Shown here: one piece after another, positions 1 to 64,000 of the stretch | Layout: each line of letters opens with the position of its first letter | How positions within the stretch are numbered: the first letter of the stretch is position 1 | NCBI GenBank assembly: GCA_002269645.1 | Contig: NIVC01002218.1 | Location: 1-64,000 of the forward strand | Length of the DNA stretch: 64,000 nt | Direction: 5' to 3' | Origin: Macrostomum lignano | Lineage: Eukaryota | The notes under the pieces: generated by a model | Seen by the model: the letters and a program-made list of their open reading frames with translations, nothing else | What the model was told of the DNA's origin: nothing | The model's database searches: none | Made by a program: the position numbers and the translations under genes

Positions 1-314
1 AGTTTGAAAAAGAAAAATTAAACTTCAGAGTCAATTCACAGGTAGCGGACCAACTCCGTCGGGAGCCGTCAGCAAGCTGGCCAGCTGCACTCTAGACCAA
101 GCCACTGCATCTCGGTGCAAACGTTGGCCTGATTGGCCCATCTGTGGTTTAACTCGAGCAGCGAGTATGCAAACGCGCTGCTAGGCTGTAACAGTGTGGG
201 CAATTGAAATTCATTGTAAGGCCTGAATAGTGGCGTGCAAGTCTTCTCGCACTGGGAAGGGAGCTGTCAGGCGAAAGTGCCCTACGTGCACTAGATAGCG
301 CTGCAGATTAGCAA

Positions 315-3300
315 CTAGGTGGCGGTACTTGCTGCAACTTGCTCAGTCATTTTCGAGATAAGCTTGTTGTATTTGCTCCTAATGTCTTTGATCAAATTTG
401 ATTTAGCCACTCCATGCATCAAAGGCGGAACTTCAGCCATCAGGGATTCTGACCTTGCAATAGCTTGATGCTGCAGCAGTGTAGCCATAGGGGGTGGTAG
501 CAGTTGCCTGATGGGGGATCTCTTGGCTGGCAATCAGGGTTGCAATATGGCAAAGCCAAAGGTGTGGACTGGCGTGGTCCTAGGTGATGATTAGTGCTTG
601 ATTTTGGAATTTCGCTTAGCGAAGCGCAATAGTGGGTTTACTGCCTTTGGTTGGCGTTGAGCTATGGCAGGGGAGACAGGGATCCGGGCTTCAGCCTGCT
701 GTTTCATTAGATGGACTCGATTGCCAGACACCAATGAGGATGGAGGGCACACAACTACGGATAATGGTTGTGGCTTAGTGCTGGTGGGTTTGGGCTGGGT
801 CTGTTGGCATTTAGGGACTGGAAGCTTGTCAGTATCACTGTCAAATAGTTCTCCTTCACTAGGACTGAGGCTTAACTTATCTTGCAGCCTTTTTAACTCA
901 TCTTCACTAGCCATTGGGAATGATGCAAAGAATTCAAGATAGCTGTTGTGGGAGACAGATAACAGTGGGGAGCAAGTTTTTTAGTTGTGCAATCTCAGTT
1001 GAAGTGTTTATTCATCATTCCCTTTGTTCCTGGATTTTTTTAGATTCCTCATTTTTGTGACTCATTCTATTTTTCGTCTTCTTTAGGCTCTAGTTCCATT
1101 TTGGGTCAATTTTTTCTAGGGGGTACATTGGCATTGCCCGTGAGGAGTTCTTTGTGTAAAATTTGGGGTCTATTGTGCAATTGGGGATGGCAAAAGAAGG
1201 GTAGGAAGATTAAAATTGGAGGTTGCGCAACAGACTGAGGGCTGTTATTAAGCGCTTTAGATGACAGTTGTATCTGTGTTTGGCTTGGGTTGGGCACCTT
1301 AGATTGTAGGGGAGGGTGTGCGCGGGCTTGGGATCCAGCAGGCAGGAGAGGGAGGTAGGGGTTGAGGAATTTCCTCATTCAATGCTTTGCTTTCTAAAAA
1401 AAAGAGAAGGGGTATCAAGTAGTGCTATCCACAACTGTTAAAACATATGTGAAACTGTTAAAATGTATTTGTGACCTCGCTTGCTTTCTTTAGAAATTGG
1501 CCAATAATGTCTATATGCAGATGGTTGAAAGCTTCACCAATGGGGAATGATTAAATAGGGGCTTGCACAAAGTGACCTTTCTTACTTTCAAGGCAAGGGA
1601 TACACTCAGCAATTAACTGCTCAACTGAGGTGCTCAGTCCAGGTCACCAAAATCTGTCTCTTATTCTTTGGATTGTCTTATCTCTTCCTAGATATCCTGC
1701 GAGGGGGCTATAGTGTAGGTCAAAAAGACTGCTTTGTCTAGGGATAGGGGCAAAATGACTTTGTTCTTTCCATCTTCAGATATGGTCAGTAAATTATTGT
1801 CAATTCTCATGGCTTCGAAATTTCTACTTATCTTTTCTGGCACATCTGGTGTTTTGGGAAATTGGCTCAGTTTCTGATTCTTGGCTTCTAGTAGAGCTCT
1901 AATGATGGGTCAGCAGATTGGGCTTCTTGAATCTGTTCTTTCTTCAGGGGGCTGGGAAGATAATCTGTTAGCAACTTTTCACACTTTCCTGTCTCTTCTT
2001 CTTCTCTTTCTTCTACTTCTCTACATAAGACATTTAGCTTTGGCCTAGATTGGGGACATTCAGGCTGGGTCTCACTTTCTGTCAGAGCTTCAGGTGACTA
2101 AGACATGGGGCTGTCCTTAGTTTCAGCAAGAGCTTTTTACTTCTCAGGGGAACAGGGGTTACTTCTCAATTTTCTCAAGGATTGGCTCAGGGTTCTCAGA
2201 AATTATTCAGATGCTTCAGGGGCTTCAAAGATTGCTTCAGCAGGCTCAGGGGCTGCTTCAGGGACTTCAGAAACTTCAGGAGTTGCTTTATCAAGTTCAG
2301 GTGCTGCTTTAGGGAATACTTCAGGGGCTTCAGCTGTCTCAGCTGGTCGTTGCAACAATCCATTGGCATTGGAATGCTTTGCACTACTTCTGTGTTCAAT
2401 GTTGAACCTGAATTAATTTAGGCGCTCTATCCATCTACCTAAGATTCCAGTTGTTTCTATCTGTCTCATGAGCCAAATAATTGCTTTGTGGTCAGTTTGG
2501 GCTAAGAATTTCTTGCCGATCAGATAAAATATGAAATGCCTCATAGCATCGACAAGGGCTAATAATTCTTTCCAGGGTATCGCTTCTCTGATTCCTTCAT
2601 TGCTCTACTAAAATAGGCTATTGGTTGCTCTATGCCATCACTTTGGATTTGGCCAAGACATGCACCAATCCTGTCATCACTGGCATCTGTGTCGAGCACC
2701 ATCTTCACATTTTCATCTTTGACATATTTTGGGTAGGCTAACACTTTGGTAGACATCATTCGCTGCTTTAAGGCTTCAAAGGCTTCATCATGCACTTTGC
2801 TCCATTTAGATTAAAAATTCTGGACTCCTTTTCAAGTCAATTGAAATAGGGGATGATCATTAGCCACTTCAGCATAATTCTTCACAAATCGGTAATAATA
2901 ATTGCATAGGCCAAGAAAACTGCATAATTCATTTACGTCTTTGAGATGGGGCCAAGTTTGGATAGCTTCAATTTTCGTCTTGTCTGTTTGAATGCCTTGT
3001 TGGCCAATCGCGTGTCCTAAATATTTTAACTTGCATGAAAAAGATTGCACTTTTTGGGTATCAGCTTTAGACCTGTGGCAATTAGTCGCTTGAACACTTC
3101 TCTTAAGTGATCTAAATATTTGGCAAAGGATTGGGAATAGGTTATTATATCGTCTATATAGAACATGGTGTACTTGTGTTGAATTCCTAATAGGACTAAA
3201 TTCATTAGACATTGGAAGGTTCCGAGGGCATTGGAAAGTCTTTGGGCCATTACTTGATATTCAAATTGGCCTCTAGTTAGGGTAGAGAAGGCGGTTCTAT

Positions 3301-3930
3301 GCTTGTCTTCTTCTTTGATGGGGACTTGCCAGTATCCTGAATTAAGATCTAAACTGCTAAAGTATTGGCTACTAGTTAAGTGGGAGAAGGTCTCTTGGAT
3401 GTTGGGGAGGGGGTAGGAGTAATACTTAACTCTTGAGTTGAGCATGCGGAAATCGCTAACTATTCTAATGGAACCATCTTCCTTGTGGACAATTACTAGG
3501 GGGTAGAGTAAGTTGAATAACAGGGTCTAATTAGGTTTTTAGCTAACATATCGTCTAATTGGGCATCAACTTGCTTTTGCAAGTGCGGGGAGATATGTCT
3601 AGCTGGGATTCTAATGGGGGTGGGGTCTTTGATGGCGATTTTATGGGTTACTAAGTGTGTCAGGCCCATGTCAAGTTTATTCTAGGAAAAAGCTTCATGG
3701 TTTTCTTTCATAAGATCAATGATGGCTTTATACTGTTCATTTGATGATTCAGGGCCAAGGCTCACTTCATTAATCCATGAATCTTCTGTATATTGGGTCT
3801 GGTTAACTTTTGCAAGGGGTTGGGAGCTGGGGGGTTGGGTTTGCCAATAGGTCAGGTCTTTAGCTTTCATGGGTCTAGCTAGGCTAATTAGGGAAGTCTT
3901 GGAGGATTGGAAGATGCAGGATTGGAAGAT
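315..3930 (-). mobile_element. Degenerate Ty3/Gypsy LTR-retrotransposon pol remnant (RT-RNase H-integrase N-terminus), frameshifted
   Basis: RT motifs in ORF 3026-3445 (YFSSLDLNSGYWQV, RTAF, YIDD). Next RT part in 2832-3212 (KYLGH..., SFLGLCNYY). RNase H in 2559-2795 (LDTDASDDRIGACLGQ, PIAYFSR). Manual translation of ~1720-1500 gives PLAGYLGRDKTIQRIRDRFW*PGL...ECIPC and FNHLHIDIIG (integrase Zn finger and start of core). The order RT-RH-IN is Ty3/Gypsy type. Stops and frameshifts present; outer boundaries uncertain. Confidence 0.88.
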
Positions 3931-4320
3931 GATTTATTTACCGTATATTTTCTACCTATATATATATATATATATATATGAGTTCTAATAAATATGGCAG
4001 ACTATTTTAAACAAAGTTACATCAAACAAAAGAATAATAGCAAACATACAGTACTAAAATGAGTTACTGATTCATTTATACTTACTTTTTAAAGTGTCTA
4101 AAATAGTGATAAGAAAAATAGTGATTTTATATTGAAAACAAACAAAAATATATATTAAGGCAACTAATGAATAAGACTAAGAATGATTTCAAGGCAATAA
4201 TGAACAACATACAAAAAATAGGTTTCATATATTACAAAAACACAATGCTAGCACATGAAGATAAAATTGGCAAATAGTTATTCTCATTCAAAATTTCTTG
4301 GAGACAAAGCAATGCCAATT

Positions 4321-4664
4321 CAAGCCAGCTGCAGAAATAGCTGAAGGTGCTCTGATTGCCCACTCTCTGTGCGATGATTTAGGAATAAATCCTCCAACTG
4401 TTAAGCAGCAAGCTAGAAACACAAATAGATTTTGAGCTGGAAGTCAGCCCCAGCATCCAAGAAATCTCAAATTTGAACTGCAAGATGCGGCTCTTCCATC
4501 CAACTTTCTTACATGTAAGTCAGATCTCCATGTCGCCAGAACACAGAAGTGCCATCTGCTTTTTACCACGGATAAGCAGCTTGAAATCCTGGCCAACACA
4601 GAAACATGGTTTCTAGATGGCATATTCTACACTGTGATAAGACCCTTTATGCAGCTTTATTCCA
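4321..4664 (+). pseudogene. MULE/Mutator-like transposase fragment
   Basis: Manual translation: ...NTNRF*AGSQPQHPRNLKFELQDAALPSNFL...HLLFTTDKQLEILANTETWFLDGIFYTVIRPFMQLYS, resembling the W(F/Y)xDGTF...PFxQL segment of MULE transposases. One in-frame stop; followed directly by GTAAGT. Confidence 0.65.
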
Positions 4665-4707
4665 GTAAGTTTAGCTATGTACTATGCAAAGATTGCTGCT
4701 TAATCAC

Positions 4708-4998
4708 CTAGTCACTCACCCACTTAATTCACTTTTACCCAGCCACTCACCCATTTAATTCACTTTCACCCAGTCACCCACCCACTTAATTCACTTTTAC
4801 CTAGCCACTTACCCACTTAATTCACCTTCACCTAGCCACACCCACTTAATTCACTTTTACCTAGCTACTCACCCACTTAATTCACTTTCACCTAGCCACT
4901 CCCCTACTTAATTCACTTTCACCCAGCCATACCCGCTTAATTCACTTTCACCCAGCCACTCACCCACTTAATTCACTTTTACCCAGCCACTCACCCAT
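4708..4998. repeat. 31-bp tandem repeat (cacccagccactcacccacttaattcacttt)
   Basis: About 9 imperfect copies visible. Confidence 0.9.
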
Positions 4999-5123
4999 AA
5001 ATAATACATATAGCTAGCTAAGTGTAGTCATTTTTTGTAACTGCTTAAAGTATAGAAAAATCTATTTACAGCTTCATCACATTGTAAATGAGAGACTATA
5101 AGAATGACAAATATACAGTTGCA

Positions 5124-5295
5124 CATGCTTGGGCGCAACCTAGGGATTCACCCAGCCATTTCTATTGGCAACACACACATGTAAGTTGCTATTGGACAGA
5201 ATAGTAATCATGTGACTTCTCTCAGCCAATAGCGACTTACATGTGTGTGCTGCCAATAGAAACAACCGAGTGATTCACAAGGTTGCGCATGTATG
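5124..5295. mobile_element. 172-bp palindromic MITE (CATACATG/CATGCTTG ends), 8-bp TSD cagttgca
   Basis: The two arms are imperfect reverse complements. cagttgca lies at 5116-5123 and 5296-5303. A reverse-oriented copy is at 57638-57809. Confidence 0.88.
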
Positions 5296-5320
5296 CAGTT
5301 GCACTTGCAATTCTCCTATA

Positions 5321-6313
5321 TACTTGACTTGACTTACTTGACTTAGCTGCAGGGCAGTCCAAAGACGCAGTGGGGAGGCGAGCGTTGCCCATTCTGCTAA
5401 TCCCTGAAAGACCTGCATAGGCTAGTGTGCAGGGCCGGTCAGGGAGGTCTGCTGATCCTGTCTGCAGCATTGTCTTCTATGGGGAAGACGGAGGCTCGCT
5501 TGGTGGCCTGTAGGAACCAGATGAGCCGTGGGATGTTCTCGGGCAACAAACGTTGTCCAGGGACAAGTTGGGCCCAAGGTGGTTGAGCCGGTCTTGGTTG
5601 AAAGCCGGGCAGTAGCAGACAAAGTGCTTGGCATCTTCATTCTCAAGGTTGCAGAAAGGGCAGAGTTCATTCTGGCGGGCACTTCAGAGGAAACAGTGCC
5701 TGGCAAAGCAACTGTGACCTGTGAAGGCCATAGTGAGAGCGTGGATATCTTTTCAATTTTGGTTCAAAAGGATTCTCCGCAGCTTGAGGGACGGATTGGG
5801 CACTGCCGTACAAGATTGGCGACAGTTAGAGATACCATCCCATCTGCGCAAGTGCAGTATGTCTGCCCAGTTGTTAATCTGACAATTAATGAGTGTGGCT
5901 AGGATGGGGGCCAGGGGCACGGGGCCAAGGGGCAAGCTGGAATAGCCCACCTTAGTGAAGGAATCCGCAAGCTCGTTGCCTTTGAAGCCGGCGTGTCCTG
6001 GGATTCATGTAAGTCGGACAGTGTTCCTCCAAGCCAGCTTGTTGAGCTGCCCGAAACAGTCGCGGACTGTTCGGGAGTTCGTAGTGGTGTGACACAGGGC
6101 CTGTAAAGCGGCCTGGCTGTCAGAGTGGAAGAAGATTCTTCTGTCCTTGAAGTCCCTGCAGTGGAGCTCAGCTGCACAGGAGCTGATGGCAAGGACTTTG
6201 TTCTGGAAGACGCTGGAGAGTCTGCCAGTGTGTTGGGCCTGAGTAGCAATCACGTGGCCATTGATAAGGATACAGACTCCAAAGCCAGATAAGCCGTCTT
6301 TGGAGGATCCGTC
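5321..6313 (-). mobile_element. LINE copy B, 3' part (RNase H, C-terminal CCHC region, 3' tail), older and degenerate
   Basis: RNase H text ATQAQHTGRLSSVFQNKVLAISS...HSDSQAALQAL (ORF 6005-6253) closely parallels copy A but has stops. Ends in the same gcagctaagtcaag... tail as copy A. Continues at 12062 after copy A. Confidence 0.9.
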
Positions 6314-6419
6314 TGACTTGACTTAGCTGCAGGGTGGTCCGTAGACACAGCGGGGAGGCGAGGGTCGCCCATTCCGCTAGCCCCTGAAGGCCCGCAGACA
6401 GGCAGAGGCGTGGGGCCGG

Positions 6420-9400
6420 TCAGGGTGGTCCGCCGGTCCGTCCTGCAGCGTGATCTTCCGTTGGGAAGAAACTGGCTCGTCTAGTCGCCCGAAGGAACTG
6501 GATGAGCCGTGGGATGCTGTCGGGCTGGCAAACCTCGTCAATGGACGGGTTCGGCCCGAGGTAGCGTAGCCGGTCTCTGTTAAAGAAAGGGCAGTGACAG
6601 ACAAAGTGCTGAGCATCTTCATTGTCGCACTCGCAAAAGGGGCAAATTTCGCTCTCGAGGTCGCCTCGGAGGAAGCAGTGCCTGGCGAGGTAGCCATGGC
6701 CGGTAAGGGTCATGACAAGGGCTCGAATATCCTTCCGATTCTGGTTCAGAAGGATGTTTCTGAGCCTGTGAGACGGGCAAGGAACCGCGGCACGAGATTG
6801 CCGGCAGTTTTGGGTGCCCGCCCATCTGTCCCTGTGGAGGGAGTCAGCCCAGTCGTCGATCTGACGATTGATGACTGTCAAGGGCATAGGGACCAGGGGG
6901 GCAGGGCCGAAAAAAGAGCCAGAGCCGCCCCTCTTGGCGAGGGTGTCTGCCAGCTCGTTCCCCGGAAACCCTGCGTGCCCTGGGATCCACTTCAGCCTGA
7001 CAGTATTGCTTCTGGCCAGGAGGTTGAGCTGCCGGGCGCAGTCGGCGACTGTCCGGGAGTTCGTTGTGGTGTGGCAAAGGGCCTGTAAGGCCGCTTGGCT
7101 GTCGGAGTGGATGACAATAGTCTTTCCTCTCGTAACCTTGGCGTTCAGCTCTGCAGCGCAAGAGCTGATGGCAAGGACTTCGTTCTGGAAGACTGTGGAG
7201 AGTCTACCAGTGTGCTGGGCATGCGTGGCAATTACGCGGCCGTTGATGATGATGCAGACCCCAAAGCCGGCGCGACCGTCTTTGATGGATCCGTCCGTGT
7301 AGCAATGGACCTCCTGGAAATTCCAGTGGTCATTGGCAGCATCCCTAGAGGGGATGGTGACCTTGTAGCGCTGAAAGAGGTGTGAGAGTGCGGGGTTCGC
7401 CGTCAGATAGGACGTGGAGCCCGCCGCTGTCTCTCAAGTCCTTGAGGCAGAGGTCAGCGTGGGGCAGAAGCTTGCGCTTAGCCATGGCCCTATGGGGCTG
7501 GATTCGAATGCCAGCATCAGCTAGACGGCGGGCAGTCTTAGCCGCTTCCCTGCGGACAAAGATGTCCAGCGGAGGAATGTTGAGGAAGGCGTTGAGGCCA
7601 TCGTAGGGAGCAGACGGAGGGGCGCTCATGATCGTGCGACAAGCGCGCCCTTGCGCTCTCCTGAGAGCCTCTAGACAGGTCTTTATCTGCAGGGCGCTAG
7701 CCCAGATCAGGCTGCCATACGAGATAGCGGGCCTAACCATTGCAGTGTAGATCCACCAGAGGCGCTTGGGGGTGAGCCCCCAGGTGGTGCCGACAGCCCT
7801 GCGCAATTGCGCGAGGACTGCGAAGGCCTTTTTGGCTTTTGTTTGAACGTGGGGTGACCAGTTCAGCCTGTGGTCCAGGGTAATACCCAGACATTTAGTC
7901 TGCTTGCAGAAGGGGATTTCCCTTCCGTAAAGCGTGAGCGGCCGAATCTGCCACTTGGTCCTGCTGGTGAACATGATCGCTGCGGTCTTAGTCTCAGAGA
8001 GCCTTAAACCACAGCAGTCCGCCCATTGCTCAGCAGCGTAGATGAAGTTCTGAAGAAGGTCCCTGAGGGTATCAGGGGACGGACCAGATGCCACCGCGGT
8101 GACATCGTCCGCATATCCAACTTTCAGAATGGGGTCAGGCCGAACATCCCGGAGGAGCTCATCGATGACCATATTCCAGAGAACTGGAGACAGCACCCCA
8201 CCTTGCGGGCTACCTTTGCAGACGGGGACCGTCCTCTGGTAGCCCAGCAGACTGGCGGTGGCCGTGCGATGGCTGATCATGTACATGATCCATCTGGTGA
8301 GATGTGAGTGCGTTAGCCTCTCACAAAGAGCTCTTCGGAACGCCTCAAAGAGGACGTTATCAAAGGCGCCAATGATGTCCAGGAAGATCCCCAGAGCAAA
8401 GCCACTACCAAGCACGGCCTTCTCGAGTTTATCAACCAGGACGTGCAGCGCGCTTTCAGTGGAGCGACCCGCCCGAAAAGCATGCTGGTTCTTGCTGAGA
8501 GGTTTGTTCTTCAGCTCAACAGAGAGAAGGCGCCAAAGCACCAGTCTCTCCATCAGCTTGACCAGGGAGGAGGTCAAGCTGATCGGTCTGAAGGATTTGA
8601 TAGAATGGTAGTCCGGGCGGCCTGGCTTAGGGATAAAGATCACCTTTGCCTCGGTCCATGCCTGCGGGACATAACCAAGCGTGATGCATGCCCGAAGAAG
8701 GCTGCAAAGTTTGCGCAGGAAGCCTGGGCATTTAACCGCCTCTCTTAGAAGGGCCGGTACAATGCCGTCGGGTCCTGAGGCTTTGAAAGGCTTGAAGGAA
8801 TTTGCCGCTCTCACAATGCGGTCCTCCGTGATGATAGATGCAGCCAGCGCGTGACCTCCCTCCGAGTGATCCGGAGTGGTCTGGTTAGCTGGCTCGTTAG
8901 GGAAAAACGCAGTGAGCATTACATCAAGCGTTTCCCCTGGGTTGTCCGTGGACGTACCGTCGGTGCGTTTGACCGAGGAGAGCTTAGACATTTTGTCCAG
9001 CGTGAGCGCTTTCACAACTCTGGAGGTGGGGCGTGAGCCCTCTAGCTCCTCACAGTATTGTCGCCATTTTTGAGCCTTTGCATTCCTAACCTGCCTTTTA
9101 AACTCATGAATTGCTTCATGATAGGTGGTTTGGTCTGCAGGGCTCTTAGTTTTAGTTGCTCTGCGGTGGAGTCTCTTAGCCCTGCGACGGAGGTTGCCAA
9201 GCTCTGGATTCCACCACGGCGCCGATTTTTTCCCTTTATAGGCTTTTAAAGGGCAGGACGCCTCAAAGGCGGCAGTTAGCGTCTCTGTCAAAACAGTCGC
9301 GCACTCATCCGCCTCTCGGCACGACGTGATCGTGGATGGTTGGCCAGGAGACCGATGGAATTCCTTCAGGGCGAGCCCGAAGGTTTCCCAATCCGTATTT

Positions 9401-10123
9401 CTGGCGTTCCGTCTCCACATAACACGAGTTGCGCTACGCGGGCCATTAGGTTGAAGGAGATGAACTTGTGATCCGATAGTGAGGACACTGGAAGCACCCG
9501 CCATGCCCCAATACTCTGGTAGAGTCTGGGCGTTGCGAGCGTAGCGTCGATCACCTCCGACCACCGTCCGTTGTCAAAGGTAGGGGTGGACCCAGAGTTG
9601 CAGAACTCGAGGGTCGTAGAGGCAACGTAGGCTAGGAGGTCTTCGCCTCTCTGATTAATGCCAGTGCTGCCCCAGTGAGTGTGGTGGGCGTTGATGTCGC
9701 CGGCAACCATGAGCTCGTAGTTTTTGGCAGAGCAGAGCTCTACCAGCGTAGCGAGGGCTCTGGGACGACCGCAGCATCGCCTGGTAGGTAAACCGAGGCA
9801 ATGAGGGTGGTCTTCCCAGGAAGAAGGTCCTCGGATTGGATGACGCAGATGTCCCTGTTGGACAGGTCCGATCTGAGCCACGCACTGAGCGTTTTGCTCG
9901 CAAAGATGCAAGCTCTGGGAGGCTAGTTGGCCTCGCGAGGGTAAGTATAAAAACAATTGTAGCCAGCAGGTGCGTTTTGAGGCTTACCTCTGAGAGTCCA
10001 GGGTTCCTGGACGAGGATGAGCCCCGGCTTGTCGAGCTCGGCGTAACGCATAAGGTTGACCGAGGCTGCGACGCAGTGCTGCAGATTAATCTGCAGGCAA
10101 TGGATTCCCTGGTTGCTGATCAT
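6420..10123 (-). pseudogene. LINE A ORF2: apurinic endonuclease, reverse transcriptase, RNase H, C-terminal Zn knuckle; disrupted
   Basis: APE: LQINLQH, LVQEPW, AGDINAHH, IDATL, SDH. RT: FRPISLTS, FLDIIGAFD, GSPQGGVLSPVLWN, GYADD. RNase H: YTDGS, QNEV, HSDSQAAL, WIPGH, NELAD. Knuckle: CPFCECDNEDAQHFVCHC. One in-frame TAG (9923-9925) and frameshifts near 9755, 9450 and 7380. Confidence 0.92.
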
Positions 10124-10125
10124 TA

Positions 10126-11590
10126 TCACGCAGTTGGGGAATCGTTGAGCAGGTCATCCTCCTCCTTTTCAGTGGTGGGTGACCCGCAGACCTCCATGGG
10201 AGTTTCAGCGTCCTCAGCAGTTAGGGTGGCTGTGGAGTCCTCCGCGGACGTGAGCCCAGCGTGGACGTTACCGTCGCCTCTCCTGCGTGCTTCGGTGCTG
10301 TCACTGCCCGTCCCTTCTGCCTCGTCGGTCAGGTCGATGCGGGTGGCGCCAGCCTCCTGGTGAGTCACAGACTCGAACCAGTCGGTCGGAGCCTCCCCGT
10401 TTAGAGTCTGGCCTTCTGGCTGTTGGGGTGGAGCGCGAGAAGCGCGGGCCCGCTCACAATGCGCACGAAGGTTCTTGGCCTGGTCCAGCGCGCGCTGGAT
10501 CAGGCCGGACCTCCGGGTGCTCCTGGCGGGTCTGCGATTGCGATTTCCGGTTTCAGCAGCGCGAACTGCCTTACCGGGCATAGGATCGGCCGTTTGCCTC
10601 AGCTTCTTTGCCGGAGGAGCCTGGGCCCCAGTTCCGGTTTCGGAAGCTTTGGCATTCTTGGCTTCATCAGCTTTCCGCTCCTCGCAACGGAGGATGGTCA
10701 GCTGAGTCAGACCAATATGAATTGTGGACTTAGGCGGCAAGCGCTTAGCCCAGTCATCAGAGAGCCCTAGGATCACCGTAGCCCCCTTCTCCTTGCGGGA
10801 AGTGGCGTGGTGTAGGAGCCCGTTGACCTTAAGGTCGGGGTGCAGCTTTAGCAATATTTGCCTAAGCTGATCTCCGGACTTAATGGCACTGCTGGCCGGG
10901 ATCCAGACGCGAAAGCGCTGGGTCTTCTGTCGTTCGCCCTCGCTGGCGAAGACGAGCTTGCCGAGCTTCTTGGGCCAGTTCAGCTTTGGCAGAAGCTCGC
11001 GTAGATTGCGGCTGCTCTCCTCCGAGCTGCACCAGATGAAGATGCAGCTGTCGGTCTTGGCAGACTTGACCACGCTCACAGGGTGGCCCGCCAGGAGCTG
11101 GTCGATGAGCGCAGCATCGATGGTGCGCCAGGCACTGTCGAGCTCGTCGGCCGTGAGGTCCTGCTCTTCCCCGAAGACGATGACCGCCGGTTGGAGCTTG
11201 ACCTTTGAGGCGTAGTTGGTGGCGGTGGTTCCCGAAGGCCCGGCCGCGCTTGTAGCAGGTATACTGGGTGGCTCACCAGCGGGGGTTGTATCCTGGGGGG
11301 CAGGGGTTGCTGTGGTTCCTTTCGGCCCAACAGCAGCCTCGCCCTCCCTAGGTTCCCCTCCGCCGGTGGCCGCCCGCAGTACCCCGTAGTCGCCGTCGCC
11401 ACTCGTTGCGGCGTTGGTTGCGGGTGCGTCGGGCTTCAGCGGAGGGCCCGGTTGCGCGTGCGGGCATGTCACCAGCCAAGCCAGCAGCAAGCCCATCTGC
11501 CCCCGGTGGGGCGGCGCTGGTGCCAGAGTCACCGGCTGGAGTTGCCGGGGCCCCGGCTTCAGCGGGGGTTAAAGAGGCGGATGACGCCAT
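10126..11590 (-). CDS. LINE A ORF1 (gag-like position; Pro/Ala-rich N-terminus), likely one frameshift near 11450
   Basis: Long ORF 10126-11532. The likely ATG (MASSASLTPAEAG) at 11590 is in an adjacent frame. The stop TGA is followed 2 nt later by the ORF2 ATG (TGATAATG). Confidence 0.75.
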
Positions 11591-12061
11591 AGCTGAAAGC
11601 GGGAAGGAGTGAGCTGAGTCACAAAAGAAAGAGGAAAGAAGAAAAAGAAAAGGACCGCTAGCGACCGGACAACCCCCGGCCTTCCAGCCCATCGGCACGG
11701 TCAAACACCTTAGGCATTAGGGGGTACGTTAAGCAGTACCACGGCCTGCAGGCTGGCAAGCCAGACCCGCATACCCAAATTCGGCCGAAGCCACTGGATA
11801 GGTCGCCAGCGTCGGAGCCCAGTCTGTCCAGCAGCCCTAGGGTCTGCCTTGAACACACGCGGGGATGAGTACCCTGGGTCGACTTGTGAAACAGCGTGAG
11901 GGGGGGGGTCTGCGGCTGCCAGCGGCAAATAGCGGGTGCAGACCTCCCTCTCCAGCCTTGACCTGCTGAAGATAGGGGCAGGCGTGAAGCATCGCAGACC
12001 ATAGCCCTTAGGCCTGGTCTGTCTCATACTTCACTGGCGTGCTGAATACACCTTCGCGTGC

Positions 12062-12400
12062 GGAGGATCCGTCAGTAAAGCAGTTATTCTCCTGAGGGGC
12101 CCAGCTGTTGTTGGCGTTCTCCCTGGAGGGGATAGTGACCTTGAAGTGTTGGTAGAGACTGAGGGAGTGCGGCTCAGCATCCGACAGGACAGCCGCACTC
12201 CCACTCTCCTCCAGAACTTTAAGGCACAGGTCAGAGTGTGGCAGGAGCTTGCACTTTGCCATCGCTCTTTGTGGCTTGAAGCTAATGCCAGCTTCAATGA
12301 GCCGGCGGGTCATTTTAGCAGCCTCGCAACAGACAAAGATGTCCAGAGGTGGAAGGCAAAAAAAGGCGTTGAGGCCATCAAAGGGAGTAGAGAGCGGGTA
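12062..12400 (-). mobile_element. LINE copy B, 5'-truncated part (post-RT region up to the RNase H TDGS motif)
   Basis: PFDGLNAFFCLPPLDIFVCCEAAK...NNCFTDGSS parallels copy A. It rejoins 6313 in frame once copy A and one TSD copy are removed. Possible 7-bp TSD tcctata at 5314-5320 and 12401-12407. Confidence 0.88.
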
Positions 12401-12494
12401 TCCTATACACACAGCATGTGCATATATAGAGTTGAAATGAAACCAAGATCAAGGGAGATTAGGAAATCTTAGTGGGAAAGTTTTCAGCCTAAGA

Positions 12495-12780
12495 CTCTCT
12501 CCACTCTCAGCCTCTCTCTAATCTCCATTCTCAGCTCACTCTCAGCCTCTCTCCACTCTTAGCCTCTCTCCACTCTCAGCCTCTTTCCAATCTCTACTCT
12601 CAGCCTCTCTCCAATCTCTACTCTCAGCCTCTCTCCAATCTCCACTCTTAGCCTCTTTCCAATCTCTATTCTCAGCTTACTCTTCAGCCTCTTCCCACTC
12701 TCAGCCTCTCTCCAATCTCCACTCTTAGCTCACTCTTTTCATCTCTCCTCTCCCTTCTTCTCTCCTCTCTCTTCTACTTG
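12495..12780. repeat. CT-rich degenerate tandem repeat (ctctcagcctctctccaatctcca-like)
   Basis: Visible periodic motif. Confidence 0.8.
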
Positions 12781-13999
12781 AGAGTTTGAGCAAGTAAGAG
12801 AGTGTGTGAGCATGGGATAGTTTAATCTGTCCAACCCTAGCTCATACACTGCTCCCCCACTTCATTCTTCAACTTAAGTCTGCTGCGGCATAGCTAAGTT
12901 GTGTCACTTGCAAAGATTGAGAGACTTTACTTGCACTCTCGGAATCTTCTATGATGATGAATTTTCAATGTTGCTGAATATATTGAATCTAATTTACAAG
13001 CTAAGTCATTACAGTGAGTTATTTACATATTTTGTAGTTATCGCTATACAAACCTTAGCAATAGGCTAAAAGTTAAAATTGAAAAAAGATTATAGCAAAA
13101 GATAACAATATGTTAATACCACAATTAAATTAAATTACAAGCCTACTGCACAAAAGGTCATAAAACTACTTGACTTTATTGTTAATATATTTTTTACACT
13201 GTATATTGGCCAAGAAAAGGCCTAAATGGTTGAACTAAACAATTAAATTATAAAATGGAGTGCCTATTAAAAGCATTCAAAAATAGTTTTTTGAATATTT
13301 GACCTTTTTCCTTTCCATTTTTTCATTAAAAAGTTATACTAAATCGCCAAAAACTATAATTTTCAAGCTAATTTAAAGCTAATTAAAATGGTCAAATGAG
13401 TCTAGAAAAAATTAAGACAGACAAATATACAAATAGACAAATAATACAAAATTAGTGTATATACTACTATTATAATTTTATAGTCTATTTATACTCGTAA
13501 TACTAAAAATAAATACAATAAAAATAGGTCACAAGATTTAGCCATTTTTGTATAGTTTTAACTTTTGTTAATTATTTTTTGTTGCAGCTTAATTTTTTCT
13601 TTAGTTTTTTTAACTTATATATTTTGGTTCTTCATTCTTTTCTTTAATTTCACATATTTTTGATTGCTTGCTAAAGTTATTACTAAGGCAATACAATTAA
13701 TATCAAAATGATATAGTTCTAACTATGGAATTGTAAGCTAATTGCTTAATAATTTGACTTATTTTAAATACTATAATAGCTTTTGTTTTGTTTCTTTAGA
13801 CTTTAATATAGGCTATAGTTATTAACAGGGATTAACTAGGCCTATTTGCCTAGGTTACCATATTTATAATGAAAAGGCTAACTTTTAGGCTAATAATATT
13901 GGCTAGGCTTAATAGCAAAACTAATCGAATTGTAAAATTGAAATGTACTAAGAAATTTAAAAAAAGTATATTGTTGTCTTATTAACTGTTTTTTTGCAT

Positions 14000-14830
14000 A
14001 AATATACAGTTTGGAGCTTGGTTTCCCTAGATATTATGATTTATGAAGGCCATCTGGAATACTATAATTGGCACAAACTATGTATATCAACAGAAGGCCT
14101 TGCTGCAATAGATAAATTGCAAGACAATTTAGATTTAAACCAACTATTGCAAAAGACATGATAACCTAAATCCATTATATACCTAATTGCCTCTACTAGG
14201 ACTTTTTCACCTAGGGATAAGCCTTCACTCCTTTAATCTAAGACCTTGGCCAAAAACTCATTCCTAGCCCTATTAGAGTATACTAATGTAACTAGATCTA
14301 GTCTTGCAAAAGCAATATAAAGTAGTTTGATACTTTATTGTACTTTCTTAGAGGGAATGTACGAGAGTATTGAGATAGAATGATGCAACCCTTGAATAAG
14401 GCTAGATCTTTATTGACACAAATTTCTTTTTTGGCATATATGCATTGCAAAAATTCTTAACTATATGCTTAATAGTGTAATAAATGGTTATGCCTTTGTC
14501 AGTGGGTCATTTCTATTAGATTTTTTAGCAAGTTTTTATAAGGTGTTATGTAAAAATCATCCTTGCTCTAGTAATAATTGACAACCTTTGGTTTTTTAAT
14601 TATCCCAATATAAAGCATGGCAACAAACTTTCATCTTATCCATGGTCACACCTTTCCACATAAAGAACCTTGTGAGGCAGGTGTTGCATCAATGCTTGTA
14701 GCTGATCAAATTTGCACCACACCTGTATATTGGTCCAATTGCAAAGCTGTTGCAGTGAGTCAACAGTTAGAAACTGCTTTAGAAACGCAGCAGTCTCTGG
14801 TCTTAGTAAGTCAGGATTCACACCTAGCAT
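14000..14830 (-). pseudogene. Heavily degraded piggyBac-like (DDE_Tnp_1_7-type) transposase
   Basis: Fragments in shifting frames, in the order expected for piggyBac transposases: PETAAFLKQFLTVDSLQQLCNWTN; KFVAMLYIGIIKKPKVVNYY*SKDDFYITP; RNDPLTK..PFI; NFCNAYMP; SYIPSKK..SIKL; HVFCNSWFKS. Confidence 0.6.
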
Positions 14831-15310
14831 TCCTAAGAACTTAGGTGCATGTGGTGACCCCCCAGTCCTTGGACTGAACAGCTGTACTCAGCCTTAAGAT
14901 GTGCCACACAATTGCTGCGGCTGAGCTGTCACTTGCACATCTTTCCATTTGAGCAGGTGTAATTTAGTAATTAATTATCATAATTATTATTGTTTTCATG
15001 CTTATCCCTTATTACTACAAGCATAAGCTAATCTGCTTGCTATTGCAGGCTATGGTAGTGTCAAAATTATGCAGTGGCTATGGTTAAATGTAGATTTAGC
15101 CATTAGACCATGAGCTATGACCTACAGTCTACAGAGCAGGTTATTTGCATCTTCAGTATTAAAGAGGTCTTTAGGAATATGAATGTCCTGTTAAAAGGAA
15201 AAAGAGGTTTTTGTGCCATTGAATTCTGACTTTGAAATTGGCATCATGATTTTGCACATTAGACTTTTTTGCCTATGCAAAAGTCCTAAGTAAAAGTTAA
15301 CGTAGTTTTT

Positions 15311-15373
15311 GGTAAACAGCAGAAGTAACTATAACTGTACTATTGAAGCTAAATGCCTCGTCATCTAATTAGT
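15311..15373 (+). other. Short degenerate fragment of 28S rRNA (R2/Pokey target region); not a functional rRNA gene
   Basis: ggtaaacagcagaagtaactataactgtactattgaagctaaatgcctcgtcatctaattagt aligns with the conserved 28S segment GGTAAACGGCGGGAGTAACTATGACTCTCTTAAGGTAGCCAAATGCCTCGTCATCTAATTAGT (quoted from memory). The last 23 nt are identical. Confidence 0.8.
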
Positions 15374-15587
15374 ACCACGTTTGCATTTTCGGGTGGGGAT
15401 TTTTGCAACTTAGCTTGGCTGTGCCCCTCACCGGCCGGCTCGGTTTGGTGTTGCGCATGTTTGCGCTCCCCATAGCAGAATTTTCAATTAAACAGTAATA
15501 AAACTAAATGCCTTACAATGCCTCTAATCCTCTGCGTCTCGGGATTGTTGACACATCTGTCTCTAAATAAGCACAAAATAAGCAAAT

Positions 15588-18563
15588 ATGAGCGACAATG
15601 AAAGCAGCAAGCCACGGCAGCCTGTAGACAGTTATCCGTCTGCTGCTTTTCGAAAGCGACACCATGACGACGACGCTAAAGTGTCGGGCTCAGAATTGTC
15701 GCTGCCGCCGCCGCTGTTGGATCCTCAAGTGGCGAGCGGCAGCGGCGGCGGTCGGCCTTGCGCAGTCTGCGGCGACATCACTGAGCCGGCCAGCGGCGAC
15801 GCCGGCTGCTGCGACTCCTGCAAGGCCTTCTTCCGTCGTTGCGCCGTCGGCGGCCAGGAGCTCGGCTGCATCAGAGGCGACAACGCCTGCAAAATCACTG
15901 TCGCTAATAGGAAGCAGTGCAGGGCCTGCCGCTATCAGTGCTGTCTGAGGGCCGGCCTTCGCCAGAGCCCGCCTCCGCACCAGCAGCAGCAGCAGCAGCA
16001 TCAAACACCGCCTATTAAGCGACAACGAAGTGACGGCTTCGCTGGCAGCAGCGCGTCTAGCGGCGGCGGTGGCAGCTCTAGCAGCGTTGTAGACTTTGAG
16101 ATACCAACAAAACCGGTGGATAACTGGAAGGATGCGCTGCTCAAAGTTGGTTTTGCTGGAATTTTGACAAACTTACAGATATTAGAATTGCGCCATGTTG
16201 CAGTGCGGATTTAAAAGAGACAACAAATTGAAGACAGTCTATAGCATCGCCTCCTTCCGAATTGCCCATAAATACACTTCTAGGATCGGCCATAGGACCA
16301 CATCTAGGATCGGCCATAGGACCACATCTAGGATCGGCCATAGGACCACATTTAGAATCGCCCATAGGACCACATTTAGAATCGCCCATAGGACCACATT
16401 TAGAATCGCCCAAAGGACCACATCTAGAATCGCCCATAGGACCACATCTAGGATCGGCCATAGGACCACATTTAGAATCGCCCATAGGACCAGGTCTAAT
16501 ATCGCCCATTGGGGACAACATCTAGAATCGCCCATAGAGGACCACATCTAGAATTTCCCATTTAGGACCACATCTAGAATCGCCCATAGAGGACCAAATT
16601 TAGAATTGCCCATTGAGGACCACATCTGGAATCGTCCATCGAGGACCACCATAGAGGACCACAGAGGACCATAGAGGGCCACATCTAGAATCGCCCATAG
16701 GACCACATCTAGAGTCGCCAATAAGACCACATCTAGAATCGGCCATAGGACCACATCTAGAATCGGCCATAGAGGACCACATCTAGAATCGCACATGGAG
16801 GACCACATCTAGAATCGCCCATAGAGGACCACATCTAGAATTGCCCATTGAGGACCACATCTAGAATCGCCCATAGAGGACCACATCTAGAATCGCCCAT
16901 AGCGGACCACATCTAGAATCGCCCATAGAGGACCACATCTAGAATCGCCCATAGCGGACCACATCTAGAATTGCCCATTTAGGACCACATCTGGAATCGT
17001 CCATAGAGGACCACATCTAGAATCGCCCATCGAGGACCACCATAGAGGACCACAGAGGACCATAGAGGACCACATCTAGAATTGCCCATAGGAGCACCTC
17101 TAAAAGGAGCACCTATGTCAGAGCTCTCAGATTCCATAACGCAGCATTAATTCCCCAACCACGCCAGGTAGTAAATTACTACGGCGAGGATCGCACCCAG
17201 ATTGAAGGCGAATTTCTAGCCCAAATCGGCAACATATTGGAGAGCTGCACCAGTGCCGACATGTCGGTTCCGTTTGAACTCAGCCACGACCTGTCCCAAG
17301 GCCTCTCCGAGCAGCTCAATGACTGGAAGGAGATGATCAGCCAGTTGGAGATCTTTATTCAGCCGGCTGTCAGCTTCTGCAAGACCTTTCTAGCCACTGA
17401 TTTCTTTAAACAGATGACGGAATGGAGGCCCGAGCATTCGGTAAGTTGTGAATTCCACCTGGAATTCTATTTATGATAGCTTTTGTATTTACCTAGAAAT
17501 CAGATTGTTAAGGGTAGCCCGTGCGGATTATTCTATTAGTAACCCATATTATACATATAATTATCGCCTAGTGTATTGATCCATTTAGCCAAAGATCTTG
17601 TTGAGCCTCTAGATGAGATCTAGTCCATAAACATAGATCTGGTCTCTAGATGAGACCTAGCCCAAGACATAGATCTAGTCTCTAGATGAGATCTAGCCCA
17701 TAGACAGATCTATAGTATCCAGATGAGATCTAGTCCATAAATATAGATCTAGTCCATAGACAGATCTAGTCCCTAGAAGAGATCTAGCCCATAGACATAG
17801 ATGAGATCTAGCCCATAGACACAGATCTAGTCTTTAGATGAGATCTAGCCCATAGACATAGATCTAGTCTCTATATAAGACCTAGTCCATATACAGAGAT
17901 CTAGTCTCCAGATGAGATCTAGCCCATAGACACAGATCTAGTCTTTAGATGAGATCTAGCCCATAGACACAGATTTAGTCTCTAGATGAGATCTAGCCCA
18001 TAGACACAGATCTAGTCTCTAGATGAGATCTTACGCCTCCAACCCAGGTGCTGCTGGTAAAGCGCCGCATTCACTCAGTGCTGGTGCCGCTGTTCAGCCT
18101 AAAGTTCGATCCCAGCAAGCGCCAGATGTCGGTGAGCATCGACGGCAAGACGTACAGCGTGGACCCGAATAAGAGCATCCGAAACTTGGACAGGTCGTTC
18201 ATGCCCGGCCTCTCGGCCGTCTCGTCCAACGATCGGTACTTTGAATACATTCACAAGGTGACAGGCGGCGACGTCGGCCTCATCGCCCTGTTCACCCTGA
18301 TGAAACTATTCGATCTGTCCTCGACGGAGAAGGACGAACTGCCTGAGGACATTGAACAGCTGGCATTCGACATGTTCATGCGGCTGGCCAAGGTTACTAG
18401 GCACGCTTTTATTGCCAAATTTGATGACAGATGGCAGCCGAAGATGCGAGAGCTTTGCATCCTGTTTGAATGGTCCAAGACGTTTGAAGAGTCGCTCTCC
18501 AAGCTCTTCGCCTCCCTGAGCAGTCAGAGTCCCACGCCTCTGTTTGCCGAGATTTACACCTGA
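15588..18563 (+). CDS. Nuclear hormone receptor (C4 zinc-finger DBD plus divergent LBD), NR1I/J (HR96/NHR-8/VDR)-like; 3 exons, ~448 aa
   Basis: Exons 15588-16145, 17168-17440 and 18048-18563, all phase 0 with GT-AG. DBD CAVCG...CDSCKAFFRR...C-X6-C-X9-CRACRYQCCLRAGL at ~15759-15960. C-terminal PLFAEIY resembles AF-2/helix 12. Subfamily inferred from the P-box xSCKA. Confidence 0.88.
16280..17090. repeat. Intronic minisatellite, ~21-23-bp unit (aggaccacatctagaatcgcccatag)
   Basis: Fills most of nuclear receptor intron 1. Confidence 0.95.
17600..18030. repeat. Intronic minisatellite, ~37-bp unit (tagatgagatctagcccatagacacagatctagtctc)
   Basis: Nuclear receptor intron 2; ends ~17 nt before the acceptor. 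Confidence 0.9.
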
Positions 18564-18699
18564 CCGGTTTTGTTCACGAGTGTTTTTTATCTGCCTTTAT
18601 TTTGTTTGAAATTTTAAACAAAAAAAACTAACCTGGCATTCCCTCGCTAATGCAAGCTTTGGCAAACTTTTTTTCGACTGGTTCAGCAAAGACCAGAGG

Positions 18700-19160
18700 G
18701 AGGGCAGCAGCACCCTAGATAAGGCTAGAGGGAGGGCTGCAGCACCCTAGATAAGGCTAGACGGAGGGCAGCAGCACCCTAGACACGGCTAGAGGGAGGG
18801 CTGCAGCACCCTAGATAAGGCTAGAGGGAGGGCAGCAGCACCCTAGACACGGCTAGAGGGAGGGCAGCAGCACCCTAGATAAGGCTAGACGGAGGGCAGC
18901 AGCACCCTAGACACGGCTAGAGGGAGGGCAGCAGCACCCTAGATAAGGCTAGAGGGAGGGCAGCAGCACCCTAGACACGGCTAGAGGGAGGGCTGCAGCA
19001 CCCTAGATAAGGCTAGAGGGAGGGCTGCAGCACCCTAGATAAGGCTAGAGGGAGGGCAGCAGCACCCTAGACACGGCTAGAGGGAGGGCAGCAGCACCCT
19101 AGATAAGGCTAGAGGGAGGGCAGCAGCACCCTAGACACGGCTAGAGGGAGGGCTGCAGCA
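18700..19160. repeat. 32-bp tandem repeat (gctagagggagggcagcagcaccctagataag)
   Basis: About 14 near-identical copies, with ataag/acacg variants. Confidence 0.95.
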
Positions 19161-19709
19161 GCCTTGACATAAATGAAGAGTACTGCTTTAAGATTTTAAC
19201 TAACAGTTGCCTGCACTAGAGTTGGCTCAGGGTATAAAAATGTATTCATCTGTTTTTGACTGGGCTGCATCGGATAAAGCAATAAATATAAAGCCTGTTT
19301 TTCTGGTTAAATCATTGTACTATCTAATAATTTTTAATAACCTGTTCTACGATTGTTGTTTATCACTTTTGCCACTCTGTGTAATAGTTTCCATTCTATA
19401 TTTAGAACTGCGTCATCGTATATCGTTTTTAACAAGACTCCTATCCTCAACTCTGAGCTGCAGGGTCATTAGGTTAGCGTCATTGTTCCTTCACTTCTTC
19501 GCGTTACGGGTATGTATAAAATTCATTTTGTAATTAATAACTCATATTCCAGCTTATGTTTCAACTCTATTGTGTAAGTTGTTCCTGCAAATATGCATCA
19601 ATCATTAATTATCTTATTAATTTTCTTATATCTCATTTCTGTCAGCTAAAGGTTGTTTTAAACTATTTGTGCTATTAAATAATTGAGTTTTTACCCCAGG
19701 TCGATATTT

Positions 19710-20790
19710 ATGAGTATGACTCAATTCTTATGACTGATATGTATGAGTATGACTCAAATGCTTATGACTTATATGTATGAGTATGACTTAAATGCTTATG
19801 ACTGATATGTATGAGTATGACTCCTATGCTTATGACTGATATGTATGAGTATGACTCCTATGCTTATGACTGATATGTATGAGTATGACTCAAATGCTTA
19901 TGACTGATATGTATGAGTATGCACGACTCAATGCTTATGACTTATATGTATGAGTATGACTTAAATGCTTATGACTGATATGTATGAGTATGACTCAAAT
20001 GCTTATGACTGATATGTATGAGTATGACTCAAATGCTTATGACTTATATGTATGAGTATGACTCAAATGCTTATGACTGATATGTATGAGTATGACTCAA
20101 ATGCTTATGACTGATATGTATGAGTATGACTCAAATGCTTATGACTGATATGTATGAGTATGACTCAAATGCTTATGACTGATATGTATGAGTATGACTC
20201 AAATGCTTATGACTGATATGTATGAGTATGACTCAAATGCTTATGACTGATATGTATGAGTATGACTCATGCTTATGACTGATATGTATGAGTATGACTC
20301 AAATGCTTATGACTTATATGTATGAGTATGACTCAAATGCTTATGACTGATATGTATGAGTATGACTCAAATGCTTATGACTTATATGTATGAGTATGAC
20401 TCAAATGCTTATGACTGATATGTATGAGTATGACTCAAATGCTTATGACTGATATGTATGAGTATGACTCAAATGCTTATGACTGATATGTATGAGTATG
20501 CACGACTCAATGCTTATGACTTATATGTATGAGTATGACTCAAATGCTTATGACTGATATGTATGAGTATGACTCAAATGCTTATGACTGATATGTATGA
20601 GTATGACTCAAATGCTTATGACTGATATGTATGAGTATGACTCAAATGCTTATGACTTATATGTATGAGTATGACTCAAATGCTTATGACTGATATGTAT
20701 GAGTATGACTCAAATGCTTATGACTGCCTTGTATGAGTATGACTCAAATGCTTATGACTGATATGTATGAGTATGACCCAAATGCTTGCA
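19710..20790. repeat. 34-bp tandem repeat (gagtatgactcaaatgcttatgactgatatgtat)
   Basis: About 30 copies; the unit contains TGACTCA. Confidence 0.95.
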
Positions 20791-21679
20791 TGTACATGCA
20801 TCATGACCCTAAGCTTATGACCGTTATTTATGACTGGCCCTGTGCTTATTGAATTAAAAACGTTATCGTGACAAGTATTGCTAGAGTCATTGCAAACAAC
20901 TCACTAGCGACTCTGGAGTGACTCTTGTGACTTTTTAACGACTCAAACGACTGAAATGCGACAGAGAGGCGACTGTTGAGTCCCGAGCGCATCGCGTGAG
21001 TTGCAGAATCGTAAGAGTCGCAAAAAAGTCGTCCAATAATCGCTGTTTTAGCGCTTAACTTTCTACTAACTCTAGTAGACTAAATAGGGTTTTAAATGCG
21101 GAATGCGATTCAGCTGATTCATAAAGTGCCGCAGGTGCGCTCTAGACGCAACTCGGTGATTCTGCAGCTACTCCGGCACGCCTCAGGTACGATTTAAAGA
21201 CCCCAGAGTCGTTGAAGAAGCGTTCCAAACTTATTTCATAGTCGCAGACAAAAAACGCACTTCAGATTGACTATTAGGCGACTTTTTGGTAAAATCCCGA
21301 GTGGGGCAACGGTCTGCAGATACCTACCGTTGCTTCTTTATAACCAATCACAGTTAAATTCATTTTCAGTTTTGCTTTGTTGCTGCTATTTAACTATAAT
21401 TCATTTTTTGCATAATCTGCTGTCCCTCAAACCTCGTCCTCGATTTTTGTTTTGAAGAAAAAAATAACAAAAAAACTGTTCCTCCGCTTTTGTCTGTTTT
21501 CTTTTGTTGCGATTTGATAAGCTTCTAATCGAAATGTTTCTCTACTCGCAGTAGTCAATGCGCTTTTAGTGATTAGATTGCGCCTAGAGTTTGAATAAAC
21601 ACTTCCCTGTTGCAGACGCAGGCAGTTTAACTTGGATTAATGCTGTACGTTTTCCTTCTTTACTGTTTCTCTCATAGCC

Positions 21680-22020
21680 TATATCAGTCACTGTAGCATT
21701 CTCTGAGTCACTCTATGATTCACTCTCAGTTATTCCCTGAGTCACTCCATGATTCACCCTCAGTTATTGCCTGAGTCACTCCATGATTCACCCTCGATTA
21801 TTCCCTAAGTCACTCTATGATTCACCCTCAGTTATTCCCTAAGTCACTCTATGATTCACCCTCAGTTATTCCCTGAGTCACTCTATGATTCACCCTCAAT
21901 TATTCCCTAAGTCACTCTGATTCACCCTCAGTTATTCCCTGAGTCACTCTGATTCACCCTCAGTTATTCCCTAAGTCACTCTGATTCACCCTCAGTTATT
22001 CCCTAAGTCACTCTATGATT
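21680..22020. repeat. 32/34-bp tandem repeat (ccctgagtcactctatgattcaccctcagttatt)
   Basis: About 9 copies; some contain TGAGTCA. Confidence 0.9.
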
Positions 22021-22302
22021 CGGTCAGTATTTCTTTGAGTCAGTGTAACTTAGTTATTACCCGAGTTACTCTGTAATTCATTCCCAGTTTTTGGATGAGT
22101 CTCTGTGTATTCTTCAGGCTGTTATTTTGAGTCAATCCTTTAGTCACTGCCTGACGGTTTCCCAATCTTGTCACAGATCAAACGTCTTTACTCAAAGTCC
22201 CTGAACTCTTCTCTCATTTCCACTACGAGAAATTCTATTTATCAGCTTATTTTATACTTTTCTACACTTATAAACTAATGAAACTGCCGTGCATTTGCCA
22301 GC

Positions 22303-25300
22303 ATGGGTAAAGTAAAGAAGCGAGCCAAACGGTTTCGCTACCATACCAATCGAAAACGGCAGTGGCGCAACAAGCAGACTCAGTCCACTGAGGTGCTCGT
22401 GTCGGATGCTGATGTACAGGTGAGCCGACAGTGCTTCCTGGTCCTCTGCAACCCATGCTTGTTTTGGATGATAGCTAGTGCAGTGGACATCCCAACTGTT
22501 TAAGACAGGATGTTGTGGACATCCCAACTGTTTAAGACAGGATGTTGTGGACATCCCAACTGTTTAAGACAGGATGTTGTGGACATCCCAACTGTTTAAG
22601 ACAGGATGTTGTGGACATCCCAACTGTTTAAGACAGGATGTTGTGGACATCCCAACTGTTTAAGACAGGATGCGGTGGACATACCAACTGTTTAAGACAG
22701 GATGCGGTGGACATACCAACTTTTTAAGACAGGATGTTGTGGACATCCCAACTGTTTAAGACAGGATGTTGTGGACATCCCAACTGTTTAAGACAGGATG
22801 TTGTGGACATCCCAACTGTTTAAGACAAGATGCGGTGGACATCCCAACTGTTTAAGACAGGATGTTGTGGACATCCCAACTGTTTAAGACAGGATATTGT
22901 GGACATCCCAACTGTTTAAGACAGGATATTGTGGACATCCCAACTGTTTAAGACAGGGTGTTGTGGACATCCCAACTGTTTAAGACAGGATGCGGTGGAC
23001 ATCCCAACTGTTTAAGACAGGATGTTGTGGACATCCCAACTGTTTAAGACAGGATGCGGTGGACATCCCAACTGTTTAAGACAGGATGCGGTGGACATCC
23101 CAACTGTTTAAGACAGGATGCAGTGGACATACCAACTGTTTAAGACAGGATGCGGTGGACATACCAACTTTTTAAGACAGGATGTTGTGGACATCCCAAC
23201 TGTTTAAGACAGGATGCGGTGGACATCCCAACTGTTTAAGACAGGATGTTGTGGACATCCCAACTGTTTAAGACAGGATGTTGTGGACATCCCAACTGTT
23301 TAAGACAGGATGTTGTGGACATCCCAACTGTTTAAGACAGGGTGTTGTGGACATCCCGACTGTTTTAGTAGTATAAGACAGGATGTTGTGGACATCCCAA
23401 CTGTTTAAGACAGGATGTTGTGGACATCCCAACTGTTTAAGACAGGATGCGGTGGACATCCCAACTGTTTAAGACAGGATGTTGTGGACATCCCAACTGT
23501 TTAAGTCAGGATGCGGTGGACATCCTAACTGTTAAAGACATGATGCAGTGGACATCCTAACTGATAAAGACATGATGCAGTGGACATCCTAACTGATAAG
23601 ACATGATGCAGTGGACATCCGAACTGATAAAGTCAGGATGCGGTGGACATCTAAAAGTACCCAAATGGTCGCCGCCATGCCCTGCTGCTCATAGCGAATT
23701 TGACGCGAGCTGTCACAATATCTGCTATTTCACGAATGCCTAATACGCACTCTGTTCCCCCACACCCTCTGGCACAGGCCGCCTGGCAGGCCGGCAGCTC
23801 AGCTCGCAGCAACTTCAGTCGGCTCGGCCTGTGCTACGATCCCGGAGTGACCTTCGGGGTGCCGAAGCCCCGCCTGCCAGCCCTGGTTGACGGCGACGCT
23901 CCAGTCGATGATTCTGTCAACGATGAGGGCAGCGAAGAGAGAACGAAGGCTGCGGCTGTTTCTGGAGATGGCGCCGCTGGTAAAGGTGAGCATGCTTGCA
24001 AATACAGTGCGGTGTGGTCTTGGAATTTCAAGGCTGGATCTTAGGTTGAGAATCGCCTCAACTAAGATTGAGAATCGCCTCAACTAAGATTGAGAATCGC
24101 CTCAACTAAGATTGAGAATCGCCTCAACTAAGATTGAGAATCGCCTCAACTAAGATTGAGAATCGCCTCAACTAAGATTGAGAATCGCCTCAACTAAGAT
24201 TGAGAATCGCCTCAACTAAGATTGAGAATCGCCTCAACTAAGATTGAGAATCGCCTCAACTAAGATTGAGAATCGCCTCAACTAAGATTGAGAATCGCCT
24301 CAACTAAGATTGACAATCGCCCACTTCCCATTGAGAATCGCCCCATTCCCCCGTGGGAATCCCCCATTCGCCATTGGGAATCGCCCCAGTCCCATTGAGA
24401 ATCGCCCTGGTCCCATTGAGAATCGCCCCAGTCCCATTAAGAATCGCCCCAGTCCCATTGAGAATCGCCCTGATCCCATTGAGAATCGCCCCAGTCCCAT
24501 TGAGAATCGTCCCAGTCCCATTGAGAATCGCCCCAGTCCCATTGAGAATCGCCCCAGTCCCATTGAGAATCGTCCCAGTCCCATTGAGAATCGCCCCAGT
24601 CCCATTGAGAATCGCCCTGATCCCATTGAGAATCGCCCTGGTCCCATTGAGAATCGCCCCAGTCCCATTGAGAATCGCCCTGATCCCATTGAGAATCGCC
24701 CCAGTCCCATTGAGAATCGTCCCAGTCCCATTGAGAATCGCCCCAGTCCCATTGAGAATCGCCCCAGTCCCATTGAGAATCGCCCAGTCCCATTAATAAT
24801 CGCCCCAGTCCCATTGAGAATCGCCCCAGTCCAATTGAGAATCGCCCCAGTCCCATTGAGAATCACCCCGGTCCCATTGAGAATCGCCCCAGTCCCATTG
24901 AGAATCGTCCCAGTCCCATTGAGAATCGCCCTGGTCCCATTGAGAATTGCACAGTCCCATTGAGAATCGCCCTGGTCCCATTGAGAATCGCCCTAATCCA
25001 ATTGAGAATCGCCCCAATCCCATTGAGAATCGCCCTGGTCCCATCGAGAATCGCCCCAGTCCCATTGAGAATCGCCCAGTCCCATTGAGAATCGCCCTGG
25101 TCCCATTGAGAATTGCCCAGTCCCATTGAGAATCGCCCTGGTCCCATTGAGAATCGCCCAGTCCCATTGAGAATCGCCCTGGTCCCATTGAGAATCGCCC
25201 CGGTCCCATTGAGAATCGCCCCAATCCCATTGAGAATCGCCCCAGTCCCATTGAGAATCGCCCTGGTCCCATTGAGAATCGCCCCAGTCCCATTGAGAAT

Positions 25301-25937
25301 CGCCCTGGTCCCATTGAGAATCGCCCCAGTCCCATTAAGAATCGCCCCAGTCCCATTGAGAATCGCCCTGGTCCCATTGAGAATCGCCCCAGTCCCATTG
25401 AGAATCGTCCCAGTCCCATTGAGAATCGCCCCAGTCCCATTGAGAATCGCCCCAGTCCCATTGAGAATCGCCCCAGTCCCATTGAGAATCGCCCCAGTCC
25501 CATTGAGAATCGCCCCAGTCCCATTGAGAATCGCCCTGGTCCCATTGAGAATCGCCCCAGTCCCATTGAGAATCGCCCTGGTCCCATTTAGAATATTAGA
25601 TTTTTGTCACCCTGAAATATTTTTCTCACCTGCAGATGCCTCGAATTCTCGGAAGCGAGCCAGAAAAGCGTCTAGCAAATCTTCCGTCACCAAGGAGACA
25701 CCAACAGTTGCGGCCCTACAAGCCAAGGCGTCTGTTGGCGAACGGGTGAAGCATCACATACCGCAGGCGGACCTGCTGTTGCTGGCCGAATTAGTTAGGC
25801 GTCACTCAGCTGACTACGAGGCCATGTCGTTGGATAGGCGAAACGCTTATCAGTTGACGCCTGGCCAGCTGCGCCAGCGAATTGCCCGGATGTCCAGACA
25901 GTTTCCCGACGTCTGGCAGAAGTACGCTGCGGTTTAG
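22303..25937 (+). CDS. NOP16: Nucleolar protein 16; 3 exons, ~208 aa
   Basis: Exons 22303-22419, 23778-23985 and 25636-25937 (phases 0 and 1 match). MGKVKKRAKRFRYHTNRKR, AWQAGSSARSNFSRLGLCYDP and RHSADYEAMSLDRRNAYQLTPGQLR...FPDVW match the conserved NOP16 blocks. Confidence 0.9.
22485..23650. repeat. Intronic 32-bp minisatellite (gtggacatcccaactgtttaagacaggatgtt)
   Basis: Fills NOP16 intron 1. Confidence 0.95.
24045..25590. repeat. Compound intronic array: 22-bp unit (gattgagaatcgcctcaactaa; 24045-24315) then 21-bp unit (cccattgagaatcgccccagt; 24320-25590)
   Basis: Fills NOP16 intron 2 and generates the spurious long repetitive ORFs here. Confidence 0.95.
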
Positions 25938-27472
25938 CATGAGACTAATTACCAATGATTTGAGCGCTGTTGCTAAGAATGAACTGCCGAATGATTGCGT
26001 GGCACCATTTTTATCAATAAATAATGCAAGCATTTCTTCAGTTTAAGCATCATGTAATTGCAGTTTGAAATCTAACGATTTGATTGTTTGAATTTGTGGT
26101 ATTAATTATTATTTGCATGTCAGTGTACTCTGTACCTGGCTTCTGTATTTAATTATTTTATTTCGAGCAACGCTCGTAATTCATTTAAGTAATTATATAT
26201 CATAAATCAGATGGAAGTTGATCTGACTTCTTTTAAAGTATTCCTTCTAATTCCGTCGTTTGTCGTTATGCAGGGGACAGAAGGTACGGACTTTGCTAGA
26301 GAAAACAACGTGAAACAATGCAAATTATGTCTGCAGAAAACTGCACTACGAGCATTTTACTTCGTACAATCCATAATTTTCTAATTTTCCTTAACTGCTG
26401 ATAAAAACTGCAATTCAAATTATTATATTATTAAACTAACTAGGACACTTTGGAATTGGAACTATCTCTCAAGAGTAAGACCATGAAGACATGTATGATG
26501 TAGATTGTACTAGCCATAATTCAGTTATAGAGGGTTGGACTTGGATTTCCTCCATCTACATGTATACAAGTACATGTACAATCTGTAACGTCTGCACTCT
26601 GGTACCCAAGGTGCAGTAAATGAGAAAATTCAGGCTTCAGGTCAGGAGCGTCGCCACCAGGGAGGGGGAGCACAAGGGGAACATGCCAATGCTTTATTAC
26701 TGCCTTACCTCGTGACCTGTTACTATTATAGAAATCGAGAATTTTGCTCTGTACTGCCAAAATGAGTGTATGTGGCTCCTAAATTCTGTTGCCGCCAAAA
26801 ACACTGATTCTCATAATAATATAGCTAGGAACTTTTAGTTTGAACTGCTTCGTTTTGTCCCCTTCCGCCATAAAATTCATAACGAAACCTCTGCTTTAAA
26901 CCTATATTACCGGATAAACAAGCTAGTAAACTTTAGAATAACGGGATTCTTTTGCAAGTCGTTGATACTAACGTTCGGTAGATAGGTAACATTTTTTAAA
27001 GCACTAGTAGAATTACTAAAGTAATTAAAAGTACAATTTAAAAAAAATTAAATGTAGTTTGTAATACAGTCCTGCATAAATAATTACATTATAGAGTTGC
27101 CTTGTTAAAGTTTGTTCTTATTTGTACTCAACTTTTTGAAATCAAGCCCCTGGATTCAATTCTATATATATGGCTAAAAAACATTTTCCTTTAGCACATT
27201 TCAAGCATGAACTCGTTTGTTAACTTCCGAGCCCACTTAAAAACTAACTAAATATTCGATGGAATTCATAAGATTTAACAGTTGTTAGTAAATTAGGTTA
27301 TCGTCGCACCATGCCCCTTGATTTGTCATTTTTTAAATTTTATCTTCGTATAGCACAGGCATAGCCGCATAGTCTGTACTGTACTAGTACTAGTATAACC
27401 TAGCAGTCTAGTACTTGTATGTACTAGTAACAGCTAAAGCGAGTATAGTCTAGCCTTTAACTAAATATTTTA

Positions 27473-30400
27473 ATGGCGCTACCTCCACTGGCTTCAGTTT
27501 GTTATAGTACAAATACAAATGAAGATCATAATCGCCTGCAAGTTTTGTGCAAACGACTTAAAAAGATGTGTCAAGCTGGCCAGCCAGATAGTCAACTGTA
27601 AGTGAATATTTTTAATTTTCATCATAAAAAACAATTTGTTAGGCTTTATTCATTTTCCTTACACCATATCTATTAAATATTGTTTAAGATTGAATTGAGA
27701 CCAAGTCAATAGTAAATAGGCATAGCTAGGCCTAGGCATATGAATTTTTTTATCTCATTTAAACAATATTTTACATATATGTCAATAAAGTAGGCCTATT
27801 TTATAATTTTTTTTTTTCAAAAAATAGATTAGTTCTGATCCTAAGGTTTAAGGATCAAAATGGTATTCATCCATTTTGAGTTCTATTTTTACTAGAAACA
27901 TGGTGCAAAATTGCACCCTATGCTCAATTTCTAATTGCACCCTTCCGCCACCCTATGCCCAAGGCCAAATGTCTAATTTAAGGATATGATTTTGAAAGTC
28001 AAGATGCTATAGTATCTCTATTGCATAAAAAATAAACTAAGATCATATATATAATAAAATAGGCCCAAATATTTTTTGCAATTTATGATAGCAATATAAA
28101 TAATATTTTATACATCTTTTCTTTTATTGAAAATCTTTTATTAAAAATTTATGTTTGAGTTTCTTTAATATTATTAGTTAGGCTTAGGCCTTAATATTGT
28201 TTTCAAAAATATTTATTTCAAAGAAACATAATTCTATATATATATATATAAAAAAGTCAAATTTAAATAACAAGACTTGTTTTTATTGATTAAAAATTGA
28301 ATAGACAAATCTATTTCTATTTTCAATTATACTTCTATATCAATTAATTGTCAATTCTTGATAGTAGAATATGCCTATTACTTTTATTTAAATTGTTTTT
28401 CAAAGTTTTTATAGCTAATATAAAAATAATAACATACAAAATTTAAGGCTTATTTACAATTTACTCATACAATATACTTTCTGTAGTCTAAATAGACAAT
28501 TTCTATAAGTTAGAGGATTAATAGTATAAAAGGTTTAATGGAGATCTATAAGTGTTTTTTGACATGGGTTTTACTATGATATCAAATTGTAGTTCAATTT
28601 CAGTTCTATATTTTTACAAATCACCTATAATCAAACCTCACTGTTAGTAGGCCTTTAGCACTGAAAATGTAATTAAGTGCAATTCTGAAAATGTGCTTTT
28701 CAATGTCAGCTGGCACCCTAGTTTTCAATTTGGTTAATGCAACAATAGCTATGCAGCTATGTGAACAAAATCTAATAAAACTCTTGTCTAAAACATTCTA
28801 ACAAAAAAGCATTGATCCCACAAAAACCACAGGATGGATGCTCTAGTAGCCACGGCACTAACAGATGACCGAGCAGCCGCACACTGGCTAGTGAATCACG
28901 CCGAGGACCCCAGCTTAGTCAGCGGAAATTGCCGGGTTTATTACCTGCTGCTGTGCCCTGCCAACGAGTTGGAGGCGCGATTTGATGAATTTTGGACAGC
29001 CTACAGGGGCGCCAGGGACTGGACTCCGCCCATGGATTACATGCCCCACGTGCCAGTGGTGCAGCCCTTCGAGGCCCACGCGCACCAGCTGCTGGACGTC
29101 TATCACGCCTTCAACACTGTCAGCCGCGGCTTTGCCGACCGCTGCCCTGCTGCCGACTTTCAGCTGACCCTGCCGCCTGTTGATCTAACAGCTAATCCAC
29201 TGAGACTGAGCCTGCAATTGTGCGAGCCAACGGTTGAGACTATGCTCAAGGAATTGGCCGCTGTATTTGTTAAAATGCTAGCTGATAAATTCGTGCCTGC
29301 GGTGCCGGTGCGACCGCCTTACCGGGCCGCTCTGTGCGAGGGCTTCATGCAGGTTCGCGAAATGTACATCCTCTGATCTATAAGCCCGATCCTCTGATCT
29401 ATAAGCCCGATCTTCTGATCTGTAAGCCCGATCCTCTGATCTATAAGCCCGATCCTCTGATCTGTAAGCCCGATCCTCTGATCTATAAGCCCGATCCTCT
29501 GTTCTGTAAGCCCGATCCTCTGATCTATAAGCCCGATACTCTTATCTATAAGCCCGATCCTCTGATCTATAAGCCCGATCCTCTGATCTTTAAGCCCGAT
29601 CCTCTTATCTATAAGCCCGATCCTCTGATCTATAAGCCCGATCCTCTGATCTATAAGCCCGATTCTCTGATCTATAAGCCCGATCCTCTGATCTACATGT
29701 ATAAGCCCGATCCTCTGATCTATAAGCCCGATTTTCTGATCTATAAGCTCGATCCTCTGATCTATAAGCCCGATCCTCTGATCTATAAGCCCGATCCTCT
29801 GATCTATAAGCCCGATTTTCTGTCTAATGTACAAACCACCGACCCACCGGCAGTCCCAGCAGTACCAGGTGGAGCAGGAGGCGATGCACCACTTCGCCGT
29901 TAATCCGGACTCTCGCCGAGTAGCCGTGGGTACCCCCGCCGACACGGTCTGGCAGCTGCGGCTCTACTCTCGCGACGTTCGCCAGCGCAACGACCTGACT
30001 GGCGAGACGCACGCCGTCTATCGGATGCGATCCGAGTGCCTGCCAGCTGATGACGACGGCTTCATTCAGCTGGCCTACAGCAGCGGCGACCTGGTGGCCC
30101 TGGTGGCTCCGACTGAGCCCGGCATTGCGCCCGCCGACGTAACCGCGTGGGCTCTCGGGCTCAACTGCGACACTGGGCAGCTGGGCCACTTCAGGCCCGC
30201 TGTGAGCTCCGCCGGCATATTTTATGGTTTTAAGAACCGCTAATTTGCATACTCAGTTGCTAGACCAGCCTCCCAGATCCTCAGTTGCTGGGCCAGCCTC
30301 CCAGATCCTCAGTTGCTTGGCCAGCCTCCCAGAGTTTCAGTTCCTAGGCCAGCCTCCCAGATCCTCAGTTACTGGGCCAGCCTCCCAAATCCTCAGTTGC

Positions 30401-33400
30401 TTGATCAGCCTCCCAGAGTGTCAGTTGCTAGGCCAGCCTCCCAGATCCCCAGTTGCTAAGCCAGCCTCCCAGAGTGTCAGTTGCTGGGCCAATCAGCTCA
30501 GCTCCCAGATCCTCAGTTACTGGGCCAGCCTCCTAAATCCTCAGTTGCTAGGCCAGCCTCCTAGATCCCCAGTTGTTAGGCCAGCCCAAATCCTTAGTTG
30601 CTGGGCCAGCCTCCCAGATCCTCAGTTGCTGGGCCAATCAGCTCCCAGATCCTCAGTTACTGGGCCAGCCTCCTAAATCCTCAGTTGCTAGGCCAGCCTC
30701 CTAGATCCCCAGTTGTTAGGCCAGCCCAAATCCTTAGTTGCTGGGCCAGCCTCCCAGATCCTCAGTTGCTGGGCCAGCCTTCCAGATCCTCAGTTGTTGG
30801 GCCAGCCTTCCAGATCCTCAGTTGCTGGGCCAGCCTCCCAGATCCCCAGTTACTGTGCCAGCCTCCCAGATCCTCAGTTGCTGGGCCAGCCTCCCAGATC
30901 CTCAGTTGCTGGGCCAGCAAAAATCACAGACAAAGCATTTCATCTTAATTAAAGCATTCTTTTAAATGTATGGACAGGATTGTTTTTTTGCTTGAGCTCA
31001 GTTATCATTTATGAGTTTGTCCTTTGCTTAACTGAACTGCTTGGCAAGACGAATAAGAATTATACAGTGTTAGTGTAGCGAGCCCGGCTCCCTCGGAGCC
31101 GGCGTCATAATTTATGCCAACTGGACTTCAAAATAAAGCCCCGCGCCGCCGTATTAATTTCAGATGCTAGAGGCTCAGCGAGTGCCCTGCAGCTCTGCCT
31201 GGACGCTTCATAAGTGAGTTTATGCGAGAGTGCGTTTGCGTGTCTGAAGTGCTCAAGCGTACTCAAAGCGCACTTGAAGCCAAGCAGTGGTTGTACGTGT
31301 TAATTCTCTGTGTGTGTGTGTGCTTAGAGATTCTTCTGTTGATAGCTAATAGTTTAGCTGCACAATGGCCAGAGCTTATGCCTGGCCTAGATCTCGTCGC
31401 TGCTGTCTGTTAAGAAGAACAGCTGTGTGTATGCGTGTGGCATTCTTATTAAATGAACTCAAAAGTAGCACAAGTTAGTGTTGGTAAATGCTTAGAACCA
31501 TACATGCGCAACAGTCGGCCGAGTCGGCCAATCCGGCCGACCGATTTGGCGGCCAACCAAGGAAGTCGCAAAAATGCCCACCCGAAAAAATACCAAAGTA
31601 GTAGTACTAAGTAGCTGACGAGGCATTTTGGCTTAATAATACTGTTATAGTTACTCCTGCCGTTTACCCAAAGTTGCGTTAATTTTGCTTTAGGGTTTTT
31701 TTACATGTAAGTCGCATTTTTGGCCAAAAACTACGTCGCATTTTTGTTAAAACTAAGTCGCACGGCTGACCGAATTTTGGAGGTTGCGCATGTATGCTTA
31801 GAACGGTCGACTAGTTGGTTTGATATAGCAGCTTCATCTTCAGTTTCCATCTCCAGGGTCGGCTTGGTCAGTTAAAAAAGTTCTGTCCGATCTCCCCCCC
31901 CCCCTGTTTCTCTGCCTCTGTCTCGCTTGAAAAACAAAGCATAGAAGACTGGGCTTTTTCTTTATTGATCCATTGTTGTTGTACCCAGGCTAACAGGCCC
32001 AACTCTAGTATTACTTATTAAGCGAACCTATCCATATTTAACCTTTTGCTGTCAGCCAGTGTTGGACTTTTTAATCTTATTTAGTGTTGATGCCTAATGC
32101 AGTGTTGTCAGCTGTGCATGTTGCCTAATGCAGTGTTGTCAGCTGTGCATGATGCCTAATGCAGTGTTGTCAGCTGTGCATGTTGCCTAATGCAGTGTTG
32201 TCAGCTGTGCATGATGCTTAATGCAGTGTTGTCAGCTGTGCATGTTGCCTAATGCAGTGTTGTCAGCTGTGCATGTTGCCTAATGCAGTGTTGTCAGCTG
32301 TGCATGATGCTTAATGCAGTGTTGTCAGCTGTGCATGTTGCCTAATGCAGTGTTGTCAGCTGTGCATGTTGCCTAATGCAGTGCTGTCAGCTGTGCATGT
32401 TGCCTAATGCAGTGTTGTCAGCTGTGCATGATGCTTAATGCAGTGTTGTCAGCTGTGCATGATGCCTAATGCAGTGTTGTCAGCTGTGCATGTTGCCTAA
32501 TGCAGTGTTGTCAGCTGTGCATGTTGCCTAATTCGAGAATCTCGGCATTCCTGCAGCTTTTTTGGCCCCTTTTTTAGCCTAAGCATGAACAACAACAGCT
32601 GCGTCCAATTAGTGAGCGGGTGGGCAGCGATTAGTATGATTTCTTCCTCAATTGTTTTCCAACTGGTTATAATGCGTGTTTGAGAGAGATCAAAGGGGAG
32701 ATCAGAGAGGTGGAGATCAGACGGGGAGATTAAAGGGGAGATCAGATAGAGGGAGATTAGAGATATCAAAAGGAAGATCAGAGAGGAGATCAGAGGGAGG
32801 GATTAAAGGGGAGATCAGAGAGAGCGAGATTAGAGATATCAAAAGGAAGATCAGAGAGGAGATCAGAGGTAGAGATTAAAGGGGAGATCAGAGGGGGAGA
32901 TCAAACGGGAGATTTGAGACAGAGATCAGACGGGGGGAGATCAGATCGAAGATTGAAGGGGGGATCAGAGAGGAAGAGATTAGAGAGAGATCAGAGGGGA
33001 GATCAAAGAGGAGATTTTAGATAGAGATTAGAGAGGTGGAGATCAGAGGGAGATCGCAGGGCGAGATCAGACGGGAGATGAAATAGAAGGGTTTCAGCCA
33101 GCATAGTGTGAGTGATGCGGATAAGCCAGTGCTGATAAAAAGTATTTCCTGAAATAGGAAAGTAGCAAATGTTTTATAAGACTTCTAAAGCGCACATCCC
33201 CAGCTTCATGTGATATAGTTTTTCTATTTTGGTTCCAGGCTCTTGTGTTCTCTACCAGCCTTAATAATATCCTGACCTAATATTTGGACTTTCCCACGGA
33301 TTTCGAAGCATTCTTAGCGGCAATGGAGCGAAGCACGTGTTTTTTGGGTGTAGCATTTCCATGATGTCCTGATTGATATTGTAGGACTGTGTTCTGCTGC

Positions 33401-36400
33401 CTGAACTCTTTTTACCCACGAGTCTGTCGTTTCTTTGTGTCCTGTCACAGCCTGCAAATCTTCATCAGAAATTGTCCGTTTTCTGGTGCGCTGCTGCTGT
33501 TATGGCAGTTTTTTTTTCTTCGAGATATGCAGTTCTTCTGCCTTGTAAACAGTTTGACTTGATGGTTCAGCACCACCTGGCAGATCCACCTGGCAGATCC
33601 ACCTGGCAGATCCCAGTCACCACCTGACTGATCCCATTCACCATCTGACTGATTCCATTCATCCCATTCACCATCTGACAGATCCCATTCACCATCTGAC
33701 AGATCCCATTCACCATCTGACAGATCCCATTCACCATCTGACTGATCCCATTCACCATCTGACTGATCCCATTCACCACCTGACTGATCCCATTCACCAT
33801 CTGACTGATTCCATTCACCACCTGACAGATCCCATTCACCATCTGACAGATCCCATTCACCATCTGACAGATCCCATTCACCATCTGACAGATCCCATTC
33901 ACCATCTGACTGATCCCATTCACCATCTGACTGATCCCATTCACCATCTGACAGATCCCATTCACCATCTGACTGATCCCATTCACCACCTGACAGATCC
34001 CATTCATTATCTGACAGATCCCAGTCACCATCTGACAGATCCCAGTCACCATCTGACAGATCCCATTCACCATCTGACAGATCCCATTCACCATCTGACA
34101 GATCCCATTCACCATCTGACTGATCCCATTCACCATCTGACAGATCCCATTCACCATCTGACAGATCCCATTCACCACCTGACAGATCCCATTCACCATC
34201 TGACAGATCCCATTCACTGTCTGACATCTCTTCTAAGGTCTACAGTTCTGCTATAGGAGAAAAATAGTTTGCATATTTTTTGGAACTTTTTCACCTCAGG
34301 AAATATATTAAAAATTGCTTCCGCGCAGAGTGGCCAACATCGGCTGCACTCTGCCCTCTTCGCCGCTCGGCAACAGCGCCTCATCAAGCTGCTGGGCCAG
34401 TTTCTCTAGGCAGAGCTCGATGTGCGTCGACGAGTGCGCCTCCGCCACGGGCGCTGGCTGCAGCGGCAGCGGCGGCAGCAGCGGCAGTCGGGGCTACTGC
34501 GGCGCGAACGGCTCTGCCGGCAAGCACTGCCCAATGAATGCCGCTAACAGACTCAGTTGTGTGAGTCAGCTATGGGGGAGGAGGTTTGCAATGCAGACCA
34601 TCCGGGACACGGGTTCTGGGCTCTGATCTTCTCAAGTGACCAGAGTTTTCTAAAGTGCATTCCGTTCTTTTTGTTCTCACAAAACTTACAATATCCTCAA
34701 ATAAAAGAATTTTTTTCCTTTCCATGTCTAGCAAACAAAGGACTCAATTCTATTATGTTCGACCTTCAAGTGTGCATTAAGAAAAACTTTGCCTAACGAA
34801 CTCCTAGTAATTTCCCTATGAGAATCTGCTTTGAAGTAGACTGTCAGTTGTTAGCCTTGTTTGCACAAGCTGTCAAGTGCTCCAATCCGTCAGTTAGTGA
34901 GTTCAGTTGGCCGCGAGGGGCTCAAAAGAGTGCATCCGGGGTTAAAACATTGTGTTTGCAGTTGCATGACTTGGAATGTTTTTTCCTGCGCTCCGTAATG
35001 CGCTCTAGTGCCCTTATAGGCTTAGAGAACGGTTGATTCTGCAGCTTACTGGCGCCTCTGCTAGACATTCACATGTTACTCAACCGTGTGTCAGATAGTG
35101 CAGTGTCATTTTCATCGTTTTTATTGGAGACCAACTTAATGAAGCTTTCGGTTTTTTCTTCTCCCAGGCATTATAGGTGTTACCTGTTGAAAACATTACC
35201 ATGACAAGAATCGCTAGACTAACAACTTCAGGACGACTGCTGTGACTTTCTCGTTTAAAAGTGGGACTGTCACCTTTTGACTATGTGACCGTTTTGTGAA
35301 CTGTCGCCGCTGTGACCGTCGATGTTATCCCCTCCTATCTGACAGTTGTAGTGTTTATGAATGTAAGCCATTGTATCATGTAAACCCAGGTTGTACAACA
35401 TTTCACTGTTACATTTGAGTGGCACCACATTTGAGTGTCACATCGACTGTCACAGCGGCGACAGTTTATTTGACTGTCACATCGACTGTCACAGCGGCGA
35501 AAGTTTATTTGACTGTCACATCGACTGTCACAGCGGCGACAGTTTATTTGGCTGTCACATCGACTGTCACAGCGGCGACAGTTTATTTAACTGTCACATC
35601 GACTGTCACAGCGGCGACAGTTTATTTGGCTGTCACATCGACTGTCACAGCGGTGACAGTTCATTTGACTGTCACAATAAAGTGTCACGACGGTCCCATT
35701 ATTAACTGACAGTCACATCACTGTGGCACTTGACGGTCAGAAGCGTGACAGGCAGTGTCACAATTTCGACTGTCCCCAGAAAATGTGACCGTCCCACTAC
35801 GGGTTTTTAACGAATCAAATGACTGTAATGCAACACAGAGGCGACTGTTTAGTCACGCGCGAGTTTTAAAATGGTAAAAGAGTCGCTAGAAAGCTGAAAA
35901 AGCTCGTCCTAAGAGTCTTCTCTTTGTCTCGCCGTTTTATAGTCGTCTAGAGTCACTTCTTTCCTATTTTACCTGCGTTACCTGCAACCACTCTGGGCGA
36001 CGCAAGTCACTCTTGGCCTTAGGCACCGTTTTCTTCGGGTTAATGCCAGTTTATCCTACTGAATCCGTCCACAGACTCCCTCCGGTGTGCCACCCTCGGA
36101 CACGTCCGGTTCCTCGGACAGCATGCCGCCATCGCCGAAGCCTGTCGGCAAGTCGAAGTCACTGATGTCGTTTTTCTTGTCCGACCGGCCGCGCCGCCAG
36201 CTGCACGTGATGCGCCACGGCGAGCGCATGGACACCACGGTCGGCTTCCACTGGTACAACAAGGCCTTCGACTCTAAAGGCGTATTCGCCAATCGGTTCG
36301 ATTTGAACATACCGGAGGTGCTGCCCACTCGCCCAGTTGAAGACTTCGATAGGGACACGCCGCTAACGCTGATTGGCCAGTTCGTGTCGCACCAGATGGG

Positions 36401-38635
36401 CGAGGCGCTGGCCAGGGCCGGGGTTCGCTACACCTATGCCTACAGCAGCCCCGCCCTGCGCTGCGTGCAGACCGCCCACCACCTGCTACAGGGCGCTGGG
36501 CAGTTCAGGCTGTCTGTACGGATTGAGCCTATGCTCAATGAGTTCCCTCACGACCATGATGATCAGGCCCAGGTGAGTGTTGGTATTATCTTAACTAATA
36601 TCGTCTGCTGTTTTATAGCTGTTCTCCCAGATCCTCAGTTGTTGGGCCAGCCTCCCAGATCCTCAGTTGCTGGGCCAGCCTCCCAGATCCTCAGTTGCTG
36701 GGCCAGCCTCCCAGATCCTCAGTTGCTGGGCCAGCCTCCCAGATCCTCAGTTGCTGGGTCAGCCTCCCAGAGTGTCAGTTGCTGGGCCAATCTCCCAGAT
36801 CCACAGTTGCTGGGCTACCGCTGAGCACTAAGTGCCTTGACCGCACAGTATCATATCTAGTATCTATGCCAGTTGAGCCTATAGTATCTGCATCAAAAAC
36901 TCTGCTTGCCCGCAGATGCCGCGTTTCATGTCGCCAACTGAGCTCAGAAGTGCGGGCTACAATGTGGACAAGGACTACCAGCCGCATTCCACTCTGGAGG
37001 GCTTCGATCGTAGAAATTCGCCCGAGAAATACCAACAGCGGGTGCGAAGGGTGTTAAAGAAAATTTTGGATTCCACTCGGAAACGGGGTGAGAGTTGATC
37101 CTAGTTTCCTGTTTATTGCCTGTTTATCTAATTGATATTAGCTGTTTAATGACCAGTTAATTTTTAATTTATCAACCAGATTAGTGGCTGTTTATCAACC
37201 AGTTTATTGCCTGTTTATCAACCAGTTTATTGCCGGTTTATCAACCAGTTTATTGGCTGTTTATCAACCAGTTTATTGCCGGTTTATCAACCAGTTTATT
37301 GCCTGTTTATCAACCAGTTTATTGCCTGTTTATCAACCAGTTTATTGCCTGTTTATCAACCAGTTTATTGCCTGTTTATCAACCAGTTTATTGCCGGTTT
37401 ATCAACCAGTTAATTGCCGGTTTATCAACCAGTTTATTGCCTGTTTATCAACCAGTTAATTGCCGGTTTATCAACTATTTTATTGCCGGTTTATCAACCA
37501 GTTTATTGCCGGTTTATCAACCAGTTTACTGGCTGTTTATCAACCAGTTTATTGCCTGTTTATCAACCTGTTTACTGGCTGTTTATCAACCAGTTTATTG
37601 CCTGTTTATCAACCTGTTTATTGCCTGTTTATCAACCAGTTTATTGCCTGTTTATCAACTATTTTATTGCCGGTTTATCAACCAGTTTATTGCCGGTTTA
37701 TCAACCAGTTTACTGGCTGTTTATCAACCAGTTTATTGCCGGTTTATCAACCAGTTTACTGGCTGTTTATCAACCAGTTTATTGCCTGTTTATCAACCTG
37801 TTTATTGCCTGTTTATCAACCAGTTTATTGCCTGTTTATCAACCAGTTTATTGCCTGTTTATCAACCAGTTTATTGCCTGTTTATCAACTATTTTATTGC
37901 CGGTTTATCAACCAGTTTATTGCCGGTTTATCAACCAGTTTACTGGCTGTTTATCAACCAGTTTATTGCCTGTTTATCAACCTGTTTATTGCCTGTTTAT
38001 CAACCAGTTTATTGCCTGTTTATCAACCAGTTTATTGCCTGTTTATCAACCAGTTTATTGCCTGTTTATCAACCAGTTAATTGCCGGTTTATCAACCAGT
38101 TTATTGCCTGTTTATCAACCAGTTTATTGCCTGTTTATCAACTATTTTATTGCCGGTTTATCAACCAGTTTATTGCCGGTTTATCAACCAGTTTACTGGC
38201 TGTTTATCAACCAGTTAATTGCCGGTTTATCAACCAGTTTATTGCCTGTTTATCAACCAGTTAATTGCCGGTTTATCAACCAGTTTATTGGCTGTGTATC
38301 AACCAGTTTATTGGCTGTGTATCAACCAGTTTATTGGCTGTTTATTAACTAATTTAGCATAACATAAGTTACAAGCATGAATTGCTTTCCTATCATTCTG
38401 ACCAGGCGGCAACATCCTGGTCGTCGGGCACCGCACCACCATCGAGTTCTGCCCCATCATACTTATGGGCTACAAGTCGTACGTGAAGCGAGTCTGCATC
38501 CCCTACAACGCCATGTTGTGTCTGGACGAGCGGCCCAAGAAAGGCACCTGGGTGCTGGCCAACCAGCCATCCGCCGCCTTCAGCTGCAACGAGCACTGCC
38601 GCTTCGATGGCTCCAGTTTGGCCTCGCCAGTCTAG
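27473..38635 (+). CDS. UBASH3: UBASH3/Sts-like protein (UBA, 2H phosphoesterase, SH3, histidine phosphatase); 8 exons, ~719 aa
   Basis: Exons 27473-27597, 28833-29352, 29869(or 29854)-30201, 31164-31213, 34329-34560, 36075-36572, 36916-37087 and 38406-38635; phases 2,0,0,2,0,0,1 all join. UBA: GQP......ALVAT...AAHWLVNH..DP. WQLRLYSRD precedes the SH3 domain; AWTLHK follows it. Phosphatase: RHGERMD, SSPALRCVQTA, IEPMLNEF, GNILVVGH. Confidence 0.88.
29372..29820. repeat. Intronic 21-bp minisatellite (cccgatcctctgatctataag)
   Basis: Fills UBASH3 intron 2. Confidence 0.95.
30250..30918. repeat. Intronic 28-bp minisatellite (ctgggccagcctcccagatcctcagttg)
   Basis: UBASH3 intron 3; the same family occurs at 36620-36815. 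Confidence 0.92.
31499..31796. mobile_element. 298-bp MITE with 14-bp TIR CATACATGCGCAAC and 8-bp TSD cttagaac (hAT- or P-type)
   Basis: Perfect TIRs; cttagaac at 31491-31498 and 31797-31804. Confidence 0.92.
32095..32530. repeat. 31-bp tandem repeat (gcctaatgcagtgttgtcagctgtgcatgtt)
   Basis: About 14 copies, intronic. Confidence 0.95.
32685..33075. repeat. GA-rich degenerate repeat (gagatcagagg...)
   Basis: Purine-rich periodic tract. Confidence 0.75.
33580..34225. repeat. 21-bp tandem repeat (atcccattcaccatctgacag)
   Basis: About 30 copies, intronic. Confidence 0.95.
35430..35680. repeat. 39-bp tandem repeat (gactgtcacatcgactgtcacagcggcgacagtttattt)
   Basis: About 6 copies, lying within a stretch bounded by gtgggactgtcac (~35261) and gtgaccgtcccac (~35784). 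Confidence 0.88.
36620..36815. repeat. 28-bp minisatellite, same family as 30250-30918
   Basis: Same consensus unit; UBASH3 intron 6. Confidence 0.9.
37170..38345. repeat. Intronic 23-bp minisatellite (gcctgtttatcaaccagtttatt)
   Basis: Fills UBASH3 intron 7. Confidence 0.95.
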
Positions 38636-38744
38636 GCTGGCTTGCCGACAGCTCGTGCACTTCATTCTGCATTCTGACCTTGAAGCACCGCTGACTGCCT
38701 GTCCTTTAGCATTCTTTTCTGGCCTTTGTGTCATTTTCCTCTGC

Positions 38745-39880
38745 CTCCACTCGCCCTACCCTTCTCCCATCTCCCCACCCTTCGCTCCCCTCTCCCTTCC
38801 CTTTCTCTCTCCTCTCCCTACCCTTCGCTCCCCTCTCCCTACCCTTCTCTCTCCTCTCCCTACTCCCTACCAGTGGTCGTGGCGGTGGCGCGAATTCGCG
38901 CCTGCGCGAAAATGGCGCGAATACGCGAATTCTGTGACCATGGCGCGAAAAATGCGGATGGCTAATGGCGCGAAAATATGAAAAATATTCCCCCATTTTT
39001 GCGCTATTTTTTCATTAAGAAGCTTTAAACTCCAGGCACCCATTTGAATAATTAAATTTCATGATGTTCTGCACCTCCATAACTATTTTTACCTTCATAT
39101 TCACATGTGCATGTCTGAATTTGTTGGGTATTCTTAGCTGTATAGTATATATAGATACCTATGGCGCGAAAAAATTTGGGTGGCGCGAAAATTTAGAAGG
39201 AGACCCGCCACGACCACTGCTCCCTACCCTTCTCTCTCCTCTCCCCACCCTCCTCTCCCCTCTGCCTACCCTTCTCTCTCCTCTCCCCACCCTCCTCTCC
39301 CCTCTCTCCTCTCCCTACCCTTCTCTCTCCTCTCCCTACCCTTCTCTCTCCTCTCCCTACCCTTCTCTCTCCTCTCCCCACCCTCCTCTCCCCTCTCCCT
39401 ACCCTTCTCTCTCCTCTCCCCACCCTCCTCTCCCCTCTCTCCTCTCCCTACCCTTCTCTCTCCTCTCCCTACCCTTCTCTCTCCTCTCCCTACCCTTCTC
39501 TCTCCTCTCCCCACCCTCCTCTCCCCTCTCCCTACCCTCCTCTCCCCTCTCCCTACCCTTCTCTCTCCTCTCCCTACCCTTCGCTCCCCTCTCCCCACCC
39601 TTCTCTCTCCTCTCCCTACCCTTCTCTCTCCTCTCCCTACCCTTCGCTCCCCTCTCCCTACCCTTCTCTCTCCTCTCCCCACCCTTCGCTCTCCTCTCCC
39701 TACCCTTCGCTCCCCACTCCCTACCCTTCTCTCTCCCTACCCTTCTCTCTCCTCTCCTTACCCTTCTCTCTCCTCTCCCTACCCTTTGCGCCCCTCTCCC
39801 TACCCTTCTCTCTCGTCTCCCTACCCTTTCTCTCCTCTCCCTGGATCTCTCCCCCTCTCCCTCTCCACTCTCCCTCCCTT
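38745..39880. repeat. CT-rich ~21-bp tandem repeat (ctctcctctccctacccttct), interrupted by a MITE
   Basis: Polypyrimidine array just 3' of UBASH3. Confidence 0.9.
38871..39219. mobile_element. 349-bp hAT-like MITE, TIR CAGTGGTCGTGGCGG, 8-bp TSD ctccctac
   Basis: 15-bp perfect TIR; ctccctac at 38863-38870 and 39220-39227; repeated subterminal GGCGCGAA motifs. Confidence 0.92.
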
Positions 39881-40574
39881 TGTCTCTGGCTGCAATTGCC
39901 ATCGGCGGTCGTTCCCAGCAATCCCTCCGCCACAACAACGTCTTTCTTCACTGTCCATCCAACAGTTATCCTCTACGAGCTTAGCTGTCAACCAGTAAAC
40001 TAATTCGCTAGATATCTGAACTGCAAAACACTTGCAGTTGCAGCTCAAGCACAGCAAATTACACTACTGCTGATAAGTAGTCTGCGATCCGCTGCAATTT
40101 AATAAAAAGTTTTTTTATTTATTTGTTTAACTTTTTGTCGCTTCCGAGCTGTTAACTTGGACCACGTTTTTTTCTATTTTCTCTCGAATATATATTTATT
40201 GATCATCTGAATGTCATTTAGCTGTCAACTTAGTTTTGAAATATTCAAAATTTCAACAGATGTTGGGCCACTTGTTGGGTTCGAAATGTTTTGCGAAGTT
40301 GCCCGCCTTCATAGTTCTCATTCAATCGTGCTTTGTTATTGTTTGCGTATTCAATCAGCTATGAGTTGTATTTTGTTTACTCTTTTCTTGTCGCTTGATT
40401 GCTTTGCCGTCTTTCTCGATTCTCTTCTGCAAAGAAGTGTAGGATAATAAAAGAATCATTTAAGCTTTTTCACAGATTTTATGATATAATAACTGTCCTG
40501 TGCGCTACTGCTTACTAATAGACTCTTATGCAGTAGTATTGTATACCACTTGCGTACCTTTGTTTTCCCAAATC

Positions 40575-40950
40575 TCACTGTCTCTCCCTAATCTCACTGT
40601 CTGTTTACCCCTAATCTCACTGTCTCTCTTATCTCTCTTATCTCACTGTCTCTTTCTCTATCTCATTGTCTCTCCCTAATCTCACTGTCTCTCCCTAGTC
40701 TCACTGTCTCTCTCTCTCCCTCTCTCTAATCTCACTGTCTCTCTATCTAATCTCACTGTCTCTCTCTAATCTCACTGTCTCTTTCTCTAATCTCACTGTC
40801 TCTCTATCTCTAATTTCATTGTCTCTCTCTCTCATCTCACTGTCTCTCTCTCTCTTATCTCACTGTCTCTCTCTCTCTCTCTAATCTCACTGTCTCTCTC
40901 TCCCTAATCTCACTGTCTCTCCCTAATCTCACTGTCTCTCCCTAATTTCT
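40575..40950. repeat. CT-rich tandem repeat (ctaatctcactgtctct...)
   Basis: Variable-length unit of ~17-25 bp. Confidence 0.85.
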
Positions 40951-41389
40951 CCCGAAGCTAAATATGAATGCTCAGATTACTTTGCACTCAGTAAGACTAT
41001 ATTTCAACGCTTTGCCCACGCGCAGCGCACAATAGCATAAAATTTTTAAATATTTCCTTCCCTTTGCTCCGCTATTATATTTTGTATATGCAGTTTTATA
41101 TAGTTAAATGGTAATATAATAAATATTGCTAAGCAAACTCGGATTGCAGCATTTTTTCCATTTTCAAAAGCTATTGTTATTAAATCACTGATTAGCTGTG
41201 CTAAACTGCACTTCTCAGTTACTCTGCTCTCTGTCTGTGTAGAATTTCATTTTCTGTAGTATACCAGCGAAGTAGCGAATAAAATGTCTAGATGCCTGGT
41301 TTATTAATAACTATTATCAGAGTCAGCCAGTCAGCATCTGTCATTTGCACTTTAAAAAGATGTTGACAAGCCTTACAAATTGGTTGGTT

Positions 41390-42660
41390 TCGGGGTGTCA
41401 GGATTGGTATTAGGGTGTCAGGATTGGTATCGGGGTGTCAGGCTTATTGGAGTGTCAGGCTTGGTATTGGGATGTCAAGATTGGTTTTGGGGTGTCAGGA
41501 TTGGTATCAGGGTGTCAGGATTTGTATCAGGGTGTCAGGATTGGTATCAGGGTGTCAGGATTTGTATCAGGGTGTCAGGATTTGTATCAGGGTGTCAGGA
41601 TTAGTATCGGGGGTCAGGCTTTGTATTGGGGTGTCAGGTATAGTATCGGGGTGTCAGGATTGGTATCGGGGTGTCAGGATTGGTATCGGGGTGTCAGGAT
41701 TGGTATCGGGGTGTCAGGATTGGTATCGGGGTGTCAGGATTGGTATCGGGGTGTCAGGTATAGTATCGGGGTGTCAGGATTGGTATCGGGGTGTCAGGTA
41801 TAGTATCGGGGTGTCAGGATTGGTATCGGGGTGTCAGGATTGGTATCGGGGTGTCAGGCTTGGTATTTGAGTGTCAGGCTTGGTATTGGAGTGTCAGGCT
41901 TGGTATTGGGGTGTCAGGCTTGGTATTAGGGTGTCAGGCTTGGTATTGGGGTGTCAAGATTGGTATTGAAGTTTCAGGCTTGGTATTGGGGTGTCAGGCT
42001 TGGTATTTGAGTGTCAGGCTTGGTATTGGAGTGTCAGGCTTGGTATTTGGGTGTCAGGCTTGGTATTGGGGTGTCAGGATTGGTATCAGGGTGTCAGGTA
42101 TAGTATCGGGGTTTCAAGATTGGTATCAGGGTGTCAGGTATAGTATCGGGGTGTCAGGATTGGTATCGGGGTGTCAGGTATAGTATCGGGGTGTCAGGAT
42201 TGGTATCGGGGTGTCAGGATTGGTATCAGGGTGTCAGGATTGGTGTTGGGGTGTCAGGATTGGTATCGTGGTGTCCGGTATAGTATCAGGGTGTCAGGAT
42301 TGGTATCGGGGTGTCAGGATTGGTATCGGGGTGTCAGGTATAGTATCGGGGGTGTCAGGATTGTTATCGGGGTGTCAGGATTGGTATCGGGGTGTCAGGA
42401 TTGGTATCGGGGTGTCAGGATTGGTATCGGGGTGTCAGGATTGGTGTTGGGGTGTCAGGATTGGTATCGGGGTGTCCGGTATAGTATCGGGGTGTCAGGA
42501 TTGGTATCGGGGTGTCAGGATTGGTATCGGGGTGTCAGGATTGGTATCGGGGTGTCAGGATTGGTATCGGGGTGTCAGGATTGGTATCAGGGTGTCAGGA
42601 TTGGTATCGGGGTGTCAGGATTGGTATCAGGGTGTCAGGATTGGTATCGGGGTGTCATCG
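41390..42660. repeat. 20-bp tandem repeat (ggattggtatcggggtgtca)
   Basis: About 60 copies, intergenic. Confidence 0.95.
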
Positions 42661-43197
42661 GTAACTCGTATCGTATGTGCAAACAGCAAAACTAGCATCT
42701 CTTGGTCACAGAATTACATGCAAATAATAACTGGCCATGTTTTGGCGTCATTACAAATGGCATTATGCAGATAGGTGGTCAATAATTTTGTAGCAGTAAA
42801 ATGTATAGATTTCAGAGATAAAATAGCCATGGCAAATGGCGCTATTGACGTTCACAGGTATTAAGGGTTTGACACTGACTGATTTAGAGTTTAATCATGA
42901 GTGTTTAAAGGCTATATTACATCATTTACGAGTAAAAAGCATATAAATTGAGTTGATAATCAAGATAATTAGGTGAGAATAATAAGGGACAGCTGAGTAG
43001 ATAAACAAAGATATTTTGGCATATTCGTAGATAAATATAACACAGCTGTACGAGCTGCCCACGCGTACATGTATTTTCTAGGAACTACATTTCTTATAGA
43101 ATTTTAGGAGGCAGGTTTTACAGAAAACATACAGTAACATACATTAGGAAACTCAAAAATTTATTCAACAAAATTTCCATCACATTTAAAGACAAAC

Positions 43198-46100
43198 TTA
43201 ACCCGATTCGTTTTCATTTTTTAGCTGAGAAATTTCAAACTCTTCGCCGTCCACAGGCGACCGCGACGGCTCCGGGTTGCCAGCCGCGACCTCCGCCCTG
43301 TGCGCCGCCTCCTGGGAGATTCGCTTCTTAGCCGCGATTCGCTGACGCGCAGTCAAAATGGCGTAGACAAGCAGCTCGATCAGCTCGCACACGGTCAGCA
43401 CTGAGATGCCCGACCAGAGGCCCAGTGCGCCTGGTGGGGTGTTCGCTTAGTTTTTTGTTGCATATAGTCTAGCACCCTTTCAAGCCTCTCCACTAGCACA
43501 CTCTATCGCCTGTTGCCCTGTGTTTTTCCACCCCCTCAGCCCATAGCCCCACTCCACTCCCTGCCACTCTGTGTTTTTCTATCCCCTCAGCCCATAGCCC
43601 ACCCCACTCCCTGCCACTCTGTGTTTTTCTATCCCCTCAGCCCATAGCCCACCCCACTCCCTGCCACTCTGTGTTTTTCCACCCCCTTCAGCCCATAGCC
43701 CCACTCCACTCCCTGCCACTCTGTGTTTTTCTACCCCCTCAGCCCATAGCCCCACTCCACTCCCTGCCACTCTGTGTTTTTCTACCCCCCTCAGCCCATA
43801 GCCCCACTCCACTCCCTGCCACTCTGTGTTTTTCTACCCCCCTCAGCCCATAGCCCACCCCACTCCCTGCCACTCTGTGTTTTTCTACCCCCCTCAGCCC
43901 ATAGCCCCACTCCACTCCCTGCCACTCTGTGTTTTTCTACCCCCTCAGCCCATAGCCCACCCCACTCCCTGCCACTCTGTGTTTTTCTACCCCTCAGCCC
44001 ATAGCCCCACTCCACTCCCTGCCACTCTGTGTTTTTCTACCCCCTCAGCCCATAGCCCCACTCCACTCCCTGCCACTCTGTGTTTTTCTACCCCCCTCAG
44101 CCCATAGCCCCACTCCACTCCCTGCCACTTGTGTTTTTCTACCCCCCTCAGCCCATAGCCCCACTCCACTCCCTGCCACTCTGTGTTTTTCTACCCCCCT
44201 CAGCCCATATCCCCACTCCACTCCCTGCCACTCTGTGTTTTTCTACCCCCCTCAGCCCATAGCCCCACTCCACTCCCTGCCACTCTGTGTTTTTCTACCC
44301 CCCTCAGCCCATATCCCCACTCCACTCCCTGCCACTCTGTGTTTTTCTACCCCCTCAGCCCATAGCCCCACTCCACTCCCTGCCACTCTGTGTTTTTCTA
44401 CCCCCCTCAGCCCATAGCCCCACTCCACTCCCTGCCACTCTGTGTTTTTCTACCCCCCTCAGCCCATAGCCCACCCCACTCCCTGCCACTCTGTGTTTTT
44501 CTACCCCCCTCAGCCCATAGCCCCACTCCACTCCCTGCCACTCTGTGTTTTTCTACCCCCCTCAGCCCATAGCCCACCCCACTCCCTGCCACTCTGTGTT
44601 TTTCTACCCCCTCAGCCCATAGCCCCACTCCACTCCCTGCCACTCTGTGTTTTTCTACCCCCCTCAGCCCATAGCCCCACTCCACTCCCTGCCACTCTGT
44701 GTTTTTCTACCCCCCTCAGCCCATAGCCCCACTCCACTCCCTGCCACTTGTGTTTTTCTACCCCCCTCAGCCCATAGCCCCACTCCACTCCCTGCCACTC
44801 TGTGTTTTTCTACCCCCCTCAGCCCATAGCCCCACTCCACTCCCTGCCACTCTGTGTTTTTCTACCCCCCTCAGCCCATAGCCCCACTCCACTCCCTGCC
44901 ACTCTGTGTTTTTCTACCCCCTCAGCCCATAGCCCCACTCCACTCCCTGCCACTCTGTGTTTTTCTACCCCCCTCAGCCCATAGCCCACCCCACTCCCTG
45001 CCACTCTGTGTTTTTCTACCCCCCTCAGCCCATAGCCCCACCTCACTCCCTGTTTTTCTACCCTCTTTTTCCCATAGCCCCAACCACTCCCTGCGCTGTT
45101 TTTCTACCTCTTCATCCTCTAACCCCCCACATCCCTGTTTTTACTCCTCACCATATAGCCCCACACCACTCTCTGTATTTAAACCTCACAGTACCATAAC
45201 TTGTTGCGCAAAAAAACATCACGTGACCGCGAGCAGGCCAGCTTTCATACTCACCGCCAAGATTGGCCATCAAGTTCTTAGTAGTATAGGACGGCTCCTC
45301 GGTCATCTCTTGACCAAAGTCGCTCAAAGCCTGAATGGAGATCTTAGCCAAACTTCGCTCCACATTCTGGAGCTCGTTTGTAAACTCCAGCATCTCGTTA
45401 GCTGATAAATTGGACCGTCTAGCCTGAACCTCCTTGGTCCTGATGTCCATGTAGAACAGATTGGCTACGCCCTTGGAGAATAGGAAATTGTAGGGATAGG
45501 ACCAATCGCCCAGGCTATTGTGCAGAAAGTCCGTAGCGGAGTCAATAGTGAGGCCTGGCCAAGGATAAGTGACGGGTCTGATGGCGTACGACCTCCGCTC
45601 GCACATGTCCAGACAGAGCTGCCTGGCCTCCATCTCGTAGCGGGAGATTGAAGCCATGAGCCGCATGTAGCAGGCCTCAGTGCTCTCAATGCTGAGTAGA
45701 TCCGTCTTGTCATCGAAGCAGTAGTTATAAGTTGGAAAGAATTCCACTGGTATGGGCAGGAAGGAGGGCAGGCACCCGCAGTGCTGGATGAATTTGTGCA
45801 CCGCATAGGTGTTCACGCAGTCGCGCCTGGTGGCTCTCGAGAAATGAATTGTCTGATTCATTTCGCTGCTGCAATCAATCATTTGGTGGGGGGTGCGATG
45901 CCATTGCTTCAGTATGCAGCTTTTGTGCAGTGATATCTGTAAGTTTGCCGTCACTTTATGCAGGTAATTGGCGTCTTCTACTTGTAATTGCCGTCATTTT
46001 ACAGGTAATTGGCGTCTTCTACTTGTAATTGCCATCATTTTACAGGTAATTGGTATCATTATACAAGTAATTGGTATCATTCTACAGGTAATTTGCATCA

Positions 46101-49100
46101 TTCTACAGGTAATTGGTATCATTCTACAGGTAATTGGTATTATTCTACAGGTAATTGGTATCATTCTACAGGTAATTGGTATCATTCTACAGGTAATTGG
46201 TATTATTCTACAGGTAATTGGTATTATTCTACAGGTAATTGGTATCATTCTACAGGTAATTGGTATCATTCTACAGGTAATTGGTATCATTCTACAGGTA
46301 ATTGGTATTATTCTACAGGTAATTGGTATCATTCTACAGGTAATTGGTATCATTCTACAGGTAATTGGTATTATTCTACAGGTAATTGGTATTATTCTAC
46401 AGGTAATTGGTATCATTCTACAGGTAATTGGTATCATTCTACAGGTAATTGGTATCATTCTAAAGATACGTAATTGGCGTCATTCTACACGTAAAGTGGC
46501 GTCATTCTACAGGCAAGCTTACATGCTGGCATTCAGGCTCATCAGGATGCTTTCAAGAATTTGTGTCTTTTTCGCCCAATCCGCCGTGTTTTTCAGCTCG
46601 GTAATATTCACTGATTGCCTAAAAATCAAAGGTTAAATAATCGGATAAATGCTACTAATAAATTGAAACTACTAGTAGTAGGCTAAACGGCCATATTCGC
46701 ACAATCTTCAGAAATAGCTTACAAAGCCTGCGGCGTGTAACGCCAGCTTGACTGCCAAGACGGCAGCCGGTAGGTGACGTCATTCTTACTCTGATTGCAG
46801 GCCTGATCCGGGGGCTTTGAGAACCGGTTCACTTTGTCGTAGCGCATTCGCAGCTCCAGGTGCTGGCCAGGGCTGGCTGTCAGGGCCTTGTCTCGCCAGG
46901 GAAATTGGCCGACTGGAACAACTACCACCTGTGCATTGGATTTTGGTGGATTACAGACAGGTGCTGATATTGTCTAGCAGGTGTTTATACTGTGTCTAAC
47001 AGGCGCTGATACTGTGTCTAACAGGTGCTGATACTGTGTCTAACAAATGCTGATATTGTGTCTAACAGGTGCTGATATTGTCTAACACGTGCTGATATTG
47101 CCTAACAGGTATTGATACTGTGTCTAACAGGTGCTGATATTGTCTAACAGGTGCTGATATTGTCTAACATGTGCTGATATTGTCTAACAGATGTCTAACA
47201 GGTGTCTAACAGGTGTTTAACAGAACGTCTGTTACCTGCATTGCGCTGAAACTGTCGTCATTGGGATTTTCAACGCCTGGGAAGACCACCCGGGACATTC
47301 GATCAATTCCCGGCAGCTGCTGTCCCAGAGAGTCCGTGGCATCCGTGAAGTAGCTCACAGTCAGCGTGGAATCTGTCGCCTTCACGTCCTTGCTCTGCTG
47401 CACCCATTTCTCCTGGTTGAACCGGTGGCAGACGCCGAATTCCGGATGGAACACCGTCGTGAAGTCGTCGATAGTGCACAGATGCTCGCCAAAGGTGCAG
47501 CCCGTGAAGCCGATGCCCATGCTGCTGCTGAACCGGCTGGCCAGCAGGGCGCTGCCGATGCGGTCCCGAACCAGGCCCGGGATGCTCTTCGTCTTGCGGG
47601 CTGCGGTTTGTGTCCGAGAATGGATGTGTCCGAGAATAGGTGTGTCCGAGACTGGGTGTGTCCGAAACTGGGTGTGTCTAAAACTGGGTGTGCCTGAGAC
47701 TGAGTGTGTCCAAAACTGCATGGGTGTGTCCGAGACTGGGTGTGTCCGAAACTGCACGAGTGTGTCTGAGACTTGGTGTGTCTGAGACTGGATGTGTCCG
47801 AGACTGGGTGTGTCCGAGACTTGGTGTGCCCGAGATTGGTGTGTCCGAGACTGGGTGTCCAAGATTGAGTATCCGAGATTTGGTGGGTCCGACACTAGGT
47901 GTCCGAGACCTTACGAGTATCCGAGACTGGGAAATTGTACTGGGAAAATTGCATTGTCCAGTCTATAGAATACTATGTACAGTACTGGAGTCCTTGCATT
48001 GTCCTTGCAGGTCTCCGAGACTAGGTGGCTAGACTGGGTGTTCGAGAATATTTAATTTCTGGAAAACAGGGAGAACATTCTGGAGGACGCTTTACATATT
48101 TTTGGTTTATGTAGAGCGCGATACTACTCACAGCAGGCATCGATGCTGCATGAGCTTAGTAGTATCTCGTCATTGGTGATTGAAATCGGACAGACTGGTT
48201 TAGCGGTGTCCACTATAGTTGTCCGGCTGAAAAAGTTAGCGCAAAATTATTTGTTATTATTCTGTAACTTTATTAACTATATAAACTCAAAGATGACTTT
48301 TCTACTGGTAGTGGTTTGGATTTGGTTTTCAAGTATTTAAGTTTTTAATTGCATTGTCCAGTTAATAAAATACTATGTACTGGGTAAATTGCATTGTCCA
48401 GTCCATAGAATACTGTGTACTGCATAGGGTCCTTGCATTGTCCAGTCCATAGAATACTGTGTACTGCATAGGGTCCTTGCATTGTCCAGTCCATAGAATA
48501 CTGTGTACTGCATAGGGTCCTTGCATTGCGCAGTCTATAGAATAATATACTACGTTGACGATTACAGATGTTATATCCAAAGCTCGCTTACATGAAGTAA
48601 TGTCGGCCGGTCTTCTGCTCGGTTACCGCTGCATCCAGAAGAACCCTGGCCGCTCGACAGAAATTGTTCGCCTTCCTGCCATTGGTGTACAGCTCGAAGT
48701 CCGGGGTTTCGATGTACACATCAAGGATATTGACTGGAAGGGGGGCGTATGTCAGACAGTCACGGGATGACAGCTGTGTGTCAGACAGTTATGGGATGAC
48801 AGCTGTGTGTCAGACAGTTATGGGATGACAGCTGTGTGTCAGACAGTCACGGGATGACAGCTGTGTGTCAGACAGTCATGGGATGACAGCTGTGTGTCAG
48901 ACAGTCACGGGATGACAGCTGTGTGTCAGACAGTCACGGGATGACAGCTGTGTGTCAGACAGTCACGGGATGACAGCTGTGTGTCAGACAGTCACGGGAT
49001 GACAGCTGTGTGTCAGACAGTCACAGTATGTATCAGTATTCCAGACTTCGGGGTGCTTCAGGATATCTGAACTAATTAAAAGATGTGTCAGGAAGTCTAA

Positions 49101-52100
49101 CACGGCGGTGCAGTGGAATGCATTGAAGGTCTACCAGCGCTCACCAGTCAGGATGGAGGGTTCAGCATCGAAGCGGAAGGTCCGAGAGCCGTTAAGAAGC
49201 GCCTGTCGCATCGCAGTCCAGTCTATGCAGGAGTCCTTGGTGTTGGTGAGGCTCTTGTAGCCAGTGTAGCGCAGGTACTCCCCGCTGCTCACCTGGTCCT
49301 CGCTATTTAATGCCAAACAGTCAAACCCGGGCGAGATCGCTGGTGAAAGATTAACAAAAAAAATGAAATTTAATTTTAGTCGAAATACAACGTATTCTTT
49401 GCGATACAGTCTACTACAGTGCGATACAGTCTACTACAGTGCGATACAGTCTACTACAGTGCGATACAGTCTACTACAGTGTGATTTAGTCTACTACAGT
49501 GCGATAGTCTACTACAGTGGGATACAGTCTACTACAGTGCGATACAGTCTACTACAGTGTGATACAGTCTACTACAGTGTGATACAGTCTACTACAGTGT
49601 GATGTAGTCTACTACAGTGCGATACAGTCTATTACAGTGTGATGTAGTCTACTACAGTGTGATACAGTCTACTACAGTGCGATACAGTCTACTACAGTGC
49701 GATACAGTCTACTACAGTGCGATACAGTCTACTACAGTGCGATACAGTCTACTACAGTGTGATACAGTCTACTACAGTGTGATACAGTCTACTACAGTGC
49801 GATACAGTCTACTACAGTGCGATACAGTCTACTACAGTGCGATGTAGTCTACTACAGTGTGATACAACCTACTACAGTAGCTAGTAAAGGCTTACGACAG
49901 AACGGTACGTTGCAGTAGGTGGCTGACAGCTGTCCGCTGTTGCCTCTATAGAAGCAGTAAGGGCCTTCGTTGAAACTGTCGATTGAAGCTCGGAAAGGAA
50001 TGAACAGCGGGTTGGAACCTGCCCGAATCGGGTTGGAGGCTTTGGTGTGCTTTTGGCTCAATAACTCACCCATGAACTCACTCATGAACTCACTCATGAA
50101 CTCACCCATGAACTCACTCATGAACTCACTCATGAACTCACCCATGAACTCACTCATGAACTCACTCATGAACTCACCCATGAACTCATTAAAGAACTCA
50201 CTCATGAACTCACCCATGAACTCATTAAAGAACTCATGAACATTCACTCTCTTCCATTCACCCAACATACTGATCAGCCCACTCGCATTAAACCGCCAAA
50301 TCGCACCTGAGCTCCGAACTTGATAGACAATCGCGGCAGCGTCTCCGCCGCAGGCTTCGGCGATATTTCCCCGGCACTTCCGGTTGCAAGCGAAGTCACT
50401 AAGGGACAGCGCGGTGACATTGCTGACCTCTTCACCGCAGAGGCACTGGTCACCGTGCAGAGCCATGTAGGTGTAATTGGCCACGTAGCAGCACTCCGCG
50501 CAGCGCTCGTGATTCATCCAACCGTATGGATCTTGCAGGCACAGGTGCGGAAAGTCCGCTGCACTCGCATTTTTATCCAGACAGCCAACGTACAGGTGCA
50601 TCTGGTCTGGAATATGGTGACTCATTCTCTGGTGCACAAGCTTTAATTTCTCTACCCCCAATGAGTGTACATTGGTGACTCATTCTCCAGCGCACAAGCC
50701 TCAATTTCTCTACCCCAAAAAGTGTACATTGGTGACTCATTCTTTAGGGCACAAGCCTTAATTTCTCTACCCCCAATGAGTGTACATTGGTGACTCATTC
50801 TCCAGCGCACAAGCCTCAATTTCTCTACCCCAAAAAGTGTACATTGGTGACTCATTCTTTAGGGCACAAGCCTCAATTTCTCTACCCCCAATGAGTGTAC
50901 ATTGGTGACTCATTCTCCAGCGCAGAAGCCTCAATTTCTCTACCCCCAAAAAGTGTACATTGGTGACTCATTCTTTAGGGCACAGCTAGCCTTAATTTCT
51001 CTACTCCCAATGAGTGTACATTGGTGACTCATTCTCCAGCGCACAAACCTCAATTTCTCTATCCCCAATGAGTGTACATTGATGACAAATGCTTTCCTAG
51101 CCTGCACCCTCGCAAAAACATGCAATCCTAAAACATAGGCTATTAATCGCAATCTCAGTTATTTTAACAGGCTGAAAAAGGCTCACTCACGAGTGGAATT
51201 ATCTTGAAAACTCTTCAGTGGCAAACCGCGGGGCTGCCTGCACCTGCTGTCGTCCTCGGAGTAGCCAATGGCCAAGATTTGAGCTGCCAGCGGCACCCCA
51301 GCGGCCTGAAGCTCCCTGGCCGCAGAATTCCAGCCGATGCAGTTAGCGGTGGACAAGTAGGGAGCAATTTTTGGCAGATTATTCATGTCGGACACTGGTT
51401 CCCTGACCTGGGCGGTGCCGAACAGATGTACGATGGACAAGTTTCCTATGTACTCTTCTCCGCCAAGTGTTGTACGGCAGGTGCTGACAGGGGCTAAAAT
51501 AACCGCAAGTGAAAATAACTAAGTAATACTAGAATGTTGCTACTACCGCGTGTCTAAGAAGTACATAGTGGGATCCTGGGCAATATACTGTGGTTTATTT
51601 TTTGTTCCTACTTGACACAATTTAATCACATTTTATGAAATGATTGTTGCCTTATTATTTGTCTATCCTCTATCTGTCTTATATGCATGCACAAAGGGCT
51701 TTAGCACCAGGGGCGCCAGCACCAGGGGCGCCAGCACCAGGGGCGCCAGCACCAGGGGCGCCAGCACCAGGGGCGCCAGCACCAGGGGCGCCAGCACCAG
51801 GGGCGCCAGCACCAGGGGCGCCAGCACCAGGGGCGCCAGCACCATGGCCAAAAGCATCACAGAATCGCAGTTTCCTCACTGTTCTTTCCATAGTGCAAGG
51901 ACTGCGAGATGTTGCTCTCAACTGCCGAGATCACGTGCAGCAGCCCCTGGGCAGCCGGTCCATACTGGGCAGCGCTAGTCGTGCCGGATTCTGGGCTCCA
52001 ATGGATGTCGAATTTCAGCTGCTTCTTGCAGTCGGTGTCGCAGGTCAGGGCCCTGGTCAGCTCTTTGATGTTCACCTGGAATGTTGTAAAATATGGCGCT

Positions 52101-52536
52101 ACGCCTGCAGCAATGGCGCCAGCCAGAAGGGGCACCAGCAAGAACTTCAGTTACTGTAAACTACGGGCGTACCGGTGCACACGTACAGTTGAAATACATC
52201 AGTGCATAAATTGTCATAGCAACCTCGATCCTCAGAGCGCCTCACCTGCGGACTTGCCCGACTCATAGTAACCAAATCGGTCGGGCAAAAGTACACGTCG
52301 GGAAACTCGAACGGCAACGAAGTGCTCAGACTAGTTCTCAGAGGCACCGCGGCGAACTGCTGGCCGAGGCTGTACATGTGGAAAGTGAAGCCGCCGTAGG
52401 TGCCCAGCAGGAAGCAGATCCACAGGCCGCGGCCGATGGCGCCAGTCTGGGCCCCGAAGCGGCCGAGCCCGTGCGCGGTAGTGTAACCGCAGAACTGCCG
52501 CATCAGCGACTCGTCATCTTCTTCTTTGGTTGCCAT
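43198..52536 (-). CDS. DEG/ENaC (ASIC/FaNaC-superfamily) channel subunit with an inserted kringle-WSC-kringle extracellular module; 13 exons, ~1064 aa
   Basis: Exons in transcript order: 52536-52246, 52075-51880, 51493-51191, 50606-50271, 50018-49896, 49339-49145, 48733-48592, 48226-48132, 47600-47236, 46928-46723, 46618-46523, 45868-45255, 43430-43198. All are GT-AG; phases 0,1,1,1,1,1,2,1,0,2,2,1 give one ORF of 3195 nt. Channel motifs: FCGYTTAHG (HG), TM1 LWICFLL..., FPDVYFC, CTFGEHLC..DF...HPEFGVCHRFN, FPW.....SPG, CGCLP, TM2 LMANLGGALGLWSGISVLTVCELIEL. Exact splice sites around 50271/50018 have in-phase alternatives. Confidence 0.88.
43525..45080. repeat. Intronic 52-bp minisatellite (ctgccactctgtgtttttctacccccctcagcccatagccccactccactcc)
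   Basis: About 30 copies filling the last channel intron. Confidence 0.95.
45960..46500. repeat. Intronic 21-bp minisatellite (ttctacaggtaattggtatca)
   Basis: Channel intron 11. Confidence 0.95.
46965..47215. repeat. Intronic 20-22-bp repeat (gtgctgatattgtctaacag)
   Basis: Channel intron 9. Confidence 0.88.
47615..47930. repeat. Intronic degenerate repeat (gtgtccgagactggg-like)
   Basis: Channel intron 8. Confidence 0.8.
48350..48550. repeat. 44-bp tandem repeat (gcattgtccagtccatagaatactgtgtactgcatagggtcctt)
   Basis: About 4 copies; a related copy at ~47945-48010 lies on the other side of exon 48132-48226. Confidence 0.85.
48750..49025. repeat. Intronic 29-bp minisatellite (gacagtcacgggatgacagctgtgtgtca)
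   Basis: About 9 copies. Confidence 0.95.
49400..49865. repeat. Intronic 20-bp minisatellite (gatacagtctactacagtgc)
   Basis: About 23 copies. Confidence 0.95.
50060..50240. repeat. 12-bp tandem repeat (catgaactcact/cacc)
   Basis: Lies in the presumed intron between the WSC exon and the kringle C-terminal exon; the frame stays open. Confidence 0.9.
50271..50606 (-). other. WSC domain exon of the channel
   Basis: YVGCLD...MNHERCAECC..ANYTYMALHGDQCLCG...ACNRKCRGNIAEACGG....VY matches the WSC consensus YxGC...MTxExC..C...Y.Y.G...ECxCG...C...CxG...xCGG...VY. Confidence 0.88.
50640..51080. repeat. Intronic ~57/58-bp repeat with alternating A/B units (~115-bp higher-order dimer)
   Basis: Units alternate aatgagtgtac...ctccagcgc and aaaaagtgtac...ctttagggc. 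Confidence 0.88.
51705..51845. repeat. Perfect 15-bp tandem repeat (gcaccaggggcgcca) x9
   Basis: Channel intron 2. Confidence 0.95.
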
Positions 52537-53068
52537 GGAAACCAGATTCGATAATATATTAATTATTATTTTTTTAAACTGTTTTAATAGGGTTTTAAGA
52601 GGGTTTGACTTTTTATGGAATTAATTTAACGGCGAGGGTAGCCATTAATGATAGTTAAATCCTTGGGAATCCTTGGGATTGGGAAGGCTGCTGATTGGCC
52701 AGTGTTTGTATCTAATTAATCTGACCAGCATGAATTTTACTGACGCGCAATCAATTTTAGTAGAACTCTTTAGTCTCTTGAGTTAAATTTGCTCAATTAA
52801 TTATAATTAAAACAATATTATAGACGCCCGCTAACCTGTGAGTTAATTAAAAAAGCTTCACATATCCCATAATGCTTTGAATGGTTTGATTCCATAATAA
52901 TTATGAATAATTTATTACATGTATACCCTGCCCTAATGGGCACAGGTGCAACCGACAGCTCAGCCGCATCTGAAGGCTGCGTACGGCTGTTCAGTTACTC
53001 ATCAATTACCCCAGCTAATGCTGGCACCCATTTTACAGCTGGGAACTGAAGCAATTCAGAGCTAAAGT

Positions 53069-53389
53069 CAAGGACCACTGTAGTATATAACAGGACGTAA
53101 AACTAAAATTCCTGGGAAAAATACACTGCGGAGATAGAAAAAATATTATTTCATCCCACAATCAAAGATTGCATTTGATCTGAGGCAGTGAAGATTATTA
53201 TTCTTTTAATTTATATGTAACATGCACAGCATGTCACTCTGTTATGTTCTCTATAGTTGTGATGAAAAAAAGGAATTCTTCCTTTCTCCCTGGGGCATTC
53301 TTTCTAAGAAATTGGCCTCCAAAAATACACGATCTTTGAGTTTTACGGCCTGTTATACGAAATATACGACTACTATACAGTGGTCCTTA
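53069..53389. mobile_element. MITE with CAAGGACCACTGTA-type TIR (CAAGGAC family)
   Basis: caaggaccactgtagta ... tactatacagtggtcctta. Internal sequence is shared with the arms of 62324-63390. No clean TSD seen. Confidence 0.7.
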
Positions 53390-54821
53390 AGGTCCTTAAT
53401 CCTCAAGCTTAGTGGCTTGCTCAAAACCTGCAATTTGTTCTGTGTGGGTTAAGAATCGAACCCCCGACCTTTCTAATCGCTATCGCTGTGTATAAAATAG
53501 TGTAGGCAAATTCGGTATTCGCGGGTGGATTCTCTATTGGTGTGAATTGTGATTCAGGTGGAATTTGCGTTTTTTAGGTTGCAGCTGTGCACACGACCGG
53601 GTGCACTTTGGCGACTGGCTGACTGTATAAATTTAGACTTAAGGCCTCCCTTCCCCTTTCCTTGTCGTTTGTCTTCCCCGTACTTGTGTTTTGATTGACT
53701 GCGGCTCTCCTCGCTCTCGCACTACTCGCTGTTTTTGCGTGTGGCATTAGTTTGAATTCTATGTAAAAAGTGACTGAATTAGTCACAATCGGGTGTGCGC
53801 AACAGAGAACGATCAAGTTTTGTGAACATGTGAAGATCGATCGCGTCAAATTTGGTCTGGCTGTCACTATAAAATTTACTGAAACAAGTAGTATGCGAAG
53901 CTTACATTGTGCATCAACCTGCAACTAGCATGGGTACGGAACCAACCGCGGGTAATCATAGGCCGGTGGATTCTGTAATACACTGTATGTCTACAGATTA
54001 TAGATTACATGTTCATACTGTACACATGTTTTTGTTGAGCCATCATGTACATGCATGTAATGCGGGCTAGGCGGATTCTGTGTATTTGGGTGCTATTGTG
54101 GCGGATCCCGCTTCGGGCGGGTTACGCTTACGGCGGATATAAACGATATTGATCAGGGGGGACTACATACACTGCATGTTACAATTGCAGATATAGCAAT
54201 CACGGGACTCGTAGGAGACTATAAATCATGAAATTTAGAACTATTTTGGATCCAGTAGTAACTTAGTAAGTACTTTACTGGAACAGGTAGCTTTAAAACC
54301 TAAGTACACACAATTGTATGCACGAGTGTTAATTCTAAATAATTAAAATTTGAAATGAAAAAATGCATTTATGCATTTAAAATTTTAGCGAGTTATATTT
54401 AGGAATTTACGATTGATTTTAAAACAAATGATGTCAAAAAGTTTCACACGTTTTACTTAAAAAACCCTTGATTGTTTTTAGAGCATACAAATTGTAAAAG
54501 TTTTTTATGAATACAAAGAAAATTACTTTTAACTAAGAGCTGGTGTACGCTGACTGTATCTTAGGAATATTTCCAATTTAATAAGCCCACTCACAATTTG
54601 CTAAGCACAAATTTCTTAGAAAGACGTAAACACCCTTTCCTGTCCGTTTGGTAGTCAGCTGATCTTCTTCCTTGTTAGTTTAAAAAAAGTTTCCTGTTTA
54701 GAAACCTAAAGCTGTTTTTTGCAATATTTCGTTGTTTTTCTGTATGTTTTCTAGAATTCAAGTAGCTTGCTGAGTTACTAGGTAGTTTTATTCAATTTAC
54801 TTTGTGTGCTTTCACTTCAGA

Positions 54822-57800
54822 ATGGCAAGTAGTGCAAACAGCAAGGAATTTATTGTTAATCAAAAATATCGTCTTATTAAGAAAATTGGAAGTGGTTCAT
54901 TTGGAGAAATCTACCTCGGTGTAAACCAAACAAATGGAGAGGTATGGATGTTTTTATTTGAATTTACTGTTTAAATATTGTTGACAATGTTGTGATAAAA
55001 TTTAACTTTAATGTTTTTTATTAGTTTTCAGCTTAGTTTTGAAGTTTGTACATTATTATTAGCCTAACCTCTATTGCTTCCAAACTTAAGATCATATTAA
55101 GTAATGGGCTTTTAACAGTCCAAATTTAACTATAGTGCATGCTAGAAGTTTAAAGAAGAATAACATCTTATTCTTATTTTGGCTCCAGGATGGAATTCTT
55201 GCTTGGGGGTAGGAAAACGCACACGCATGTTTTTGGAGCAGCACGCAAGTGTGCACACCAGCTGTAAAAAATTCATAAAGCAGATCATGGCAGGCCCATG
55301 CACTAAAAATGAAATTTCTAGTTTTTCAATTCTTATGCCAACGTAAACTAGAAAGTTGTACTTTAAGTGTAAAGTAGCTTGATCACTATAATTTTTACAG
55401 AAAATATTCTTTAAAAATTATAAGAGTTTCACTAAACTTTAAAGTAACTATTTTTGCTAAAAACTATTCTTCTTTGTTTTACTTTTGTTTAAAATTTTCT
55501 GGCATAAAAACAACCTTCTAGACTAGGCCTATAAAAAGTAGGAGAACTTGAGCGCGCATATACTACATGGCATATAACCATGTTGAATGCATATAAAAGT
55601 CAAATCCTATTTGTGATTCTGCGGCAAACAGCTTCTTTGCAAGCGCATATGATGGAGTAAGCATACACCTTTAAGAGCGCGCAAGTAGGCTCCTTTTCAG
55701 TGCGCAAGCGGGCACAAATTTGACAAGCGCGCACAAATGCGTAACAACTTTTGTGCAAGAATTCCATCCTGGTTTTGGCTCCTAGCTAGGCCTAAATATT
55801 TGAATACATGCTAGTATATACATACATACATATATGAAAAATTCCTCATTGGCTTTTGTTTTTTGTATTTTTTCATTTTAATAAAAATAAATTAATAGCT
55901 TTATTAGGCTTTCTAGTTTTGTAGGCAGTAGGCTTAGTCTTAGCCTTCCTATTATTTTTTTTAATTTAGAAACAACTGGAAGTTGGAAGCCTATACTCTA
56001 TATTCTCAAAGGCGCATATATAAGGTGGCCACACCAAGGTAGCTACAACCTATAGGTATAGCTCTAAATTGGCTTATACAAAGAGAGATAGCTTTTAACT
56101 TTTTTTAAATTACTATTGTAGCTCTAGGTGCAACCCATTTTGGCAAAGGAATTTTTAGCAAAAATGCTACACTCAGGAAGGTGTACATTATGGTGGAAAA
56201 TTCCGGCAGACATCAACGAAAAATATGTGCAAAGTGGCGCACACGGTGAACAACAAAGGCTTAGCAGAAGTTTTTAGCGCACAGTGGTACATAGCAAAAC
56301 CTAATCAGAAAAATTTAGCTCACAATGAGTCACCTAAATGTATAATCTGCATATGCAGTGCATAAAATAAGCTTTAAGATTACGTTTTTTCCAAGCATAT
56401 CAATAAAAAATTGTTGTTTCTTGGTAAGTGAAATGAATAATAAAATTCAAAATGGGATTTTCCCGTAAAGTTAAAGCTATTTCTTTTGAGAATTTTCTAC
56501 GTGAGCTAAAAAAAGCAAAAGTTTTGAGTTAAAAAAAGCCTACATAAGGTACGAAAATTTATCCGTTTTTTTAGTTTTGTTTTAATTGGATTTTTACTGA
56601 GTTTTTAGTGCTACAGCGCATTAGTTAGCTATGTATTTGTCAATAAACGAATGTACACCTCGGTGCACAAATTCATATTTTAGCTTCGCGCACAGCGCAC
56701 ACTCCAAAAATATGCTGAAATATTATGTTGAGTAGTCAAGAAATGTTAAGCAAGTAATCTGCACATTTTTATGCAGCATTTTTTATAGTCATACTGTCAT
56801 AATGTCATTTTATATAAAGATATATATGAATATATTGTATCATAAATAATTTATATTATTTTTAAATGTTTTTATTACTTTATTTGAAATTAAATAATAA
56901 ATAATAATCAAAATAAATGAATAATATTAAAGTAATAAAAATATACTAATAAATTTTTGCTTATATGTGTCATTCCATGAGAGTTCTATGAAACAAAGGC
57001 TGCAGCACTAAGTTGTCTAGCTAAGTTGTAATTGCCAAATATGACATCCATATTTCTAGGAGTGTCTAGCTGTAGTTGCAGCTGGTTAGCTAGCCAAATT
57101 CTTGTATAAGGATCTGAAGAAATTCTTAGATGGAATAAAAAAATAGTGATAATATTTCCAGTTAGTGTTCCATTTAGTTATTTTTTGTATAATAATACCA
57201 AGATGTGCACAACAATACAACTGATACAATTGTTAAAAAAAGGAAAATGCCTTGTTGAAATTTCATTGCCATATTGATATTTCATATATTGAAGGGCATT
57301 TTTACCCTATATATATTATCTATATAAACACCCATAAAAATACTCAACTTTTCAACTTGACCTGAGTAAAATTTCTTGACAGTCAAGTAGTTGAAAAAAG
57401 AGTAAATTACTCAACATGTAGAATACTCAGTTGAGTACTTGTTTGGCCTCTAGCAACAAGGTCCTAAACCTAGGTAGTCTAATACTATATGCCCATAGTC
57501 TATAATATAAGGCAGCTTTTATGCTAAAATTTTGCCTCTTACTAAGGATCTTAATATAGCAAAAATGGCCAAGTTCAGGTTTGGCATATATGGTATAGCC
57601 TAATTGTGATTAAAGAAAACTTTTTAAAATAAAAATTCATACATGCGCAACCTTGGGAATCACTTGGCCATTTCTTTTGGCAACACACACATGTAAGTCG
57701 CTATTGGCTGAGAGCAGTCACGTGACTACTATTCCATCCAATAGCAACTTACATGTGTGTGTTGTCAATAGAAATGGCTGGGTGAATCCTTAGGTTATGC

Positions 57801-60124
57801 CCAAGCATGTAAAAATTGTTAGCAACTTATAGAGAGTAAAATTAAAAGGAGGATTATAAACTTCTATAAAAAACAAACACTTTAAAGTTTAATAAAACTC
57901 TCACTTCAAAGAATATATTGATATTATAAGAAAATTAGCATGAAAGCACCTTATTCTTGGCAAATTTTTTGATTTATAGAGGCAAAGAATAAAAAAACTA
58001 GAATTTTCATTCCAGCATATAATTACTGTCTAGTAGGATTAAGATGGAAAATTTTTAGAAAAATGCTACATATTTTGCAAGTGAGCTAAAAATGTAATTG
58101 TATAACAAAACTTTATAACATAAAATCCACTGTGAAATTACATTAAAAAGTGCAAATGTGCAATTGGTAAGATAATGCTTGAATGTGTAAAACAAATTTC
58201 AACCTCAAACAAACAAAAACAGACATTCAAGCCTTCAACCCCCAGTTAAAGTGATTACCTTCAATTACACCAAGCCTATTTAAAAATGCTTTTAGGAAAT
58301 CGCAGTTAAGCTGGAAAGTCAGAAGGCCCGCCATCCGCAGTTGCTCTATGAAAGCAAGCTGTACAAACTGCTTCAAGGTGGCATCGGCATACCTCATGTT
58401 CGGTGAGTGCTTTTCACTCATTGGCAAGCGCTTCAGAATGGGATAGATTTAAAGAACCTTGATAGTTACTAACGGGTAATTCCATGTAACCCACTTAAAC
58501 TTAGCTGGTTCGGCGTAGAAAAAGACTACAATGTGCTGGTGATGGACCTGCTCGGGCCCAGCCTTGAGGATCTGTTCAGCTTCTGCTCACGGCGATTCAC
58601 GATGAAGACTGTGCTGATGCTGGCCGATCAGATGATCAACAGAATCGAATACGTGCACAATAAGAACTTTATCCATCGCGACATCAAGCCGGACAACTTC
58701 CTCATGGGCATTGGGCGGCACTGCAACAAGGTGAGCTAAATGCAGGTAGTTATGTTGTAAACTCTAGACTGTTAGACTCGCCACCAAAGTCAGGGCCGCT
58801 GTACAGTACAGTATTGACGCTGTAAAATTGACGCTGACGCTGAATTGCCTCAGCGATGGTAAAAACTTTAACTAACTCTCAAGCATTTTAATATCCCGCA
58901 GGTGTTCATCATCGACTTTGGCTTAGCCAAGAAGTACCGGGACAGTCGCTCCGGCAAGCACATCCCCTACCGGTGCGTTTCCTTATTTTTAATCATCATT
59001 TTTATGTTCAAAATGTCGGTTATGCTACTTACAGTAGAAAAATTAGCGTCCAGTCAGAAAATCAGCTCAAAGTTAACTCAAATCCGCAGCGAGGACAAGA
59101 ACTTGACTGGCACGGCCAGGTACGCCTCTATCAATGCCCATTTAGGCATTGAGCAATCGCGCCGAGACGATATGGAGGCCTTGGGCTACGTGCTCATGTA
59201 CTTTAATCGCGGCTCACTGCCCTGGCAGGGTTTGCAGGTCAGAATTTTTTTGTATTGTTAATATTCCAGGTTGACACCAGCATCCCAGGTTGACACCAGC
59301 ATCCCAGGTTGACACCAGCATCCCAGGTTGACCCCAGCATCCCAGGTTGACACCAGCATCCCAGATTGACCCCAGCATCCCAGATTGACCCCAGCATCCC
59401 AGGTTGACACCAGCATCCTATGTTAACCCAAATACCCCAGGTTGACCCAACTACCCGAGGTGAACTCAAATACCTAAAGTTGACCCAAACACCCCAGGTT
59501 GACCCAAACACCACAGGTTGACCCAAACACCCCAGGTTGACCCAAACACTCAAGGTTGACTCAAACACCCCAGGTTGACCCAAACACTCAAGGTTGACTC
59601 AAACACCCCAGGTTGACCCAAACACTCAAGGTTGACCCAAACACCCCAGGTTGACCCAAACACCCCAGGTTGACCCAAACACTCAAGGTTGACTCAAACA
59701 CTCAAGGTTGACCCAAACACTCAAGGTTGACCCAAACACTCAAGGTTGACTCAAACACCCCAGGTTGACCCAAACACTCAAGGTTGACCCAAACACTCAA
59801 GGTTGACCAACGAACCCCCTCTTCTGTACATTCAAACTGTTGCAGGCTGCTAACAAGAAGCAGAAGTACCAGAAGATCAGTGAAAAGAAAATGTCCACCC
59901 CAGTTGAAGGCCTGTGCAAAGGCTTCCCTGCCGAGTTCACCATGTACTTGAACTACTGCCGCGGCCTGCGGTTCGAGGAGGCGCCGGACTACATGTACCT
60001 GAGGCAGCTGTTCCGCATCCTGTTCCGCACGCTCAACCATCAGTTTGACTACACCTTCGACTGGACTCTGCTCAAACAGCGCAGCAACGCTTCAGCCGCA
60101 GCCGCCTCCGCCAGTCAGCAGTGA
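54822..60124 (+). CDS. CSNK1A1: Casein kinase I alpha; 6 exons, 316 aa
   Basis: Exons 54822-54941, 58296-58402, 58505-58730, 58902-58972, 59090-59237 and 59846-60124; phases join. [70 protein letters not shown] and [15 protein letters not shown] match CK1 alpha. Confidence 0.97.
55185..55772. mobile_element. 588-bp MITE, TIR CCAGGATGGAATTCTTGC, 8-bp TSD ttttggct
   Basis: 18-bp perfect TIR; ttttggct at 55177-55184 and 55773-55780; lies in CK1 intron 1. Confidence 0.88.
57638..57809. mobile_element. 172-bp palindromic MITE (reverse copy of 5124-5295), 8-bp TSD taaaaatt
   Basis: taaaaatt at 57630-57637 and 57810-57817; sequence is the near reverse complement of the 5124 copy. Confidence 0.9.
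59265..59810. repeat. Intronic 19-bp minisatellite, grading from ttgacaccagcatcccagg to ttgacccaaacactcaagg
   Basis: Fills CK1 intron 5. Confidence 0.92.
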
Positions 60125-61217
60125 CCTCGCCTGACCTCCCGTCTGGGTCCAACCTCCCAATTTTCCCAACTCCACCGCTTCTCAATGCTCCTCGACCGGA
60201 TTCGACCTATTAATTGAGATTGATAAACATTTTTGAAAGAAAAATTATGTTACGCTTCACTTTTCCGTCAGTGTTTTTATTGTTTTGTTATTAATTCTCT
60301 TCTGCTTTTGTCTTGTGCTTTTGCTCACCTGAGTTGCTAAGAAACTGAAGCCGAAGTCAGAAGAAGCAAACACGCACCCAACTCCTTTATTTGTATCTGT
60401 AACTCCAAGCCGATTTTGTAATTGTTCATTGCTACAATTAACGCCCTACGGTAAGAACTCGTATATATATTACTCATTTTGTTGTCCTTTGTTATCACCG
60501 ATTTTAGAAGATTTAACTGACTGTACGAACAGTAGTAGAATGGCATGAAAATGACAAATTACAATTGCACTGATGTACTTTGAAAACGTATATATTAATT
60601 AAAATCTGTACAAGCACTGGCCATGCATGCTGCCTATATTTGTCTTATTATAAGTCCTGCATACGTTTTATTTCAAAATTATCAAAATTATGTTTTTTTC
60701 TGAAGATTTTTTTAGCTATTTGAATTCTATATCTTATTGTATTGTTGTATTCGTACCACCCTTGCATGTCCGTTATTTCTGTAATTTTGTGTCTCGTAAG
60801 TTTTCATATGTTTTATGCAGGAAAAAATCCTTTGTAAACTTAGATTTTTCGGGTCAAAGATAAACGATTGTCGGCTGACTCTATTTTTATGTGAATATGT
60901 TTTTATCGTTGCGGCCCTCGATAAATATAATAGCGATAAATATGTCACTTCAATTTTATTTGACTCCTAAAAATGACTCAAAACTTTATTATTAAAATAT
61001 TTTAAATAAAAAAGTTTTTACGCGAATCTGTATTTATATTTAATAATGGGATGTAATAACTATTGGGAGTGGAAAAGTGATGGCGAAGAAGGTGAAGAAG
61101 TGGTGAAGTAGGAATGCAGGAAGTGAATGTACATGTATAACAGTGTATATGCAACCGAACAAAATGAATGTTTGTTAGTATGCAGTGTATAAAAATTAAT
61201 GTACAATGTACTTTGTA

Positions 61218-61501
61218 CAAGGACGCCTTAAGTAGGACTGGAAACCTCGTTTCTTGAAAAGTTTTTGAAGGCAGGCTTTTCCAAAAATACACTACGGAGA
61301 TAATAAATTTTCATTTTTCCAGCACGAAAATTGATATTGCTTTTGATAGGAGGCAGATCCAGTGTTCATCTTTTGATATGTTGTGCCTTTCTTATTGCTC
61401 TATCGATATAAAGCTTTTCGTCGAGAAAATTGGGATTCTATGTTAATTTTTTATTCTTTCAAGAAACAAGGTTTCCCGTCCTTCTACCTAAGTCGTCCTT
61501 G
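61218..61501. mobile_element. 284-bp MITE with ~40-bp imperfect TIR starting CAAGGAC; TSD actttgta (1-nt offset on the right)
   Basis: caaggacgccttaagtaggactggaaacctcgtttcttgaa versus ttcaagaaacaaggtttcccgtccttctacctaagtcgtccttg. Confidence 0.8.
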
Positions 61502-62323
61502 AACTTTGTATGCTGAAAGATACTTCAGTAGAGACATTGAAACTTTAATTATTTATTAGGCTTTAGCAGGATACTCTTTGAAAAAGTGAATGATTCTCAA
61601 GGACGACTAGCTAGGCCTATCATCCGTATTAGTGTGCTAATGATAAGTTGAGACTTTCAACAAAAGCTAGTGAAAAATCTCATTATTAAAAAAATGTCAA
61701 ACAGTAGGTTACAAAAAAAATACAACGCAAACATTTTTTAAAATTTATTTTAGGTACACACAGCAAACAAATTTAGTTTAATGTAACGTATTTTTTAAAA
61801 TGATAAACTCGGTTAACACTCAGGCCTCAGGGTGCTAAGTCGCGCGCAATTGCCTGTGTCGTATCATAGGCCCCTACGTATCATGCCATAGGACATGGTA
61901 GGCCTATTGCTTGTATCTGTAAGCCATCCGACTCCGAGGGATCTGACCTTACCTGGAACTTGAAGCAAAGCCAAAGTAGGCCTAACCCGAGATCCTTAGG
62001 GACCAACCCCTAGATATCTTAAGCCTACCTTATGGAAAACAGAAATCTGTTTTGCATTAAATAGTTATGGAATTTTGTAATTATTCTTATGCGAACAACT
62101 ATTGTGACTATTATTAATAAGGTATTTATTTAATTTTTGGTGCATGTCACACCAAAATATTAATGTATAGGCCCTAGGCCTGATACCAAACGACCAAAAT
62201 CACTTTTTGTAGGGCCTATGGCATGCTAGGCCTAACATAGGCCCTATGGCTATATGCCAAATTTCTTGAGAATGTACCTTAAAAATTTCTGGTGTATATG
62301 CCTTCTTCCTAACTATGGCCTAT

Positions 62324-63390
62324 CAAGGACTTCTAGACTAACAGGACGTAAAACTCAAAGATTGTGTAATTTTTTGGAGGCCACGATTTCCTAGAAAAAA
62401 TACACTGCGAAGATAGGAAAAAATCAGTTTTTTGTCACAAAATCTGTGATTGTATTTGATCTGGGGCAGTGAAGACTACCATTCTTTTAATTTAACATGC
62501 ACAACATGTTACTCTATTATATTTTCATATAGCTGTGTAATGAAGTTTTCATTTTCATATTGTTTTCACTTTATTTCATAAGCCCAAAGTTGCAAACTCA
62601 CAAGTGGCATTAGGCCTAGCCAAATATCAAATTCAAGAAAAGAAAAGCTATTCAAATTTGTAATATAATAATTTTTTTAGCCTTTAAAATAAAAATTATT
62701 AAAAACTAATCAATGTTTTTTCTTATAGATACCTAGTAAAAATGGTTAGGGCCTATTTTTGTGATTAGCCTAAGTCTATTCTTCTTAAATCTTAGTCCTA
62801 AATATAGGCTTGGCTTAAAAACTGATAATACAGCTTTCTCAAGCCTAGGTAACCAACCATATGAAAATATTTATTGGTAATCTATATATAATAAAAAAAT
62901 CTAAATATACTGATCTCTAAGTCATTGTCTAAATTTAATTACTTATTAGGCTAGATAGTGTAGTGATACTGATAGGTCTAGTTCTAGTAGGCCTAGGAAT
63001 TAGTATAGTTACTAAACCTACAATAATAGCTTAAGACTAAGAGTACCTACATGCAATGTTTTTATACTTTATTTTAAAAAGAACAACACAAAAAGTTTGG
63101 CTAATGCCACTTGTGAGTTTGCAACTTTGGGCTTATGAAATAAAGTGAAAACAATATGAAAATGAAAACTTCACTACACAGCTATATGAAAATATAATAG
63201 AGTAACATGTTGTGCATGTTAAATTAAAAGAATGGTAGTCTTCACTGCCCCAGATCAAATACAATCACAGATTTTGTGACGAAAAACTGATTTTTTCCTA
63301 TCTTCGCAGTGTGTTTTTTCCGGGAAATCGTGGCCTCCAAAGGATTGCACGATTTTTGAGTTTTGCGTCCTGTTAGTCTAGAAGTCCTTG
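62324..63390. mobile_element. Foldback-type non-autonomous element, ~290-bp TIRs starting CAAGGAC, 8-bp TSD tggcctat (P-superfamily-like)
   Basis: 62324-~62612 is the near-perfect reverse complement of ~63100-63390. tggcctat at 62316-62323 and 63391-63398. AT-rich ~490-bp spacer. Confidence 0.9.
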
Positions 63391-63766
63391 TGGCCTATAT
63401 GTACTTAATAGGCCTAGGTCTATGAAATTTGCTTACAAGAAGTTTGCTTGCCAAAGTTTGCTTGCCAAAGTTTGCTTGCAGGGCTTGCAGGGAAGTTGGT
63501 CAGTCAATTATTAGGCCTACTTACGGCTATCTTCTCAAATCATTCGTTTAATTCCAACCCCCATCTCCCCATCACCCTTGAATAGAAGGCGAAATAATTC
63601 TGGAAATAATTAAACAAACAATTTGAGTCGAGAAGATTGCCCCTACTTATTATAGATGCTTTGCAAATTGATTCTTACTAGCATCAAACTGATAATTAGG
63701 GTATTAGGATATTAAGGTATCCTAATAAGTGATTATATATAGGGCCTAGCAATTCACTGATTGGTA

Positions 63767-64000
63767 CAGTGGCATAGCTAGAAATTTTTGTTGGGGGGGG
63801 ACCCATTTACTATAATTTAGTACCCAGCCATAGTCAGGAAGGTGGCAGAGTGTGCGCCGGAACAAATTTTGGCCTCTCCCAAAATTGTGCGCCGTGCGCC
63901 GGCACAAAAACCCTCGTGTGCGCCGTTGTGCGCCCGCCACTACCTGCCTTGCGACAATAAAAGACCTTTTTTTACAACATAGCAACAATTTTTGTGCGCC
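63767..64000. mobile_element. Probable left end of a hAT-like MITE, truncated by the window edge
   Basis: Begins CAGTGGCATAGCTAG, followed by repeated tgtgcgcc motifs. The right end is not visible. Confidence 0.4.

Follow-up and report, generated by a model that had tools for sequence, protein, structure and literature searches.

A WSC domain nested in a putative, divergent kringle-like module within the finger region of a DEG/ENaC channel family of Macrostomum lignano

Introduction

Can a complete WSC domain reside inside a kringle? This question is raised by a locus of Macrostomum lignano located in the first 64,000 nucleotides of contig NIVC01002218.1 (assembly GCA_002269645.1), the whole stretch of DNA analysed here and hereafter called the window. 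Small disulfide-rich extracellular modules such as kringles are textbook subjects of exon shuffling, in which each is moved whole and set next to its neighbours. A first-pass annotation, made from the sequence alone, had instead read this locus as a kringle whose N- and C-terminal halves lie on separate exons, with a WSC domain on its own exon between them. In this work, we reconstructed the gene that carries these exons, compared its product with domain profiles, solved structures and M. lignano paralogues, and modelled the structure of the interrupted module.

Results

Host gene and exon organization

Splicing of the minus strand, on which all the features described here are located, yielded an open reading frame of 1052 amino acids from 13 exons, every border of which is GT-AG. 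The spliced model matched the Pfam family ASC (PF00858; E=1.6e-38, 133.4 bits vs a cut-off of 23.6), and displayed hallmarks of DEG/ENaC channels, namely two transmembrane (TM) segments, the HG motif TAHGLGRF, FPDVYFCP, and GLWSGIS in TM2; by sequence match, the solved structures nearest to the channel part are FaNaC (E=8e-12), ASIC5 and ENaC gamma. Judged by sequence, exons A, B and C are thus internal exons of an M. lignano gene for a subunit of the DEG/ENaC, or amiloride-sensitive sodium channel, family. The model is collinear with the GenBank protein BOX15_Mlig007204g1 (P0001), with 10 substitutions, 0 indels and an identical exon order; the annotation of that protein was derived from RNA-seq transcript assemblies (PMC5730564).

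Exon 1 (52246..52536) includes the start codon, the cytoplasmic N-terminus with the HG motif, TM1 and the post-TM1 FPDVYFCP, matches Pfam ASC, and aligns to FaNaC residues 66-155. The extracellular finger region begins in exon 2 (51880..52075, phase 0-1), where no recognisable domain was found and whose equivalent is fused with exon 1 in paralogue P0002. The conserved DEG/ENaC ectodomain resumes in exon G (47236..47600; GCTFGEHLCTIDDFTTVFHPEFGVCHRFN), which aligns to FaNaC residues 207-240, and continues through exon H (46723..46928), exon I (46523..46618, phase 2-2, also present in GenBank model P0001) and exon J (45255..45868), the last of which encodes the thumb and palm region and holds the best Pfam ASC stretch, its acceptor having been set to agree with P0001. 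Finally, exon K (43198..43430) encodes TM2 with GALGLWSGIS, the cytoplasmic C-terminus and the stop codon.

The variable finger region, which separates the post-TM1 strand (FPDVYFC) from the conserved CxFxGxxC...FN block, holds here a cysteine-rich module of ~390 residues, which comprises a split kringle-like module (K1), the WSC domain and then a second divergent kringle-like module (K2) that is uninterrupted by another domain. The site of the module extends over ~480 residues here, vs ~50 in FaNaC. This DEG/ENaC context was absent from the first-pass annotation; within a channel's finger region, the module forms an insert in its own right. A further possibility, an independent gene of Kremen type nested within that of the channel, was rejected, as the exons share frame and phase with those of the channel, have neither their own start codon nor their own signal peptide, and belong to annotated channel transcripts.

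A complete WSC domain on exon B

Exons A, B and C were found on the minus strand where they had been placed; each has an AG acceptor, a GT donor and phase 1-1. Exon B (50307..50606, 300 nt) encodes a WSC domain with ten cysteines, matching PF01822 over profile positions 1-82 of 82 (E=3.1e-12, 47 bits vs a cut-off of 27.8; 40-47 bits in the Pfam searches), and matching by sequence the structure of yeast Wsc1 (7pz2; E=2e-6). The proposal of a complete WSC on its own phase 1-1 exon between the two halves of K1 was thus borne out by the full-length profile match and, furthermore, by the introns flanking this exon, whose positions are kept in a paralogue locus (L001) that is 32% identical.

K1, a kringle-like module split by the WSC domain

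Exon A (51191..51493, phase 1-1, 303 nt) carries the N-terminal half of K1, with Cys1 (CRTTLGGEEYIG), Cys2 (CIGW) and Cys3 (CRQP) in the motifs C-RTTLGGEEYIG, C-IGW and SR-C-RQP; exon C (49896..50018, phase 1-1, 123 nt) carries the C-terminal half, with Cys4 (GPYCFY) and Cys5/Cys6 (YCNVPFC) in the motifs GPYCFY and TYCNVPFC, which align to GPWCF...YCDIPRC of plasminogen. The WSC therefore separates Cys3 from Cys4 in a module of six cysteines, which extends from Cys168 to Cys404, i.e., 237 residues with the WSC inside, and not over a contiguous stretch of ~80 residues as in kringles. Its six cysteines follow the kringle order and are accompanied by the flanking motifs YxG, CxxW, CRxP, PWC and CxxPxC; cysteines (three per flanking exon) and motifs are invariant in 6 family members, paralogues that are 30-40% identical. 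As read from the sequence, exon A contains 3 invariant cysteines, exon C another 3 and the WSC exon 10; with an odd number on each, exons A and C would require each other for pairing, and the ten cysteines of the WSC could pair internally.

To compare K1 with kringles, we used as reference a profile of 16 human kringles, all 16 confirmed as Pfam Kringle. The K1 family profile with the WSC removed aligned to it by hhalign at 94.5% (E=7.5e-8, score 45.0), against a mean of 11.4 (sd 2.6, maximum 25.6) for 100 column shuffles and 11.3 for the reversed profile; hhalign left the Cys1 region of K1 unaligned. The N half alone scored 26.3 (E=1.8e-4) and the C half alone 30.2 (E=2.9e-6), so that the score of the joined module is about additive and the halves stand in the correct order. 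The invariance of the motifs among distant paralogues and the distance from shuffled controls upheld the view that these motifs exceed chance. In agreement, all six K1 sequences matched a custom kringle HMM (10.7-16.3 bits) and each outscored its own 200 shuffles, the matches being formed by three collinear pieces from Cys2 to Cys6. Furthermore, K1 aligns to K2 across the junction left by deletion of the WSC (E=1.8e-4).

Searches with individual sequences set the limits of this resemblance. The HMM search that had been proposed for the locus with the WSC exon removed went against a kringle, as the joined halves of the window gave no match to Pfam Kringle and the paralogues were sub-threshold: Kringle was matched in 2 of 6 paralogue K1 sequences without the WSC, at best with E=0.044 and under the gathering cut-off of 34.3 bits, and was the sole Pfam family matched by these K1 sequences. 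A profile search of the PDB with K1 was not significant (E=0.3-0.6) and had talin matches mixed in, with a plasminogen kringle as best match. Moreover, the segment of K1 that separates the YxG motif from Cys2 is longer than in kringles by ~23 residues. Of the split kringle as first described, then, the ordered match of the joined halves to kringle profiles (hhalign) stands, but the window's own sequence does not reach the Pfam family.

K2, a second kringle-like module

K2 is encoded by exon D (49145..49339, phase 1-1), with Cys1 and Cys2 (YLRYTGYKSLTNTKDSCIDW); exon E (48592..48733, phase 1-2), which constitutes the middle part with Cys3 (NNFCR) and whose donor, picked so as to preserve the reading frame, agrees with P0001; and exon F (48132..48226, phase 2-1), the C-terminal part with Cys4 (KPVC) and Cys5/Cys6 (SCSIDAC). 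It spans 137 residues from Cys412 to Cys548, again longer than a contiguous kringle of ~80 residues, and its cysteines are invariant in 8 family members. Compared with the kringle profile, K2 gave 95.1% by hhalign (E=3.4e-8), and kringle proteins constituted 58 of the 59 matches of its PDB profile search (best E=1.6e-4), which retrieved the kringles of tPA, HGF, ROR1 and prothrombin. Pfam Kringle was matched by 7 of the 8 family members (best E=2.1e-4), all under the gathering cut-off of 34.3 bits, and the K2 of the window itself had no Pfam Kringle match.

Predicted structure

An AlphaFold2 (AF2) model built with 3 sequences reached a pLDDT of 43.7, and Foldseek returned only noise with it (e.g., RNA polymerase and PTP1B); with 9 sequences the pLDDT was 64.0, and the WSC fold was recovered. 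Confidence was low to moderate for the two models. Foldseek matched the model from 9 sequences to Wsc1 (7pz2) and to the Kremen WSC (5fws), with probability 1.00 each, Wsc1 being the best match (TM 0.63 to target). In the structure prediction suggested for the kringle, no kringle structure was matched by Foldseek with this pLDDT 64 model. The C half of K1 was modelled as the expected beta-hairpin (pLDDT about 75), and two helices absent from canonical kringles were predicted between Cys2 and Cys3 of K1. Taken together, these results support K1 as a very divergent kringle-like module, with the support coming from sequence and not from structure.

Paralogues and distribution

The layout is common to at least six M. 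lignano paralogues. Relatives were found by searching with the full-length model, and a protein search with the spliced peptide of exons A, B and C gave no match. The arrangement of N half, WSC and C half is present in P0002, P0003, P0006, P0007/P0154 and P0152, at 30-40% identity, and the transcript-based GenBank models P0001, P0002, P0003 and P0154/P0007 hold the three parts in order; the order anticipated for the locus is thus retained in its annotated transcript model. The UniProt models P0153 and P0015, of one paralogue group, lack the C half of K1, so that either the exon is skippable or these models are wrong; P0152, of the same group, has the C half. One further candidate, P0106, seemed to cover the WSC, the C half of K1 and the start of K2, and was rejected as an ordinary multi-WSC protein. 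Outside the M. lignano paralogues, no similar layout was found among 1.84 billion proteins, and the literature searched on WSC, kringle, ENaC, degenerin and Macrostomum does not describe this architecture. The proteins themselves are already in databases, but solely as "WSC domain-containing" or hypothetical, with their kringle-like parts unannotated.

Discussion

With the integration of these findings, the finger region of this DEG/ENaC channel probably contains a highly divergent kringle-like module whose Cys3-Cys4 loop is broken by a complete WSC domain, followed by the kringle-like K2. Such nesting of a WSC within a kringle-like module is an unusual layout. We count as observed the organization and phases of the exons, the identity of the WSC and ASC domains, the conservation of layout and intron positions among divergent paralogues, and the significant, collinear similarity of K1 and K2 to kringle profiles; other explanations were weighed against these. 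The flanks of the WSC could be lineage-specific cysteine-rich linker or finger sequence and not kringle at all, with the motifs CRxP, GPYCF and CxVPxC being convergent or due to chance. This would fit the lack of Pfam Kringle matches for the sequences of the window, the position of all family matches below the gathering score, the non-significant PDB search with K1, the Foldseek search of the AF2 model without kringles, and the length of K1 minus the WSC (~143 residues vs ~80 in a kringle). We nevertheless consider it unlikely, given a profile-profile score of 45 vs a shuffle maximum of 25.6, halves that both match in the correct order with scores that add, the retrieval of Kringle as the sole family by Pfam and almost the sole one by the PDB searches, six invariant cysteines in kringle order, and a neighbouring K2 that is independently kringle-like and aligns with K1.

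Other readings concern how the parts came together, or whether they do so in one protein. A partial duplication or rearrangement, rather than an insertion, may have juxtaposed a truncated kringle N half, the WSC and a copied C-terminal kringle exon, in which case the parts may not fold together. K2 also carries an intron within its Cys3-Cys4 loop, which means that a C-terminal exon of a kringle was available for copying, and the C half of K1 does align with the C-terminal part of K2; however, the former (GPYCF, CNVPFC) is nearer to canonical kringles than the latter (KPVC, CSIDAC), which argues against a recent copy of K2, and cysteine parity, together with six cysteines that never vary among old paralogues, makes this course of events very unlikely. 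It is highly improbable, in turn, that the gene model is an artefact, in which case a single mature mRNA would not combine all of exons A, B and C (e.g., through alternative use of the WSC exon or of exon C) and the main product would be other than the nested protein, as the transcript-based GenBank models named above hold the N half, the WSC and the C half (PMC5730564), and the three cysteines on each of exons A and C argue for their joint use. Any one of the three phase 1-1 exons could be skipped without loss of frame, and P0153 and P0015 lack an equivalent of exon C; these UniProt models (A0A1I8...) are, however, visibly fragmentary, and their group also includes P0152, with the C half.

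If the module is indeed an interrupted kringle, the two halves of K1 would fold as one triple-disulfide unit, from which the WSC would protrude as part of a surface loop; the kringle connectivity 1-6, 2-4 and 3-5 would predict the pairs Cys168-Cys404, Cys214-Cys385 and Cys247-Cys399. Such an arrangement may have originated by insertion of a phase 1-1 WSC exon into an intron within the Cys3-Cys4 loop, at a time predating the expansion of the family. Exon shuffling and a WSC at the tip of a kringle stalk, both proposed in the first-pass annotation, are hypotheses of this kind. The whole might act as an extracellular binding or tethering element for glycan or extracellular matrix, coupled to gating through the finger domain.

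Compared with kringles of the family PF00051 (plasminogen, tPA, prothrombin, HGF, ROR1/2 and Kremen), K1 and K2 share the six cysteines in the same order and the motifs G-x-x-Y-x-G, C-x-x-W, C-R-x-P, G-P-[WY]-C and C-x-[IV]-P-x-C. They differ in that the Cys3-Cys4 loop of K1 is interrupted by ~100 residues of WSC plus linkers and its first loop is enlarged as described, in the ~60 extra residues of K2, and in the lysine-binding site of kringles, where RQPRGLPL stands in place of RNPD and Tyr in place of Trp62. To our knowledge, the one well-known family that pairs kringle and WSC in an ectodomain is Kremen1/2 (kringle, WSC and CUB), a Wnt/Dkk co-receptor (PDB 5FWS). In Kremen, however, the WSC follows a contiguous kringle, whereas in the M. 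lignano protein it lies inside the kringle-like module; likewise, Kremen is a single-pass receptor with a CUB domain, whereas the M. lignano host is a two-TM DEG/ENaC channel with no CUB match, and we found no sequence evidence of direct descent from Kremen. With DEG/ENaC channels (ASIC, ENaC, FaNaC, MEC-4 and pickpocket) the protein shares the HG motif, TM1, FPxVxxC, CxFxGxxC...FN, the cysteine-rich thumb and GLWxGxS of TM2, whereas its finger of ~480 residues (vs ~50-200), with two kringle-like domains and a WSC, sets it apart; no description of such extracellular modules in any DEG/ENaC channel was found in the literature searched. The WSC fold of exon B is common to the yeast cell-wall mechanosensor Wsc1; the latter, however, is a single-pass sensor of the fungal wall, whereas the WSC studied here has ten cysteines and lies within a further domain, in an ion channel. 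Polycystin-1 also carries a WSC domain, and the presence of WSC domains in surface mechanosensors agrees with a role as tether.

Regarding function, our preferred guess is a tether or sensor of extracellular matrix or glycans. A more specific version, which we hold as a tentative possibility on the doubtful side, is that the WSC, held out from a kringle-like finger scaffold, binds glycans or matrix and passes mechanical pull or ligand binding directly to the gate. If true, this would constitute a natural "domain-in-domain-in-channel" allosteric switch, produced when an exon was inserted into a small module knotted by disulfides. The splitting of one such module by another, carried on a phase 1-1 exon, would extend exon shuffling to the nesting of domains within small disulfide-rich units. 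Peptides, protons, proteases and mechanical tethers act on DEG/ENaC channels at the finger domain, and a finger built from recognisable binding modules would offer a natural system for studying tethered or ligand-coupled gating, in a family that is genetically tractable because transgenesis and RNAi are established in M. lignano.

Exon organization of the predicted nested WSC domain

The two halves of a kringle-like module (K1) and the WSC domain lying between them are encoded on the minus strand by exons A (51493-51191, 303 nt), B (50606-50307, 300 nt) and C (50018-49896, 123 nt), all at the places assigned to them in the first-pass annotation, which had proposed the insertion of a WSC domain between Cys3 and Cys4 of a kringle. 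The three exons are in phase 1-1, with AG at the acceptor and GT at the donor site. Exon A supplies the N half (...C-RTTLGGEEYIG...(33 aa)...C-IGWNSAA...SR-C-RQPRGLPLKSF...) and exon C the C half (...GPYCFYRGNSGQLSATYCNVPFC), and the product of exon B is, as also claimed, a complete WSC domain on its own exon (Pfam PF01822, E=3.1e-12, 47 bits against a cut-off of 27.8 bits, profile positions 1-82 of 82). Exons A and C encode three cysteines each, all six invariant among paralogues, so the two exons need each other for pairing, and the ten cysteines of the WSC exon would allow this domain to pair internally. A 12/36-bp array (50063-50236) within the B-C intron is stop-free and in frame with both exons; thus, intron retention would leave the reading frame open.

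A database search with the full-length gene model identified GenBank BOX15_Mlig007204g1 (P0001) of Macrostomum lignano, which is 1052 aa long and differs by 10 substitutions and no indels. Its assembly, known to contain many near-identical duplicated blocks, carries an annotation built from a genome-guided RNA-seq transcriptome (PMC5730564); hence, via this annotation, the proposed order of N half, WSC and C half is transcript-supported in a near-identical copy.

Similarity of the flanking modules to kringles

Pfam searches gave no Kringle match for the window K1 (exons A and C joined) or for K2, a second kringle-like module encoded downstream by exons D-F, and no family member attained the Kringle cut-off of 34.3 bits. 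In the HMM search after removal of the WSC exon, a check proposed in the first-pass annotation, the window sequence thus remained unmatched. Kringle was the sole Pfam family matched by K1 minus WSC in the family, below threshold, in two of six sequences (best E=0.044). Among the K2 sequences of the family, seven of eight matched Pfam Kringle (best E=2.1e-4); the window K2 (48132-49339) was the only one without any match, being the most divergent copy, with KPVC and CSIDAC where others have PxC and CxIPxC. In profile searches of the PDB, 58 of the 59 matches of K2 were kringle proteins (HGF, tPA, ROR1, prothrombin; best E=1.6e-4), and plasminogen kringle ranked first for K1, non-significantly (E=0.3-0.6).

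Profile-profile comparison was carried out against an alignment of 16 human kringles, all of which matched Pfam Kringle (best E=7e-33). K1 without the WSC domain matched this reference with a probability of 94.5% (E=7.5e-8, score 45.0), and K2 with 95.1% (E=3.4e-8). Scores from 100 column shuffles of the K1 profile averaged 11.4 (sd 2.6, maximum 25.6), and the reversed profile scored 11.3. By themselves, the N half scored 26.3 and the C half 30.2, their sum being roughly the joined score, and the aligned pieces followed the kringle order (Cys2, Cys3, then Cys4, Cys5, Cys6). Furthermore, K1 without the WSC aligned to K2 over the deletion junction (E=1.8e-4).

K1 deviates from canonical kringles: its first loop is longer by about 23 residues, two helices are predicted in the segment from Cys2 to Cys3, and the lysine-binding residues are not conserved. 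AlphaFold2 with a 3-sequence alignment gave no usable model (pLDDT 43.7), and Foldseek returned noise; with 9 sequences (pLDDT 64, pTM 0.57), the WSC part and the hairpin of the K1 C half reached pLDDT of about 75-83. Foldseek with this second model matched, at a probability of 1.00, the sensor domain of yeast Wsc1 and the ectodomain of Kremen, kringles being absent from its matches at this pLDDT of 64. Our favoured interpretation is that K1 is a highly divergent kringle-like module, with a putative kringle fold and 1-6, 2-4, 3-5 disulfide pairing, and that the WSC domain is nested in its Cys3-Cys4 loop.

Host gene and genomic surroundings

Exons A-C lie in the interior of a larger gene, on which the first-pass annotation was silent. 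The model comprises 13 exons between 52536 and 43198, with GT-AG at every border and a single ORF of 1052 aa, in which Pfam identified an ASC (amiloride-sensitive sodium channel, DEG/ENaC) domain (E=1.6e-38) in addition to the WSC. Exon 1 encodes the HG motif, TM1 and FPDVYFCP, the channel sequence resumes in exon G (GCTFGEHLCTIDDFTTVFHPEFGVCHRFN), and exon K encodes TM2 (GALGLWSGIS). The closest relatives among solved structures are FaNaC, ASIC5 and ENaC. Two conserved blocks are separated by about 50 residues in FaNaC and by about 480 in the M. lignano protein, which places the whole cysteine-rich module in the finger region of the channel ectodomain; K1 with its WSC, followed by K2, is best read as the finger of a DEG/ENaC subunit.

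Nearly each intron of this gene between 43518 and 51844 is mostly occupied by its own minisatellite, including those at 43518-45094 (52-bp unit, 30 copies), 45961-46513 (21 bp, 26 copies), 49400-49878 (20 bp, 24 copies) and 50615-51086 (58 bp, 8 copies). GC skew is strongly negative over tandem arrays, at -0.5 for 38000-40000, where the 38.7-40.0 kb array translates into GERRV/GRERRE-type repeats, and -0.4 for 44000-46000, the array at 44-45 kb being the 52-bp minisatellite. The channel gene adjoins a casein-kinase-1-like protein kinase gene of several exons on the plus strand (~54800-60100; Pfam Pkinase at 58473-58736), with an N-terminal exon near 54786-54971. Retroelement remains occur on the minus strand at 2562-3526 and 6423-9573: one remnant, of LTR type, with RVT_1 and RT_RNaseH_2, and another with RVT_1 and RNase_H within long ORFs. 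The region is GC-rich (0.55-0.62).

Paralogue family and origin of the arrangement

The same layout was observed in divergent paralogues of 30-40% identity (P0002, P0003, P0006, P0007/P0154 and P0152) and in the fragments P0008 and P0037, all from M. lignano. When 1.84 billion representative proteins were scanned with the module profile, the flanks were matched only within this family among the best 150 matches listed, and the remaining ones matched the WSC portion alone; an apparent exception, P0106, was rejected as an ordinary multi-WSC protein. At L001, the locus of P0002, the WSC likewise occupies a separate exon, and the flanking introns lie at the same aligned codons as in the window gene, which indicates that the arrangement is older than the family expansion. 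Within one paralogue group, the UniProt models P0153 and P0015 pass from the WSC straight to K2 without the K1 C half, which is present in the group member P0152. Three K1 cysteines would thereby stay unpaired, and exon skipping or misprediction could account for the missing exon C equivalent.

Regarding the origin of the nested layout, insertion of a phase 1-1 WSC exon into an intron of the Cys3-Cys4 loop would be reasonable. K2 also has an intron in this loop (exon E/F junction, 48592/48226, phase 2), about six aligned residues from the K1 interruption (51191/50018, phase 1), a hint that an ancestral loop intron may have received the WSC exon.

Proteins of this family are already deposited, as hypothetical or 'WSC domain-containing'. 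Our literature search found no description of a DEG/ENaC channel with WSC or kringle modules, nor of a domain inserted in a kringle, and the M. lignano DEG/ENaC literature (phylogenies; tests of a few genes for peptide gating) does not mention the nested architecture. The significance is tempered by the restriction of the arrangement to one lineage and by the putative nature of the kringle fold. WSC domains are known from surface sensors and Kremen, kringles are binding modules, and gating inputs of DEG/ENaC channels act on the finger; on these grounds, our preferred hypothesis is that the module would serve as a putative extracellular glycan/matrix tether or sensor coupled to channel gating.
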